DNA of 46,869 nucleotides from Candidatus Moraniibacteriota bacterium (GTDB taxonomy: Bacteria > Patescibacteriota > Minisyncoccia > Moranbacterales > UBA1568): NCBI GenBank assembly GCA_037139695.1, contig JBAXFX010000002.1, positions 1 to 46,869 of the forward strand, in the 5' to 3' direction. The notes under the pieces were generated by a model that ran no database searches, was not told the origin of the DNA, and saw only the letters and a list, made by a program, of their open reading frames with translations. Shown piece after piece: positions 1-46,869 of the stretch. The translations under genes and the position numbers were made by a program. Numbering within the stretch: position 1 is the stretch's first letter; the number at the start of each line of letters is the position of its first letter.

Positions 1-15
1 AAAACGAGATGTCTT

Positions 16-906
16 TTGTTAGAAAGGAAATTGCACTTCAGAATGGAACTTAAGAGAGTATCCTTGACGGAATCGGCTCGATACGGTATAGTCCGTCTTG
101 TGTTTTTTTACAAACAATCAAATCGTGAGGTACGGATGAGGTATTCAAAACACTGCAGATGCCTCGAAACGGCGCTCGCATCGCGAAGGCCGGAAATCGA
201 CACCTTACTCTCGGGGTTGAAGGGCTCCTATCACAACGGGGCACACGCTGTTTTCAGGATCGAGGCGATCGGAGAGATGACCGCTCATCTTCAGCGGCAT
301 GAACGCCTCGAGAGCGACACGAGACTCCTGCTCGAGACATGCGCGCTCATGCTCGATCTCGGACGCTCCGGTTTTTGCGGGATTCCTCCGTCTGACGACG
401 CCAGGAGTTACGAGGAACGGGCCGAGGATATCGTGGAGATCCTGTTTGACAATCATATCCCAAGAAAGGCTATCTGGACTATCCGGGATATGCTTAAGGC
501 CTATCCGTCCAGATGGAACGACTATGAGAAGGGAACTATCAGTACACGCATGGCGACAAGTAAACCGAAGAGGATCCTAGGCCTTTCGGATGTATTTTCT
601 TTTGCGCGGGGATGGGACTCATTCCTTGAATCGGCGTTCCGTCTCGCGGAGGAATGTCCGCAGGAAGCCACCTTCCGGGTCGATGGGTTCATACGTGACT
701 GTGAAACGGTCCTCGAATCCTTTGTCCGCCGTCATCTCGTACACATGAAGAATGTTTTCGAGGACGACTACTACTTCGGGTTGCTGAGGAGTCATAGATC
801 GATACTGGCATCATTGAAAATGCTTCGCGAGAATGGTCCCGAACGGGAGTCGGTCCAGGAACGGTTGTACCACATCGAATGTGGCGAAACGAAATGCCTT
901 ATCTGA
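16..906 (+). CDS. hypothetical protein (5' end uncertain; may start at ATG 136 or extend past the window edge)
   Basis: The 296-codon ORF has no upstream in-frame stop within the window. ATG at 136 is preceded by GAGG. The sequence looks helical with scattered His/Asp but I recognise no confident family signature. Confidence 0.5.
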   Translation: MLERKLHFRMELKRVSLTESARYGIVRLVFFYKQSNREVRMRYSKHCRCLETALASRRPEIDTLLSGLKGSYHNGAHAVFRIEAIGEMTAHLQRHERLESDTRLLLETCALMLDLGRSGFCGIPPSDDARSYEERAEDIVEILFDNHIPRKAIWTIRDMLKAYPSRWNDYEKGTISTRMATSKPKRILGLSDVFSFARGWDSFLESAFRLAEECPQEATFRVDGFIRDCETVLESFVRRHLVHMKNVFEDDYYFGLLRSHRSILASLKMLRENGPERESVQERLYHIECGETKCLI

Positions 907-1002
907 GGGTTTCAGACCACTTGCACATTTCCGGGGGATAGGCTACCATGCCTTTCCCCTGTTTTTTAATATTTTTGCCAACCCAAAAGAGAAGGAGACG
1001 GT

Positions 1003-1686
1003 ATGAGTGGGATTTTGGACGATGTCAGAGCGATAGTATCCAATCCGAAAGAAGACAGGACAACGTTCTTCAACTATGTTGCCGAGTACTGGCCCAGAAG
1101 AAGTAAACAATATAATAAGATCAAAAGGGCCTATGACTACGCGAAGGACGGATTTCGTGACAAGCTCCGGAAGGACAATGTCACGCGATATTTCGAACAT
1201 CCTCGCTCGGCGACACTTGTCCTCATGAGGTGGCTCGGAATCATCGATCCGGACGAGATTGTAGAGATGTTACTCCATGACAACCCCGAAGATCTCGAAG
1301 AATGGACACTCGAGAGAAGCGAGGGCGCGTTCAGCAAGAAGAACGCAAGGGGATTGGAGCGCCTCACGAAACCCTCAGAGGCCGACGGATACTCCGGGCA
1401 AGATGCCAAGCGCATCTATTACCAGTGGTTTGAGACCGCCGGACGAAAGTTTTTCCGCAAAAAAAATTGCGACCGACTGGTCAATATCCTGACAAGCGAC
1501 GTCCTTCCGATCCGCAAACAGATTGAATTAGCGGATGAGACCGAGCGCTATTTCATACCGTACGCCAGAAAATTCGGCATTCTTTATCAGGAACTCCTTG
1601 CGGGAATCAAGGAGATCAGGGATCGGGTTGAATGTCTACGAGCAGAACAGTTGGCGCGGGAAAACGAGACGGTTCCGGAGACTTGA
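1003..1686 (+). CDS. HD-domain phosphohydrolase, RelA/SpoT-type (p)ppGpp-hydrolase-like
   Basis: AAGGAGA RBS lies upstream of the ATG. The segment YFEHPRSATLVLMRWLGIIDPDEIVEMLLHDNPED matches the HP...LLHD..ED metal-binding signature of SpoT/Mesh1-type HD domains. Confidence 0.6.
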   Translation: MSGILDDVRAIVSNPKEDRTTFFNYVAEYWPRRSKQYNKIKRAYDYAKDGFRDKLRKDNVTRYFEHPRSATLVLMRWLGIIDPDEIVEMLLHDNPEDLEEWTLERSEGAFSKKNARGLERLTKPSEADGYSGQDAKRIYYQWFETAGRKFFRKKNCDRLVNILTSDVLPIRKQIELADETERYFIPYARKFGILYQELLAGIKEIRDRVECLRAEQLARENETVPET

Positions 1687-1711
1687 TTTATTCTCGGCGA
1701 AATGATACTTT

Positions 1712-1746
1712 ATCCGAGGACTCAAAAGGCCCTCGGATTTCTTTTT
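1712..1746 (+). terminator. intrinsic terminator after the HD-domain gene
   Basis: Stem ATCCGAGG (1712-1719) pairs with CCTCGGAT (1731-1738) and is followed by TTTCTTTTT. Confidence 0.6.
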
Positions 1747-1776
1747 CGGGGACTTTGTCGGTCCATTATGACTCTT

Positions 1777-1848
1777 TGGGGAGTAGCCAAGCGGTAAGGC
1801 AGCGGGTTCTGGTCCCGCCATGCGTAGGTTCGATCCCTACCTCCCCAG
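1777..1848 (+). tRNA. tRNA-Gln (anticodon CTG)
   Basis: The sequence folds as a cloverleaf. Acceptor TGGGGAG pairs with CTCCCCA, the anticodon stem is GCGGG/CCCGC with loop TTCTGGT (CTG), and the T-arm contains GGTTCGATCC. It is very similar to E. coli tRNA-Gln. CCA is not encoded. Confidence 0.9.
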
Positions 1849-3312
1849 CATTTGAGTAAAAGTCATTATTTTCGGCGCTTTTGCGATCACTGAATAGGGC
1901 ATCCTGAGGCTTGTATCTGCGATTTCTTTCCCTTCGATTTTCAGGTTCCAAAGCAGTGTTTGGAGCAGTTCGTGCTTGCGTTCCGGGTTCCTTACGAGGA
2001 ACTCTTTTTTTGCTTTGTGAGCGGTCAAAAGAATATCTTTTACCTGTTCCAAAGTTGCAGAGTCCCTTGCAGAGGAATCCAGTCCGATATTTTTGAGGTC
2101 GGCCTTGATTCCCGCTTCCTCTTGGTTGAGCTTTTGCAGTTTTGTCTGGTACGCTTCTTCCGTGATCATGGAAGACAGAAACGCATCGAGCAGTTTTTCC
2201 TGTTTCTGTTTCAAGAGGGAGAGTTGCGAAAGTAGATTGTCCCGGACAGTATTGGTCGTGCTCTTTTCAGAAAGTGAGTTTTCCTTTTTGGCGAGGTAAG
2301 CGATTTCGATCAGTTCCTCGTCAAGTGTGAGCTGGTCAAGGATCGGGGCGATGAGTTCGTCCAATACTTCGACGCGAATGTATTTCTTGTGCTGTTCGCA
2401 GTTCCCGCGCCCGTTGGTACAGAAATAGTAATCTTTGCCCTTCTTCTTCGTGGCGGTCAAAGCGCAACCGCAGACATTGCATTGTAAGAGTCCACGGAAC
2501 CGGAAGAACAGACGTTTCGATCGGGGATTGATGCGTCCGGAAAGGACCGATTGGGCATCGTCAAACATTTTCTTGGAAACGATAGGCTCGTGATTCCCGA
2601 CATAGGATTTCCCGTCACGTACCATGACCCCATGATAGAAGGGATTGATCAAAATCTTGTGAATCTTACTTCTCCACATTTTTGAGCCTGAGTCGCTTCG
2701 GTATCCCTCGCCGTAGAGGATATCCGCGATCTCCTTGGTGTTCTTGCCTTCCTGTGTGTAAAGCTCGTATACCCGGACGATGAACGGACGCAATCGCTCA
2801 TTGACGAAAATCCAGTGTGTCGCCTTGTCGTTGAGATAGCCAAGGGGCGCGAAGCTCGGCCATTCGCCCCGTTCCAGTTTCGCCCGCAAGCCACGCCGGA
2901 CATTGACGCTGAGATCGTCGACGTACTTCTTGGCCATCCCGAAATCAAGACTCATGAAAAACTTGTCGTCCGAGATATTGCGGATGACCTTTTCCCACGT
3001 TCGGATTTCCTTGATGATTTTACGATCCATGAACCAAGAAAGTTTCCCGCCGTCCATGGCATTCCGGGCCAGTCGGTCCAATTTCCAAGTGATAACCCCG
3101 TATTCGGTGCCAGAGGTCTCCATAAAGGCCATCATTTCATCAAAAACGGGCCTTCCGGGGGCTTTAGCGGACATACTCTCTACAAAGACCCTTTCGACCG
3201 TCAAGCCATCCCTGCGGGCCAATTCTTGCATTTCGGACACCTGAGAATCGATAGACAAGACCTGTCTATCCTCGCTTTCCGATGATTTCCGGGCGTAGAT
3301 GATGTACTTCAT
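1837..3312 (-). CDS. large serine recombinase (integrase type)
   Basis: The N-terminal resolvase catalytic region is YARKSSESEDRQVLSIDSQ...WKLDRLARN. A recombinase domain and a Cys-rich zinc ribbon (CNVCGCALTATKKKGKDYYFCTNGRGNCEQH) follow, then a coiled-coil tail. The last 4 codons and the stop overlap the tRNA-Gln 3' end. Confidence 0.85.
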   Translation of the reverse strand: MKYIIYARKSSESEDRQVLSIDSQVSEMQELARRDGLTVERVFVESMSAKAPGRPVFDEMMAFMETSGTEYGVITWKLDRLARNAMDGGKLSWFMDRKIIKEIRTWEKVIRNISDDKFFMSLDFGMAKKYVDDLSVNVRRGLRAKLERGEWPSFAPLGYLNDKATHWIFVNERLRPFIVRVYELYTQEGKNTKEIADILYGEGYRSDSGSKMWRSKIHKILINPFYHGVMVRDGKSYVGNHEPIVSKKMFDDAQSVLSGRINPRSKRLFFRFRGLLQCNVCGCALTATKKKGKDYYFCTNGRGNCEQHKKYIRVEVLDELIAPILDQLTLDEELIEIAYLAKKENSLSEKSTTNTVRDNLLSQLSLLKQKQEKLLDAFLSSMITEEAYQTKLQKLNQEEAGIKADLKNIGLDSSARDSATLEQVKDILLTAHKAKKEFLVRNPERKHELLQTLLWNLKIEGKEIADTSLRMPYSVIAKAPKIMTFTQMLGR

Positions 3313-3529
3313 AACGTATCGCTAACATATCCGGGAAGGACGAATAAATCAAGGACGCTCTTGGCAAGGAGGGGTTGCTATGACAAAAGTATTTCCATTG
3401 CTTCGCTTCACCGCACAACATAAATCTCTCTTTGTAAATAGTCAATTATGGCTATTTTAAGCAATAATATCATTTTGCGTCACAAAACGTGCTGATGTGT
3501 GCATATAGGCAAGACAGTGCATGTGCCGA

Positions 3530-3652
3530 TACCACGACCCCCGCCTTGAGCGTCAAGGGTACGCCTGCGGGCAACCCGCAGGCCTCGGACTCCCTTGACC
3601 CTCGGCTTGGTCCGTGGTCAAACACCTGTATGGGCTAAAGCCCATCTTTTAC
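3530..3652 (+). ncRNA. candidate structured small RNA (GC-rich multi-helix element plus terminator hairpin)
   Basis: P1 is ACCACGACC (3530-3538) paired with GGTCCGTGGT (3609-3618). Internal hairpins are CCTTGA-GCG-TCAAGG and CCTGCGGG-CAA-CCCGCAGG. ATGGGC-TAAA-GCCCAT follows and is trailed by CTTTTACTT. No ORF is present. Confidence 0.3.
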
Positions 3653-3656
3653 TTCG

Positions 3657-3905
3657 TCACTTGTAACCGGAGGCAGGGAAGTCGGGTGGAGACAGGGGAA
3701 GGTCGGCGAAGAAATCGTAGAATTTCGCCAAGCTATCCAAGTACAGGTCGGCATCATCATCGGAGATCGTCAAATCAAAGCATTTTTGAAAATGCCCGAT
3801 GATCCGTTGTCTCAATTCTTGGCTGAACTTGTACGGCATGCTCTCAGAAAACTGCTCTGAGAAACAAAAAAAACCAACCCTTGGAAAAAGCTGGTTATTC
3901 GACAC
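3657..3905 (-). CDS. small acidic hypothetical protein (likely starts at ATG 3839; possible recombination accessory factor)
   Basis: The ORF is 82 aa, or 60 aa from MPYKFSQELRQRIIGHF. It sits directly upstream of the serine recombinase on the same strand. No recognisable motif. Confidence 0.4.
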   Translation of the reverse strand: MSNNQLFPRVGFFCFSEQFSESMPYKFSQELRQRIIGHFQKCFDLTISDDDADLYLDSLAKFYDFFADLPLSPPDFPASGYK

Positions 3906-4091
3906 AGTATTGATTGAAAGATCAATCTAGGCCAAACAAGTCTTTTCCCTGAAACAGGTATTCCCTGATTAAAGGTTTGTTTGCCCTAAATTGAGATCGG
4001 AAGTATAAAAATGCGCCGTTGATCAATCGGCTGGGCGATATATCGGAAGGGTGATTTTCAAGTTTCCGTTGGTACGATAGGCCCCATATTC

Positions 4092-4625
4092 CTATTTGTC
4101 AAGACTCAGCCTTATCCGATCATTCAGATCCTGTCGATCATATGACGGCATAACCGGAACGTGAAGCAGCGGAAGGCCGGCGCTTGAAAATGCATTATTG
4201 AGAAAAGAATCTCGGATCATCCTTTTTGTTTCACGATGTGATGAATCATCTAATTCGATTGCAATCATCGGTTTCATACTTTCTTTTTCGCAAAGCAGAA
4301 AATCTATGTGTTTTGATTGTATCTTGTTGAATGATGATGCAAATTGACTTTTACTCAGTCCGCTAGGTACAGTGAGGATCTCTAAGAGGCTCACTTGAGA
4401 AAATATCAAATAGTCGTTTCCGACAACTTCCTGCAAAATAGAGAAAAACTTCTTTTCTGCCTGAGTTAAGAGAGAATCTTTTTTAAGATACCGAATGTCA
4501 TCGTGAGGTTTCTTTTCTTTTAAGAAAACAATCGATATTTTCAATACGATTACGATTATTGAAAAAATCAGGAGCAGGAGAAACGATTGTGAGAAAATCA
4601 TAGGAATATACAAAAAAGGTCCCAC
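4092..4625 (-). CDS. membrane-anchored DUF2726-like (restriction-endonuclease-fold) protein
   Basis: There is an N-terminal TM helix. The segments LTQAEKKFFSILQEVVGNDYLIFSQVSL and SKHIDFLLCEKESMKPMIAIELDDSSH match the DUF2726 pattern as I recall it. Confidence 0.6.
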   Translation of the reverse strand: MGPFLYIPMIFSQSFLLLLIFSIIVIVLKISIVFLKEKKPHDDIRYLKKDSLLTQAEKKFFSILQEVVGNDYLIFSQVSLLEILTVPSGLSKSQFASSFNKIQSKHIDFLLCEKESMKPMIAIELDDSSHRETKRMIRDSFLNNAFSSAGLPLLHVPVMPSYDRQDLNDRIRLSLDK

Positions 4626-4808
4626 GACGGTGACAACCCTTTCGGGCCATCCAATAGCCTTTCGACTATCGACCTAAGCAATAAGTACCGGTCGTGAGAC
4701 CGTTTTTATTGCTTAGGGTTTCAGGCCATGCCATAGCAGAAGCTACGGTTTAGGCCTATAATTCAGTTGTTGTTTGTATTTTGCTCTAATTTCGCTAAAA
4801 AATCAAAT

Positions 4809-5585
4809 ATGGAAGATATCAATTTGAATGATTTACTAGAGCCACTCTTCAAAGAGGCTAAAGATGTTGATGAGTTCGAATTTTGTTGTTGCATTTTACG
4901 CATGAGGGGAAGTGAAGGGCCAGGATGGGACCCTTTACAAGAAAGTGCTAAATTTATAAGTCAGATAGCTAGTCTAATTGATGCTCCTATAGACAACGAA
5001 TTAAAAATTAGATTGTCGTTGCTATTGTATTGTCATGCAACTGAAATTGACGACGTGTATTTAACAATTGCAAATCTGTTTAGAATAATCAAGGGCGATA
5101 GGTATGGTAGCGCAATTTTTAAGAAGAAAGATGAGGAAGGAAAAAAAATTAAATACCCGAGTCAAAAAATATCTGAGATAAAAAAATTAGCTCAGGACTC
5201 TAAATACGAAAATATTCCGGAAGTAATGGAATATTTTCTTGAAAAAGAAATCAGGAATGCATTCTATCACTCAGATTACATTTTATATGAAGATGCTTTC
5301 AATATTCGAAATGGAGCGGGCGTTTTGATGAATGGAATTATCGATCCATCAGTTCCATTAGCGTGGTTCATGCCAAAAGTCAGGCTCGGAGTTGAATTTT
5401 CTATTGAGGTAATCAATTTGATACAAAAAAGTATCCATTCATATCGTAAAGAAAAAGTCGTCAATGCAAGGATTTTACAAAACGAGGAAATTGATCCAGT
5501 TCTTTCAACTGTAAATCCAAAATTTGGATTGAGCGGATTTCGATCATTGACGGAAGAGGAAAAGGCATCCATGAAGAAAAAATAG
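4809..5585 (+). CDS. hypothetical protein with RNxxxH (HEPN-like) motif
   Basis: ATG at 4809 lies within the ORF 4767..5585. The motif EKEIRNAFYHSDYI (R149-N-A-F-Y-H154, nt 5253-5270) fits the Rx4-6H HEPN signature seen in Abi_2/AbiD-type proteins. The gene is AT-rich. Confidence 0.55.
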   Translation: MEDINLNDLLEPLFKEAKDVDEFEFCCCILRMRGSEGPGWDPLQESAKFISQIASLIDAPIDNELKIRLSLLLYCHATEIDDVYLTIANLFRIIKGDRYGSAIFKKKDEEGKKIKYPSQKISEIKKLAQDSKYENIPEVMEYFLEKEIRNAFYHSDYILYEDAFNIRNGAGVLMNGIIDPSVPLAWFMPKVRLGVEFSIEVINLIQKSIHSYRKEKVVNARILQNEEIDPVLSTVNPKFGLSGFRSLTEEEKASMKKK

Positions 5586-5652
5586 CACTCCTTTTGTCAG
5601 CAAATTTATTTGTTATGGTTATTAGAAAAATGGCTTATCTCTGAGAAATATA

Positions 5653-5695
5653 CTGTCCAACTTCATCCCACAGACACAGCTACGTCGTTCGTGAA
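5653..5695 (+). repeat. 43-nt direct repeat, copy 1
   Basis: CTGTCCAACTTCATCCCACAGACACAGCTACGTCGTTCGTGAA matches 7666..7708 at 38 of 43 positions. It lies 68 nt after the stop of the 4809..5585 gene. Confidence 0.8.
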
Positions 5696-5835
5696 TGCCG
5701 TGAGTATATATCATACATATCAGTTTGCTCTGTTGGCATAAGAAAACAGCCCTTCATAATGAGGGCTGTTTATTACTTTAATTGTTATTGTGTTAATCGT
5801 TTGGGCTAGATTTACATGTATCTTTATGAATTGAG

Positions 5836-6213
5836 CTAACCTTTCTCTGTCGCGAGATCCATCAATACGGCGTGAATATCCTCTCCGAAGTCTGCTATAT
5901 TTTTTGGCTGTATTTGCGTAAAAGGAATCCAGCGTGGTTTCCCTGATTCGAGATCATCAACATTTTCATCTGAAACAAGATTCGTAGATTCCGGCCGACA
6001 AAGATAGAAAAAAAGGAATGCATGATACGCCTCATCAAGTGGCTGATAATAGAAGAAATTCTCACGAAAAAAGAGAAATCGTTCTACAGAAACTTTTAAT
6101 CCTGTTTCTTCTTCGATCTCCCTTCGGAGACCATCCTCGATACGCTCTCCGATTTCTATGCCACCACCAGGAAGCCATAATTTCCCATTCCCTTTGTTTC
6201 GGAGAAAAACCAC
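5836..6213 (-). CDS. Nudix hydrolase (small, single domain)
   Basis: Canonical Nudix box GGGIEIGERIEDGLRREIEEETGL. Confidence 0.8.
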   Translation of the reverse strand: MVFLRNKGNGKLWLPGGGIEIGERIEDGLRREIEEETGLKVSVERFLFFRENFFYYQPLDEAYHAFLFFYLCRPESTNLVSDENVDDLESGKPRWIPFTQIQPKNIADFGEDIHAVLMDLATEKG

Positions 6214-6430
6214 TTTACCATCAGCAACAATCAGACCATAAACGCTTGGACGAAAAAAAACTTCTCTCGGGGGAGAGTCACTATCTGATCAAAATTATTT
6301 CGGCAAGTGATCGTAGTCATAATTCAAAAAATTACTTAATAGCAATATTATAATACTAGCTTATACGAGCCATTAAAACAAGAAGTGCCGCCATTGATTT
6401 AAATGACAGCACTTAATAAAGTTGAGCGAT

Positions 6431-7020
6431 CTAACAACAGCTTTCTGTTCTGACAAAACATAATTGATCATCCGGGCCACCTGTAGAAGATATTGACCCA
6501 GATATGCAACCACCGTAACATCTTTTCATGTAGTGGTCGCATTTTTTACATTTCACATGTTCTAATTTTTGAAATCCTCGAAGAACAGTAGAGTTTCTCC
6601 AGAGAGTCTCAAAGCCCTGCTCGAATACATTGCCACAAAAATACGTATCTCCAGAAAATCACAAGGAAAGAAATCTCCGCTAAAAGCGATGAATCCATTC
6701 TTTCGTGCCGGACAGGGAGAATTAAAATCCATAGAGTGATGATAAGTCGCTTTCTCCCCGAGGACATCGAAGTATGTCAGCAGAGTGATGCTAGGATGAG
6801 CCATCCGAAGATTCCCTATCTCCTGAACAACTTGATGCATGATAGCACTGTCTATAGCATTCTCTTGATTGAAATCGGCATGTTTTCCCACGGGTCTAAA
6901 TGGAAGATAACTCACATCAGAACCAAATCTATCCGCTAATTCGGCAACATGACCAATCACGCTCGCAGTCTGTTTGGAGACAACCGTATTTATCCGTCGT
7001 TTTATCTCAGTCTGACCTAA
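6431..7020 (-). pseudogene. radical SAM / SPASM-domain protein remnant (N-terminally truncated and frameshifted)
   Basis: ORF 6562..6960 encodes the middle part (VSYLPFRPVGKHADF...SPCPARKNGFIAFSGDFFPCDF). The SPASM Cys-rich C-terminus EHVKCKKCDHYMKRCYGGCISGS...DDQLCF is in a different frame at 6431-6560. No CxxxCxxC N-terminal domain is present. The reading frame runs into the repeat at 7027. Confidence 0.7.
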
Positions 7021-7026
7021 TCTTTC

Positions 7027-7105
7027 GGCACTGGTACCCGATTAGGTTGGTGAAAGTGCTTCTTTTAGGCTAGGATAAAGTCAGAATTGACGTTTTATTT
7101 TCAAA
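7027..7105 (+). repeat. partial, diverged copy of the MITE-like element left end
   Basis: GGCACTGGTACCCGATTAGGTTGG plus about 55 further nt align with 8837-8915 (GGCACTGGTTCCCGATGAGGTGG...). This copy abuts the truncated radical SAM remnant. Confidence 0.7.
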
Positions 7106-7108
7106 TTA

Positions 7109-7137
7109 TTGACATATTGTCAACATTCAGATATTAT
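7109..7137 (+). promoter_or_regulatory. sigma70-like promoter with embedded palindrome
   Basis: TTGACA (7109-7114), a 17-nt spacer and TATTAT (7132-7137). The -35 is part of the palindrome TTGACATATTGTCAA. Confidence 0.55.
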
Positions 7138-7189
7138 TCTCTGTTAGCTTTGTAAGTTTAATATATCAACACTAAAACAGGAGGGAGAC

Positions 7190-7567
7190 GTGAAAAAATC
7201 AAGTGTCGTAAAAAGGGTATGGGATCAGATTATTGAATGGTATGAATCGCACGCCGAAGGTCTGTACCTGATTATAATGATTCTCGTCATCTTTGCAGCT
7301 ATCATGGTGACAGTGTCTGGGGTGTGGTATCCGTTGCAAACACTCATTATCTGGACGGTAATCCTCATAGTCTTAATGCTACTTCTCTTACCTCTGATGG
7401 GTATGATGGAAATTGGGTGCGTATATGGAATATTAGTTAACCTCATTGCCGGAGTATTGCTGGTAATCGGATGGGTCTGGTTTCTTGTATCAGGTGGTCA
7501 TGACGGATTCGGGGCGAGCCTGTGGTCACACATAGTGCAATTTCTTCTCGGCTCCCCAAGAAAGTAA
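7190..7567 (+). CDS. small multi-pass membrane protein
   Basis: GTG start is preceded by GGAGGGAG. The 125-aa product has 3-4 hydrophobic helices. Confidence 0.6.
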   Translation: MKKSSVVKRVWDQIIEWYESHAEGLYLIIMILVIFAAIMVTVSGVWYPLQTLIIWTVILIVLMLLLLPLMGMMEIGCVYGILVNLIAGVLLVIGWVWFLVSGGHDGFGASLWSHIVQFLLGSPRK

Positions 7568-7665
7568 CCTGATGATTGTCATAATAGAACGAACTGCATA
7601 TCGCAGCTCGTTCTTTAATTTTTCACAGATATGCGGGTAATGTTTTTAGTGTGATTTGAAACATT

Positions 7666-7708
7666 CTGTCCTACTTCGTCCCACAAACACAGCCACGTCG
7701 TTCGCGAA
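7666..7708 (+). repeat. 43-nt direct repeat, copy 2
   Basis: CTGTCCTACTTCGTCCCACAAACACAGCCACGTCGTTCGCGAA. It lies 99 nt after the stop of 7190..7567 and contains the palindrome GTCGTTCGCGAACGAC. Confidence 0.8.
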
Positions 7709-7869
7709 CGACATGGCCAGTCTAGTCATTCGAGAACGACAGGACTCTGCCTCGGAATATAATGCCGGAAAAGGTACATGACTATTTTTGTTGGTCTGTC
7801 TGGACCTTTAGTCATATTCGCATAAAATTCAAAGGCCCAAGTGATGTGTTATCACGAGGGCCTTTACGC

Positions 7870-8607
7870 CTACTCCGAACTAAATGCGACTTTCATCTGT
7901 CTGACTTCTTCGGCGAGATCCTCCCGTTCAGGAAGAAAGCGCAGGAGTACCTCCAAGGCATCGGACAGATAGTGATTCTCGATGTTCTTGACTACGACTT
8001 CCAGAACGGCCTGAGGATTGTTCACCTTCAACTCCTCAGCTTCGTCGAAGTGCCTATCATATAGAAGCTTCTTGTAGTGTGACAGGATATATTCCTCCGC
8101 AGGTACACCCAACTCGCGCGCAAGCTCCGCTTGTCTTACGGACCCAACATCATAACTTTGCAAGACTTGTCTGGCCAGTTCCGTCTTTTCAGCTTGCGTA
8201 ATCGTAAACTTCGGACTTTCCCGAACTTTTTCCCAGTAGGAGGAAGCGCAAAGAAGGATTCGATATATCAGTTTCTCGATATCGCGTCGTATGTCTGAGT
8301 CACTGATATACTTGCTTACCCAGTCGAGTTCCGCCGGTGATACGACCTCGCCTCTTCGTGCTGATTCCTCACAGAACGACCGGAAGCTCTCATACATTTC
8401 CTGATCGCCTATTGAATCTACGGCATCGGGGCAGTGGCTGATAATATCGTCCAATGCCTTACGTTTTTGAAACTTGAATGCGTTCTTCCCCGAGACTACA
8501 AAAAGAAACGCTCTTTTGGTCAGTTCCTGAAGTTCCTTCTCGCTCAGGTTGTTTTTTAGAACCTTCAAGCGAATCCATGGATTACGAATGCTTTCGATCA
8601 ATGTCAT
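7870..8607 (-). CDS. hypothetical protein (all-helical)
   Basis: The 245-aa ORF has RBS AAGGAGA upstream of the ATG and its own consensus promoter. No recognisable motif. Confidence 0.65.
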   Translation of the reverse strand: MTLIESIRNPWIRLKVLKNNLSEKELQELTKRAFLFVVSGKNAFKFQKRKALDDIISHCPDAVDSIGDQEMYESFRSFCEESARRGEVVSPAELDWVSKYISDSDIRRDIEKLIYRILLCASSYWEKVRESPKFTITQAEKTELARQVLQSYDVGSVRQAELARELGVPAEEYILSHYKKLLYDRHFDEAEELKVNNPQAVLEVVVKNIENHYLSDALEVLLRFLPEREDLAEEVRQMKVAFSSE

Positions 8608-8762
8608 TATTTCTCCTTGCGCTTTGAGTCCGTCGACTTATTTGTTATCAAAGAAAAGCCTTTTCCGGCTTGCTACTTCCATGAGCAGCATACAAGATAC
8701 CATTCACCTGATATCAAGAATGCCACTCACGACACGAAAAAATGTTCATACAACGACACAGT

Positions 8763-8791
8763 ATAATATCACAAATAATTTATCGTGTCAA
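8763..8791 (-). promoter_or_regulatory. sigma70-like promoter of the 7870..8607 gene
   Basis: On the minus strand: TTGACA (8786-8791), a 17-nt spacer and TATTAT (8763-8768). Confidence 0.6.
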
Positions 8792-8819
8792 CATCAAGTA
8801 CACCACATCAAGTACACCA
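8792..8819. repeat. perfect tandem 14-mer x2 immediately upstream of the -35
   Basis: CATCAAGTACACCA occurs at 8792-8805 and again at 8806-8819. Confidence 0.85.
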
Positions 8820-8836
8820 CCCATTTCCAAATTTTC

Positions 8837-9165
8837 GGCACTGGTTCCCGATGAGGTGGCTGAGAATCCCTCTTTAGCACTAAGATAAGCACAGAATCGA
8901 TGTTTTATATTTGTAAAAAAGCCCCGCTCATAGTCACAAATCCCCCTTGCCCTCTCTTTTTTGGAGAGGGCAATCCCCCTTTCCGAAAGGGGGAGACTCA
9001 CTTATTTTCACTGGTACTCTGATTGATATCTCCCTTTTGCAAAGGGAGTACCGAGTCTTCGAGGGGAGGGATTTGTGTTTGATCGGTCGAAGTCAGCATG
9101 TCGTTTTTTTAAGGATATGTCGAGTAAAATATCTTTAAGAAACCACCTCATCGGGAACCAGTGCC
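8837..9165. mobile_element. MITE-like non-autonomous element (329 bp) with perfect 23-bp terminal inverted repeats
   Basis: GGCACTGGTTCCCGATGAGGTGG (8837-8859) is the exact reverse complement of 9143-9165. The interior has no ORF but three C/T...A/G hairpins (8949-8971, 8975-8993, 9030-9048). A 19-bp direct repeat CACCCATTTCCAAATTTTC occurs at 8818-8836 and 9181-9199. Confidence 0.65.
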
Positions 9166-9504
9166 TGATTTTTACTACAACACCCATTTCCAAATTTTCA
9201 CCCCGCCACCAGTGAACCTTCCTGATTCTCAGTCAATACTTCGCGCAATCTCAGTCTTCCCTCCAAAAGAAGCTCATAGAAGATCTTCATCCCACGAAAC
9301 GAGAGGAAACGGATCTTCCGTTTCTTTCGAAGATACCGTATGACTGCGAAAGAAAATGCGGATGTCATACTCACCCAGCGTGTCATGATCGTGAGCGGGG
9401 AATGGACCAATATGATGAATGAGGATGAACGATGGTGGGGCGAGTGAGTCGAAAAAATACTGCCGGCAGGGTATGCGCGACAGTATACGTACGTCATTGT
9501 TTTG

Positions 9505-10122
9505 TCAGTAGGCGCCTTCGTGAGGCAGTTCCTGAATATCGTCGATGAACGAATAATCGATGTCGACGATTCCGGTTTTCGCAAGGTGTATGACCCAGAC
9601 CGGTTCCATGTGATCGTCTGCCCCTTCCGGCTTGCCACGGGCGTACCAGTCGCGGGTCCGTTCGCAGAGTTCCCGGAGGCGGTCTTTCGTGACCCATTGG
9701 ACACTCTTCACGCCGTCGTCTCCCGTCATCGTTCCCGGTGTCCCTTCGACGACGAGGTCGTAGACCTTCCAGGCATGGAACTTGCAGCCCGGCCGGCTGC
9801 ACAGATTGGTATAGACGCCCTTAAGATGCTTGATCGGACGCAGGTCCGAGTCGTTCTCGACGATGATGCCGACTTCCTCCAGAAGCTCCGCTTTCAATGA
9901 TTCGAGCCAATCCTTGTGTTTGTCGAGCGCATGTCCGGCAACACATGCATATCCGAGTGGCTTTTTTGTCCTTTGAATGACAAGAGAGAGTCCTTCTTTG
10001 TTCCTGACGAACGCGCCGACGGAGGTATTGCAGCAGACCTTACGTCCATATCGTCTTGCTTCACGCGATTCCGCGCCCAATCTTTCGATCGTTTCCCTGT
10101 TTATTGTCGATGTGTCAGCCAT
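9505..10122 (-). CDS. Nudix-family hydrolase (divergent Nudix box)
   Basis: GHALDKHKDWLESLKAELLEEVGI resembles the Nudix box, with the conserved Arg of the REUxEE core replaced by Ala and one extra residue upstream of the core. The 205-aa gene is GC-rich like the backbone. Confidence 0.65.
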   Translation of the reverse strand: MADTSTINRETIERLGAESREARRYGRKVCCNTSVGAFVRNKEGLSLVIQRTKKPLGYACVAGHALDKHKDWLESLKAELLEEVGIIVENDSDLRPIKHLKGVYTNLCSRPGCKFHAWKVYDLVVEGTPGTMTGDDGVKSVQWVTKDRLRELCERTRDWYARGKPEGADDHMEPVWVIHLAKTGIVDIDYSFIDDIQELPHEGAY

Positions 10123-10278
10123 AACTGATTCCCGGTTAATTGTTAACGAAGTCCGACTTTCTGGCGTGTCCGCGACGGTTTCGCGGATTTGTCACTATAT
10201 GACACGGAATTGTTCGTGTCAATGAATGATTGCCGCGCCTCTTGTGGGTACGGTGATTTTCGTCTATTCTGCAGAGGC

Positions 10279-11319
10279 ATGAAACGGACACATTCCGAAA
10301 TCAGAAACGGAAACATGAAAGATCAGGCCCACGGCAAACAGTCGGTCACTTTCGCACTCCTGGGCAATACGTTCGTCACCGTGATGAAGACGGCGGTTTT
10401 TTTTGTGACCGGCTCAGCGAGTATGTTTGCGGAGGCGACGCACAGTTTTGCGGATACGCTCAACCAGTCGCTCCTGCTGATCGGCATCAAGCGCTCGAAG
10501 AAACCGGCGGATGACATTCATGGCTACGGCTACGGCATCGAACGCTTTTTCTGGTCGCTCATATCCGCGTGCGGGATCCTGTTCATCGGCGCCGGCATCA
10601 CCGTGTATCACTCGATCGATTCTCTCATGCGGCCGGAGCAGTCGCACCCTGCTTTCAGCGTGACGAGTATCGTGATACTGATGGCGGCGCTCGTGATAGA
10701 GGGCGCGACCCTGCGGATGGCGCTGAAGGAAATGCAGAAGGGGCGTAAATATTCCAAAAAGATGTTCACGGAGGCGGACCCGGTACTGCTCGCGGTCATC
10801 TACGAGGACGGGGCGGCGGTGCTCGGCGTCTTCATCGCGCTTCTCGCGCAATGGATGACTTTTGTCACGGGCAATGCCGGCTATGACGCGGTGGGCGGGA
10901 TACTGGTCGGCCTGGTATTGGGATTTTTGGCGATCGTCTTGATCATGAAAAACTATCAGTACATCATCGGTAAGCCACTCAACAAGGAGGTTTCACAGAA
11001 GATCATACGGAGTCTCCTGAAAGACCCGTGCATAGAGCAGGTGCTTGAGTTCAAGTCCGTCGCGATTGACATCGGGAAATACCGGATATTCACTACGGTC
11101 GAATGGAACGGCTCGCCCCTGTACGAGGAGATCTACGAGGCCGGCGACCTGCGGATAGAATACGACGTCATAAAGGACGACTTCAAGGAATTCGCGCGAC
11201 TGATGTTCCGCACGACGGACCGGATACCTCGGTTGGTCGGTAACCATATCGACAAGGTGGAAAAGCAGATAACGGAAAAGTTCCCACAGATAGCGTATGT
11301 GGACATCGAAATCAACTGA
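10279..11319 (+). CDS. cation diffusion facilitator (CDF) family transporter
   Basis: TM domain contains SASMFAEATHSFADTLNQ and HGYGYGIERFFW, followed by a cytoplasmic C-terminal domain. The start could be ATG 10279 or 10315. Confidence 0.8.
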   Translation: MKRTHSEIRNGNMKDQAHGKQSVTFALLGNTFVTVMKTAVFFVTGSASMFAEATHSFADTLNQSLLLIGIKRSKKPADDIHGYGYGIERFFWSLISACGILFIGAGITVYHSIDSLMRPEQSHPAFSVTSIVILMAALVIEGATLRMALKEMQKGRKYSKKMFTEADPVLLAVIYEDGAAVLGVFIALLAQWMTFVTGNAGYDAVGGILVGLVLGFLAIVLIMKNYQYIIGKPLNKEVSQKIIRSLLKDPCIEQVLEFKSVAIDIGKYRIFTTVEWNGSPLYEEIYEAGDLRIEYDVIKDDFKEFARLMFRTTDRIPRLVGNHIDKVEKQITEKFPQIAYVDIEIN

Positions 11320-11339
11320 CGATAGCGACACGCGGGAAA

Positions 11340-12605
11340 CTAGGTTCTGGAAACGATGTCAGTAGCGGCGGTGCCGGCAACATATCCGGTGGTCCAGCAG
11401 AGTTGCAGGCTGTATCCGCCGGAGGGTCGGTCGATGTCGAGAATATCTCCGGCGAGAAAAAGATTTGGATAGATCCGTGAACGCATGCGCTTGAAATCGA
11501 CTTCCTCGGGCGGGACACCGCCGCTGGTCACGATGGCCTTTTCCGGTCCCAAAAGCCCGTCTACGGTCATCATGAGGCCTTTCAGGACGGTCGAGAGTCT
11601 GAGTCGTTCGTCCTTCGTCACGCTATGAATCGGCTTTTCCGGATCGATATCCGCACGACGTAGCGCGACCAGGAGAACGAGCGGAGGAATGAATCCGTCC
11701 AGGCTATTTTGAATCTGCTTATTTTTCCGCGAGTCGAAGTGCCCCCGGATTTTCCCGTCGAGCTCACCGATATCGGAGTACGGAAAGAGATCAACCGAAA
11801 GAAGCACTTCGCCGTTTTGGAGAAGCGAGTCGATTGTGCGACTCATATTGAGTGCGAGGGGACCACTGAGGCCGAAGTGCGTGAAGAGGAGCTTGCCGGT
11901 AGACGTCGCCTTCTTTTTCCCGTCCTGAAAAACCGTCAGTCCCGCATCCGAAAAGCTTGTACCCGAAAGTGTGTGTGTCCATGGCTCACGGATACGGATC
12001 GGGACCAGCGACGCGCGCGGTTCGTTGATCGTGTGACCGAGGTCGCGCAGGAACCGAAACCCGTCACCGGTCGATCCGGTCTCCGGATGGGAGGTCCCGC
12101 CGGTCGTGAGGATATACGAATCCGCCGTGACGATGCTTCCGTCCGCGAGGCGGATTCCGACGATTGTATCGGTCGTTGTCTCGAACCTGTCAATAGGCGC
12201 GCTGGTCACGACGGTCACGCTACCGCGTTTCATATATCGTTCCAAAGCGTCGAGGACGGTCTTCGCCTGATCGCTTACCGGGAACACACGGCGTTCCTCC
12301 TCGGTCTTCGTCGGCACATCAAGCGCGTGAAAGAAGTCCAGCGTTTCCTGAACGCCGAAGGTCGAAAGCGGGGAGTGCAGGAATTTCGCCACGCCTGGAA
12401 ACTTCGACAGGAACAGGTTCCGATCGAAGGTCGCATTCGTCAGGTTGCATCGGCCACCACCGGTCAGGAGAAGCTTTCTGCCGAGTGAGTCGTTCTTTTC
12501 GAACAGCACGATGCGCGCGCCGCATTCCGCCGCGCGTCCCGCAGCCATCATACCGGCCGGCCCGCCACCGATGACTATGACATCGTATTTTTTCGATGAT
12601 TTCAT
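11340..12605 (-). CDS. HI0933/BaiN-like FAD-dependent oxidoreductase
   Basis: YDVIVIGGGPAGMMAAGRAA dinucleotide fold plus the GGGRCNLTN signature. Confidence 0.8.
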   Translation of the reverse strand: MKSSKKYDVIVIGGGPAGMMAAGRAAECGARIVLFEKNDSLGRKLLLTGGGRCNLTNATFDRNLFLSKFPGVAKFLHSPLSTFGVQETLDFFHALDVPTKTEEERRVFPVSDQAKTVLDALERYMKRGSVTVVTSAPIDRFETTTDTIVGIRLADGSIVTADSYILTTGGTSHPETGSTGDGFRFLRDLGHTINEPRASLVPIRIREPWTHTLSGTSFSDAGLTVFQDGKKKATSTGKLLFTHFGLSGPLALNMSRTIDSLLQNGEVLLSVDLFPYSDIGELDGKIRGHFDSRKNKQIQNSLDGFIPPLVLLVALRRADIDPEKPIHSVTKDERLRLSTVLKGLMMTVDGLLGPEKAIVTSGGVPPEEVDFKRMRSRIYPNLFLAGDILDIDRPSGGYSLQLCWTTGYVAGTAATDIVSRT

Positions 12606-12730
12606 ATCAGGGACTGATGCTACTGGAAGATTACTGAATCAGTCCACGATAGGGTATTTCGGGAAAGAACGCAATGCCACGGATTGCCTGTTATATTGTT
12701 TTCCCATAGAATACGGGTAACGACCGCACC

Positions 12731-13309
12731 ATGACCTACGAGGACAGGATATTTTCCGGAGACGCACTGGATGGGCAGCAATTCACCGGTTGCCGGTTTT
12801 TTCGGTGCTCGTTTCCGGAAGCGAGGCTAAGGTTCACGGTTTTTCGGAAGTGCCGGTTCGAGTCCTGCGATTTCTCATCCGTCTCCTGTGACGGGACGGG
12901 CTTTTTCGGTTGTGCATTCCCGGAGAGCAAGCTTTCCGATCTGAACCTGTTTCATGTCGGTTTTTCCGGCTGTGATTTTTCCGGAGCCGTGTTGCGCAAC
13001 TGCATCTTTCAGCGGCTTCAGGGACCGCGGAGTCCGTCACCGAAAAAGTTCGACCTGCGCACGTGCACGTTCCGGGAGACGGACCTGACCGGAAGCATAT
13101 TCATCTCATGCGACCTGTCCGGTGTAGCCTTCGGCCAGGCGAACCTGGAGCGGGTCTCGTTCGACCGGTGTATACTGAAGAAGGCTGATTTCACCGGAGC
13201 GATACTTGATGGCGTCCGGTTCACGGACTGCAGGATCGAAAAGACCGTCCTCGACCTTTCCGGCTTCATCAGCTACGGCCGGTCGAACGGGTTCGAGCTG
13301 GAGGGATGA
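12731..13309 (+). CDS. pentapeptide-repeat protein
   Basis: Repeated A(D/N)LxX-type units run throughout (FRKCRFESCDFSSVSCDGTGFFGCAF...ADFTGAILDGVRFTDCRI). Confidence 0.75.
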   Translation: MTYEDRIFSGDALDGQQFTGCRFFRCSFPEARLRFTVFRKCRFESCDFSSVSCDGTGFFGCAFPESKLSDLNLFHVGFSGCDFSGAVLRNCIFQRLQGPRSPSPKKFDLRTCTFRETDLTGSIFISCDLSGVAFGQANLERVSFDRCILKKADFTGAILDGVRFTDCRIEKTVLDLSGFISYGRSNGFELEG

Positions 13310-13355
13310 AGCTTCGGGATAAGGAACGAAGGGTAGGGAATCATGAATTTCGAAT

Positions 13356-13916
13356 ATGAACGGAATACGCGAATCGATAGTGACACTTGTCGAAAATATC
13401 GGTCCGTTTGACGATCTTGAAAAGAAACATCAAGATGACGCGCTCGAATGGATCGGTAGCGGTGCGGAAATATTCCGTATCGCCAAACCGGATATGCCTC
13501 CGAAACATCTGGTTTCCTATTTCGTCGTGGTAGACTTGGCACATGGGGCTGTCCTATTGGTCGATCATATCAGCGCCGAGAAGTGGCTGCCGTCCGGCGG
13601 CCATGTCGAGTTCGGAGAGAGCCCGAAGGCGACGGTCGGCCGAGAATCCGTCGAGGAACTTGGCATCGAGGCGAAGTTTATATTCGAAAATCCGATATTT
13701 ATTTCGCAGGCCACGACCGTGGGAAAAAACGCTGGCCATAGGGACGTGAGTCTCTGGTACGTGATATCGGGAAATATCGACGTTCCGATCACGTATGAGG
13801 AACGGGAATTCAACGGAGTCAGATGGTTTACGTTCGACGAGGCGCTTGCGACTGACATCTCACGGCTCGATGAACACTTCCATCGGTTCGTATCCAAGCT
13901 GAAAACATTGCTATGA
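13356..13916 (+). CDS. Nudix hydrolase
   Basis: Canonical Nudix box GGHVEFGESPKATVGRESVEELGI. Confidence 0.8.
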   Translation: MNGIRESIVTLVENIGPFDDLEKKHQDDALEWIGSGAEIFRIAKPDMPPKHLVSYFVVVDLAHGAVLLVDHISAEKWLPSGGHVEFGESPKATVGRESVEELGIEAKFIFENPIFISQATTVGKNAGHRDVSLWYVISGNIDVPITYEEREFNGVRWFTFDEALATDISRLDEHFHRFVSKLKTLL

Positions 13917-14083
13917 ACAAAAAACTCATCTTCCTTTTCCTCTTCATCGGGTCCACTGCCGGAAGTTATGTGCCGATGCTGTGGGGTGACGGCATGTTTT
14001 CCATGGCGTCGGTACTGTGGAGCACGATAGGGGGCTTCGTGGGAATATATGTCGGATATAAGATCGGGGAACGCTTTGGATGA
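13913..14083 (+). CDS. small membrane protein (56 aa)
   Basis: The ATG overlaps the upstream TGA (ATGA coupling). The product MNKKLIFLFLFIGSTAGSYVPMLWGDGMFSMASVLWSTIGGFVGIYVGYKIGERFG has two hydrophobic segments. It is below the ORF-track size cutoff. Confidence 0.45.
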   Translation: MNKKLIFLFLFIGSTAGSYVPMLWGDGMFSMASVLWSTIGGFVGIYVGYKIGERFG

Positions 14084-14200
14084 TGGATTCACATATCGTC
14101 GTATAGTATTATATGCAGGATGAGCATCTGTTTTTGTGAGTCCGCCATCTGGCGGAGAAACAATCCAGTCGATTCGGCATTGGGAGCATGACGACGGATA

Positions 14201-14581
14201 TTGCAGTCCGGTACATTTTTTCTTATGATAGAGGGGGCACTAATTCGCAATGTTGCACACCGTATGGCTGAGCACTTTCTCGAGGGTAGCGACGAACTTT
14301 ATCGGATACCAGCCGATGACGGGATTGATCCGGATTCCGATTTCAAGACGCAAAAGGAGACTGACGCGAGTAGGCTGGCATTGAGAGCCGAAGAATTTGA
14401 GAAAAAAGAACAGGAGAGGATCGATCAGACTCAAATGGATTTGGAAGAAAAGAGACGGGAGGCTGATGAAATCCTATTATCCGATGTGGCTCAGTATAGG
14501 GGAGCGGGGAACCCGAAGCCGTATCGTCAACGATTGGAAGAAGAGGCGAGTGCGGCGCGGAATCGCTTTCGGATCAAATAG
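14201..14581 (+). CDS. hypothetical charged / coiled-coil protein
   Basis: 126-codon ORF with a non-ATG start; internal Met at MAEHFLEG. No motif recognised. Confidence 0.4.
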   Translation: MQSGTFFLMIEGALIRNVAHRMAEHFLEGSDELYRIPADDGIDPDSDFKTQKETDASRLALRAEEFEKKEQERIDQTQMDLEEKRREADEILLSDVAQYRGAGNPKPYRQRLEEEASAARNRFRIK

Positions 14582-14621
14582 ACTTTTCGACGATGTCCTT
14601 ATTGAAGAAGGAAAAGATTGC

Positions 14622-14650
14622 TTGACAGGATAGTAGAAATGTTCTACAAT
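14622..14650 (+). promoter_or_regulatory. consensus sigma70-type promoter
   Basis: TTGACA (14622-14627), a 17-nt spacer and TACAAT (14645-14650). The roughly 85-nt leader carries hairpin GTTTTCT...AGAAAAC followed by TTTTTTCTTT (14668-14700). Confidence 0.65.
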
Positions 14651-14738
14651 GTGACCGTAGCGTGAAAGGGTTTTCTGCATCCGTAGAAAACTTTTTTCTT
14701 TCCGACGAAAGAGCGGCAACTTAAAAAGGAGCGAGTGA

Positions 14739-15269
14739 ATGCTGGTTCATAAGAGATTTAAGAAGGGGTTTGTCATGTCTGGGTGGAACCTCGGAGGGGA
14801 AACGTTTTCAATCCTGGACGTTCTCAAAAAAATTGAGATTTCCATTCCTGCCGATCCGAAAATCGAACGGCGAGCGGTTGATGGGAAAATCATTCTTAAA
14901 AATTTCTCGTTTCGGTACGGGACGGAAGACCTCATCTCCTTGCAACCGGTCGATGCCTGCAAGGACGACGGCAAACGTCGTGCGCTCGTGCTGACCGCGG
15001 TAGACGGGTGCGATGGGAAAGTGACGATCCTGATCCCTACCAAAGACGAGGGACGATTGATGTTTCTGGTGAGCCTGGCAGATCGGAAGATTTGCATACA
15101 CAGGGGAACCAGTGGAAGTATGACGATCGACAACTACGCGCTCGTCGCCATGTCGATCGCGAAGGGCGGAACGATCATAATCAAGAAAACAATCGGTTCC
15201 GGATTCGTACTTTTGACGTATTCGTTCGACGGTAAGCGACTGACGGAAACGAAAAGTTTTTCTTTTTGA
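14739..15269 (+). CDS. hypothetical protein (paralog pair, member 1)
   Basis: AGGAG RBS lies 7 nt before the ATG. N-terminus is MLVHKRF and the C-terminal block is AMSIAKGGTIIIKK...LLTYSFDGKRLTE. Confidence 0.6.
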   Translation: MLVHKRFKKGFVMSGWNLGGETFSILDVLKKIEISIPADPKIERRAVDGKIILKNFSFRYGTEDLISLQPVDACKDDGKRRALVLTAVDGCDGKVTILIPTKDEGRLMFLVSLADRKICIHRGTSGSMTIDNYALVAMSIAKGGTIIIKKTIGSGFVLLTYSFDGKRLTETKSFSF

Positions 15270-15294
15270 TCAGGTTTTCGGTCCGAAAAAGAGT

Positions 15295-15322
15295 AAGGCT
15301 TTCCCTTTGGAAGGCCTTTTTT
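15295..15322 (+). terminator. intrinsic terminator
   Basis: AAGGCTTTCC-CTT-TGGAAGGCC forms an imperfect stem followed by TTTTTT. Confidence 0.5.
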
Positions 15323-15385
15323 ATTTTATGATTGATGCTGTATATGAAAAAATACCTTGAATAAGCATAAATTTTACTTTTACAG

Positions 15386-15414
15386 TTGACAGAAAATAAA
15401 AAAACGTGTATCGT
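15386..15414 (+). promoter_or_regulatory. sigma70-like promoter with long leader
   Basis: TTGACA (15386-15391), a 17-nt spacer and TATCGT (15409-15414). The leader before ATG 15578 is about 160 nt. Confidence 0.45.
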
Positions 15415-15577
15415 ATCGATTATTCCCGAATCCAAAAAGGAAGGGTCTGTGGGACAGGGAATCGTTCCTTAACAGCGAAGCGATCGGAATCGGATGGCGC
15501 AGCGGATATCTTTTTGGAGGTACCTGGCGCGCTGTCCGTATCCGAGATTTTTTTGTAACCAAAAAAACTACCCCAAA

Positions 15578-16114
15578 ATGTTAGTGTTCAAAAAATGTGA
15601 AATCATCCAGACAAAGAAGGGTGTAAGAGAATGGTGCTTCTCCCCGGAGGACCTGGTATATTCCCTTAGGAATAGTTCTGGGAAAACCGTTTTCGAGATT
15701 GATGTCGTTTGTGAAACGGTTTTGGAAAGACGGGACGATTCAGCCCTTCCAAATCTGAAAGATTTTTCAATTCCTCGTTTGAGTTCAAAATTGGATCAGG
15801 AGAGGAAAGAACGTTGTAAGTCGATTACCGTGGATAAGGCAAAGAGAGGAGAAAATTGTCTTGTAATAATTTCCATGGAGTACGGCAGACATGTTCATTG
15901 TCGAAAACACGCGACGCCGATTCTTGGAATCGGTCTCGAATCGGGAGTATGCGTCCAAAATCCGCCTATGATCGGGGAAGGGATATGGACGTTCAAGAAT
16001 CCGACTGAACTTGCGATCATCCTGCGACCAGGCGGTCGTATCGAAATTTTTGGTCCTATGGGGAAAAGGACCTTACGGTACACCGGCCTCAATGAACTCT
16101 TGAGGTCATTCTGA
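15578..16114 (+). CDS. hypothetical protein (paralog pair, member 2)
   Basis: The ORF is open from 15494; ATG at 15578 gives MLVFKKC, parallel to MLVHKRF of the upstream gene. The C-terminal block AIILRPGGRIEIFGPMGKRTLRYTGLNE resembles member 1. Confidence 0.55.
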   Translation: MLVFKKCEIIQTKKGVREWCFSPEDLVYSLRNSSGKTVFEIDVVCETVLERRDDSALPNLKDFSIPRLSSKLDQERKERCKSITVDKAKRGENCLVIISMEYGRHVHCRKHATPILGIGLESGVCVQNPPMIGEGIWTFKNPTELAIILRPGGRIEIFGPMGKRTLRYTGLNELLRSF

Positions 16115-16123
16115 ACGTAAAAA

Positions 16124-16162
16124 AGCCCTTCGTCACAACAATGTGATGAAGGGCTTTTCTTA
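16124..16162 (+). terminator. intrinsic terminator
   Basis: AGCCCTTC (16124-16131) pairs with GAAGGGCT (16148-16155) and is followed by TTTTCTT. Confidence 0.65.
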
Positions 16163-16205
16163 TGCGTCTATGCTATAATAGTCTGGAAATCACTGATATA
16201 CGCCT

Positions 16206-17615
16206 ATGGCACTCATGGTCAGCGTCTCGGGCATCCGAGGCATCGTCGGGGAGGATCTTACGCCGGGCAATCTCGTCTCGTATGCGGCCGCCTTCGCCGA
16301 GTGGGTGCGCAAGGGATATGCCGGAGGAGGGAAGCCGAAGATCGTCATCGGCCGCGACACGCGGCCGTCGGGCGGTCCGATCGGAACGCTTCTGGCGCAG
16401 GCGCTCGCCCTCTCGGGCATCGATGTGATCGATCTCGGCATCGCCACGACCCCGACGGTCGAGCTTGCCGTTACGGAAGCCGGCGCGAATGCCGGTATCA
16501 TCGTGACCGCGTCACACAATCCTTTGCAGTGGAATGCGCTCAAACTCCTCAATGCCCGTGGGGAATTCCTCAATCCGGACGAGCTCGCGTCTTTCCTCGC
16601 GATTATGGAGTCCGCCGCGTTCGTCCCGGCACGATTCGACGGCATCGGATCGGTCGCGGAAGACAGGACCGCCGATGAGATGCATATCGGCAAGATTCTC
16701 GCGCTCCCGTTCGTCGATACGGAAGCGGTCGCGAGACAGGGATTCCGGGTGCTCGTGGATGCGGTCGAAGGGGCGGGATCGGTCATCATTCCCGAGCTCT
16801 GTCGGCGGCTCGGTATCACGGATATAGTGACGCTCGATTGCGGCGGGACGGGACTGTTCCCTCGGAACCCCGAACCGATCATCGATAACCTTGGAAAGAC
16901 GATGGACCGGGTCCGGGAAGCGGAGTGTGATTTCGGCATCATCGTTGATCCTGATGTGGACCGACTCGCGCTCGTCAATGAGGACGGAACGCTCTTCGGC
17001 GAGGAATATACCTTGGTTTCCTGCGCGGATTTCTTTCTGAAAAAGAATCCCGGCACGGCCGTGAACAATCTCTCAAGCAGTCGCGCGCTGCGCGATGTGG
17101 CGGAAAAGTACGGACAAAAGTGCGTGAGCGCCAAGGTCGGCGAGGCGAATGTCGTTGCGGTGATGAAGGAAGAACGGGCTACGATTGGCGGAGAGGGAAA
17201 TGGGGGAATCATCCTGCCGGCGCTTCACTACGGTCGCGATGCGCTCGTCGGTGTCGCGTTGTTTACTTCCGCGTTTGCCACGTGGCGCGACGGACGTGCC
17301 GATGGCGAGGAGAAGACTCTCTCCGCGTTCCGAAAGACCCTGCCGGAATATTTCATGGCCAAGAACCGGCTCGAGGTATCGATACCGAAGGAAAAGCTGT
17401 CCGAATTATTTTCGAAAATTTCGACGGCACATCCCGATGCGGTTGCCGATGTGCGCGACGGTCTCAAACTCGATTTCCCGGAATACTGGGTTCATTTGCG
17501 CGCCTCGAATACCGAGCCGATCATCCGCATCTATACCGAGGCAAAGTCCGCCGAAGAGGCGGAACGGGTTGCCGAGGAATTTATGAACGAGATATCGGTC
17601 CTGTCGGCCACGTGA
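16206..17615 (+). CDS. alpha-D-phosphohexomutase (phosphoglucosamine mutase / phosphomannomutase family)
   Basis: TASHNP phosphoserine loop, DPDVDR metal loop and GGEGNGG sugar-binding loop. Confidence 0.85.
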   Translation: MALMVSVSGIRGIVGEDLTPGNLVSYAAAFAEWVRKGYAGGGKPKIVIGRDTRPSGGPIGTLLAQALALSGIDVIDLGIATTPTVELAVTEAGANAGIIVTASHNPLQWNALKLLNARGEFLNPDELASFLAIMESAAFVPARFDGIGSVAEDRTADEMHIGKILALPFVDTEAVARQGFRVLVDAVEGAGSVIIPELCRRLGITDIVTLDCGGTGLFPRNPEPIIDNLGKTMDRVREAECDFGIIVDPDVDRLALVNEDGTLFGEEYTLVSCADFFLKKNPGTAVNNLSSSRALRDVAEKYGQKCVSAKVGEANVVAVMKEERATIGGEGNGGIILPALHYGRDALVGVALFTSAFATWRDGRADGEEKTLSAFRKTLPEYFMAKNRLEVSIPKEKLSELFSKISTAHPDAVADVRDGLKLDFPEYWVHLRASNTEPIIRIYTEAKSAEEAERVAEEFMNEISVLSAT

Positions 17616-17796
17616 GATCCCTTTGGTAACGGTTCAAAATCGCGGTAAACGGATATGGATGAAGGGCGGGCGGACCAGACCCTTGTTTTTTGGTACGGAT
17701 CGTGGTACAAGGAAAGAGCTTGAATCCGAATCATTCGAAATACTCTGAAGGAAATAACGAAGCATCTCAAAACGACCTATCGAAGAGGAGGAACCA

Positions 17797-17934
17797 ATGA
17801 TCACCTTTAACAACCGTCCGAGCGTCTGGACCTGTGTGAAAAGGATAGTCTGGGAAACGGTTTGCGAATATTTTTCATCCCTTACCGGATGGGAAAGACC
17901 GGGGGTCGGATATGTGAAGAAAAGGCTTCCATGA
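17797..17934 (+). CDS. candidate small protein (45 aa, Trp/Cys-containing)
   Basis: GAGGAGG lies 6-7 nt upstream of the ATG. The product is MITFNNRPSVWTCVKRIVWETVCEYFSSLTGWERPGVGYVKKRLP. A terminator follows at 17951-17980. Confidence 0.4.
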   Translation: MITFNNRPSVWTCVKRIVWETVCEYFSSLTGWERPGVGYVKKRLP

Positions 17935-17950
17935 AGCGGACCTTACGATA

Positions 17951-17980
17951 AAAAAGGACATGTAACGGCATGTCCTTTTT
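17951..17980. terminator. bidirectional intrinsic terminator
   Basis: AAAAAGGACATG-TAACGG-CATGTCCTTTTT lies between convergent genes. Confidence 0.7.
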
Positions 17981-18027
17981 CATATGAGTCGAGGAAGGGA
18001 GGAATAGTGACTATATTGTTGGAATTA

Positions 18028-18309
18028 TCACTTGCTCTGGGCGGTCTTGACGATGCGGACCAGCTCGGCACGGAGCGCGTCGGCCTTCGCCGTCCCACCG
18101 AGCTCACGGGCGATGTGCCGGTCGAGCATGAGGAGATTCGCCGACTTAAGGAGACCGATGACCGCGAGCACCTGTTGGATGACGGGGAAACAGTCCGGTT
18201 CCCTTTCCATCATAGTCTCGATCTTCCCGAGGCTCGTCTTGGCCTTCCGGATGGCGATGAGGACCTTTTCCTTCTCCGGTCCGGAGGCTGTCTTTTCCAC
18301 ATTCTTCAT
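18028..18309 (-). CDS. CsoR/RcnR/FrmR-family (DUF156) metal- or stress-sensing repressor
   Basis: The 93-aa helical protein has the pattern SLGKIETMMERE.DCFPVIQQVLAVIGLLKSANLLMLDRHI. Cys and His sit at the sensor positions, and the second Cys position appears to be Glu. Confidence 0.7.
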   Translation of the reverse strand: MKNVEKTASGPEKEKVLIAIRKAKTSLGKIETMMEREPDCFPVIQQVLAVIGLLKSANLLMLDRHIARELGGTAKADALRAELVRIVKTAQSK

Positions 18310-18361
18310 ACGATTCGTTGTGACAGATGAACGGTCGTCGACGGTGGTTGAACGTCCGGGC

Positions 18362-18550
18362 CTATTCGAAAGAGAGGCACTTGTACGGGCACGATATCAC
18401 GCATCGGCCGCAGGCAAGGCACTTCTCATGGTCGATCGTCGGAGCGGAGAAGCCGTTCTGACCGATGGCGCCGGCCGGACAGATCCGAATCAGCGGACAG
18501 GCGTGGTCCTGCGGACATCTCGATGCATCGACCTTTACGGCGCTACTCAT
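18362..18550 (-). CDS. 4Fe-4S dicluster ferredoxin-like protein
   Basis: MSSAVKVDASRCPQDHACPLIRICPAGAI...HEKCLACGRCVISCP carries two Cys clusters. The start is taken at ATG 18550 rather than TTG 18598. Confidence 0.7.
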   Translation of the reverse strand: MSSAVKVDASRCPQDHACPLIRICPAGAIGQNGFSAPTIDHEKCLACGRCVISCPYKCLSFE

Positions 18551-18573
18551 ACTCGATAGTTCAATCTTATTAT

Positions 18574-18590
18574 CTATACCTGTGGTATAG
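18574..18590. promoter_or_regulatory. operator-like dyad CTATACC-TGT-GGTATAG
   Basis: Perfect 7-bp arms sit just downstream of the -10 of the ferredoxin/csoR-like operon promoter. Confidence 0.5.
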
Positions 18591-18594
18591 GTAC

Positions 18595-18623
18595 ACAATA
18601 GTAGACAGAAAACCGACTGTCAA
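18595..18623 (-). promoter_or_regulatory. sigma70-like promoter of the ferredoxin / CsoR-like operon
   Basis: On the minus strand: TTGACA (18618-18623), a 17-nt spacer and TATTGT (18595-18600). Confidence 0.55.
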
Positions 18624-18728
18624 GCCAACGGCAACCTGTCGGGCCCAGGCTCCATCGGTCGGTTGTTTTTTATAGCAGGACTCATGTCCGATTTCTCATG
18701 CCGACGCAACTAAAAAACATCATCCGTT

Positions 18729-18762
18729 CCGTACTACGATATAACGTTATATCGTAGTACGG
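18729..18762. repeat. 34-bp perfect palindrome
   Basis: CCGTACTACGATATAACGTTATATCGTAGTACGG has 17+17 arms with no mismatch. Confidence 0.9.
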
Positions 18763-19082
18763 GGCGAGGAGGAGGAAAGTTGGAAAATTGAAAAATATGC
18801 GGATTTGCTGGAATATTTGAAGAAAGAAGTAACATAATAATGCGGTCGTCAGATTATGTTACTTGGGAGATGAATGGGATATATGTTTTTACGGTTATGT
18901 GCCAATACGCATCCCAGGGTAACTTGTGAGGAATCCTTTCAGGTTCAAGCGGTATCATTGGGTTCAAGCGGTATCGTTGCGGAATCCACATTGAAAGCGG
19001 TTGATGCAAAAAATACACATACTGGCGGGCACAGAAGGAGGCCTGGTACATTATTCCGTTTACGGGCTCGTGAAAAAGTGGG

Positions 19083-20543
19083 CTATTTCAGGTGGTCGCG
19101 GAGGTCGATGACCTCGTCTATGCGGATGCGGGCGACGAAGTCGGGGACGTGCGAGACGAAGATCATCGCGCCCTTATAGGCGTCGAGCGCGTCGGCGATG
19201 ACGGGGATATGGCGGAAATTGATGTGGTTCGTCGGCTCATCGAGGATGAGCAGGTTCGGCCGGCGCAAGAAAAGCTGCGCGAACATGAGGAGGCCCTTCT
19301 GGCCCTCGGAGAGCGTCGCGACCGGCTGGCGCAACAGTTCGGCGGGGATGAGGAACCGCGCGGCGGCCTTGTAGATGTCCTCGTGTGTGCCGATATCCAT
19401 CGCGGATTCAAGCTCGTCGAATGCGGTCTTGTCGAAGTCGAGCGTCGAGAAGTCCTGCCGGTAGTAGCCGACGACCGTACCGGGCGCGATCTCGACGAGC
19501 CCGTCGTTTCCCGAGACGATGGTCTCGAGGAGTGTGCTCTTACCGATACCGTTTGGTCCCGCGATGAGGAGGTGCGTATCCTTCTTGAGGGTGAGGTTGA
19601 TCGGCGAGACCTTCGGCCCGTCGGGTGTCATGACGGAGACGGATTTGATGGTGATGATCGGCCCGACCGAATCGGTCGCGGGAATTTCGAACGAGGAAAG
19701 AGTGAGGTCCTCGCGACGGACGTCTACCTTGTTGTCCTCGAGGTCCTGCGCCATGTCGCGCATGCGCTTGGCCACGGAACGGAGCTTACCACCCTTGTTC
19801 GCGAAGACGTTCGCCTGGTCCTTCTTCTCCCGGATGGTCTGTTCGAGGCGGGCGTTCTCGCGCTGTTCCTTGGCGATACGGCGACCGATCTCTTCGACGA
19901 CATCGTAGTACGTGCCGGAATACTGCTCGATCTTGTGCGTGTGGATATCGAGGTAGAGGACGCCGTCTGTGAACGAGTTCAGGAAGTCGGCATCGTGCGA
20001 GATGACGATGAGCGTCTTGTGATAGGCCGACAGGAACGCGGTCAGGTGGGCGATACCCTCGTCGTCGAGGTTGTTCGTCGGCTCGTCGAGCAGCAAGACG
20101 TCCGGATCCTTGATGAGTGCCGAGGCAAGGAGTAGACGCGCCTGCTGGCCGCCGGAGAATTCGCGGAGCTTGCGGTCGAGGCGCGGGACCGGAAGGTTCA
20201 CTACGTCGAGGACCTCCTTGATCTTCACGGGAAGTTCCCACTCCTTGCCGGGAAACCCGTCGGCGAAGAATTCCTCGATCGATTCGTTCAGTCGTTCGCG
20301 GGGAATGACCTGCCGACCGATGGCGACCGTCGAGTTCGAATCGAGGGAAATACGTCCGCTCTCGGGCTTCTGTTCGCTCATGATGAGGCTGAAGAGGGAA
20401 CTCTTTCCAGCACCGTTCTGGCCCATCAGGGCGATTTTTGTGCCACCGCGAACGGAAAAATTCACCGCGTCGAGGACGGCTTTCTTGTGTCGGTATTCGA
20501 ACGATACCTCGCTGAAACGGAGGACGATATTGTCTTTGGCCAT
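19083..20543 (-). CDS. ABC-F family ATPase (two ABC cassettes, no TM domain)
   Basis: Cassette 1 has GQNGAGKSS, LSGGQQARL and LLLDEPTNNLD. Cassette 2 has GPNGIGKST, LSEGQKGLL and LILDEPTNHIN. The start is at ATG 20543 (MAKDNIVLRF). Confidence 0.85.
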   Translation of the reverse strand: MAKDNIVLRFSEVSFEYRHKKAVLDAVNFSVRGGTKIALMGQNGAGKSSLFSLIMSEQKPESGRISLDSNSTVAIGRQVIPRERLNESIEEFFADGFPGKEWELPVKIKEVLDVVNLPVPRLDRKLREFSGGQQARLLLASALIKDPDVLLLDEPTNNLDDEGIAHLTAFLSAYHKTLIVISHDADFLNSFTDGVLYLDIHTHKIEQYSGTYYDVVEEIGRRIAKEQRENARLEQTIREKKDQANVFANKGGKLRSVAKRMRDMAQDLEDNKVDVRREDLTLSSFEIPATDSVGPIITIKSVSVMTPDGPKVSPINLTLKKDTHLLIAGPNGIGKSTLLETIVSGNDGLVEIAPGTVVGYYRQDFSTLDFDKTAFDELESAMDIGTHEDIYKAAARFLIPAELLRQPVATLSEGQKGLLMFAQLFLRRPNLLILDEPTNHINFRHIPVIADALDAYKGAMIFVSHVPDFVARIRIDEVIDLRDHLK

Positions 20544-20733
20544 GACGTACAAAAAATACCGTTCTGATGTCGAATACGGCTTCGTAGCCAGTATAGGCCA
20601 AAAGAGGGGATTTGTCGAGGAACTAAGAAAAATGAAAACATGCGCGCACGCGGAGCGTACCACCGGTGAACCGCATAATACGCGTTCTTTGTTTTGAGTG
20701 TGATGCTCGTAAATTTAACATGAGAGGTATTCG

Positions 20734-21183
20734 ATGAACAACGTTAAGAAGACGATTATTCTTATCGTTCTCTCCCTATCGGCCTGCGTCGGTACGGGGA
20801 GCTCCACGCAGACATCCGTCAAGACGGCCGACCCTTCGTCCGTTCAGGAACACGTCCCCCAACCGGTGGGACGGGACAGTCTGCACATACGACAAGACGA
20901 CCTACGAACACGACGCGATTTCAGTATCGTGTCGGATATTCCGAAGGGTTCCGTATCGATTCGCTGCAAGGGCGAGTTTTGGCTGAGTATCGTTCCAGCC
21001 GAAGTACGGGACACGAAGGCTTATATGAAAAAACATATCGATGCCTATATCGGTTCGGTGACACGCCGACTTCCGAAATCGGAAAGCGCACGATATACCG
21101 TCATCGTTATTATCCTTAACCCGGCTACCAATCGTTGGGAGCCTCTCTATTCCGAACAAATCGGGAACCCGGTGAGTCAGTAG
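20734..21183 (+). CDS. lipoprotein, hypothetical
   Basis: Signal peptide with lipobox LSLSAC. Confidence 0.6.
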   Translation: MNNVKKTIILIVLSLSACVGTGSSTQTSVKTADPSSVQEHVPQPVGRDSLHIRQDDLRTRRDFSIVSDIPKGSVSIRCKGEFWLSIVPAEVRDTKAYMKKHIDAYIGSVTRRLPKSESARYTVIVIILNPATNRWEPLYSEQIGNPVSQ

Positions 21184-21208
21184 CCTTGCTGTCCGCCACA
21201 AAAAACAA

Positions 21209-21249
21209 GCCGTCACTTCCACAGGGAGAGTGACGGCCTTTTCTTTTCC
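21209..21249. terminator. bidirectional intrinsic terminator between convergent genes
   Basis: GCCGTCACT (21209-21217) pairs with AGTGACGGC (21229-21237) and is followed by CTTTTCTTTTCC; an A-run precedes the stem. Confidence 0.7.
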
Positions 21250-21266
21250 AGAAAACCGACTTAACG

Positions 21267-22046
21267 TTATTTCAGTCCGAGCGAGGAAAGAAATTCCTCC
21301 TTCTCCTTGCCGGAAATGTTGCGGGAGGCGCCCGGCGCGAGCGTGCCGAGGGTGACGTTCATGATGCGGACACGCTTGAGGGCGATGACCGTTCCGCCGA
21401 CCGCGGAGAACATGCGGCGGATCTGGTGCTTGCGTCCCTCGGTGATGGTCATGGAAATCGTGTTCGGACCCTTCTTGACGATCGTGCAGGGCTTGGTCGG
21501 CCCATCCTCGATGACAATGCCGCGCTCCATCGCCTCGATCATGTCGTTGCGCAGGCGCTCCTGCACCGTGACCAGGTATTCTTTCTGGTGGTCGTATCGG
21601 GGCGAGAGCAACCGTTCGGTGATGCGACCGTCGTCGGTCAGGATGATGAGCCCCTCCGACTCCTTGTCGAGCCGGCCGATGGGGTAGACGCCGGGCGTCG
21701 GCATCACGTCCGCAATCGCCTTCCCGCCACGTTCCTTTTCGGAATGAGTGAGGATGCCCCGCTTCTTGTGATAGGCGATATAGCGGAAGGTTTTCGGCTT
21801 CTGCCCCTTCACGACGACCTCGTCGCCCTGGAGGACCCGGTCGGTCAGGACGGCAACGCGGTTGTTGATGGTCACCTTGCCCTTGACGATGAGTTCCTCG
21901 GCGCCACGACGCGTTGCGATGCCTGTCAGCGCGAGGTACCGGTTGATGCGCACGGGGTAGGGGATATCGTCCTTCTTTTTTTGTGGGAAGGTCTTGACGG
22001 GGGAAGATGGGATAGGCATGACGGTATGAGCGAGGAGTGCCCTCAC
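21267..22046 (-). CDS. RsuA/RluB-family pseudouridine synthase with S4 domain
   Basis: S4 domain is RINRYLALTGIATRRGAEELIVKGKVTINN. The catalytic motif is GRLDKESEGLIILTDDG. Confidence 0.85.
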   Translation of the reverse strand: MRALLAHTVMPIPSSPVKTFPQKKKDDIPYPVRINRYLALTGIATRRGAEELIVKGKVTINNRVAVLTDRVLQGDEVVVKGQKPKTFRYIAYHKKRGILTHSEKERGGKAIADVMPTPGVYPIGRLDKESEGLIILTDDGRITERLLSPRYDHQKEYLVTVQERLRNDMIEAMERGIVIEDGPTKPCTIVKKGPNTISMTITEGRKHQIRRMFSAVGGTVIALKRVRIMNVTLGTLAPGASRNISGKEKEEFLSSLGLK

Positions 22047-22088
22047 TGTATATGATGAATATTTCCGGCGAGTTCTTTCGGTGGGCGC

Positions 22089-23252
22089 CTACGATATGAC
22101 GCTGTCGTCGAACTCTTCGATATCGCGCGTCTTCTTGATCGTGAGCGACACGGATTCCTTGTCGGGAAGCTTCGCGGCCTCGACCGCTTTTCGTGCCGGG
22201 ACGGGGAGTATGGGGAGAATCCCCCGAAGCGCCGTCCCATCAATCTTCCGTATTTCATCCCATTTGTCAAGGGGGGTGAGGATCTCACGGAGCTTGTCCT
22301 CGTCGTATTTCCATGTCCGACGGACCGATTTCCCGACGATGCCGGAGGAACCGAAGACACGGTCCACCGCCTTTTCCTCCATGTAGTGCAGGAGCGTTTC
22401 CTGAAGTCCGGCAAAGCGGGCCTTGTCGCTCTTCATCCTGTCCCGGAGTGCGAGGATCTCCTCGATCGAAGCCTGCGCTGTCTCGTCCTCGACCGCTTTT
22501 TCCTCGAGGAATTTGTGCTTCCAGAAGGGGCAGAGCCGTTGGTACCCACAGTAATCGCACAGCGGCGTGAGGATAGGTTCGAATTCTCCGGCATCGATAT
22601 GGGCGATAGTCTCGAGAAACTGTGAATCGAGGGCGTCGAGCTGCTCACGGGTGCGCGTCGAGGAAAGTTTCACGCCATGACGGAGGTAGTACAGACTGAC
22701 GGTGATCCGGTCGAGGTGTTCCGTCTCCTTCGGGTAGCGGCCAAGGAACGCCCGGAGGTAGATCGAGAGCTGGAGATCGTTATCGACCTTCTCCTGTGAG
22801 GGCATCTTGCGCGCGGTCTTGTAGTCGATGATTTCGAAGCCGTCCGGCGTCGCGTCGATGCGGTCGATCGTGCCGGCGATGATATGTCGGCCCGTCTCCT
22901 CGTTTCCGATTTCGAGGGCGAAGCGACTTTCGAGGTCGACGATGGTGAAGTCATTCGGATCGTTTTTGTGGTAATAGTCCGAGATGATTTTCACGCCCTG
23001 TGAAAACGCGGTGCGCTCCGTGACCTCGTCGTCGTAGAGGTCGCTGTTCCAGATCTGGGAGAACTGATTGAGCGCCGCATCGAGCGAGGGTTGCGTGGGT
23101 CCCGGCGTATGAATATAGCGGAGAACGGAGTGGATAATCGTCCCGAAGACCTGTTCTTTGGACTTCGGTTCCTTTATCCGGTCGACATACTGGAACCGGT
23201 ATTTGAGCGGACAATTTTTGTAGGCCTCGAGGCCGGAGTAAGAGATACGCAT
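22089..23252 (-). CDS. PD-(D/E)XK nuclease with Cas4/AddB-like Cys cluster
   Basis: N-terminus is MRISYSGLEAYKNCPLKYRFQYVD. The core is GTIDRID...FEIIDYKT. The C-terminal Cys triad is CDYCGYQRLC, followed by an extra domain of about 130 aa. Confidence 0.75.
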   Translation of the reverse strand: MRISYSGLEAYKNCPLKYRFQYVDRIKEPKSKEQVFGTIIHSVLRYIHTPGPTQPSLDAALNQFSQIWNSDLYDDEVTERTAFSQGVKIISDYYHKNDPNDFTIVDLESRFALEIGNEETGRHIIAGTIDRIDATPDGFEIIDYKTARKMPSQEKVDNDLQLSIYLRAFLGRYPKETEHLDRITVSLYYLRHGVKLSSTRTREQLDALDSQFLETIAHIDAGEFEPILTPLCDYCGYQRLCPFWKHKFLEEKAVEDETAQASIEEILALRDRMKSDKARFAGLQETLLHYMEEKAVDRVFGSSGIVGKSVRRTWKYDEDKLREILTPLDKWDEIRKIDGTALRGILPILPVPARKAVEAAKLPDKESVSLTIKKTRDIEEFDDSVIS

Positions 23253-23408
23253 AGGAAGGAGTTTAACAATCGACCCGCTGCGCTTCCGTCTTACGGAGTG
23301 AGCGGACCCCGCTCGCCAAGACGAACGGACAGGAGACCGGATAATAATGAATCAGCCGTATTCTCATTTCCTATTGTAGCAGAAAATGCCGCTCACATGA
23401 GTTTGACA

Positions 23409-23417
23409 TGATATAGT
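23409..23417 (+). promoter_or_regulatory. extended -10 promoter-like element (copy 1 of 16-mer GACATGATATAGTAAA)
   Basis: TGATATAGT fits TGnTATAAT, with TTGACA immediately 5'. The 16-mer at 23405-23420 repeats at 23660-23675. Confidence 0.35.
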
Positions 23418-23663
23418 AAACGTGTCTTTATATTGATTTCTTGATTTCAGCGGGGGAGGGAGTGTATTTGAAAAGCGATGGCAGAGGGCGAGGCATCGGC
23501 ATGTCAGTCTTGGTGATCGGAGGAAAGATCGTCCTGGGCATAGATTCTTCATCGGGGAGCGACCGTCATCGTGTGTTTATTTTTCAAAACGGTTATTTAT
23601 ATTTTGCTTTTTATAAGCCTCTTTTGTATTTATAATATGTCGCATTATGTAACTTATGCGACA

Positions 23664-23672
23664 TGATATAGT
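23664..23672 (+). promoter_or_regulatory. extended -10 promoter-like element (copy 2)
   Basis: Same TGATATAGT. It overlaps the 3' arm of hairpin ATGTCGCAT (23637-23645) / ATGCGACAT (23656-23664). Confidence 0.35.
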
Positions 23673-24001
23673 AAAAAGAATCATAAACAAGATATCACGA
23701 AGTGACACCGGGGTTCCCGCACAAACGCTCCTGTCTGATTTTCCATTATCCTTATAGAAGAGACTATGTTTATCATCCTTATTCGGTTCATATTACCCCG
23801 CATCCGGCTCCGTATGCGATGTCGTTATCATTCATCACGACGGGTATTCGATGTGGAATACGAAGGTGATTCGGATCAGTCGGCCTCTGCGGCGTGTACC
23901 GGTCGCTCGACATAGTGTTGATCCGACATTTCTTATCGAATGTTCCATCACGCCAGGAACACACTTCTCCACAATGCGCGAGGACCGTTTGTGCTGGCCA
24001 A

Positions 24002-24504
24002 GGTGGTACCTGATGTACCCTGGATATGGTTGGTGTTTTAAAATTTCGTAATCCTAAAAGACGACCAGTCGGCATGAATCGATAATGAGGACGAAGTGAG
24101 TGGCATGCGGTGGTACCTGATGTACCCCCTTCGGGGTCGAATTTCTGATTTCGTAAAGCAGACAATGAGTATCCCCTTCCATTTTTCAAAAAATATTCGC
24201 ACGGGATACATGGGCCGGAATTTTTCGGCGGACCGTTCATGGATGCGTGATATTCGGGAAAGGACGCCGAACTTTCTCGAAATGAACGTCCTATGGTGGT
24301 ACCTGATGTACCCTTTATACGGTCGAATCTTTGATCTTTCAAAACGGACATGGAACATCTCATCCGTTTTACACCTCATGCCCTCCCCTCCTGTTTTTGA
24401 AAAGCGGCAAGGGGAGTGCGTCGTATTCTAAAATCATGAAACGGACAGTTTCCGGTGGTACCTGATGTACCCCTATGATATCGGATTTCTGATTTCTTCT
24501 TTTA
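24002..24504 (+). repeat. four-copy diverged tandem array with invariant 19-mer GGTGGTACCTGATGTACCC
   Basis: The 19-mer starts at 24002, 24109, 24295 and 24454 on the same strand, spaced 107, 186 and 159 nt. Each copy is followed by a variable 9-nt segment and a T-rich block (consensus TCGAATTTCTGATTTC). Distal parts of the units are also recognisably homologous. Confidence 0.85.
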
Positions 24505-24557
24505 AAGACAGACCGATGTCCGGCTTTTCGGACATTCGTATCGGATGCGTCGATCAT

Positions 24558-25253
24558 TCATTTCAAGAGTCTCGGAGCGGAAGAAAATCCTCCAGTCTTC
24601 GGTCCGGAAGAAAGTGGTTTCATGGAGGTTCCCGTGGTCGGCAAAGAAGAGCTTATCGGCTTGGGGCCGGACTGCCGTTGTGGTGACTGATTCGGATGAT
24701 GCGATACGTAGGACTTTCCGAAGGACTGTTCGGCCACCTGCCGATTCTGAACGGAAGGGGACGCCGAGAACGGAACCAGGCCTTTCATCGGAGCAGAGGC
24801 TTGAGATGATACTTGTCGATCTTTCGCGCTATTCGATCCCGTCACATATTTCCCAGTCCGATGTGCCTTGTAAATCTCCCGCATCTGCTGACGCTTGAAT
24901 GACGCGGTTGATTTCGATGTCTTGAGCATCGATTTCTCGGTCCTGATGGCTTCCGACCGAGTCAACTCCCCTCTCTCCTCCATTTTCTTGATAATACCGG
25001 TAGCATCCTTCTCGGTCAGCCCGAAGAAATCCCCTGTTCTTGAATGAAGCTTGCCACCACCCGCCTCATAGAGTTCTTTTCCGAGCTTCATCCGTTCGGA
25101 ATATTTGAGAGTGGCTGCCAATTCGGGAGTCTTTTTCAGGAACGCGTCCGCGACACGGTATTCTTTCCCGTTTTTTCCAAGATTTTTTACATCCTTCCAC
25201 TGAAGGATCGTCCCGTCCCGATTCGGTCTTTTCCCGAGAACGTATACGCTCAT
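24558..25253 (-). CDS. hypothetical protein with disordered Ser/Pro/Gln-rich C-terminus
   Basis: 231-aa ORF with backbone-like composition. No motif recognised. Confidence 0.55.
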   Translation of the reverse strand: MSVYVLGKRPNRDGTILQWKDVKNLGKNGKEYRVADAFLKKTPELAATLKYSERMKLGKELYEAGGGKLHSRTGDFFGLTEKDATGIIKKMEERGELTRSEAIRTEKSMLKTSKSTASFKRQQMREIYKAHRTGKYVTGSNSAKDRQVSSQASAPMKGLVPFSASPSVQNRQVAEQSFGKSYVSHHPNQSPQRQSGPKPISSSLPTTGTSMKPLSSGPKTGGFSSAPRLLK

Positions 25254-25271
25254 AAGGTATATACGGTATGG

Positions 25272-25748
25272 TTATCCGAACAGCCTGTCCATAATAGTCC
25301 TCGGCTTGGCGGCCGAAGCACCCGCCTCTTCTGTTTCGATAGTCTCGACATCCGCGGCTTCCATCTCATGGACGGGCTTCGGCTCTTTCACGAGCTCCGG
25401 CTCCTTCTCTTTTTCTTCGGGCGTTTCCGGATAGGTGAAGTATTTCGGATCGCGGTTTTCCGTCAATAACGCATCGGCGATGCGTTCGACACTCCCCTTC
25501 GAAAGCCGGGAATTCTTCTCGGCATAGAGTTCGCCGAGGACGGCGCGAAGCGTGTCTGAATCGAGTTTCCCACGTTCGCCGACATGCGATCGGATGCTCT
25601 CGAAAAACGCTTCCTGTCTCGGCTTGTCGAGCAGGACGGAGGCGATTTTCGGATTCTTCATGAGCTCGACCATCGCGGGACTGGTCGAACATTTTTTCGA
25701 CGGGCTCCCCTGGAAGAATTCCTTGTCGAGAATGACCGTATTCCTCAT
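25272..25748 (-). CDS. hypothetical protein with acidic C-terminus
   Basis: 158-aa ORF on the same strand and closely spaced with its neighbours. Confidence 0.55.
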   Translation of the reverse strand: MRNTVILDKEFFQGSPSKKCSTSPAMVELMKNPKIASVLLDKPRQEAFFESIRSHVGERGKLDSDTLRAVLGELYAEKNSRLSKGSVERIADALLTENRDPKYFTYPETPEEKEKEPELVKEPKPVHEMEAADVETIETEEAGASAAKPRTIMDRLFG

Positions 25749-25801
25749 ATATGATTATTCCGAATGATTATGGGATTTTGACGCGTGCCCGGAGACGGCC
25801 G

Positions 25802-27157
25802 TTACAGCCAGTTCAGAGGATTATCGCTCTTTCCAATCGGGATGGAGACGCCTTTTACGCTCGAGGAGTTGACAACCTGGAACGAATCGGTGGAGAAGAC
25901 GGAAAAATGAAGATGCGAGGCAGTCGAAAATCCGGTATTTCCCATAAGACCGATCTTATCGCCTCGCTTAATAGTCTGCCCTTTCTTCACGGTCTGGGAC
26001 GAGAGGTGTCCATAGAGAGTCGTAACATCCCCATGGTCGATCGCGATCCATTTTCCGTAGGCGTAATTCCCACAGTTTCCGACACCGACCACCTTGCCGG
26101 CGGCGGCGGCAAAGATCGGCGTCCCGACTTTGTTTCCGAAGTCGAACCCATTGTGTCCGAGCGGCTTCCCATCGCTGTCCGTCCCATACGGATAGTGGCC
26201 GTTTATCTTGGTTTTCGCGAAGCTGGTCAGCCCGTATCCCTGAGTGATGATGTGGTCTGATACCGGATAGGCGAGGTAGCCCTTGTCCGCCGACGGAAAG
26301 GTACCGTCCATCAGACCGGCTTCCAAGGCGCCGATTTCGTCCGCGATCTGTGCCCGCTGCTGTTGCAATGAATCCACGAGTGACGAGTACCGTGTCTGCT
26401 CGTTCTGCGTTTTCACGAGAAGCGCCGCTTTGTTCGTTTGTGCCGTTTTCAGCTCATCGTTCTTCTGTCCGAGTTGCGCCTTTAACGTATCGACTTCGCC
26501 TTTCTTTTGCACGAGCACCTGTTGCTCCCCTTCCAGGGCCTTTTTCGTTGTCGCCATATCCTGCAAGATGCCGGTAATCCGCGCATTGGTCTCACTCATC
26601 CAGTCGTCGCGATTCATGAGAAAGTCGAGATCATTCCCTGTCGAGGCAAGGAGGATCGCAGAGCCGTCGTCTACGAGAGAAGAGGAAGTTCGTATAAGTT
26701 CGGAAAGAATCTGACGCTCCTGTATTATGATGCGCTCCTTCTCCGTGATGTTCGTTTGGACATCCTGGAGCCCCTGCGAAAGGTCTGCTACTTGCTGTTC
26801 CGTTTGGCGAATCTCGATCTCGAGCTTTGCCGCCTGAGCAGTAAGCACGTCGAGCTGGTCGGAGAGCGTCGCCCCCTGGACCTTTTTCAGATCGACGATT
26901 TTCTGATAGGCTTTGATCTTGGCCTTGATTTCGTCGAGTTGATTCTGCCGGTCATCGATAGCCTGTTGTTGGTCGGCACTAAGGTTGACGATACTGTCAC
27001 CGTGCGCACGCGAAACAAAAACAGATCCGGTGGTGATGATGCACCCGATAATGCCGAGACTGAAAAGATGCCTTGATTTTCGTTTTGAGGTTTTCACCCC
27101 GGAATTATAGCATGAATCCGGAGCGGAGGTAAGCAGACGGTCGATCGTAGCCTTCAA
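25802..27157 (-). CDS. M23 family metallopeptidase with N-terminal coiled coil (EnvC-like)
   Basis: A long coiled coil precedes HNGFDFG...GTPIFAAAAGKV...GNTGFSTASHLHFSV. The start codon is uncertain (TTG 27157 or GTG 27097). Confidence 0.8.
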   Translation of the reverse strand: MKATIDRLLTSAPDSCYNSGVKTSKRKSRHLFSLGIIGCIITTGSVFVSRAHGDSIVNLSADQQQAIDDRQNQLDEIKAKIKAYQKIVDLKKVQGATLSDQLDVLTAQAAKLEIEIRQTEQQVADLSQGLQDVQTNITEKERIIIQERQILSELIRTSSSLVDDGSAILLASTGNDLDFLMNRDDWMSETNARITGILQDMATTKKALEGEQQVLVQKKGEVDTLKAQLGQKNDELKTAQTNKAALLVKTQNEQTRYSSLVDSLQQQRAQIADEIGALEAGLMDGTFPSADKGYLAYPVSDHIITQGYGLTSFAKTKINGHYPYGTDSDGKPLGHNGFDFGNKVGTPIFAAAAGKVVGVGNCGNYAYGKWIAIDHGDVTTLYGHLSSQTVKKGQTIKRGDKIGLMGNTGFSTASHLHFSVFSTDSFQVVNSSSVKGVSIPIGKSDNPLNWL

Positions 27158-27165
27158 CTTGAAAA

Positions 27166-27197
27166 GCTAGGCCTCCGATCGGAGGCCTAGCTTTTTT
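27166..27197 (-). terminator. intrinsic terminator (26-bp perfect palindrome flanked by A- and T-runs)
   Basis: AAAA-GCTAGGCCTCCGATCGGAGGCCTAGC-TTTTTT. Confidence 0.7.
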
Positions 27198-27232
27198 AAC
27201 CAAACGGTGTTTACGTTGATGTGGTATCAGTA

Positions 27233-27628
27233 TCAGTTCATGAAATCCCGATCACGGGAAAGTCGGGCCTTCCAAGCCATGAAATTGGTATACAGGAACA
27301 GGATGATCATGATGACGAGAAGCGAGACGCGCCGATCCTGCTCAATGGCGACGTTTCGGGCAAATAGGTATGTCGCGGGAAACGCGACAAGCGGGAAGAG
27401 GACATCGGATATCCGGTTCCGGACGCTTTCGACGATCCCTTGACGGTATTCGAACAGTTCCCATAAGAGGGCGAGTGCGAGAGTCGAAAGAAAGGCGGTC
27501 CCGGCGGTGATTGAAAAGACGATCGCGACCAGAGCCGTCACCGCACCGAACAAAAAATGCGGGATTGACCAGAAATCGACCAGGTCTTTCAGGAAAGGAA
27601 GTGTTTTTCTCTTCATGCTTCGTGTCAT
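27233..27628 (-). CDS. small integral membrane protein
   Basis: 131 aa with four hydrophobic helices. Confidence 0.6.
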   Translation of the reverse strand: MTRSMKRKTLPFLKDLVDFWSIPHFLFGAVTALVAIVFSITAGTAFLSTLALALLWELFEYRQGIVESVRNRISDVLFPLVAFPATYLFARNVAIEQDRRVSLLVIMIILFLYTNFMAWKARLSRDRDFMN

Positions 27629-27663
27629 TCTTTTTTTGATTCAGACTCGAGCGCTTGTCTGTC

Positions 27664-29205
27664 TTATCCTATGGCGCCAAGTGCCGACTCTATCCTGCTT
27701 CGGGTCGCGTCCTTGCCGATGACCCAGGCAATGTCTTGGGGTGGTGGCGACTGTTTGGCGCCGGAAAGTGCGACGCGGAGTGGCCAGAGGAAATCGCCAC
27801 GTTTCTCACCGGCTGCCTCGAGAAGGATTTCACCAAGCCGTTCACGAGTCCAGTCCGCGTCGGATACTCCTTCGAGCAACACCCTCGCTTTCCCGAGGAC
27901 CTCGCGGGTCGCTTCGGAAGTATTCCCCTTCCATGGAAGTAGCGCCGGATCGATGACGGGATCGACGAAGAGGAACGGATGCTCGTCTCCGATGCCGGCA
28001 AGTGTCGTGAGTCGCTCCTGGCCGACAGCGACGACGCGCCGTATATATTCGTCCGTCTTTCGCTCGTCCGCTGCGCCGATACAGAAATCCTTGCCAAGAA
28101 GGAACGGCTTGACCTGCTTGGTCAGTTCATCGACGGATAACACCTTGATATACTGCGCGTTCAGCCAGTCAAGCTTGCGTATGTCAAACACGGCACCGGA
28201 CTTATTGACTTGCGAAAAATCGAATGCATCGGACAACTCGGACAGCGTGAAGATCTCCTTTGTGCTCCCCTGCCCAGGATTCCACCCGAGCAACGCGACG
28301 AAGTTGATGAGTGCCTCGGGCAGATACCCCTTCGCGAGATAGTCCTCGACGGCGACATCGCCCTGGCGCTTGGAAAGCTTGCTCTTGTCGGGATTGAGGA
28401 GGAGTGGGAGGTGAGCGAAGATCGGTATATCCCACCCGAACGCCTCGTACAAAAGAACGTGCTTCGGTGTGCTCGGGAGCCACTCCTCACCACGGATGAC
28501 GTGTGTCACTTCCATAAGCCTATCGTCCACGACGCTTGCGAGGTGATAGGTCGGGTACCCGTCGGTCTTCACGAGAATCTGATCATCGACATTTTTCGCA
28601 TTGATACGCACGTCGCCACGTACGAGATCATGGAATACGATGTCACCACGGTCCTCCGGCACATTGAGCCGTATGACGGACGGTTCGCCGGCAGTCATAC
28701 GCCGTGCGACTTCCTCGTCGGACAGGGAGAGGCAGAGCTTGTCGTACTTCGGCGCCTCGTGATCTACCGTCTGCTTCTCACGCAATATGTCGAGCCGTTC
28801 ACGGGAACAGAAACAGCGGTATGCATGTTTTGATTCGACGAGCTGTTCAGCGTACTCGGCGTAGATCGGCAGGCGCTCGGACTGGATATACGGACCGTGT
28901 GACCCGACCTCGGACACGCCCGGATAGGTTTCCGAGTGACGGGATGCCTCACGCGCCGATGCGTGCGGATCGTCCAGGAGAAAGACGCCCTCGTCCGGAA
29001 CGACCGACATACCCTCGAGACTCCGCACCAGTCCCTCAAGCGCGCCCGAAACGAAACGGTCCCGGTCCGTGTCCTCGATTCGAAGGATGAACGTGCCCGC
29101 GTTTCTTTTCGCGAAGAGGTAGTTATAGAGCGCCGTGCGGAGACCGCCGACATGCAGTGAGCCGGTCGGCGACGGGGCGAATCGGACTCGGATGGGGCTT
29201 ATCAT
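27664..29205 (-). CDS. gltX: glutamate--tRNA ligase
   Basis: RFAPSPTGSLHVGG (HIGH region) and KLSKRQG (KMSKS region), with GltX-like overall layout. Confidence 0.9.
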   Translation of the reverse strand: MISPIRVRFAPSPTGSLHVGGLRTALYNYLFAKRNAGTFILRIEDTDRDRFVSGALEGLVRSLEGMSVVPDEGVFLLDDPHASAREASRHSETYPGVSEVGSHGPYIQSERLPIYAEYAEQLVESKHAYRCFCSRERLDILREKQTVDHEAPKYDKLCLSLSDEEVARRMTAGEPSVIRLNVPEDRGDIVFHDLVRGDVRINAKNVDDQILVKTDGYPTYHLASVVDDRLMEVTHVIRGEEWLPSTPKHVLLYEAFGWDIPIFAHLPLLLNPDKSKLSKRQGDVAVEDYLAKGYLPEALINFVALLGWNPGQGSTKEIFTLSELSDAFDFSQVNKSGAVFDIRKLDWLNAQYIKVLSVDELTKQVKPFLLGKDFCIGAADERKTDEYIRRVVAVGQERLTTLAGIGDEHPFLFVDPVIDPALLPWKGNTSEATREVLGKARVLLEGVSDADWTRERLGEILLEAAGEKRGDFLWPLRVALSGAKQSPPPQDIAWVIGKDATRSRIESALGAIG

Positions 29206-29289
29206 AAAACAAGATAACAGAGAGCGATTAACAGGGAACGACAGACAGATTACAGTGAACAGATAACAGTATACGATTAACTAAAAACT

Positions 29290-30063
29290 TTATTCGGGCA
29301 TGTGTTCATGCTCCTTGTTATCTGTTAACTGTTTCCTGTCCTTCATCCTATCAGAAAGGCATAAAAAAGGGAAAACAACGGTCGAAGTCCATATCCGACC
29401 GACACGGGAAGGCTGTATCACGAGCCGGAACAGCCATTCAAGCCCGAGCGAGCGCATCCACCTGGGTGCCCGTTTCCTCTTACCGGTCAGGAAATCGAAT
29501 GACCCGCCCACACCCATGACGAGCCGGATATTTCCGGGTCGCGCACGGAGCGACTCGACAAAGAGCTCCTGTTCCGGCGCCCCAAAATTGCAGAGTACGA
29601 TCGAGGCATCCCGGACTCCTTCCGGAACCGTATCGGATTCCGGATCGATATCCGCGCCATCGAGAACGATAGTTGGATACGTCGCCATTACGGCTTCACG
29701 AACATCCATATACCAGGAAAGGCCATCTTTCCTGGTTGCAAGAAACACCGAGGCACCGGTGCGTTCGCCTTCCGACAAAATGAAGCGCATCAAATCCGCG
29801 CCCGGATATCTCGAAACGCCAAAGCCCGAGAGAAGCCCCGCCAAAACGATTCCCGATCCGTCCGCAACGCGTATATCGGCCGAACGCAATACGTCCGCGA
29901 ACGCCGTATCGCGATACGCGCACACGAGGAACTCCGGATTGATCGTCGCGATACGAACAAAAGACTCACCGCCAAGACACTCGATGATAACCCGTTCCAG
30001 CTCGACTTGAGAGCGGCTATCAATCGGAATTCCTAATACTTCGTTCCGAGATCTTTCGCTCAT
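29290..30063 (-). CDS. WecG/TagA/CpsF-family glycosyltransferase
   Basis: GVGGSFDFLTGKRKRAPRWMRSLGLEWLFRLVIQPSR is characteristic of this family. Confidence 0.8.
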   Translation of the reverse strand: MSERSRNEVLGIPIDSRSQVELERVIIECLGGESFVRIATINPEFLVCAYRDTAFADVLRSADIRVADGSGIVLAGLLSGFGVSRYPGADLMRFILSEGERTGASVFLATRKDGLSWYMDVREAVMATYPTIVLDGADIDPESDTVPEGVRDASIVLCNFGAPEQELFVESLRARPGNIRLVMGVGGSFDFLTGKRKRAPRWMRSLGLEWLFRLVIQPSRVGRIWTSTVVFPFLCLSDRMKDRKQLTDNKEHEHMPE

Positions 30064-30171
30064 AGTCTCTTGTGGGGCATCTATCGGAATAATGACCTCG
30101 TATCTCTTTCTGTATCCGTATTCGTTTCCGACTCTATGCTGACTGTTTTCATTGTTATCTGTCCTCCGACA

Positions 30172-30723
30172 TCAGCCGAGCGGGAATTCGTCCATCGTCA
30201 GGTACTGTCGCTTCGCCCCGGCGCCGATGCTCTCGTACAGAATAATGGATGAGACTGGTTCCGAAACGGAGACGGGCTGTGGAAATATTGCGTGCTTCTC
30301 TTGTTTAAGCGCGGAAAATTCCTGCCGTTTGACTTTGGCAAGTGTCACATACGGGCGGAAGCGCTTCCCATCCACCGTCTTTCCGGAAAGCTCGCGCTCG
30401 AGTGCGTTCCGAAGCGTCAGAAGCGGTTCGCTCTCCTCGCCGACAAGACGGAGCGACTTCGCCGGACCATCTTCGGGAGCCGTCGTGATGGACAAGAAGG
30501 TGATGTCGAACGGTTCGATCTTGGAACAGACTTCGCTTGCGGCCTCCGCCATCCACACGGCGTTTTCATCCGTCACGAATCCGAGGAACAAGACCGGCAC
30601 GAACAGATTTTCCGGCCGCTCCCAATATACCGGCAAATCACCCCATCTCGCGACGGTCTGCGTAAGCCGGGTCTTTACCTGTCCCGATATCGGGATGCCG
30701 AGATAGAGTTTCCGTTCATCCAT
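30172..30723 (-). CDS. 2H phosphoesterase (ThpR/LigT-like) with both catalytic His substituted
   Basis: Family-like layout. NLFVPVLFLG stands in place of NLHLTLAFLG, and FRPYVTLAK in place of FHPHITLLR. Confidence 0.6.
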   Translation of the reverse strand: MDERKLYLGIPISGQVKTRLTQTVARWGDLPVYWERPENLFVPVLFLGFVTDENAVWMAEAASEVCSKIEPFDITFLSITTAPEDGPAKSLRLVGEESEPLLTLRNALERELSGKTVDGKRFRPYVTLAKVKRQEFSALKQEKHAIFPQPVSVSEPVSSIILYESIGAGAKRQYLTMDEFPLG

Positions 30724-30963
30724 AAGGTCACTGGTACGTATGAAAGAAAGGGTAGCAGGAAAAGGACAAAATGAGCAAGAATAATCTCCTATGGAACGAG
30801 GGATATCGTCTACAAGACGATGAAAAGCTGAGGTTTCTCAAAAGATGGGTCTGACAATCCGAATCAGAATCACTTATGTCACACGCGATGAAGCGAGGTA
30901 TCGCCGCATGGCGAGCAGGATGATCGAGGCAATGATTATTCCGGACGAAATACCGTTCATACT

Positions 30964-31923
30964 CTATTGTGCTGAAAGCGTCGTGCTTCCGTCCGTACGG
31001 AGCTCGATCGGGACATCGCGGAAGGAGATCGCTTTCGATACCGGGTCGACGGTCATGGAAACGAGGAGGCCACGTCTCGTGTCGTCACGCTGGTACTGGT
31101 CGAAAATGAAATTCCCGAGGGAATAGTAGACGGTCTTCCCGGCATAAGTCTCTTTCTCCTGCGCGATATGCGGATGTGAGCCGATAATCGCATCGCATCC
31201 GGCATCGATGAATGCGTGTGCAAGTGCTCGGACATCGTCGCGGACCGGAAGGTATTCCGAGCCCCAGTGCGCATAGAGGATCACAATATCAGACGAAGCT
31301 TTCGCTTTTGCTATATCGTCGAAGGTATGACGTTTTCCATCCGAAGCAAACTCGTCGTAACTCACGAAGGCAATTTTGGTTCCGCGAACATCTTGAATCA
31401 AGATACGATCTTCACTCGTCGGATCACCAAAATATGCGACCTTAGCCTCATTAAGATAGTTCCTGGTCTGTGTGACCCCATCCTCTTCCTGATTCAGGAT
31501 ATGGTTGTTCCCGAGATTCACCGGGCCGATCCCCTCCAGGGCGAGCGTCTTTGCCCAGCTTGGGTCGAAACTGAAGACGTAGTTGTCGTGCGAACCGATC
31601 ACCGAGGTCATGCTGACCGACGGTTGGTCGGTGATCGGCCCCTCAAGATTCGCGACCGTCAGGTCATGCGATTTGAGCTCGTCGCGCACGCCGTCGAAGA
31701 CGAAACCGTTCCCCCGTTTCATCGCCTTCTCCCGTATCCACCGGTCGAACATCATGTCCCCGCCGAAGAGGATCCGGATCGGCGTCGTATACGTTCCCGT
31801 AATCGTCGAAGGGACGGGAGCGGATTCTTTCGCTTGTGGCACGAAATAGGAAATCATGACCGCGATGACGATCAGGAGTACTGCCGACGCGATAACCGGG
31901 ATCGCTATTCGAGGCATATTCAT
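30964..31923 (-). CDS. CapA/PGA_cap family metallophosphatase-like protein
   Basis: GGDMMFDR, NLEGPIT, NLGNNHILN, HWGSEY and IGSHPHI motifs. The start at ATG 31923 overlaps the upstream stop (ATGA). Confidence 0.8.
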   Translation of the reverse strand: MNMPRIAIPVIASAVLLIVIAVMISYFVPQAKESAPVPSTITGTYTTPIRILFGGDMMFDRWIREKAMKRGNGFVFDGVRDELKSHDLTVANLEGPITDQPSVSMTSVIGSHDNYVFSFDPSWAKTLALEGIGPVNLGNNHILNQEEDGVTQTRNYLNEAKVAYFGDPTSEDRILIQDVRGTKIAFVSYDEFASDGKRHTFDDIAKAKASSDIVILYAHWGSEYLPVRDDVRALAHAFIDAGCDAIIGSHPHIAQEKETYAGKTVYYSLGNFIFDQYQRDDTRRGLLVSMTVDPVSKAISFRDVPIELRTDGSTTLSAQ

Positions 31924-32213
31924 ACTCCCTGTATCATGAGCATATATGCAAGATACAGAAATGTGAGGTTTTGCAACATCAAAAGAGGTATGCCGACGAT
32001 GAAATACCACTTCCGCGTCTTGTGCCGGAAGACGAACATCCCCACATAGACACCGACACTCCCGAACGCGGTCGCCAAAAAAAAGAGCATCCCTTCCGAT
32101 ATCCGTTCCGCTCCGTTTGTACGCGACTTGTTCTTGTCGACGAGCATCGCCAAAAACGCCCCAAGATTGATAAGTATGAACAGGATAATGAGTACAGTTG
32201 GTACGTCGGTCAT
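31920..32213 (-). CDS. DUF1294 membrane protein
   Basis: The 97-aa product has the pattern LVDKNKSRTNGAERISEGMLFFLATAFGSVGVYVGMFVFRHKTRK. Confidence 0.7.
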   Translation of the reverse strand: MTDVPTVLIILFILINLGAFLAMLVDKNKSRTNGAERISEGMLFFLATAFGSVGVYVGMFVFRHKTRKWYFIVGIPLLMLQNLTFLYLAYMLMIQGV

Positions 32214-32373
32214 ATTTCTTTATTTACAATATTCTCATTTTCCCACTTCAGTCGGAAAAATACCAGCATTCGGACAAAACAAGCCAAAAAACGGCTTATA
32301 AATAGATTCCTTCGAGTGTTTGTATATTGATCCTCTTCTTATATTGTATCAGGTATACTCTTTTCCATTCGCT

Positions 32374-32402
32374 TTGTCTTTCGGTATATTTTCGTATATA
32401 AT
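32374..32402 (+). promoter_or_regulatory. promoter of the LexA-methyltransferase gene with overlapping GTATAT repeats
   Basis: TTGTCT (32374-32379), a 17-nt spacer and TATAAT (32397-32402). GTATAT motifs at 32384 and 32394 lie inside the spacer and -10. Further GTAT(A/C) copies occur at 32322, 32346 and 32353. Confidence 0.5.
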
Positions 32403-32434
32403 AAGATTGCAGCAAAATTACATGAGTCAATAAT

Positions 32435-34021
32435 ATGAAAAACGTCACCAAGAGACAAAAGCAGATACTTGACTTCATTCAGGAATACATCACGGCGAAT
32501 GGCATATCCCCAACTATCGACGAGATCAGAAAGGAATTAAGGCTCCGATCAAATTCAACAATTCATCAGCATATAGCAATGCTGAAAGGAAAAGGCCTTC
32601 TAGAAAAAAATACCGGGTTGGCAAGAGGAATAATACCAAAGAAGGTTCCAGGATTTACCGTTGGCATACCGATAATCGGAAAGATAACCGCTGGACAACC
32701 GATAGAAGCGATCGAAACCGAGTGGGAACTCATCCAGGTTCCAAGGGAGGGGTTAAAAAATCCAAAGGACTACTATGCTCTCCATGTTTCAGGAAACAGT
32801 ATGATTGATGAAGGCATTTTTGATGGTGACATTGTCGTTATCAAGCGACAGTCTGTTGCAGAAAATGGCCAAACGGTTGTCGCAATAATAGATGACAACG
32901 AGGCGACATTAAAGAAAATCTATAGGGAAAAATCAAGATTTCGACTAGAGCCACGAAATCAGATGCTATTGCCTTTTTATAGAAAAGAAGTGGAAATCCG
33001 AGGAGTTGTCGTACAAATAATCAGAAACATTTCCCAACAAAAAAATATTGATACGCCTTCAAAAAAGAAATCGTGCAAATTTCGGACCCTTGATCTATTC
33101 GCTGGAATCGGTGGCATTCGGATCGGATTTGAAAAAGCCGGATTTGAAACGGTATTCGCCAATGATTTCGAACCGCATTGCAAAGAAACGTACGATTTGA
33201 ACTTCAAGAGATCAAAACTTATCGTTGAAGATATTCGGAAAATAGGGATCGCTGATCTCCCAGAATTCGACTTTCTCCTCGGAGGATTTCCTTGTCAGGC
33301 ATTTTCAATCGCGGGATACCGAAAAGGCTTTCAAGACGAAAAAGGTCGCGGAAATTTATTTTTTGATGTGGCTAGGATAATCGACGCCAGAAAACCGACC
33401 GGCTTTCTTCTTGAAAACGTGAAAAATCTCAAAAGTCACGACGACGGGAAAACATTTAAGATTATCGAACGGACTTTGCTGGATCTTGGCTATCACATCA
33501 AGGTCAAGGTGTTAAACAGTATGGAATACGGAAACGTTCCGCAAAACAGAGAGCGGATTTACATCGTCGGATTTAAAGATAAGGATTATTGTGATAAATT
33601 CTCTTTTCCTGAGCCAAAAAAACTATCCGTTAAAATAACCGATTTGCTCGAAAAGAACGTGCCTGAAAAATATTACTATAACGGAAAACCACTTTTTGAA
33701 AAATTGAAGGGTTTTGTAAAAGAAGAGGGCCGGGTGTATCAATGGCGAAGACAGTATGTCCGAGAAAACAAAAAAGGTGTTTGCCCCACACTGACCGCCA
33801 ATATGGGAATGGGTGGCCACAATGTCCCTATCGTTAAGGATAAAAAAGGAATCAGAAAAATCACGCCCCTTGAATGTGCCAGACTTCAAGGATTCCCACT
33901 AAACTATAAGCTCCCGAAGATAGCAGATTCGGCTCTTTATAAGCAATTTGGAAATTCTGTCACGGCAACCGTCATTGAGGCAATCGCGAAACAGATGATG
34001 AAAGCCGTAAAAAACACTTGA
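32435..34021 (+). CDS. LexA-like repressor (wHTH + S24 autopeptidase) fused to a DNA (cytosine-5) methyltransferase
   Basis: Residues 1-200 align with E. coli LexA as I recall it: GIPIIGKITAGQP (Ala86-Gly87), VSGNSM (Ser122), ATLKK (Lys160) and IRGVVVQIIRN. Residues 216-528 carry C5-MTase motifs FAGIGG, GFPCQAF (Cys287), ENVKNL, QNRERIYIVG and QFGNSV. It is a single uninterrupted ORF. Confidence 0.85.
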   Translation: MKNVTKRQKQILDFIQEYITANGISPTIDEIRKELRLRSNSTIHQHIAMLKGKGLLEKNTGLARGIIPKKVPGFTVGIPIIGKITAGQPIEAIETEWELIQVPREGLKNPKDYYALHVSGNSMIDEGIFDGDIVVIKRQSVAENGQTVVAIIDDNEATLKKIYREKSRFRLEPRNQMLLPFYRKEVEIRGVVVQIIRNISQQKNIDTPSKKKSCKFRTLDLFAGIGGIRIGFEKAGFETVFANDFEPHCKETYDLNFKRSKLIVEDIRKIGIADLPEFDFLLGGFPCQAFSIAGYRKGFQDEKGRGNLFFDVARIIDARKPTGFLLENVKNLKSHDDGKTFKIIERTLLDLGYHIKVKVLNSMEYGNVPQNRERIYIVGFKDKDYCDKFSFPEPKKLSVKITDLLEKNVPEKYYYNGKPLFEKLKGFVKEEGRVYQWRRQYVRENKKGVCPTLTANMGMGGHNVPIVKDKKGIRKITPLECARLQGFPLNYKLPKIADSALYKQFGNSVTATVIEAIAKQMMKAVKNT

Positions 34022-34027
34022 TAGTGA

Positions 34028-35194
34028 TTAATCTTCGGGTTCCTCTTTAGAAGTCTGATTTTCGCCAGTAAATCTTTCAAATGATCCGATCTTTGTAAAA
34101 TCAATATCGTATTTTCCCTCTTCGTTCTTGTATAATACGACCGAGTCAAGGCCGATTCGGCGAAGTTTGTCATATGTGAGCAATTCCCGTTCTTTGAGGT
34201 TGAGAACATCCCGTAGCAACCAATTCCCAAGAGCGGAATTCGGATTGCTCATAAGCGCCTTCGAACCGTCTTGGCATACTTTTGCACTCATTTCTGAACC
34301 GTTCGGAAGCAATAATATGAAGGGTATATCCCGTGGTGGAAAAAATCCAGGAAACTTGTCGTGAATCCACGAGGGAATCCTAATATAGACTTCGTCTGAT
34401 ACTCGGGCACGACCACCGGCATTCCATTGATTCAGACCGCTTTTCTCCGGCACCAGCTTCTCTCCTCCTTTCATTGAATACAACGGTAAATAGACATACT
34501 CACGAAGCCTTGACTCCGATTGAACCAATCCGTCTTTTGTTTTTCCGAACAATTCAGCTAAGACGTCGAAAGGATTCTCTAAAATTTCAACGGGGAAATC
34601 ATATAGAATGGATGCGGTGGAAAATCGCTTATAGAGCGTACTCTTCGTCACGTTGAAAGCGTATTCATTCAATCCATCTTCAAAAGAAATGACGTTTTTT
34701 GAGGATTGCCGTATATCTCGCATCGCATCCAACTGTACCGCATGCATCGGGGTTTCATACACGAGTATCCCCTTCTCTTTTCGCGTTACGCAATGATAAA
34801 TCATTTCATCCAATCCAAATATCCGTTTTGTCGTCTCCAACCGTTCATTTCTCAATTCCGCGACCTTTCGCAACTTTTCTTCACCGCTAAGATCCCTGAA
34901 TAACGAGTGTTCACTATTAAATTCCGCTATTTTCTGTAGCGTCGAACCATTTTTCTCAAGAAACGTCTTTATGCCTATACCTAAACCAGCTTTTGAAGCA
35001 TCGGCAGAGCAGTCCGTTCGTGAAAGATTTTCAGCATTAAAGGATTTACAGAAAAGATTTTCCGCTATCCGATATTGAATATATGGCTCATTGCTTTCGG
35101 AGAAAAGACGAGAAAGGGCACCTACTGTTTTCAGCATTTTCAAATAATACTGAATTTTTTCATCATCCTGTGTATTGAGAAACATACGTCTCAC
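34028..35194 (-). CDS. putative type II restriction endonuclease with B3-like (pseudobarrel) C-terminal DNA-binding domain
   Basis: It converges on the MTase with 6 bp between the stops and shares its low GC. The N-terminal half has a PD-(D/E)XK-like segment SADASKAGLGIGIKTF. The C-terminal segment VSDEVYIRIPSWIHDKFPGFFPPRDIPFILLLPNGSEMSAKVCQ...LGNWLLRDVLNL follows the B3 pattern known from EcoRII-N and BfiI-C. The likely start is ATG 35185. Confidence 0.55.
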   Translation of the reverse strand: MRRMFLNTQDDEKIQYYLKMLKTVGALSRLFSESNEPYIQYRIAENLFCKSFNAENLSRTDCSADASKAGLGIGIKTFLEKNGSTLQKIAEFNSEHSLFRDLSGEEKLRKVAELRNERLETTKRIFGLDEMIYHCVTRKEKGILVYETPMHAVQLDAMRDIRQSSKNVISFEDGLNEYAFNVTKSTLYKRFSTASILYDFPVEILENPFDVLAELFGKTKDGLVQSESRLREYVYLPLYSMKGGEKLVPEKSGLNQWNAGGRARVSDEVYIRIPSWIHDKFPGFFPPRDIPFILLLPNGSEMSAKVCQDGSKALMSNPNSALGNWLLRDVLNLKERELLTYDKLRRIGLDSVVLYKNEEGKYDIDFTKIGSFERFTGENQTSKEEPED

Positions 35195-35346
35195 TTGATA
35201 AGTTGATTTCTATTTCTATTTTCCCACCAAAAGAAGGGCTTGTAAAGGGGAAATTTCCGAGTGTTTTTATGTTCGATCTTCTGCCGACCATGAACGACGG
35301 TCGTGTCAATATCGCGTTTCTCATTACGAAAGGCTATACTGGGGCC

Positions 35347-37308
35347 ATGAAACGGGATACGATCTATTTCTGTGATGTGGCGCCGGTCGTGCCGATTCCT
35401 TTGGGGAACCGACAGGCATTTTCGTACCTTTCGGAAGCATCCATCCCGCGCGGGTCGCTCGTCTGGATCCCTTTCGGACCGCGAACAATAAAGGGTGTGG
35501 TCCTAAATTGTTCAGAGGTTGCACGAGCCGAGCGGTCGAGCGGACGTTTCAAATATATAAAGTCGATCATCCGTGAATCATTCCTGACGGACGGACAAAT
35601 GACCCTTGCCGAATCCGTTTCCAAGGAATGTCTGACGCCGCTTGGCAAGACCCTGCGACACTTCCTGCCGGCAATCGTCAAGGAGCGCGAGAAGAAAGAA
35701 TCGGCAATGCCGGAAAAGTCGAAGGTGTGGCGCCTGACGGAAGACGAGCGCGAGGCTGTCGCGACCATGATAGACCCGTCGGACACGAAGCCGTTCTTTC
35801 TGGAGGCGGATATCGAGATGTCGCTCCGTATCGTCGTCGGCGCGAAAAAATCGCTCGGAAAAAAGGCGCAAGTCCTGATTCTCGTGCCGGAAATCATTTC
35901 CATTCCGTTCGCGGAACAATTCCTGCTTGAGCGGTTCGGCATCGAACGGGTCGCCACACTCCACAGCGCACTCGCCGAAGGAGCGTACTTTTCCGCATGG
36001 GAACGCATCCGTTCCGGCACCGCGGACGTCATCCTCGGGACGCGACAGGCGCTCTTCGCCCCGTTTGGGCACCTCGGCCTCGTGGCGATGCTCGAGGAAG
36101 CCGAGACGGTTGGCTACAAACAATGGGACATGAGTCCGCGCTACGACGCCCGCCGGGTCGCTATGACACTTTCCGAGCTACATGGCGGAGCCACGCTACT
36201 TCTTGCCGGATCGGTCCAGGGGCTCGATACGGCCCTGCGCGAGCGCCTGGGCGAGGTACGAGTGCTTCACATCGGTGATGGGGCACCGATGCCTCTTGCG
36301 CCGGTTTCCATGATAGACATGCGTAAGGAACGATGGAAGAAAAACTATTCTCTCTTTTCCGAGGACTTACGAAGCATAATCGCGGAAGCGCGACGCTCCG
36401 GAAAGAAAGTCCTCCTGATCGCGAACCGTGGCGGACTGGATTCCTTTTCCGTCTGTGTCTCGTGTAAGGAAGTCCCCCGCTGCCCGGACTGTGACCGAGC
36501 CCTTCGTTCGACACGGGAAGGGAATTTCCGTTGCCCAGCCTGTCCATACAAGACGAAATCGTTTCCACGTTGTGCGAAATGCGGTTCGCTCGAATTCAAA
36601 AATATCGGATCCGGAACCGAGAAAATCGAACGCGAGGCGGCACGAGCATTCGGTAGCGGCTCACTCGTTCGGATCGACGAGACCATGTTCCGGAAGGCGG
36701 ACAAAATAAAGCCGTATCAGTCCGTACTGTCGGCCGGCATCCTCGTCGGAACCCCGTCCGTTCTCAATATCGGAAATTTGCCGGATACGGCGATAATTGC
36801 TATCATGGATGCGGATAATTTCCTTTCGTTCCCGGACTTTCAGGCCGACGAACGGTTCCTCCGGATGGTTGCGAGAGCGACCTTCATGGCGGGTCCGTCG
36901 GGTCGCGTTCTGATACAGGCGTTCCGTCCCGAACGGGAGGCACTCACGCATATCGCGGACCGCTCCGTCGCCTCGCTCTTGGAAAAGGCAGCCCGAGATC
37001 GGGAGGCCCTACGATATCCTCCGTACTCCCGGGTGTTCCGTATCGCATTCCGTGACCGGACCGAGAAAGAGGCCGAGACACTCGCTTCGGAAGCGCATAC
37101 GCGATTGACCGAGGCTATCGGCATTTCGAAGACGATACGCGTTTCTCCCGCGATGAAGCCACTCATCTCAAAAGTCCGTGGTCGATATGAGCGGATCATT
37201 CTCGTAACGGGACCACGAGACAAACCATTCCCGGAGGCGCTTGAAAAAATACTTCTTTCCCTACCGAAAGCCTGGACATTCGATCCGGATCCACTTTCCC
37301 TCCTCTGA
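35347..37308 (+). CDS. priA: primosomal protein N' (PriA) homolog with degenerate ATPase motifs
   Basis: PriA-like layout includes the Cys-rich zinc module CVSCKEVPRCPDCDRAL...FRCPACPYKT...CAKCGS and VLILVPEI. Walker A, DEEH and GRAGR positions read ADIEMSLR, LEEA and ATFMAG. The start is at ATG 35347. Confidence 0.8.
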   Translation: MKRDTIYFCDVAPVVPIPLGNRQAFSYLSEASIPRGSLVWIPFGPRTIKGVVLNCSEVARAERSSGRFKYIKSIIRESFLTDGQMTLAESVSKECLTPLGKTLRHFLPAIVKEREKKESAMPEKSKVWRLTEDEREAVATMIDPSDTKPFFLEADIEMSLRIVVGAKKSLGKKAQVLILVPEIISIPFAEQFLLERFGIERVATLHSALAEGAYFSAWERIRSGTADVILGTRQALFAPFGHLGLVAMLEEAETVGYKQWDMSPRYDARRVAMTLSELHGGATLLLAGSVQGLDTALRERLGEVRVLHIGDGAPMPLAPVSMIDMRKERWKKNYSLFSEDLRSIIAEARRSGKKVLLIANRGGLDSFSVCVSCKEVPRCPDCDRALRSTREGNFRCPACPYKTKSFPRCAKCGSLEFKNIGSGTEKIEREAARAFGSGSLVRIDETMFRKADKIKPYQSVLSAGILVGTPSVLNIGNLPDTAIIAIMDADNFLSFPDFQADERFLRMVARATFMAGPSGRVLIQAFRPEREALTHIADRSVASLLEKAARDREALRYPPYSRVFRIAFRDRTEKEAETLASEAHTRLTEAIGISKTIRVSPAMKPLISKVRGRYERIILVTGPRDKPFPEALEKILLSLPKAWTFDPDPLSLL

Positions 37309-37339
37309 TATATCCCTTTTTTTTCCGATTTTCCCGCAT

Positions 37340-37789
37340 ATGATCGACGTGATCACCCTTACAGGCCCCGGACACGATGTCCTTCGCCGACAGACGACGA
37401 AAGTCGCCGACCCGACCGCACCCGATATGCGCGCGCTCGTTTCCGAGATGATCGAAACGATGCGTACGGCCGATGGAGTCGGGCTTGCGGCACCACAGGT
37501 CGGTCGTTCCATACAACTCTTCATCATCGAGACGGAAGGCCGGATTTCGGTCTTCTTCAATCCACGCATCGTTTCTCATTCCGAAGAAACTGCCGTTTCC
37601 GAGGAGGGTTGCCTCAGTGTTCCGGGAGAATTTTATATGATCGAACGGCCGCGCGGGATAACGATGGAATATGAGGATACGGAAGGAAAAAAATGCCGAG
37701 TGGACGCGGAAGGATTTCTTGCCGTCGTCTTGCAGCATGAGTATGATCACCTTGATGGGATCCTTATCGTCGACCGTTCCCATAAATAA
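37340..37789 (+). CDS. def: peptide deformylase
   Basis: GVGLAAPQVG, EGCLSVPG and QHEYDHLDG motifs. Confidence 0.9.
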   Translation: MIDVITLTGPGHDVLRRQTTKVADPTAPDMRALVSEMIETMRTADGVGLAAPQVGRSIQLFIIETEGRISVFFNPRIVSHSEETAVSEEGCLSVPGEFYMIERPRGITMEYEDTEGKKCRVDAEGFLAVVLQHEYDHLDGILIVDRSHK

Positions 37790-37806
37790 AAAATAACCGC
37801 ACCGTT

Positions 37807-38865
37807 ATGGTTTTCGACATCGCCTATAAAAAGGTTTCGGAAGCGGATACGACAGATACGACCATGCCGACAGTTCCGGTCGTGTCGAAGGAGCCGGCCA
37901 CACCGGTCGGAGAAGCGCCTCAGGTCAGAGTCGTGTTCATGGGCACGCCGGATTTCTCGAAAGACATACTCGCCGGACTGACCGACGCCGGCTATCACGT
38001 CGTAGCGGTCTATACCCGACCCGACAAGCCGGTCGGCCGGAAGCAGTCCATAGCGACATCCCCCGTCAAACGATTCGCCCTCGAACACGAGATTCCTGTC
38101 GAACAGCCGTCCCGTTTCGACCACGAAACGATCAAAACACTGAAGGCGTACCGGCCCGACCTGATCATCGTCGCGGCGTATGGCCGTATCCTCCCGCCAG
38201 ACGTGCTCGCGATTCCGGGCTTCGGGTGCCTGAACGTCCATGCGTCACTCCTCCCGCGCTGGCGTGGCGCCTCACCCGTCCAGAATGTCTTTCTGTCCGG
38301 CGATACCGAGACGGGTGTCTCTATCATGCTTATGGATGCCGGTATGGATACCGGCCCGGTCTTCGTACAGGAGGCGTTTCCTATCGGTCCCGATGATACC
38401 CGGGAGTCGTTGCTTTCCCGTATGACAGCCGACGGCATACGATTATTGAAAGGTGTCATTCCGCAATGGATCGAGAAACGTATCGAGCCGAAGGAGCAAG
38501 ATGGGTCGAAGGCAACCCTGTGCGAACTGATTGAGCGTGAGGATGGACGACTCTTTTGGAACGAGACCGCCGAGACATTATGGAACCGGTATCGGGGTCT
38601 TCATCCGTGGCCAGGCATCTTCACGTTTTGGAAACGCGAGGACGGCCTGCTCCGTTTGAAGCTGGTTCGTATCTCGGCACAAAGGACAGAGCCTTCCGTG
38701 AAACACGGATATGGAGAAGTGTTCGAGGTCGGCGAAAAGATCGCCATCCAAACCGGCGAAGGACTCATCTTCGTCGAAGAGATACAGCCCGAAGGGAAGG
38801 GTGTCATGTCGATACGGGACTTCCTCAATGGCCGACCGGATTTCATCGGTGCCATATTGGGTTGA
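37807..38865 (+). CDS. fmt: methionyl-tRNA formyltransferase (with an N-terminal extension of about 40 aa or a later start)
   Basis: VVFMGTPDFS and NVHASLLPRWRGASPVQ motifs, with a C-terminal Fmt domain. Confidence 0.85.
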   Translation: MVFDIAYKKVSEADTTDTTMPTVPVVSKEPATPVGEAPQVRVVFMGTPDFSKDILAGLTDAGYHVVAVYTRPDKPVGRKQSIATSPVKRFALEHEIPVEQPSRFDHETIKTLKAYRPDLIIVAAYGRILPPDVLAIPGFGCLNVHASLLPRWRGASPVQNVFLSGDTETGVSIMLMDAGMDTGPVFVQEAFPIGPDDTRESLLSRMTADGIRLLKGVIPQWIEKRIEPKEQDGSKATLCELIEREDGRLFWNETAETLWNRYRGLHPWPGIFTFWKREDGLLRLKLVRISAQRTEPSVKHGYGEVFEVGEKIAIQTGEGLIFVEEIQPEGKGVMSIRDFLNGRPDFIGAILG

Positions 38866-38894
38866 TCCGACATAAAAAAATAAAACGTCGCGCT

Positions 38895-39692
38895 ATGGAA
38901 CGAAACATGTTTTCAAGACAGGACACCGTCGCGGTCGCGGTCGGCTTCGGTCTGGTGATCGCGGTCTCCGCCTTCTTCCTTCTGAAAGGAGCGAAAGATA
39001 CCGCCACGGAAACGCCCGTCCCGGTCGCGGATTCCTCGACACAAAAGCCCCTCCCAATGATCGCGACCGACGATCTCCGAAGACTGCTCATCGTCGATCC
39101 GTCAACCGTCCGGATCGTCGATTTTCGGCCGGCTGCGGACTTCGACGCCGTGCATGCCGTCGGATCCGAACGGTTCGATACTCCGGACAGCCTTGCCGGC
39201 ATAGTCCTCCCTGAAGACGGGACGGTCATCGTCATCGCTTCGGGAACCGCCGACACCGATCAAGCTGTTTCCGATGTGCTTACCAAGGCTGGAAAGAAGT
39301 TTCTGTTCGTAAAAGGAGGACTTTCCGGTTGGCAGGAGGCGGGCGGATCCATCATCGCGGAACCGAATCCGGCTTCCCCGATCGATCGCTCCAAGGTCAC
39401 CCTGATCACGACCGACGACTGGAAAAAGCTGTTCGCGACGAAAGATATCGTCTATAAGATTCTCGACATTCGTCCATCCACCGAATCGGCAAAGTCACCG
39501 GTTCCCGGAGCGCTTGCCATCCCGTATACCGAGCTCGAAACCCGCCGGACGGAACTCCCGGTTGCGACCAATATCGCGCTCTGTGCCGGGAACGGCGACG
39601 ATGCGTTCCGTGGTGCCGCGCGACTCTTCGATCTCGGTTCATTCTCGGTCAAGGCGCTTAATGGAAGCTGTGCGGATATCATCGGGAAATAG
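38895..39692 (+). CDS. membrane-anchored tandem rhodanese-domain protein
   Basis: N-terminal TM helix followed by two rhodanese-like modules (VKGGLSGWQEAGG; active-site-like loop IALCAGNGDDAFR). The longer ORF from 38556 overlaps fmt and is rejected. Confidence 0.7.
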   Translation: MERNMFSRQDTVAVAVGFGLVIAVSAFFLLKGAKDTATETPVPVADSSTQKPLPMIATDDLRRLLIVDPSTVRIVDFRPAADFDAVHAVGSERFDTPDSLAGIVLPEDGTVIVIASGTADTDQAVSDVLTKAGKKFLFVKGGLSGWQEAGGSIIAEPNPASPIDRSKVTLITTDDWKKLFATKDIVYKILDIRPSTESAKSPVPGALAIPYTELETRRTELPVATNIALCAGNGDDAFRGAARLFDLGSFSVKALNGSCADIIGK

Positions 39693-39782
39693 TTGTTGTA
39701 CCGGATTCATCCGTCCTGCAAGAGGAAAACACCAGAGACCAATGATGTTTCAGTCGATTCCGGGTATCGCTCGTCGTAAGCC

Positions 39783-40061
39783 CTATTTCTCCACGACCGC
39801 TAAAAGATCCTTGAAGGCGACGATAAGGAATTCCTCACCGTCGATTTTCACCTCGGCACCGCCGTAGCGATTATAGATGACGGTCTGGCCTTTCTTTACC
39901 TTGATTTTTTCGCTGTCTCCTACCGCGATTACCTTGCCTTGCTGTGGCCGTTCTTCCGAAGCGTTCTCTGGAAGATATATCCCTGCCGAGGTCTTTTTTT
40001 CGGGCTTTTCAGGCGCCACAAGAATATTCTCCCCGAGCGGTCTCACGTTCGTTTTCGACAT
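39783..40061 (-). CDS. groES: co-chaperonin GroES
   Basis: VRPLGENILVAPEK...TSAGIYLPENA...GKVIAVG...GEEFLIV. Confidence 0.9.
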   Translation of the reverse strand: MSKTNVRPLGENILVAPEKPEKKTSAGIYLPENASEERPQQGKVIAVGDSEKIKVKKGQTVIYNRYGGAEVKIDGEEFLIVAFKDLLAVVEK

Positions 40062-40106
40062 AGGGTTCTTCGATTACTGATTCTTTCACTCTCCAGTATA
40101 GAAAAA

Positions 40107-40133
40107 TAAGCACTCCTGGTCAAGGAGTGCCAA
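40107..40133. promoter_or_regulatory. CIRCE (HrcA operator) element upstream of groES
   Basis: TAAGCACTC-N9-GAGTGCCAA compared with the consensus TTAGCACTC-N9-GAGTGCTAA. Confidence 0.8.
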
Positions 40134-40276
40134 TTCGGTACAACTTCAAGTAACCAGATTCTTCTTGTTGAGCAGGTTCTTCAGCTCTTGTAAGGCGAAT
40201 TTTCTCATCGCTATCTTTTCCTGTTCATCATCCGTTAGTTCGGCATATGTCTTGCCAGTCCCATCAACTTTCTTTA

Positions 40277-41611
40277 TTACTTTCCCTTCCGCAAGATTTC
40301 GACTGCCTTGTCTTTCTGTGGGTCGCGGCCGGCTTTGATGTCGTCGACAGAGATATTCACATCAATATCCGGAGAGATGCCCTTCTCGTTGATCTGGTTC
40401 CCGTTCGGCGTAAGCCAGCGGGCGATGGTCACCTTGACCGACATGTCCTTGCCGACCGGAATGAGTTCCTGCACGGATCCCTTGCCATACGATTTCTTTC
40501 CGACGAGCGTGACATTCTTCCGGTCCTCGCGCAATGCCCCGGCAAGGATTTCCGACGCGCTCGCGCTCCCTTCGTCGATAAGTACGGCCGTCGGTATACC
40601 GGAGAGTACGTCCCCACCAAGCGTCTTTTCCGGCTTTCGCTCCCCCTGCGCGTTCTCTTCCCACACGACCGTCTGATCGGCGGGTATCATAAGGCTGGCC
40701 ATCGCGACCGCCGCGTCGAGCAGTCCGCCCGGATTACTCCGGAGGTCGACGATGAGCCCGGTCGGGGCGGGACTGCGTTTCTTGATGGTGGAAACGGCGT
40801 CCGCGAATTCCTGTTGGGTCGAGTCACCGAAGCGGCTGACCCGCAAAACGGCGATGCCATCGTCACGGAAATCGAGCTTCACACTCTTCACATTGATGAC
40901 ATCACGGACGACCGTCACGTCGCGCGCCGTATCCTCGCCACTCCGGAAGATATTCAACACGACAGTAGTCCCCTTCGGTCCGCGGATCTTCCCGACCGCC
41001 TCTTCCAAAGAGAGGCCGGTCGTCTTCGCTCCGTCGATCTTCAGGATCTTGTCGTTCGGCCGGAGACCGGACTGTTCGGCCGGGGTGCCGTCGAGCGGAG
41101 CGATGATCGTCAGGACATCGTCGCGGATACCCATCTCGGCCCCGATACCCTCGAACTTTCCGGACATATCCTCATTGAACGATTTCTGCTCCTCCGGATC
41201 GAAGAATGTCGTATACGGATCGCCGGTGGCGGCGAGCATGCCCTTGATAGAACCGTAGAAGAGCTTGGTCGCATCGAGCTTGCCACGGTCGACGTACTTG
41301 TCCTTGAGAATATTCCAGACCTTCCAGAAGAGAGAGAAATCAAGCGTCTTGTCCTGTGACTCCGTATTGGAAAACACCACCGAACCCGGTGAGAGCACGG
41401 ACGAGACCCCTGCCTGACCAGATGCGGTCTTGCCTTGTTCCAGGCCGAATTCATAGGTACCAAACAGGGCCGCACACAGGAAAAAAACCGCCAGAATCCT
41501 CTTCACGAGGCGCCGGTTTTTCTTCTCAAGATTTTCCGTCTCCGGTCGGGATTCGTTTGGGAGCGGAACCTGTGTTGTCGCCGGTTCCACGTTTGTCGGT
41601 TCGTTTGTCAT
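40277..41611 (-). CDS. S41 family C-terminal processing peptidase with PDZ domain
   Basis: LIVDLRSNPGGLLDAAV, VLIDEGSASASEILAGAL, and an N-terminal TM anchor. Confidence 0.85.
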   Translation of the reverse strand: MTNEPTNVEPATTQVPLPNESRPETENLEKKNRRLVKRILAVFFLCAALFGTYEFGLEQGKTASGQAGVSSVLSPGSVVFSNTESQDKTLDFSLFWKVWNILKDKYVDRGKLDATKLFYGSIKGMLAATGDPYTTFFDPEEQKSFNEDMSGKFEGIGAEMGIRDDVLTIIAPLDGTPAEQSGLRPNDKILKIDGAKTTGLSLEEAVGKIRGPKGTTVVLNIFRSGEDTARDVTVVRDVINVKSVKLDFRDDGIAVLRVSRFGDSTQQEFADAVSTIKKRSPAPTGLIVDLRSNPGGLLDAAVAMASLMIPADQTVVWEENAQGERKPEKTLGGDVLSGIPTAVLIDEGSASASEILAGALREDRKNVTLVGKKSYGKGSVQELIPVGKDMSVKVTIARWLTPNGNQINEKGISPDIDVNISVDDIKAGRDPQKDKAVEILRKGK

Positions 41612-42429
41612 GGTCGTGATGGGTGTTTTGGGAGCGGCTTACCGAGATATTTCAGAAAATATTTCATCGCACTCGATATATGGTACCATGTGAGCCGGTT
41701 TAGGAAAAGGGAACCAAGAAATCCACCGCGCGCACTCCCCTTCCCGTGGTAATGATACACCGACACCGATGGAACATGTACGACTTTCCATCCGTGTTCC
41801 CAGAATCGGCGACACCAATCGACATCCTCCATATAGAGGAAGAAGCGTGTGTCCATCGGCCCGACCTCGTCGATCGCCGCGCGACGAACGAGCATCGCCG
41901 ATCCCATGATCCAATCCACTGCACGAGGTTCCTTGTGGTCGTAATCCCGCATCAGGAACCAATCGAGGTGACGCTTCCCGAGCGGCAGTTTTCCAAGAAT
42001 GGTTCGGCGGTAGAGGATAGTCCACGGACGGTAAAACCGGAAACAGGAAGCCTGTTCGCTCCCGTTGAAATTAATTTGTCTCGGTCCAAGCATGCCGATC
42101 TTCGGGTCGGACTCCATGAACGCAAGCAGTGCCGGCACTGTGCCTTCGGTCAGGATGATATCGTGATTGATGAGGAGCAAAAATTCGCCCTTCGCCTCTT
42201 CGAGGGAGCGGTTTAAGAGTACCGGAAAACCGACGTTCTTCCCATGCGGAACGAATCGGACCTGTGGGAAATCCCGCATGACGAGCCGGGTCGGCTCTTC
42301 CGTCGCGCTGTCGACGACAAGCACCTCGACATCCGGATTGCCGGCATAACGGAACACCGATTCGAGGCACAGCCGGAGCAGTTCCGGATTCCGATAGCTG
42401 TTGATGGCGATGGAGAGTTTCGGTCTCAT
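41608..42429 (-). CDS. family 2 glycosyltransferase
   Basis: LSIAINSYRNPELLRLCLESV...VLVVDSATEE...LLLINHDIIL. It overlaps the downstream gene by 4 nt. Confidence 0.8.
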   Translation of the reverse strand: MRPKLSIAINSYRNPELLRLCLESVFRYAGNPDVEVLVVDSATEEPTRLVMRDFPQVRFVPHGKNVGFPVLLNRSLEEAKGEFLLLINHDIILTEGTVPALLAFMESDPKIGMLGPRQINFNGSEQASCFRFYRPWTILYRRTILGKLPLGKRHLDWFLMRDYDHKEPRAVDWIMGSAMLVRRAAIDEVGPMDTRFFLYMEDVDWCRRFWEHGWKVVHVPSVSVYHYHGKGSARGGFLGSLFLNRLTWYHISSAMKYFLKYLGKPLPKHPSRP

Positions 42430-42495
42430 GGACGTGCCGGCTATCGGTCAATGGAAAGGACATCCGGAATGGCTGTTCCGGATGTCCACGACGTA

Positions 42496-43695
42496 CTAGG
42501 GAAGACTTGAGAAGAGCGCGCGGATCTTGTCATAGTTTTCGCCGACGGGAAGCAGGATATAGCCGGCTTCGGGCGCGCTGTTTTCCGGGTGATACAGGAG
42601 TCCTTCCGGAGTGGTATCAAGCACCTTCTGCGTGAGCGCGGTATCGCCGATCTTCTGGTACAAGTCGTATAGGCGCTTCAGCTCCCAACCTTCCATGTCC
42701 GTCCGGACATTGTCGCCGAGACTGTTCATGACGCCGTTGATCTTCGAATAGTCCGAGAGGAGGCCGATAGAGAGAGCCTTCGCCTTGATCAGTTTGATCA
42801 CTTCCTGCTGACGCTTGGCACGGTCGAAGTCGCTCGTCGCGTCGCGGGAACGGGCATAGCAGAGCGCCTTCGCACCGTCGAGCACATTGTCCCCGGCCGA
42901 GAGCTGGAACGTCCCGCCACACTCCTCGTCCTTGTTATAGCAAAGGAGGTACGACTTCGTCAGCACTTTCAGACCGGTTATCGAGCTCGTCTTGTACTTG
43001 TTCTCGTACTGCGCCGGCTTGGTCGGGATCGTGTAGACATACGGGTCGCAGACCTGTGGCTGATGGAACTGTACGCCTTCAGTGAACGGCTGATCGAGAT
43101 GGACCGTGATACCGCCGACGGCATCTATCAGCTCCTTGAAACCTTTGAAATCGATGGTGATCGCGTACTGGATCGGCTGCCCGGTGACATCCGAGATGAT
43201 CCGCTTCATGTTTTCCATTCCCTGACCGACACCCTTCTGCTCACCGTACGCGTTGACGGCATTGATCTTCTGCTTGTCGGACGTGTCCGGGACGGTCACG
43301 TACAAATCGCGCGGGATCGAGACCAGCGAGGCTTTCGGAAGGTCATCCTTCCCGTTTCCGGGATGCAGTGAAAGGACCATGATCGTATCGGTGAGGAAAG
43401 CGCCACCGTCCATGCCGGCACCGCGCTCGCCGAGAAGCAGGATATTGATACGGCCGTCCGCCTCGCCCTTCAGCTGGGACGATGTTCCCGGAAGGGATTT
43501 GACGATATTGGAAAAAATATTCCCCTTCCCCATGGAAATCTTGTCCATGATCGAACCGGCCTTCCATACGAAAATGCCACCGGCGACGGCGAGAATCGCG
43601 ACGACCGAAATGATCGCGATCCGCACGCGATGATGTTTCTTCGTCAACCCGGCCGTCGGCAGGGCGCCACTCTTCTTTCGAAAGGGATTCCGCAT
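42496..43695 (-). CDS. LytR-CpsA-Psr (LCP) family protein
   Basis: TM anchor followed by INILLLGERGAGMDGGAFLTDTIMVLSL and RSRDATSDFDRAKRQQ. Confidence 0.8.
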   Translation of the reverse strand: MRNPFRKKSGALPTAGLTKKHHRVRIAIISVVAILAVAGGIFVWKAGSIMDKISMGKGNIFSNIVKSLPGTSSQLKGEADGRINILLLGERGAGMDGGAFLTDTIMVLSLHPGNGKDDLPKASLVSIPRDLYVTVPDTSDKQKINAVNAYGEQKGVGQGMENMKRIISDVTGQPIQYAITIDFKGFKELIDAVGGITVHLDQPFTEGVQFHQPQVCDPYVYTIPTKPAQYENKYKTSSITGLKVLTKSYLLCYNKDEECGGTFQLSAGDNVLDGAKALCYARSRDATSDFDRAKRQQEVIKLIKAKALSIGLLSDYSKINGVMNSLGDNVRTDMEGWELKRLYDLYQKIGDTALTQKVLDTTPEGLLYHPENSAPEAGYILLPVGENYDKIRALFSSLP

Positions 43696-43716
43696 AACTT
43701 TTTTCGGATACGTTAC

Positions 43717-44877
43717 TTAATGTGTCGACTGAGACGAGGCCGTATAACACGAAATCATATCCCGGGCGCTTTCCGCCCAAGCATACCCGGCGAGCCGGTC
43801 TTTTCCGGACCGTTCACACCGCATTCGCGCGTTTTCGTCAATAAGGAGAGTGTACAACGATTCCGCGCATTTGGCAATATTCCCCGGAACGAAAGAAAGG
43901 ACGGACTCGCCACCGACCTCTCGAAACGGTGGGATGTCGGATGCAACGACCGGCGTTCCTACGGCGAAGGCCTCGAGAATCGGTATGCCGAAACCCTCGT
44001 ATAAGGATGGGAAGCAGAGTACGCAGGCGAGAGTATAGAGCGCCGGCATATCCTCCTGCAGGACGTATCCCGGAAAAACGACCGCATCGTCGAGGCCTTC
44101 CTCACGTATCGCGTCGTCGATCGACCGATCGTAGTGCTTGCCATCCCGACCACCGACGAGGACAAGCCCGAGGTCCGGATGGTCCTTTCGAAGCGTGGCG
44201 AATGCCCGGATAAGAAGTGGGATGTTCTTGCGTGGCTGCATGGTGCCGACCGAGAGGATGAACGTCTCGGGCAGCGCGTGACGCGACTTCGTCCGGGCCA
44301 GGTCCGCCTGAGTCGGCGGGACAAGGAACGCCGGATCGACCGCGTTCGGCACGATAGCAACCTTCTCCTCCCCGACTCCGTAGCGCGAGATGATCTCGTC
44401 TTTGGTAAAACGCGACGGCGCGATAAGCAGGTCGGAACGCCTCATGGTCCGCGGAATGAATATCGAAAGGAACAGGCGGTCGAGTATCCCGACATATTCC
44501 GGAAACGCCCGGAACGAGACATCGTGAATATGCGTCACGACCCTGGTCCGCGACGGGATGAACGACGGCAGGATATACTGCGTATGAAAAACGTCCACGG
44601 TCCGTCGAAGCAGGAACAGCGGTACCGAGATAAGGTTCCACATAAACCGGTTCCCTGCCACCAAGGTCACGACCTCCGCGTTTTCCGGAAGCCGTCCGTC
44701 CCTTCCGAGTTCCGTCCGAAGCCGCGCGAGCGAATCTTCGTCACTCCGATCCGTCAGGAGCAGGAAACGATCCGTCCGGTCCAGCTCGAGCACCGACCGG
44801 ACGAGATTCCGGAAGACCGCCTCGTCTCCCGTGCGGTTCCTTCCTATCAAACGGACATCGATGGCGATGGTTTTCAT
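43717..44877 (-). CDS. family 4 (GT-B) glycosyltransferase
   Basis: EGFGIPILEAFAVGTPVVASD (EX7E region). Confidence 0.8.
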   Translation of the reverse strand: MKTIAIDVRLIGRNRTGDEAVFRNLVRSVLELDRTDRFLLLTDRSDEDSLARLRTELGRDGRLPENAEVVTLVAGNRFMWNLISVPLFLLRRTVDVFHTQYILPSFIPSRTRVVTHIHDVSFRAFPEYVGILDRLFLSIFIPRTMRRSDLLIAPSRFTKDEIISRYGVGEEKVAIVPNAVDPAFLVPPTQADLARTKSRHALPETFILSVGTMQPRKNIPLLIRAFATLRKDHPDLGLVLVGGRDGKHYDRSIDDAIREEGLDDAVVFPGYVLQEDMPALYTLACVLCFPSLYEGFGIPILEAFAVGTPVVASDIPPFREVGGESVLSFVPGNIAKCAESLYTLLIDENARMRCERSGKDRLAGYAWAESARDMISCYTASSQSTH

Positions 44878-46490
44878 AATGTCTCTGCGAAATCGGATTC
44901 ATGGAACAGGTACGACCCGGCGATACCGAGAAGGGCGAAGAAAAATCCAAGGAGGATTCCGGAATTCAACATATCGAACGTGACGAGCCCGGCGAATGCG
45001 GTCAGGAGGAAAAATGCGAACGTCCCACGATGCCGGAAGAAGTCCGATACCGACCGGAACGCAAGCAGAAGGAGGAGACCGACGAGGCCAAGGAGACCAA
45101 GGAGACCGCTTCCGAGCCAGACCTCGAGGAAGAGATCGCTCGCGTTGAGTCCGGCACCGCGCGCATCCGCCCCGAGCGTCCGCGTCACGGTCCCCCATCC
45201 GACGCCGAGCACCGGATGTTCCCGACCGAGCGCGAGTGACCGGTCATAGATCTGTTTGCGGATGGAAACGTTCGGATCGTCTCGGTCGATTTCCGAAACG
45301 AAACGACCGGCCGCATATTCCGCACCGATTTCCTCGAGGTTTATGTGCCGGCACCCGAGTGGCGCCAGCTCGTCGACGGATGCGACATGTTCCGGCAGCG
45401 TGACCGGTTGTTCGCAGGAAACCGTGATGGTCTGCCGTCCCGAGCCGATGCTTTCCGCCCGGCCGAAGAGATCGAAGTCCGTGAGCGGAACCAATGCGAC
45501 AAGATCGAACGCGAGGATCGCGCTCCCGGCAATCAGTATCGAAAGGATACCGGCGACCCGTGGCCGGCCGGCAAGAAGCGCGAGTCCGATCGCGACGAAG
45601 GCGGTAACGCCCACACCGAGCCAGGCACTCCGACTCACCGAGATGATGAGTGTGGCAAGACAGATGATTGATCCGACCGACAGGAAGACCGAGCGCTTCA
45701 TCCGGAAGAACTCACGAACCGACGACGAGCGCGAGGCAATGAAGTATCCTGCCGAAAGAAAGATCGCGAACGTCGGCACGAGGTACATCCCAAGCCAGTC
45801 CGGCTCGGCGAAGAGTCCGTTCGGTCGGCCCGGCATGACTTCGAAAAACCCGTTTCCGCCCAAGAAGAGGCCGTTTTGGACGATGGAGACGCCGACCGTC
45901 AGAAGCGCCGAAACGATCGCGAACGGAAGGATCCGTCCGACATCCTCCGACGAGCGGACATAGAGGCGGAAGAGCACGTAGAGCGCGTAAAACGAGAACA
46001 GGATGATGGAAAAACGGAGCGCCACACCCGGAGCGGGCGCATTGAAGGCGGCGAAGACCGATCCGATCGGGACGAGGAGCAACAGAAAATCACCGACATG
46101 AACCCTTGGTCGCGATGGCACCGATCGGTGCGACAAAATCCGGATACCGAGCCCGACAAAGATCGCGACCATCAAGAACTGGTACGGATGGATGCCGCTT
46201 CCGAAGGATGCCGGCGCAAGATTCACGATCTCGATCGGCAACACGGACACGAGCAACAGGAACACCCAACCCGGCCGATACGCCGCGGCAAGCGTCGTCA
46301 GGAGGAAGAGGAACACGAAGTCCGACATGCCGAGCGGGATGATACCGCCATACGAAAGGATCACGAGCGCTCCGAACAGCGTCCCGCTTATTGTCAGAAG
46401 CATCTTGGCGACCGCCGACATCCCGATCACCGGCAGGTATTTTCGCAGGTTCATACGCGTGTTCATACTATTCCAAAGTCCGTTTTCCAT
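44874..46490 (-). CDS. O-antigen ligase / polymerase-like polytopic membrane protein
   Basis: 538 aa with 10 or more TM helices and a large external loop. It is coupled by a 4-nt overlap to the GT4 gene. Confidence 0.55.
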   Translation of the reverse strand: MENGLWNSMNTRMNLRKYLPVIGMSAVAKMLLTISGTLFGALVILSYGGIIPLGMSDFVFLFLLTTLAAAYRPGWVFLLLVSVLPIEIVNLAPASFGSGIHPYQFLMVAIFVGLGIRILSHRSVPSRPRVHVGDFLLLLVPIGSVFAAFNAPAPGVALRFSIILFSFYALYVLFRLYVRSSEDVGRILPFAIVSALLTVGVSIVQNGLFLGGNGFFEVMPGRPNGLFAEPDWLGMYLVPTFAIFLSAGYFIASRSSSVREFFRMKRSVFLSVGSIICLATLIISVSRSAWLGVGVTAFVAIGLALLAGRPRVAGILSILIAGSAILAFDLVALVPLTDFDLFGRAESIGSGRQTITVSCEQPVTLPEHVASVDELAPLGCRHINLEEIGAEYAAGRFVSEIDRDDPNVSIRKQIYDRSLALGREHPVLGVGWGTVTRTLGADARGAGLNASDLFLEVWLGSGLLGLLGLVGLLLLLAFRSVSDFFRHRGTFAFFLLTAFAGLVTFDMLNSGILLGFFFALLGIAGSYLFHESDFAETL

Positions 46491-46672
46491 CGCGATTTCA
46501 GAAATTCAAATACTGCCACCCCCACTTCACCATCGGATCCGTATCTTACACCGCTTATATCATTAACCACAGTACCACTTCCAAAGGATACATAAATCAT
46601 ATCACTATTTATGAAGAAAAGCTCCCCTTCCTTGACGACCAGATCACCAAATAATATTTTCTTATTTTCCAT
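46463..46672 (-). CDS. small hypothetical protein
   Basis: 69-aa AT-rich ORF that overlaps the start of the downstream membrane protein gene by 28 nt. The RBS is weak (AGGAA). Confidence 0.3.
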   Translation of the reverse strand: MENKKILFGDLVVKEGELFFINSDMIYVSFGSGTVVNDISGVRYGSDGEVGVAVFEFLKSRWKTDFGIV

Positions 46673-46869
46673 TTCCTGAACCTATTTTAGTCTATAATGC
46701 TTACTGCTAGAAAACTATAATCTATTCCGCGTTCCGATTATAGAATATGGCTCAAATAAGCTCTTAGTATCTATCTCAAATCTCAACGCCTCTATAAGGC
46801 AAAAAATCCGCTTACCGGCTGAAATCCGAAAATTTCGGCTGCCCCGACCGTCTCGCCAAGCGATCGTCG

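Follow-up and report, generated by a model that had tools for sequence, protein, structure and literature searches.

The locus described here raises a simple question: what is the role of a 19-mer, GGTGGTACCTGATGTACCC, which stands in four exact plus-strand copies inside a gap of 1.3 kb (positions 23253-24557) between two minus-strand genes? By the window we mean the whole stretch of DNA that was analysed, 46.9 kb in length; homologs of the PD-(D/E)XK nuclease that flanks the gap are annotated as Candidatus Moranbacteria. The answer depends as much on what lies beside the 19-mer as on the 19-mer itself, and the features on which we draw are collected in Table 1.

Table 1. Features of the gap and its borders (window coordinates)
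Feature	Position	Strand	Remarks
PD-(D/E)XK nuclease gene	22089-23252	-	borders the gap on the left
Extended -10-like element TGCTACAAT	23373..23381	-	conserved block ATTGTAGCAGA in close relatives
Promoter-like TTGACA-N18-20-TTTATATT	23403..23434	+	reads toward dif; back to back with TGCTACAAT
KOPS-like polar motif GGGGAGGGAGT	23453..23463	+	left side, toward dif; conserved in all aligned relatives
Second left-side GGGGAG	23554
dif-type site ATGTCGCATTA-TGTAAC-TTATGCGACAT (11-6-11)	23637..23664		28-bp near-palindrome; most conserved element of the gap
19-mer copy 1 (A box; first unit of array)	24002-24020	+	exact match
19-mer copy 2 (A box)	24109-24127	+	exact match
19-mer copy 3 (A box)	24295-24313	+	exact match
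19-mer copy 4 (A box)	24454-24472	+	exact match
B box, unit 2, TCGAATTTCTGATTTCG	24137..24153	+	9 nt 3' of the 19-mer
B boxes, other units	24031-24048, 24323-24339, 24481-24497	+	equivalents of the unit-2 box
E box, unit 3, GAAATGAACG	24279..24288	+	6 nt 5' of the 19-mer
E box, unit 4, GAAACGGACA	24438-24447	+	equivalent of the unit-3 box
C module, imperfect palindrome CCCTCCCCTCC-TGTTTTTGAAAAG-...GGGGAG	24381..24416		weaker copy at 24171-24207
Hairpin ATGTCCG/CGGACAT with partly U-rich minus-strand tail	24516..24535	-	terminator scan and sequence reading
231-aa ORF	24558-25253	-	borders the gap on the right

A dif-type site and the probable replication terminus

The dif-type element of the gap is a neighbour of the 19-mer and not the 19-mer itself. 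Like known dif/Xer sites, it spans 28 bp in an 11-6-11 arrangement with dif-like inner arms and centre (CGCAT.A-TGTA..-TTATG). Aligned with the E. coli dif reference, GGTGCGCATAATGTATATTATGTTAAAT (PMC3025954), it agrees at 18 of 28 positions, and the version found in locus L059, ACGTCGCACAATGTATATTATGCGACGT, agrees at 19 of 28, 13 of them contiguous. The same study recognizes dif sites by complementary inner arms (positions 7-12 versus 17-22), with a threshold of "more than four" pairs. Relatives of the window form five of the six pairs, and the window site forms four of six, a value at the edge of that threshold which we counted as sufficient. The site is nearly invariant, centre included, in five aligned relatives. 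Some 35 loci have it near a PD-(D/E)XK gene, the encoded proteins being as little as 44% identical. Neither the window nor any related locus has a second copy, and in distant clades the site lies between convergent genes. Unlike those of E. coli dif, the arms of the window site are almost identical (10 of 11 positions as inverted repeats). Because the two arms are so nearly identical, they suggest a single-recombinase system, with the logic of XerS, XerH or XerA, rather than one that uses XerC plus XerD. A scan of about 30 window ORFs revealed no tyrosine recombinase.

Two further features of the surrounding DNA change sign at this site. Among the 16 loci that offered at least 5 kb on each side, the cumulative GC-skew maximum fell 2-256 bp from the dif-type site in 11; the maximum of the window is 1.2 kb from the site and coincides with the far edge of the array. 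In most loci GC skew is positive to the left of the site and negative to its right. Over 436 kb of sequence, AGGGGAG is oriented toward the dif-type site in a ratio of 117:5, and in the window GGGGAG occurs 12 times on the plus strand and 4 times on the minus strand to the left of the site, versus 1 and 11 times, respectively, to its right (Fisher p=6e-4). The PD-(D/E)XK genes are directed away from dif, and within them GGGGAR is antisense in 27 cases and sense in 5 (p=1e-4); it is thus the replichore, rather than the strand of the gene, that its polarity follows. In this regard, the motif resembles KOPS, the polar sequence (GGGNAGGG in E. coli) that orients FtsK: GGGGAG(G/T) is G-rich, strongly strand-skewed, and directed toward the dif-type site from both sides independently of gene strand. 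Unlike KOPS, it is assigned through polarity statistics only, and its length and exact consensus are undefined. Position 23453 has the form GGGGAGGG, as does position 24388 on the minus strand.

The dif-type site sits, as dif/Xer sites do, at the GC-skew switch between converging polar motifs. Because it falls where GC skew changes sign and GGGGAG flips strand, we consider it very probable that this gap, with its dif-type Xer site, is where replication of a Candidatus Moranbacteria (Patescibacteria/CPR) chromosome terminates. A full-text literature search for dif/Xer in CPR/Patescibacteria found no paper that describes these for Candidatus Moranbacteria. The assignment would locate the terminus, the dif-type site and the KOPS-like GGGGAG for this group, and the site and motif together may provide a practical landmark with which to orient and check CPR genome assemblies.

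A preliminary description of this DNA, made from the window alone, had missed both the terminus context and the nearby dif-type site.

The 19-mer and its composite unit

That description had reported four exact, same-strand 19-mers, and this was borne out: shuffled sequence gives a chance expectation of 0, and no further match with up to 3 mismatches was found in the 46.9-kb window. The four copies stand inside 560 bp, approximately 340 bp from the dif-type site, with start-to-start spacings of 107, 186 and 159 nt. The reported drift of the flanks was likewise found. Mean identity over aligned columns is 100% inside the 19-mer versus 47% in the 40 nt upstream, 56% at nt 1-30 downstream and 48% at nt 31-90. 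That the four copies are identical while their flanks have diverged, and that about seven related genomes keep the 19-mer, supports the earlier proposal that selection acts on the 19-mer itself.

The 19-mer is accompanied by further boxes at constant spacing, while the linkers vary. A semi-conserved TCGAAW plus T-rich block (B box) follows at a fixed distance of 8-10 nt in 18 of 18 family members, and an E box recurs 6-7 nt upstream of the non-first units in the window, in L003 and in L017. The minus-strand GGGGAGGG within the C module points toward dif, and equivalents of this module (ACTCCCC...GGGGAGT) recur in the arrays of relatives. We propose that these elements make up a composite unit, in the order E box (GAAATGRACG), 6-7 nt, A box (the 19-mer, as the presumed sequence-specific core), 8-10 nt, B box (TCGAAW plus T-rich), often then followed by a GGGGAG-containing palindrome. 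The starting state may have been a short spacer between convergent genes, as in other Moranbacteria; duplication of the composite unit would have expanded this spacer to 1.1-1.3 kb on one side of dif.

Distribution in relatives

The 19-mer family is confined to close relatives, with 1-4 copies each, and is exact or near-exact in about seven genomes. In these, side and orientation relative to dif are the same for every copy, and the distance from dif is 250-900 bp; no copy in either orientation was found on the other side over 23 kb in the window and 10 kb in relatives. A unit profile and a degenerate pattern matched only beside dif in approximately 700 kb of related loci, and both species-representative MAGs that carry the exact 19-mer contain it once per MAG. 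A scan of a genome collection with the 19-mer returned seven matches, two of which are syntenic Moranbacteria-type loci. The other five are coincidental coding matches, as they lie inside a conserved Thermoplasmata ORF (peptide GWWYLMYPHD). The preliminary description had also considered a dispersed element of the REP/PATE kind, which is contradicted by the restriction of the motif to this locus across the window, the related loci and two whole MAGs.

Within this narrow range the array is variable. Copy number in close relatives is 4, 3, 2, 1 or 0, with mosaic modules, and the 19-mer is absent from L014, the nuclease of which is 79% identical; for this reason the motif appears to be young and dispensable. 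Distant clades carry a palindrome, GATACAT-NN-ATGTATC, 28-41 bp from dif (L020, L026 and L022) or TACATC-containing motifs (L025, L037 and L043, with the reverse-complement match GGTTGGTATAGATGTAT in L037/L043). These are suggestive of distant versions of the 19-mer, in 2-3 clades only and with an inconsistent orientation relative to dif. Since the possible distant versions appear palindromic or inverted relative to dif, they weaken the case for a strictly polar function.

Flanking genes and other content of the gap

Relatives do not conserve the mechanical ORFs within the gap, and their homologous regions are rich in indels. One of them (23788-24363, minus strand) is a called gene on a public contig; it has no Pfam match, and the 19-mer repeats within it are read in differing frames. 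ARAGORN found nothing in the gap. On the left, TGCTACAAT is probably the promoter of the PD-(D/E)XK nuclease gene. The TTGACA element behind it, which is kept in seven relatives at a near-constant 219-250 bp from dif, is promoter-like and a putative promoter only. On the right, the minus-strand hairpin is likely to be the terminator of the 231-aa gene and its operon. The 231-aa ORF and the adjacent 158-aa ORF have no match in Pfam, NCBIfam or the PDB sequences.

Alternative explanations

A tandem family of small RNAs, or a transcript processed into several units, was among the readings offered in the preliminary description, and we retain it as an alternative that we consider unlikely. The 19-mer would then possibly serve each unit, at its 5' end, as a conserved single-strand seed, a processing site or a site for a protein. 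The array does resemble Qrr- and LhrC-type multicopy sRNAs in that same-strand tandem units are clustered and share one invariant short block while the remainder drifts; moreover, a T/U-rich tract follows each 19-mer, and a long precursor could arise from the conserved TTGACA element on the left of dif, which is directed at the array. Genes of the Qrr and LhrC types, however, each have their own promoter, an intrinsic terminator and conserved stem-loops, none of which is detectable in the 19-mer units. A consensus scan of 24000-24560, covering sigma-70-type signals only, found no promoter before any unit, and no unit is followed by a plus-strand terminator-like site; the only terminator-like match in the array is the minus-strand hairpin of the 231-aa gene. 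Nor did the earlier picture of two mutually exclusive helices with a terminator-like tail withstand comparison of 18 family units. The 5-bp GGTAC/GTACC helix shows 0 compensatory changes, with 73% of cells paired and 27% unpaired (no better than shuffles), and RNAalifold predicted no consensus pairs, so that pair counting and consensus folding both failed to support a structure by covariation. Of the second hairpin, ACCCC/GGGGT, what stands is a true 5-bp helix in copy 2, which the other copies lack. The array as a whole folds no better than shuffles on the plus strand (z=-0.69), albeit slightly better on the minus strand (z=-2.06). Rfam returned nothing relevant for the whole window at gathering thresholds or for the gap at E<=10, and the window holds no complementary target with up to 3 mismatches. 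A translated product seems far less probable still. Here translation of a family of very short peptides would start from the 19-mer (GGTGG, 6 nt, ATG-TAC-CC), an idea prompted by the ATG that the 19-mer contains at a Shine-Dalgarno-like distance from GGTGG, and by three relatives that give MYPSYESNF, MYPSCDSNF and MYPSCDSNFLILQF, each ending in a stop, with mostly third-position differences. Yet the ORFs that begin at this ATG run to 3, 5, 6, 9, 9, 12, 14, 41, 54, 73 and 103 codons in different copies, the four window copies share M-Y-P only, the L003 variant copies encode MYT and a stop, the conserved B box is read in differing frames, and GGTGG is a poor match to the GGAGG Shine-Dalgarno sequence. 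With no conserved ORF and such inconsistent lengths, we agree with the preliminary description that a conserved peptide is improbable. It had argued from the reading frames, which do differ between copies, but only because the linkers of 8-10 nt after the 19-mer shift the frame; copies 2, 3 and 4 are themselves spaced by multiples of 3. A decayed repeat protein on the minus strand was considered and rejected, since two of the copies read GTSGTT and the remaining two VHQVPP.

We think it rather doubtful, somewhat more so than for small RNAs, that the units are relics of a small selfish or integrated element beside dif, left by Xer-mediated (IMEX-like) integrations or by local amplification of the terminus. 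The 19-mer could in that case be the element's own recombination or replication site, without a host function. Such an origin would be in keeping with extra DNA on one side of dif only, with content and copy number that turn over rapidly among close relatives, and with the single orientation that all units share; in our alignment, the 19-mer also agrees with the left arm and centre of dif at 10 of 17 positions (TGATGTACC versus TTATGTAAC). What argues against it is that the DNA between the units contains neither another dif-like site nor a Xer arm, that the units are gene-free and 107-186 bp in length, and that the 19-mer is strongly constrained both within and between genomes, which decaying relics would not show. 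An IMEX with duplicated dif sites was rejected for want of a second dif-like site; the best pseudo-site (at 23795) agrees at 16 of 28 positions, approximately the level of chance. No related sequence was found in viral contigs, and the dif-like core has no viral match. A link to phage or attP was discarded, since the 19 viral-contig matches of a 17-mer proved to be collagen-like or VPDVP coding repeats.

The array as putative protein-binding DNA

The best explanation overall, to which we assign a probability of roughly 40%, is that a terminus gap has acquired an array of asymmetric protein-recognition sites. Our view of the 19-mer as a putative protein-binding site is correspondingly tentative, although it is the best of several options. 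An array of sites for a DNA-binding protein fits best of the three readings in the preliminary description, but conservation is asymmetric (GTGG..A..T is invariant and the right half is variable), and the data thus do not point to a symmetric dimer on the dyad. We propose that a lineage-specific, asymmetrically binding protein may read the 19-mer as double-stranded DNA, and that the same-oriented copies would form a polar nucleoprotein array flanking dif. Most plausibly, such an array would act on machinery that tracks along DNA and reaches the terminus (replisome, FtsK or SMC), or would help to organise this region, as Ter, matS or XDS sites do. No candidate for the binding protein was found among the neighbouring ORFs, which have no Pfam or NCBIfam match.

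Two further observations run counter to parts of this proposal. Within +/-23 kb, copies of the 19-mer occur on one side of dif only, unlike the two-sided arrangement of known fork traps. The 231-aa gene is missing beside the arrays of two array-bearing relatives (L017 and L018), which speaks against a reader encoded by that gene.

Comparison with known terminus and repeat systems

The sites to which the 19-mers are most readily compared are the Ter sites of replication fork traps, bound by Tus in Enterobacteria and by RTP in Bacillus (PMC10331603). Like these, the 19-mers are short, noncoding, oriented, clustered at the terminus, conserved in sequence and asymmetric; no sequence relationship with Ter sites is established. 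In known fork traps, opposed clusters of sites flank the terminus and extend over tens to hundreds of kb, and one site has the tus or rtp gene beside it (PMC10331603). The four 19-mers, by contrast, stand within 560 bp on one side of dif with no opposed cluster, and the flanking ORFs that were scanned revealed no Tus or RTP domain. As with matS/MatP and XDS/XerD, the family is confined to the terminus around dif, its binding of a protein being putative. The matS sites are 13-bp palindromes spread over hundreds of kb and XDS contain a XerD-binding arm, and both exclude or unload SMC complexes (PMC11894783). Unlike matS, the 19-mers are tandemly clustered and their dyad is not conserved; unlike XDS, the array contains no recognisable Xer arm (no arm-like 11-mer with up to 2 mismatches), and the 19-mer agrees with the left arm of dif at 5 of 11 positions in our alignment. 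The direct, same-oriented arrangement of a core of ca. 16-20 bp in longer units is also reminiscent of centromere-like and iteron arrays (sopC, parC and plasmid iterons). Those arrays are regularly spaced and lie beside par or rep genes, unlike the 19-mers, with their spacings of 107, 186 and 159 nt and no such gene nearby.

As a DNA motif, the 19-mer array is oriented, strongly constrained and restricted to the terminus, and it has no known counterpart. The Ter, matS and XDS families are known from a few well-studied lineages, each with a distinct mechanism. Were the array to bind a protein, it would open terminus-site biology in an uncultivated group with reduced genomes; were it an RNA or a selfish relic, it would be a minor lineage-specific curiosity. 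A specific role as a roadblock is speculative. The array might be the cis element of a novel, one-sided polar system that stops or unloads the replisome, FtsK or SMC beside dif, but we regard this as a long shot, less likely than a selfish relic. If true, this would be the third independently evolved system of the fork-trap or roadblock type, after Tus-Ter and RTP-Ter. To our knowledge, CPR bacteria, with genomes of ~1 Mb, are not thought to possess a fork-trap system.

Other resemblances of the 19-mer were noted in passing. The L003 variants contain TGGCAC, and a sigma-54 promoter was rejected for them: judged against the sigma-54 consensus, they have no -12 GC where the canonical spacing would place it, and subfamilies differ in their spacing. 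By eye, the 19-mer also resembles sigma-28, ECF and IHF sites and the ends of insertion sequences (IS1/IS10-like). For the last of these there is no inverted partner end, and the flanks outside the motif are conserved.

A dif-type site at the replication terminus

The nuclease homologs assign the organism to Candidatus Moranbacteria (Patescibacteria/CPR). Syntenic loci were gathered through exact-protein look-up and a metagenome scan with the nuclease; a genome-collection scan with the 19-mer likewise gave two. When the gap was aligned with those of four relatives, its best-conserved element proved to be not the 19-mer but a 28-bp near-palindrome, which is invariant in this alignment, its centre included (see the table). 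About 35 loci, with nuclease identities as low as 44%, have a version of this site close to the nuclease gene. The window site is identical to the experimentally confirmed dif of Escherichia coli, GGTGCGCATAATGTATATTATGTTAAAT (PMC3025954), at 18 of 28 positions, and the version in one related locus (L059; ACGTCGCACAATGTATATTATGCGACGT) at 19 of 28, including an unbroken run of 13 across the inner arms and the centre. We are highly confident that the terminus lies in this gap and that the 28-bp element is a dif-type site. It is a new dif family member in a phylum-level group; full-text literature searching found no published description of dif for CPR/Patescibacteria. The two arms differ little from each other, a hint of a single-recombinase system; within the window, no gene for Xer was found.

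Three independent properties, namely GC skew, gene orientation, and a polar motif, assign this site to the terminus of replication. The cumulative GC-skew maximum lay 2 to 256 bp from the site in 11 of the 16 loci with at least 5 kb on either side of it, and in most loci the skew went from positive on the left to negative on the right. Distant clades have the site inside a 250- to 450-bp spacer between convergent genes. An unbiased search for strand-skewed oligomers found AGGGGAG oriented toward the site 117:5 over 436 kb; in the window itself, GGGGAG has plus/minus counts of 12/4 to the left of the site and 1/11 to the right (Fisher P = 6e-4). Within the nuclease genes, which are directed away from the site and in which G and C are balanced, GGGGAR occurs 27 times antisense and 5 times sense, so the polarity tracks the replichore and not the gene strand. 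Polarity of this kind is the behaviour of FtsK-orienting polar sequences, and by that analogy GGGGAG behaves like a KOPS motif.

Several other elements were seen in the terminus spacers. That of L017 has a perfect 27-nt direct repeat, GGGGAGTATGGAAGTGAAAAGTTGAAA, at 8967-8993 and 9446-9472 of that locus (479 bp apart), whose GGGGAG is directed toward dif, and L016 has three similar AGAGGGGAGTAG modules; the density of the KOPS-like motif in these spacers is several-fold above that of the flanking genome. The window also has two back-to-back promoter-like elements that are kept in relatives; the plus-strand one is directed toward dif with no gene to serve, at a steady 219 to 250 bp from it in 7 genomes.

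Features of the window, with positions numbered along its forward strand
Feature	Position	Strand	Sequence or remark
tRNA-Gln	1777-1849		3′ end overlapped by serine recombinase gene
Large serine recombinase gene	1837-3312	minus	
Low-GC stretch	4-9 kb		36-45% GC; next to serine recombinase gene
LOOT RNA (RF03000), full length	4632-4756	minus	80.9 bits; within low-GC stretch
PD-(D/E)XK nuclease gene	22089-23252	minus	flanks gap
Gap	23253-24557		
Promoter-like elements	23373-23434		
Extended -10		minus	TGCTACAAT; presumed promoter of nuclease gene
TTGACA element		plus	TTGACA-N18-20-TTTATATT
dif-type site	23637-23664		ATGTCGCATTA-TGTAAC-TTATGCGACAT
191-aa ORF	23788-24363	minus	spans three repeat units
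19-mer (A box), four copies	24002, 24109, 24295, 24454	plus	GGTGGTACCTGATGTACCC
ORF containing copy 4	24369-24557		
Terminator-like hairpin	24516-24535	minus	belongs to upstream operon
231-aa ORF	24558-25253	minus	flanks gap
231-aa and 158-aa ORFs together	24558-25748		
LexA/S24/methyltransferase fusion, 528 aa	32435-34021	plus	
NgoFVII-type restriction endonuclease	34028-35194	minus	adjoins fusion

The 19-mer family

The four exact copies of the 19-mer noted in the preliminary description are indeed present, spaced 107, 186, and 159 nt start to start; no further match with up to 3 mismatches was found in the window, and none is expected by chance. The drift noted in the remainder of the unit leaves just 47 to 56% identity among copies. 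An invariant core in such surroundings implies a constraint from which the rest of the unit is free, which upholds the earlier proposal of selection on the 19-mer itself. The full unit is composite: an E box (GAAATGRACG) is followed after 6 to 7 nt by the A box (the 19-mer) and, 8 to 10 nt further on, by a B box (TCGAAW plus a T-rich run), often with a CTCCCC/GGGGAG palindrome after it, the correctly oriented half of which is the KOPS-like motif. Box spacing is almost constant and linker sequences vary; the unit tails previously described as alignable correspond to its C and D modules.

From dif to the start of the array, on its right, is 340 bp. The 19-mer or near variants are limited to close relatives (about 84 to 96% nuclease identity): L003 has three copies (two being GTGGCACCTGATGTACACC), L016 has two plus two divergent ones, and L017, L018, and L002 have one each, with a second subtype, GGTGGTATGTAGGTATGYC, in L017 and L018; L019 carries GGTGGTACCTAGGTATACC. 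At 79% nuclease identity, L014 has none. In every case, all copies lie on one common side of dif in one common orientation. A unit profile (nhmmer) and a degenerate family pattern matched beside dif only; neither the rest of the window nor about 700 kb of related loci contained a further member. In the genome-collection scan, the exact 19-mer occurred once in each of the two species-representative MAGs carrying it; the remaining five genome matches fell inside a conserved Thermoplasmata ORF, and viral-contig matches were collagen-like coding repeats. The 19-mer is therefore not a generic dispersed repeat, and the suggestion of a REP-like element can be dismissed.

Farther afield in Moranbacteria, six loci (L020, L022, L025, and L026, 28 to 41 bp from dif, and L037 and L043, at 63 bp) have the palindrome GATACAT-NN-ATGTATC or motifs with TACATC, on the side of dif that carries the array in the window. 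The reverse complement of the L043 motif, GGTTGGTATAGATGTAT, is similar to the 19-mer family but inverted relative to dif. These motifs may represent the site in an older form, present as a single copy.

The relatives' homologous gap regions align in blocks only, with many indels between, and mechanical ORFs within the gap are not conserved in them. The 191-aa ORF is called as a gene in a public Logan assembly (L008, 514-1089). It has no family match, relatives do not conserve it, and its frame differs from repeat to repeat (two copies as GTSGTT, the third as VHQVPP; copy 4, in a separate ORF, likewise gives VHQVPP). The gene call is almost certainly spurious. Two conserved ORFs, with counterparts in L003, L002, and L014, adjoin the array; neither the 231-aa nor the 158-aa product has a family or PDB match. 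The former has a Ser/Pro-rich low-complexity tail, and its gene is patchy among relatives (missing in L017 and L018).

Nature and possible role of the array

The preliminary description proposed two mutually exclusive helices, one of them within the 19-mer (GGTAC-CTGAT-GTACC), and a terminator-like tail. The 19-mer dyad arises partly from the self-complementarity of GGTACC, and across 18 family members its pairing was no better than in shuffled controls: there were no compensatory changes, 27% of cells were unpaired, and the T:A pair was lost in 8 of the 18 sequences. RNAalifold returned no consensus pairs. The second proposed helix, ACCCC/GGGGT, is genuine in copy 2 alone. Compared with shuffles, folding of the array was no better on the plus strand (z = -0.69) and just slightly better on the minus strand (z = -2.06). 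None of the units is preceded by a sigma-70-like promoter or followed by a plus-strand terminator (the sole terminator-like hairpin is on the minus strand), and Rfam yielded no match at E ≤ 10. With no compensatory change, consensus fold, or plus-strand terminator, the model was rejected, and tandem or processed small RNAs seem unlikely; an unstructured RNA seed or processing site is possible. Positions invariant throughout the family (GTGG, one A, and one T) all fall in the left half, and the right half varies, which implies asymmetric, sequence-based recognition. Together, these results argue against both a structured RNA and the symmetric dimer on the dyad, and are what would be expected of a DNA site bound by an asymmetrically binding protein. 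A DNA-binding array is thus the best of the readings originally offered, though not in its symmetric form.

The array is real and constrained without structure, lies on one side of a dif-type neighbour amid polar GGGGAG at a point of the chromosome that ranks among the richest in function, and belongs to a poorly understood lineage. Its function we infer: the 19-mer would form the core of a composite site, roughly 60 bp long, to which a protein binds and which was presumably amplified via local duplication in this lineage's expanded terminus spacer. More speculatively, the same-oriented array may act on a machine arriving at the terminus (replisome, FtsK, or SMC) or anchor the terminus, in a role analogous to that of the known terminus-specific site families Ter, matS, and XDS (PMC10331603; PMC11894783). 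Several features speak against a classical fork trap: the copies are confined to one side, no Tus or RTP domain was found near the array, and the possible distant versions are palindromes or have the opposite orientation to dif. The motif is, moreover, young, being absent from L014. An origin as relics of a selfish or Xer-integrated small element is doubtful, since no second dif-like site was found and the core is strongly constrained, and a short-ORF initiation region is very improbable. Tested against REP/PATE elements, sRNA genes, XDS, and two-sided fork traps, the array fits none. It matches no known family and, in location and logic, most resembles the terminus-specific protein-binding sites.

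Additional observations

In one close relative (L013/L018), the far side of the array carries rplU (L21) and alaS instead of the window's M23 peptidase-gltX block, while the dif site and array remain with the nuclease gene, which puts a rearrangement breakpoint at the terminus spacer's outer boundary. L002 (DATMYW010000034.1, an 88.5-kb contig) is labelled Candidatus Fimivivens sp., a Firmicutes genus. Yet its dif site is of the Moranbacteria type, and it has the exact 19-mer, both a homolog of the 231-aa gene and the conserved promoter blocks besides. Either mis-binning of the contig or a wrong label on the MAG is the probable cause.

Elsewhere in the window, the stretch at 1777-9300, with its LOOT RNA, has the look of a prophage or other integrated mobile element. 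An unusual fusion that joins a LexA DNA-binding domain to an S24 peptidase and a C-5 cytosine methyltransferase lies with the NgoFVII-type endonuclease in a low-GC island (41 to 42% GC), and the two (32435-35194) may form an SOS-linked or self-cleaving regulated restriction-modification system.

Follow-up and report, generated by a model that had tools for sequence, protein, structure and literature searches.

In restriction-modification (R-M) systems, methylation must outpace restriction, but not by so much that incoming phage DNA gains protection as well. The known balancing devices are C-proteins, methylases with a short HTH, antisense RNAs and, in Type I systems, proteolytic restriction alleviation, in which the restriction subunit is degraded by ClpXP. 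The methylases of the SsoII type carry an Xre-like N-terminal HTH domain of ~70 aa, recognize a palindromic operator and lack a protease domain; we know of no built-in, potentially damage-responsive off-switch described for this class. S24 repressors of mobile elements, among them lambda CI and SetR, are separate proteins.

C5 methylases with N-terminal HTH domains bind an operator that overlaps their own promoter and repress their own gene (PMC3874152). The toxin-antitoxin modules symE, tisB, dinJ-yafQ and yafNO are under SOS control, and unbalanced R-M activity induces SOS (PMC3874152). The same review of R-M regulation, from 2013/14, treats methylases with an N-terminal HTH and contains no fusion to LexA or S24 (PMC3874152). 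No description of a LexA-S24-methylase architecture was found in the literature, the coverage of which was very limited; within that limit, the original prediction for the locus considered here, namely that no such methyltransferase is known to have been described, is not refuted.

The window analyzed here, a 46.9-kb stretch of DNA from a Candidatus Moraniibacteriota bacterium, contains a gene for a LexA protein that continues in frame into a C5 cytosine methyltransferase (Table 1). The fusion resembles M.SsoII, M.Ecl18kI, M.EcoRII, M.MspI and M.ScrFIA in its apparent mode of working, with an N-terminal DNA-binding domain and a candidate operator placed over the core promoter, but it is not a member of that class: the head is a full LexA of ~200 aa rather than ~70 aa, comprising a winged HTH and an S24 domain whose cleavage site is intact, a direct repeat with an 11-bp period takes the place of a palindromic operator, and the two cassette genes are convergent, the endonuclease having an operator-free promoter of its own. 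With the LexA proteins (TIGR00498) of the Patescibacteria lineage, the fusion shares full-length alignment, the dyad and scissile bond, and the promoter and operator; it differs from them in that it runs on into a methylase of 310 aa, rides a mobile R-M cassette and shows no sign of a larger regulon in the available DNA (1.19 Mb of loci). The fusion gene looks like an autoregulated lexA that has retained its promoter and operator and has been joined in frame to a methylase. We regard it as a new variant that extends the methylase-autoregulated R-M systems with a potentially cleavable LexA head, the response to damage being inferred.

Table 1. Features of the fusion gene, its promoter and the cassette, in window positions.
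Feature	Position	Strand	Basis or remark
Fusion gene, LexA (HTH + S24)-linker-C5 cytosine methyltransferase	32435..34021	+	528 aa, no interruption
LexA winged-HTH, residues 1-65	32435..32629	+	Pfam PF01726 and LexA structure alignment
Recognition helix STIHQHI, in LexA winged-HTH	residues 41-47 of fusion		helix classes
S24 autoprotease/dimerisation domain, residues 79-193	32669..33013	+	Pfam PF00717; PDB LexA and UmuD matches
Ala86-Gly87 scissile-bond codons	32690..32695	+	aligned to E. coli Ala84-Gly85
Nucleophile Ser122 codon	32798..32800	+	aligned to E. coli Ser119
General base Lys160 codon	32912..32914	+	aligned to E. coli Lys156
Basic variable linker, residues 199-215	33029..33079	+	lowest conservation; no internal start codon
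C5 cytosine methyltransferase domain, HhaI-like, residues 216-522	33080..34000	+	Pfam, M.HhaI, PADLOC
-35-like hexamer TTGTCT	32374..32379	+	sequence; relatives keep TTGnnn there
Candidate LexA-type operator TTCGG-N6-TTCGT, direct repeat, 11-bp period	32380..32395	+	fills 17-nt spacer; no binding data
-10 hexamer TATAAT	32397..32402	+	sequence; kept in relatives
Low-GC island, ~3 kb	32214..35340	.	composition profile; ~40% GC vs ~55% in flanks
Imperfect direct repeat flanking cassette, left copy	32226..32330	+	repeat search and pairwise alignment
Imperfect direct repeat flanking cassette, right copy	35207..35275	+	repeat search and pairwise alignment
Convergent Type II restriction endonuclease, NgoFVII family, 385 aa	34028..35185	-	Pfam, PADLOC, homologue names
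B3-like DNA-recognition domain of endonuclease	34127..34468	-	Pfam RE_NgoFVII_C, 1.4e-13
Putative endonuclease promoter, TTTACA-17 nt-GAAAAT	35218..35246	-	sequence; common to 86%-identical relative L081

Domain architecture and distribution of the fusion protein

The proposed three-domain architecture is borne out by profile searches. In Pfam, LexA_DNA_bind (PF01726) matches residues 1-65 over positions 1-65 of the 65 in the profile (1.4e-17), Peptidase_S24 (PF00717) matches residues 79-193 (6.7e-28) and DNA_methylase (PF00145) matches residues 216-522 over positions 1-323 of 324 (1.9e-90), all three scores being far beyond the curated cut-offs. In NCBIfam, residues 1-199 score 187 bits against the 'lexA' equivalog TIGR00498 (cut-off 111) and the protein scores 331 bits against dcm, TIGR00675. 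The winged HTH aligns to the LexA structures 1lea and 1jhh, and the phmmer alignment with the LexA proteins of E. coli (7b5g/1jhh) and T. maritima (3k2z) runs end to end; because this alignment pairs Ala86-Gly87, Ser122 and Lys160 with the respective E. coli residues, the cleavage site and catalytic residues had been assigned correctly. The linker between the LexA part and the methylase, which also had been foreseen, is basic and the least conserved segment (column conservation 0.48, compared with values of 0.78 in S24 and 0.85 in the methylase, in the alignment of relatives). An AF2 model of the fusion, built from a 31-sequence alignment, has a mean pLDDT of 52 (~75-80 in the LexA part, poor in the methylase), which is too weak for analysis and uninformative on the domain arrangement. 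A search for the identical protein sequence found no record of the window's fusion.

Full-length relatives of the fusion are present in at least 557 of the 185,579 GTDB species-representative genomes, almost all of them Patescibacteria, and more than 120 protein clusters from independent assemblies, at 72-86% identity, all contain the three domains. These numbers exclude the frameshift or assembly join that the original prediction had held possible. The linker, moreover, varies in length among the relatives with the reading frame kept in all of them, and contains no internal start codon. No evidence was found in support of an artefact, be it a frameshift, a mis-assembly or read-through from lexA into dcm, and with hundreds of independent assemblies of varied origin sharing the architecture, such an explanation is next to impossible: the lexA-methylase fusion is real. 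Under automated annotation, these proteins go by the name of either 'LexA' or 'DNA (cytosine-5)-methyltransferase 1'.

In a second, rare fusion, the LexA module is attached to a methylase of another family (C5 + N6); the operator is kept and a convergent partner gene is present. This fusion is an independent recurrence of the design. In IMG/VR, only free-standing lexA genes and no lexA-methylase fusions were found, which gives no support to an origin of the fusion in phages.

The methylase and its probable target

The methylase motifs FAGIGG, PCQ, ENV, QNRER and GNSV, as read originally, are all present in the translation, and PCQ (residues 286-288) and ENV (327-329) are invariant in 81 of 81 relatives. 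The domain matches PADLOC MTase_II (1.1e-121), and its nearest solved relative is M.HhaI (2.5e-60), the target of which is GCGC. The probable target of the window's methylase is, however, GCSGC or GCNGC, a specificity inferred from the partner endonucleases and from site depletion: among the 16 XYNY'X' palindromes, depletion in the window's host DNA is strongest for GCNGC (z = -3.9) and GCSGC (z = -3.8). An HhaI-like GCGC target is less likely given that GCGC is not depleted there (z = 0.08) and that the partners are of the Bsp6I or NgoFVII type. The target-recognition region (columns 434-466) is near-invariant across relatives with differing partners, and fusions of a Bsp6I endonuclease to a methylase are among the closest methylase relatives. 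GCGC is also present in many leaders, which was a further reason to consider it as the target.

The cassette and its convergent partner

The fusion gene and its neighbor form a two-gene R-M island, the insertion point of which has a DUF1294 gene on one side and priA on the other; the priA-def-fmt-GroES side is preserved in a related genome. The stop codon of the convergent endonuclease lies 6 nt from that of the methylase, and its start is taken as the ATG at 35185, where the ORF listing gives instead a GTG at 35194. The endonuclease is matched over its full length by PADLOC REase_II PDLC03479 (1.5e-110), which together with the MTase_II match bears out the R-M context surmised for the fusion, and its homologues carry the name 'NgoFVII family restriction endonuclease'. 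In the AF2 model (pLDDT 85), the predicted B3 domain is superimposable by Foldseek on the B3 domain of R.NgoAVII on cognate DNA (TM 0.7, rmsd 2.1 Å). For the N-terminal catalytic domain, Foldseek gave no confident structural match, only weak HincII-like hits, and nothing was found for the endonuclease in a PDB sequence search or in PHROGs.

Among 80 loci, the upstream flanks of the fusion gene are all different, and the gene at position +1 is convergent with it and falls into at least eight unrelated families: Bsp6I-like (27 loci), PD-(D/E)XK (8), NgoFVII-like (8) and others that are unknown. Nuclease domains are present in the two commonest partner families and in the partner family of the window. 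The expected co-occurrence with an endonuclease thus holds insofar as a convergent partner is nearly always present, but this partner is spread over many unrelated families. A constant methylase with at least eight interchangeable convergent partners indicates a mobile R-M cassette, for which the low GC content of the island and the direct repeats at its flanks speak as well. The fusion is best explained as the methylating half of a Type II cassette that was acquired horizontally and in which the NgoFVII-family endonuclease is its partner. In many relatives, the cassette also includes a gene for a 75-aa HTH_3 protein upstream of the endonuclease; there is no C gene in the window cassette.

The TTCGG operator was not found in the putative endonuclease promoter. 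Co-repression of the endonuclease and the methylase from one site can be rejected for this convergent arrangement.

Promoter, operator and autoregulation

The promoter and operator that had been guessed to lie at ~32310-32410 are identifiable as a conserved -35/operator/-10 unit at 32374-32402. The window operator has one mismatch to the family form TTCGG-N6-TTCGG, in the second half-site, and the upstream TGTGGATAAC box is missing from the promoter of this copy; on both counts, regulation may be weaker in the window. In 59 of 80 loci, there is a single exact copy of the family operator, situated 40-56 nt ahead of the ATG; a total of 89 such copies were counted over 1.19 Mb of loci, of which 84 precede lexA or fusion genes and 5 lie elsewhere. 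The same promoter and operator precede 14 free-standing lexA genes of 199 aa that are 55-60% identical to the LexA module of the fusion. A scan of viral contigs with the operator and -10 pattern yielded two more free-standing lexA genes, the rest being chance or unrelated matches.

The operator covaries with the recognition helix of the winged HTH. Helices of the form ST[IV]H[EQ]H pair with TTCGG (77 of 84 exact, none with TA or GA), ST[AS]HYY pairs with TTCTA (26/26) and STAHHH with TTC[GT]A (19/20), and both half-sites always change together across the helix classes. These counts overstate independence because the changes may represent only 2-3 evolutionary events; the covariation nevertheless supports autorepression. 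LexA proteins that bind direct repeats at a like spacing are known, with the site GTTC-N7-GTTC (PMC8565304), and a study of LexA in Patescibacteria is cited among the cases of direct-repeat recognition (PMC7739468). Binding of the LexA module to the operator in its own promoter, and hence autoregulation, is supported by these comparisons, which are computational and include no binding assay; that autoregulation is the sole role of the operator is not established.

Alternative roles for the LexA module

The fusion might be, or double as, the master SOS repressor of the cell, with a regulon extending to recA and polymerases and with the methylase merely added onto a housekeeping LexA. The equivalog-level score of residues 1-199 and the operator that the fusion has in common with the lineage's free-standing lexA genes are compatible with such a role, as is the absence of another lexA from the 46.9-kb window. 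Because the Patescibacteria LexA is cited among direct-repeat binders, cross-talk between the fusion and the host SOS regulon is conceivable. We nonetheless consider a master repressor unlikely, although it deserves to be kept in mind. The gene lies within a low-GC island beside a restriction enzyme, its flanks differ in every genome whereas the convergent partner is nearly always alongside, and its distribution is patchy given the modest number of species representatives in which it is found (at least 557 of 185,579). Across 1.19 Mb of loci, the operator hardly occurs outside the promoter of the gene itself, and no second non-chance copy was found in the window; the DNA available is a limit to this result, however, for it contains no repair genes, and recA is absent from the window as well as from every Patescibacteria locus that was fetched. 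At least one relative genome (L035) also carries a separate LexA-like gene.

A different question is whether the LexA module is still cleaved at all, or is a mere scaffold for DNA binding and dimerisation, in which case autorepression would operate without cleavage in vivo and expression would be uncoupled from DNA damage. Autorepression alone suffices in the SsoII/EcoRII-type systems (PMC3874152). In the 155 LexA modules compared, which are 47-80% identical to that of the window, Ser122 and Lys160 are invariant (155/155 each), Gly87 is conserved in 154, and position 86 is limited to Ala (148) and Cys (7), both of them known from S24 sites that are cleaved, with Cys-Gly being the UmuD-type site; only 25 of 120 S24 positions are equally invariant. 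LexA-like proteins that do not cleave usually lack the Ser, Lys or cleavage-site residues. All these residues are preserved also in the independent second fusion class. Among the closest relatives, the invariance carries little weight since conservation of the S24 domain is high overall, and it could be maintained in part for folding or dimerisation. On this evidence, loss of cleavage appears improbable, but self-cleavage of the S24 domain and the coupling of methylase expression to DNA damage remain inferences with only the indirect support of the near-invariant residues.

A model for the regulation of the cassette

Taken as a whole, the account of the fusion as a LexA-headed, self-repressing methylase of a mobile R-M cassette with damage-triggered cleavage is in our view fairly probable. 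Its DNA-binding and autorepression part is supported by sequence and comparison, not by experiment, and its cleavage and derepression part is inferred. The LexA head, dimerised via S24, is predicted to bind TTCGG-N6-TTCG(G/T) between the -35 and -10 elements of its own promoter, and because this repeat fills the spacer, the methylase would repress its own synthesis. Provided that S24 has remained active as an autoprotease, DNA damage would lead to RecA-ssDNA filaments that trigger cleavage at Ala86-Gly87, which would free the DNA-binding head and derepress the promoter; the leftover S24-methylase body would still methylate and could poison the remaining repressor dimers. The original prediction had also considered separation of the head from this body as a means of altering targeting, and here the evidence speaks for autorepression at the protein's own promoter, not for targeted methylation. 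The expected result is a burst of methylation once breaks arise, including those caused by self-restriction, or when repair synthesis leaves unmethylated sites, that is, a Type II counterpart of restriction alleviation. In a naive host, the methylase would be made first because no repressor is yet there, and the endonuclease would run from its own operator-free promoter.

The proposed circuit can be set beside several described ones. Like R-M systems with C-proteins, it would rely on a dedicated transcription factor that times R-M gene expression, but here the regulator forms one polypeptide with the methylase, whose promoter is also the one it acts on. With the SOS-controlled toxin-antitoxin modules, CI and SetR, it would share the change in expression of a selfish or defence module upon RecA-stimulated cleavage of an S24 repressor, which for the fusion is only proposed; in those cases, the repressor is a separate protein, whereas here it is fused to the antitoxin-like methylase. 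Type I alleviation offers a parallel in the proposed shift, after damage, from restriction toward protection of unmodified host DNA, the proposed and untested route in the fusion being transcriptional derepression of the methylase via self-cleavage. A more far-reaching formulation, namely an SOS damage sensor inside the methylase, with RecA-triggered self-cleavage turning the autorepressed enzyme constitutive in a so far undescribed Type II alleviation circuit, is tentative and may well prove wrong; it includes the suggestion that the cassette may plug into the SOS regulation of these reduced genomes or even supply it, since the operator is the LexA box of the lineage itself.

Implications

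Patescibacteria are tiny, uncultured bacteria that are difficult to study experimentally and, to our knowledge, largely lack CRISPR. The fusion design is conserved among them, and it probably represents a methylase that shuts off its own gene and is released by DNA damage. The family is a common one in Patescibacteria (at least 557 species representatives), and its protein, promoter and operator variants are compact. The split annotation labels hide the fusion and may distort censuses of SOS regulons and of R-M systems alike. From the covariation of helix and operator, a natural code can be read for how LexA proteins recognize direct repeats (HEH/HQH with TTCGG, HYY with TTCTA, HHH with TTCGA/TTCTA). 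If the proposed mechanism is correct, a methylase with a cleavable LexA would tie the control of a Type II R-M system directly to RecA-sensed DNA damage, such that self-inflicted breaks or repair synthesis would automatically raise protection, with a bearing on the control of autoimmunity, the establishment of cassettes in new hosts and post-segregational killing.

The LexA-methylase fusion protein

The original prediction, a complete LexA repressor fused in one polypeptide to a C5 cytosine methylase, describes a real fusion: the gene is a single 528-codon frame without interruption, and the LexA-S24-methylase architecture was recovered by Pfam profiles (see the table), NCBIfam models and structure-sequence alignments. 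Residues 1-199 pass the NCBIfam "equivalog" cut-off for LexA (187 vs 111 bits), and the rest of the protein is scored as dcm. In a search against solved structures, the LexA proteins of T. maritima and E. coli align end to end with residues 1-198 (8e-34 and 1.7e-28, respectively), and the methylase half can be aligned along its whole length with M.HhaI (2.5e-60). The predicted scissile bond A86-G87 falls on Ala84-Gly85 of E. coli LexA, and the predicted S122 and K160 fall on its Ser119/Lys156 dyad. The linker (199-215) is the least conserved segment and varies in length, with the frame kept in all relatives aligned; translation of the window copy reveals no internal start codon in it, so that the LexA module would be attached to every methylase molecule made. 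Judged by sequence, the protein is both a LexA, meeting four of the six defining features with RecA-stimulated cleavage only inferred and control of a multi-gene SOS regulon no more than possible, and a Dcm-type methylase.

Features of the fusion gene, its cassette and the second fusion class
Feature	Position	Evidence or remark
Fusion gene	32435-34021 (+)	
LexA_DNA_bind domain	residues 1-65	Pfam, 1.4e-17
Peptidase_S24 domain	residues 79-193	Pfam, 6.7e-28
DNA_methylase domain	residues 216-522	Pfam, 1.9e-90
-35 of fusion gene	32374-32379	TTGTCT
Candidate operator	32380-32395	TTCGGTATATTTTCGT
-10 of fusion gene	32397-32402	TATAAT
Convergent endonuclease gene	34028-35185 (-)	stop 6 nt past stop of fusion gene
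Putative endonuclease promoter	35218-35246 (-)	TTTACA-17-GAAAAT
Imperfect direct repeat bracketing cassette, ~70-100 bp	32226-32330 and 35207-35275	repeat search and pairwise alignment
Second fusion class, locus L189	3001-6126	
Second fusion class, locus L191	2167-5301	

Promoter and operator

The upstream regions of the family share one layout, in which TTGnnn (-35) and TATAAT are separated by 17 nt consisting of TTCGG-N6-TTCGG and the ATG follows after a short leader. In 59 of 80 loci there is a single exact copy of the repeat, located 40-56 nt ahead of the start codon, and 84 of its 89 exact copies in 1.19 Mb of fetched DNA lie upstream of lexA or a fusion gene. In the window, the second half-site reads TTCGT as the result of a one-base deletion common to the closest relative (86% identical). 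A metagenome scan queried with a free-standing 199-aa LexA from IMG/VR (55-56% identity to the LexA part of the fusion) recovered 14 free-standing lexA genes besides 52 fusions; these free-standing genes have the same promoter and TTCGG-N6-TTCGG repeat. Given these common elements, the fusion looks like an autoregulated lexA gene to whose 3′ end a methylase was added, with promoter and operator retained.

Binding of the direct repeat by the LexA head is inferred, most strongly from the covariation of recognition helix and operator half-sites across 157 genes. The helix S-T-[IV]-H-[EQ]-H (84 sequences) is accompanied by exact TTCGG/TTCGG in 77 cases and by 1-nt variants, never TA or GA, in the others; ST[AS]HYY is accompanied by TTCTA/TTCTA in 26 of 26, and STAHHH by TTC[GT]A, often inverted and located after the -10, in 19 of 20. 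The 11-bp period of the operator is constant, and the two half-sites change jointly. The helix classes are clades, however, so the number of independent helix-operator switches is small. Direct-repeat LexA boxes of such geometry are established in Alphaproteobacteria (GTTC-N7-GTTC; PMC8565304), and a citing paper lists the Patescibacteria LexA study among cases of evolved direct-repeat recognition (PMC7739468).

A further element, TGTGGATAAC, is located ~21 nt upstream of the operator, in either orientation, in most fusion loci (e.g., related loci L001, 2060-2070, L056 and L074). The 9-mer within it, TTATCCACA, is the DnaA-box consensus. Free-standing lexA genes carry TTGTCCACA in its place, and it is absent from the window (~32350-32370) and from the closest relative. 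There are 121 copies of TGTGGATAAC in 1.2 Mb of loci (~10 expected by chance). Of the 39 that are away from lexA genes, most closely precede other promoter-like TTGAC...TATAAT pairs, and the element may belong to Patescibacteria promoters in general. Tandem TTCGGTTATAAT repeats directly following a terminator-like hairpin in IMG/VR contigs L170, L173 and L181-L184 were rejected as operators, being accidental pattern matches in unrelated phage contigs.

The restriction-modification cassette

The fusion gene lies within a ~3-kb island of about 40% GC, compared with about 55% in the flanks, placed between a DUF1294 gene and priA. The copies of the bracketing repeat share the blocks TATTyyyATTTTCCCAC, CAAAAnAnGGCTTrTAAA and CGAGTGTTTkTATrTT and differ by a 37-nt indel; the right copy contains the putative endonuclease promoter, the left one is upstream of the DUF1294 gene, and the repeat may be an insertion or duplication scar. 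The upstream flanks of the fusion gene differ in all of 80 related loci. As read from the DNA, this is a mobile Type II R-M cassette. In the related locus L167, which shares with the window the priA-def-fmt-GroES synteny and an 87% identical endonuclease, two extra genes, for a 169-aa protein whose function is unknown and a protein with a Bro-N domain, separate priA from the endonuclease (4866-7158); the window lacks both at the corresponding place (35186-35340). The only RNA-family matches in the window are a LOOT RNA (Rfam; 4632-4756, minus strand; 80.9 bits, gathering score 46.4) and tRNA-Gln(CTG) (1777-1849, plus strand).

From end to end, the endonuclease fits a Type II endonuclease model derived from REBASE (PADLOC REase_II, 1.5e-110), its homologues are named "NgoFVII family restriction endonuclease", and in the confident structure model (pLDDT 85) its C-terminal B3 domain superposes on that of R.NgoAVII bound to cognate DNA (TM 0.7, rmsd 2.1 Å). 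Its putative promoter contains no operator. The expected co-occurrence with an endonuclease holds in that the +1 gene is convergent in the loci where the neighbor could be grouped, but the partners belong to at least eight unrelated families (Bsp6I-like in 27 loci, PD-(D/E)XK in 8, NgoFVII-like in 8, several unknown), and the window-type endonuclease is present in only 7-8 of the 80 loci. A 75-aa HTH_3 controller-like gene often precedes the +1 gene, and a Vsr gene is sometimes nearby. In two divergent relatives (L069, 1550-2647; L078, 6553-7554), an NgoFVII-like endonuclease gene is co-directional and operon-like, starting ~10 nt past the region matched to the fusion, and would come under the LexA-type operator. 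In proteins P0256 and P0235, a Bsp6I-type endonuclease domain is N-terminal to close relatives of the methylase domain, yielding single-chain R-M proteins.

The target-recognition region of the methylase is nearly invariant across loci whose flanks and partners vary, so a single methylation specificity seems to be combined with nucleases that can replace one another. The cut sites are GCNGC for Bsp6I and GCSGC for NgoFVII. Consistent with these cut sites, of the 16 XYNY′X′ palindromes it is GCNGC (98 observed vs 148 expected under an order-3 Markov model, z = -3.9) and GCSGC (z = -3.8) that show the strongest depletion in the window's host DNA, where GCGC is not depleted. In the whole island GCNGC occurs only once, as GCAGC at 32409-32413; this site is 7 nt downstream of the -10 box, close to where transcription of the fusion gene is expected to begin. 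GCSGC is absent from the island.

Family, related fusions and alternative interpretations

A search of 5.8 billion proteins yielded more than 120 clusters at 72-86% identity to the fusion, all of ~525 aa; the named ones are labeled "transcriptional repressor LexA" or "DNA (cytosine-5)-methyltransferase 1" and come from Patescibacteria/CPR lineages. Among 1.84 billion 50%-identity representatives, searched exhaustively, the family is covered by essentially one entry, P0121, plus fragments, which points to a single origin. A rare second class of ~1,042 aa (P0212, P0391-P0393) joins LexA and S24, with scissile-bond and catalytic residues kept, to a different C5 methylase and an Eco57I-like N6 methylase, a methylase part belonging to a ~852-aa, mainly Bacteroidales family without LexA. 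The operator is TTCGG-N6-TTCGG, inverted and after the -10, in L189 and TTCAG-N6-TTCGG in L191; the partner gene (395-400 aa) is convergent, and L191 has a C-protein-like HTH_3 gene.

In L035 (1176-3374, minus strand), at a distance of 3 kb from the fusion, an N6_N4 methylase gene is directly preceded by a free-standing gene for an S24 LexA-like protein of 192 aa that shares 29% identity with the LexA part of the fusion; this is one more pairing of a LexA-like gene with a methylase. Downstream of the free-standing 199-aa lexA genes in L087-L100 (e.g., L087, 2501-4409) are two conserved genes, of 271 aa and 87 aa, without Pfam or PHROG matches, and in L087 lexA diverges from genes for a MazG-like protein, a C5 methylase and an HNH nuclease. 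Several of the free-standing genes are on 7-9-kb contigs classed as viral by IMG/VR (L084, L085, L175, L176).

That the fusion is an artefact of a frameshift or assembly join is refuted by the recurrence of the same three domains in these clusters from many independent assemblies, by full-length relatives in at least 557 GTDB species-representative genomes and by a variable linker that is always in frame. The S24 domain could still serve as a dimerisation scaffold only, but the invariance of its catalytic residues argues against this: across 155 LexA modules (47-80% identical to that of the window), Ser122 and Lys160 never vary, Gly87 is present in 154 and position 86 is Ala (148) or Cys (7), a degree of conservation reached by just 25 of 120 S24 positions. 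Ala and Cys are the residues at cleavable S24 sites (LexA/CI and UmuD).

A role of the fusion as SOS master regulator, be it the main or an additional one, is not excluded, its box being the lineage's own lexA box; nevertheless, the mobility of the cassette, its low-GC island and patchy distribution, the near-confinement of the operator to the promoter of the gene itself (in available DNA that lacks recA and repair-gene promoters) and the second LexA-like gene in L035 speak against this role.

Proposed regulation of the cassette

Sequence data and comparisons among relatives, though no experiment, support a Type II R-M methylase that carries a whole LexA N-terminally and would repress itself through an operator in its own core promoter; binding itself is inferred. 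The functionally nearest class is the SsoII/Ecl18kI/EcoRII group of methylases, in which an N-terminal HTH represses the methylase's own promoter (PMC3874152). The window protein would work alike but is not a member, in that an autoprotease-bearing LexA of ~200 aa serves as its regulator and a direct repeat as its operator; the fusion is best classed with methylase-autoregulated R-M systems. In that 2013/14 review of R-M regulation, LexA figures for toxin-antitoxin systems only (PMC3874152). Given limited literature coverage, a later description of the fusion, including in 2017 Patescibacteria SOS work, cannot be ruled out.

The operator fills the core promoter, so bound LexA would occlude RNA polymerase. 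RecA-ssDNA filaments are inferred to stimulate cleavage at A86-G87, which would free the head and derepress the promoter, and the S24-methylase body would stay active and could draw intact repressor into inactive heterodimers. With the promoter unrepressed in a naive host, the methylase would be made first. The original interpretation is largely right; its proposed tie of R-M to DNA damage through self-cleavage is untested but well-motivated. Beyond the window, the finding covers a large family in which the operator is conserved and follows a putative helix-operator code. Unbalanced R-M activity induces SOS (PMC3874152), so the circuit would feed back negatively on self-restriction and shield repair tracts that are not yet methylated.
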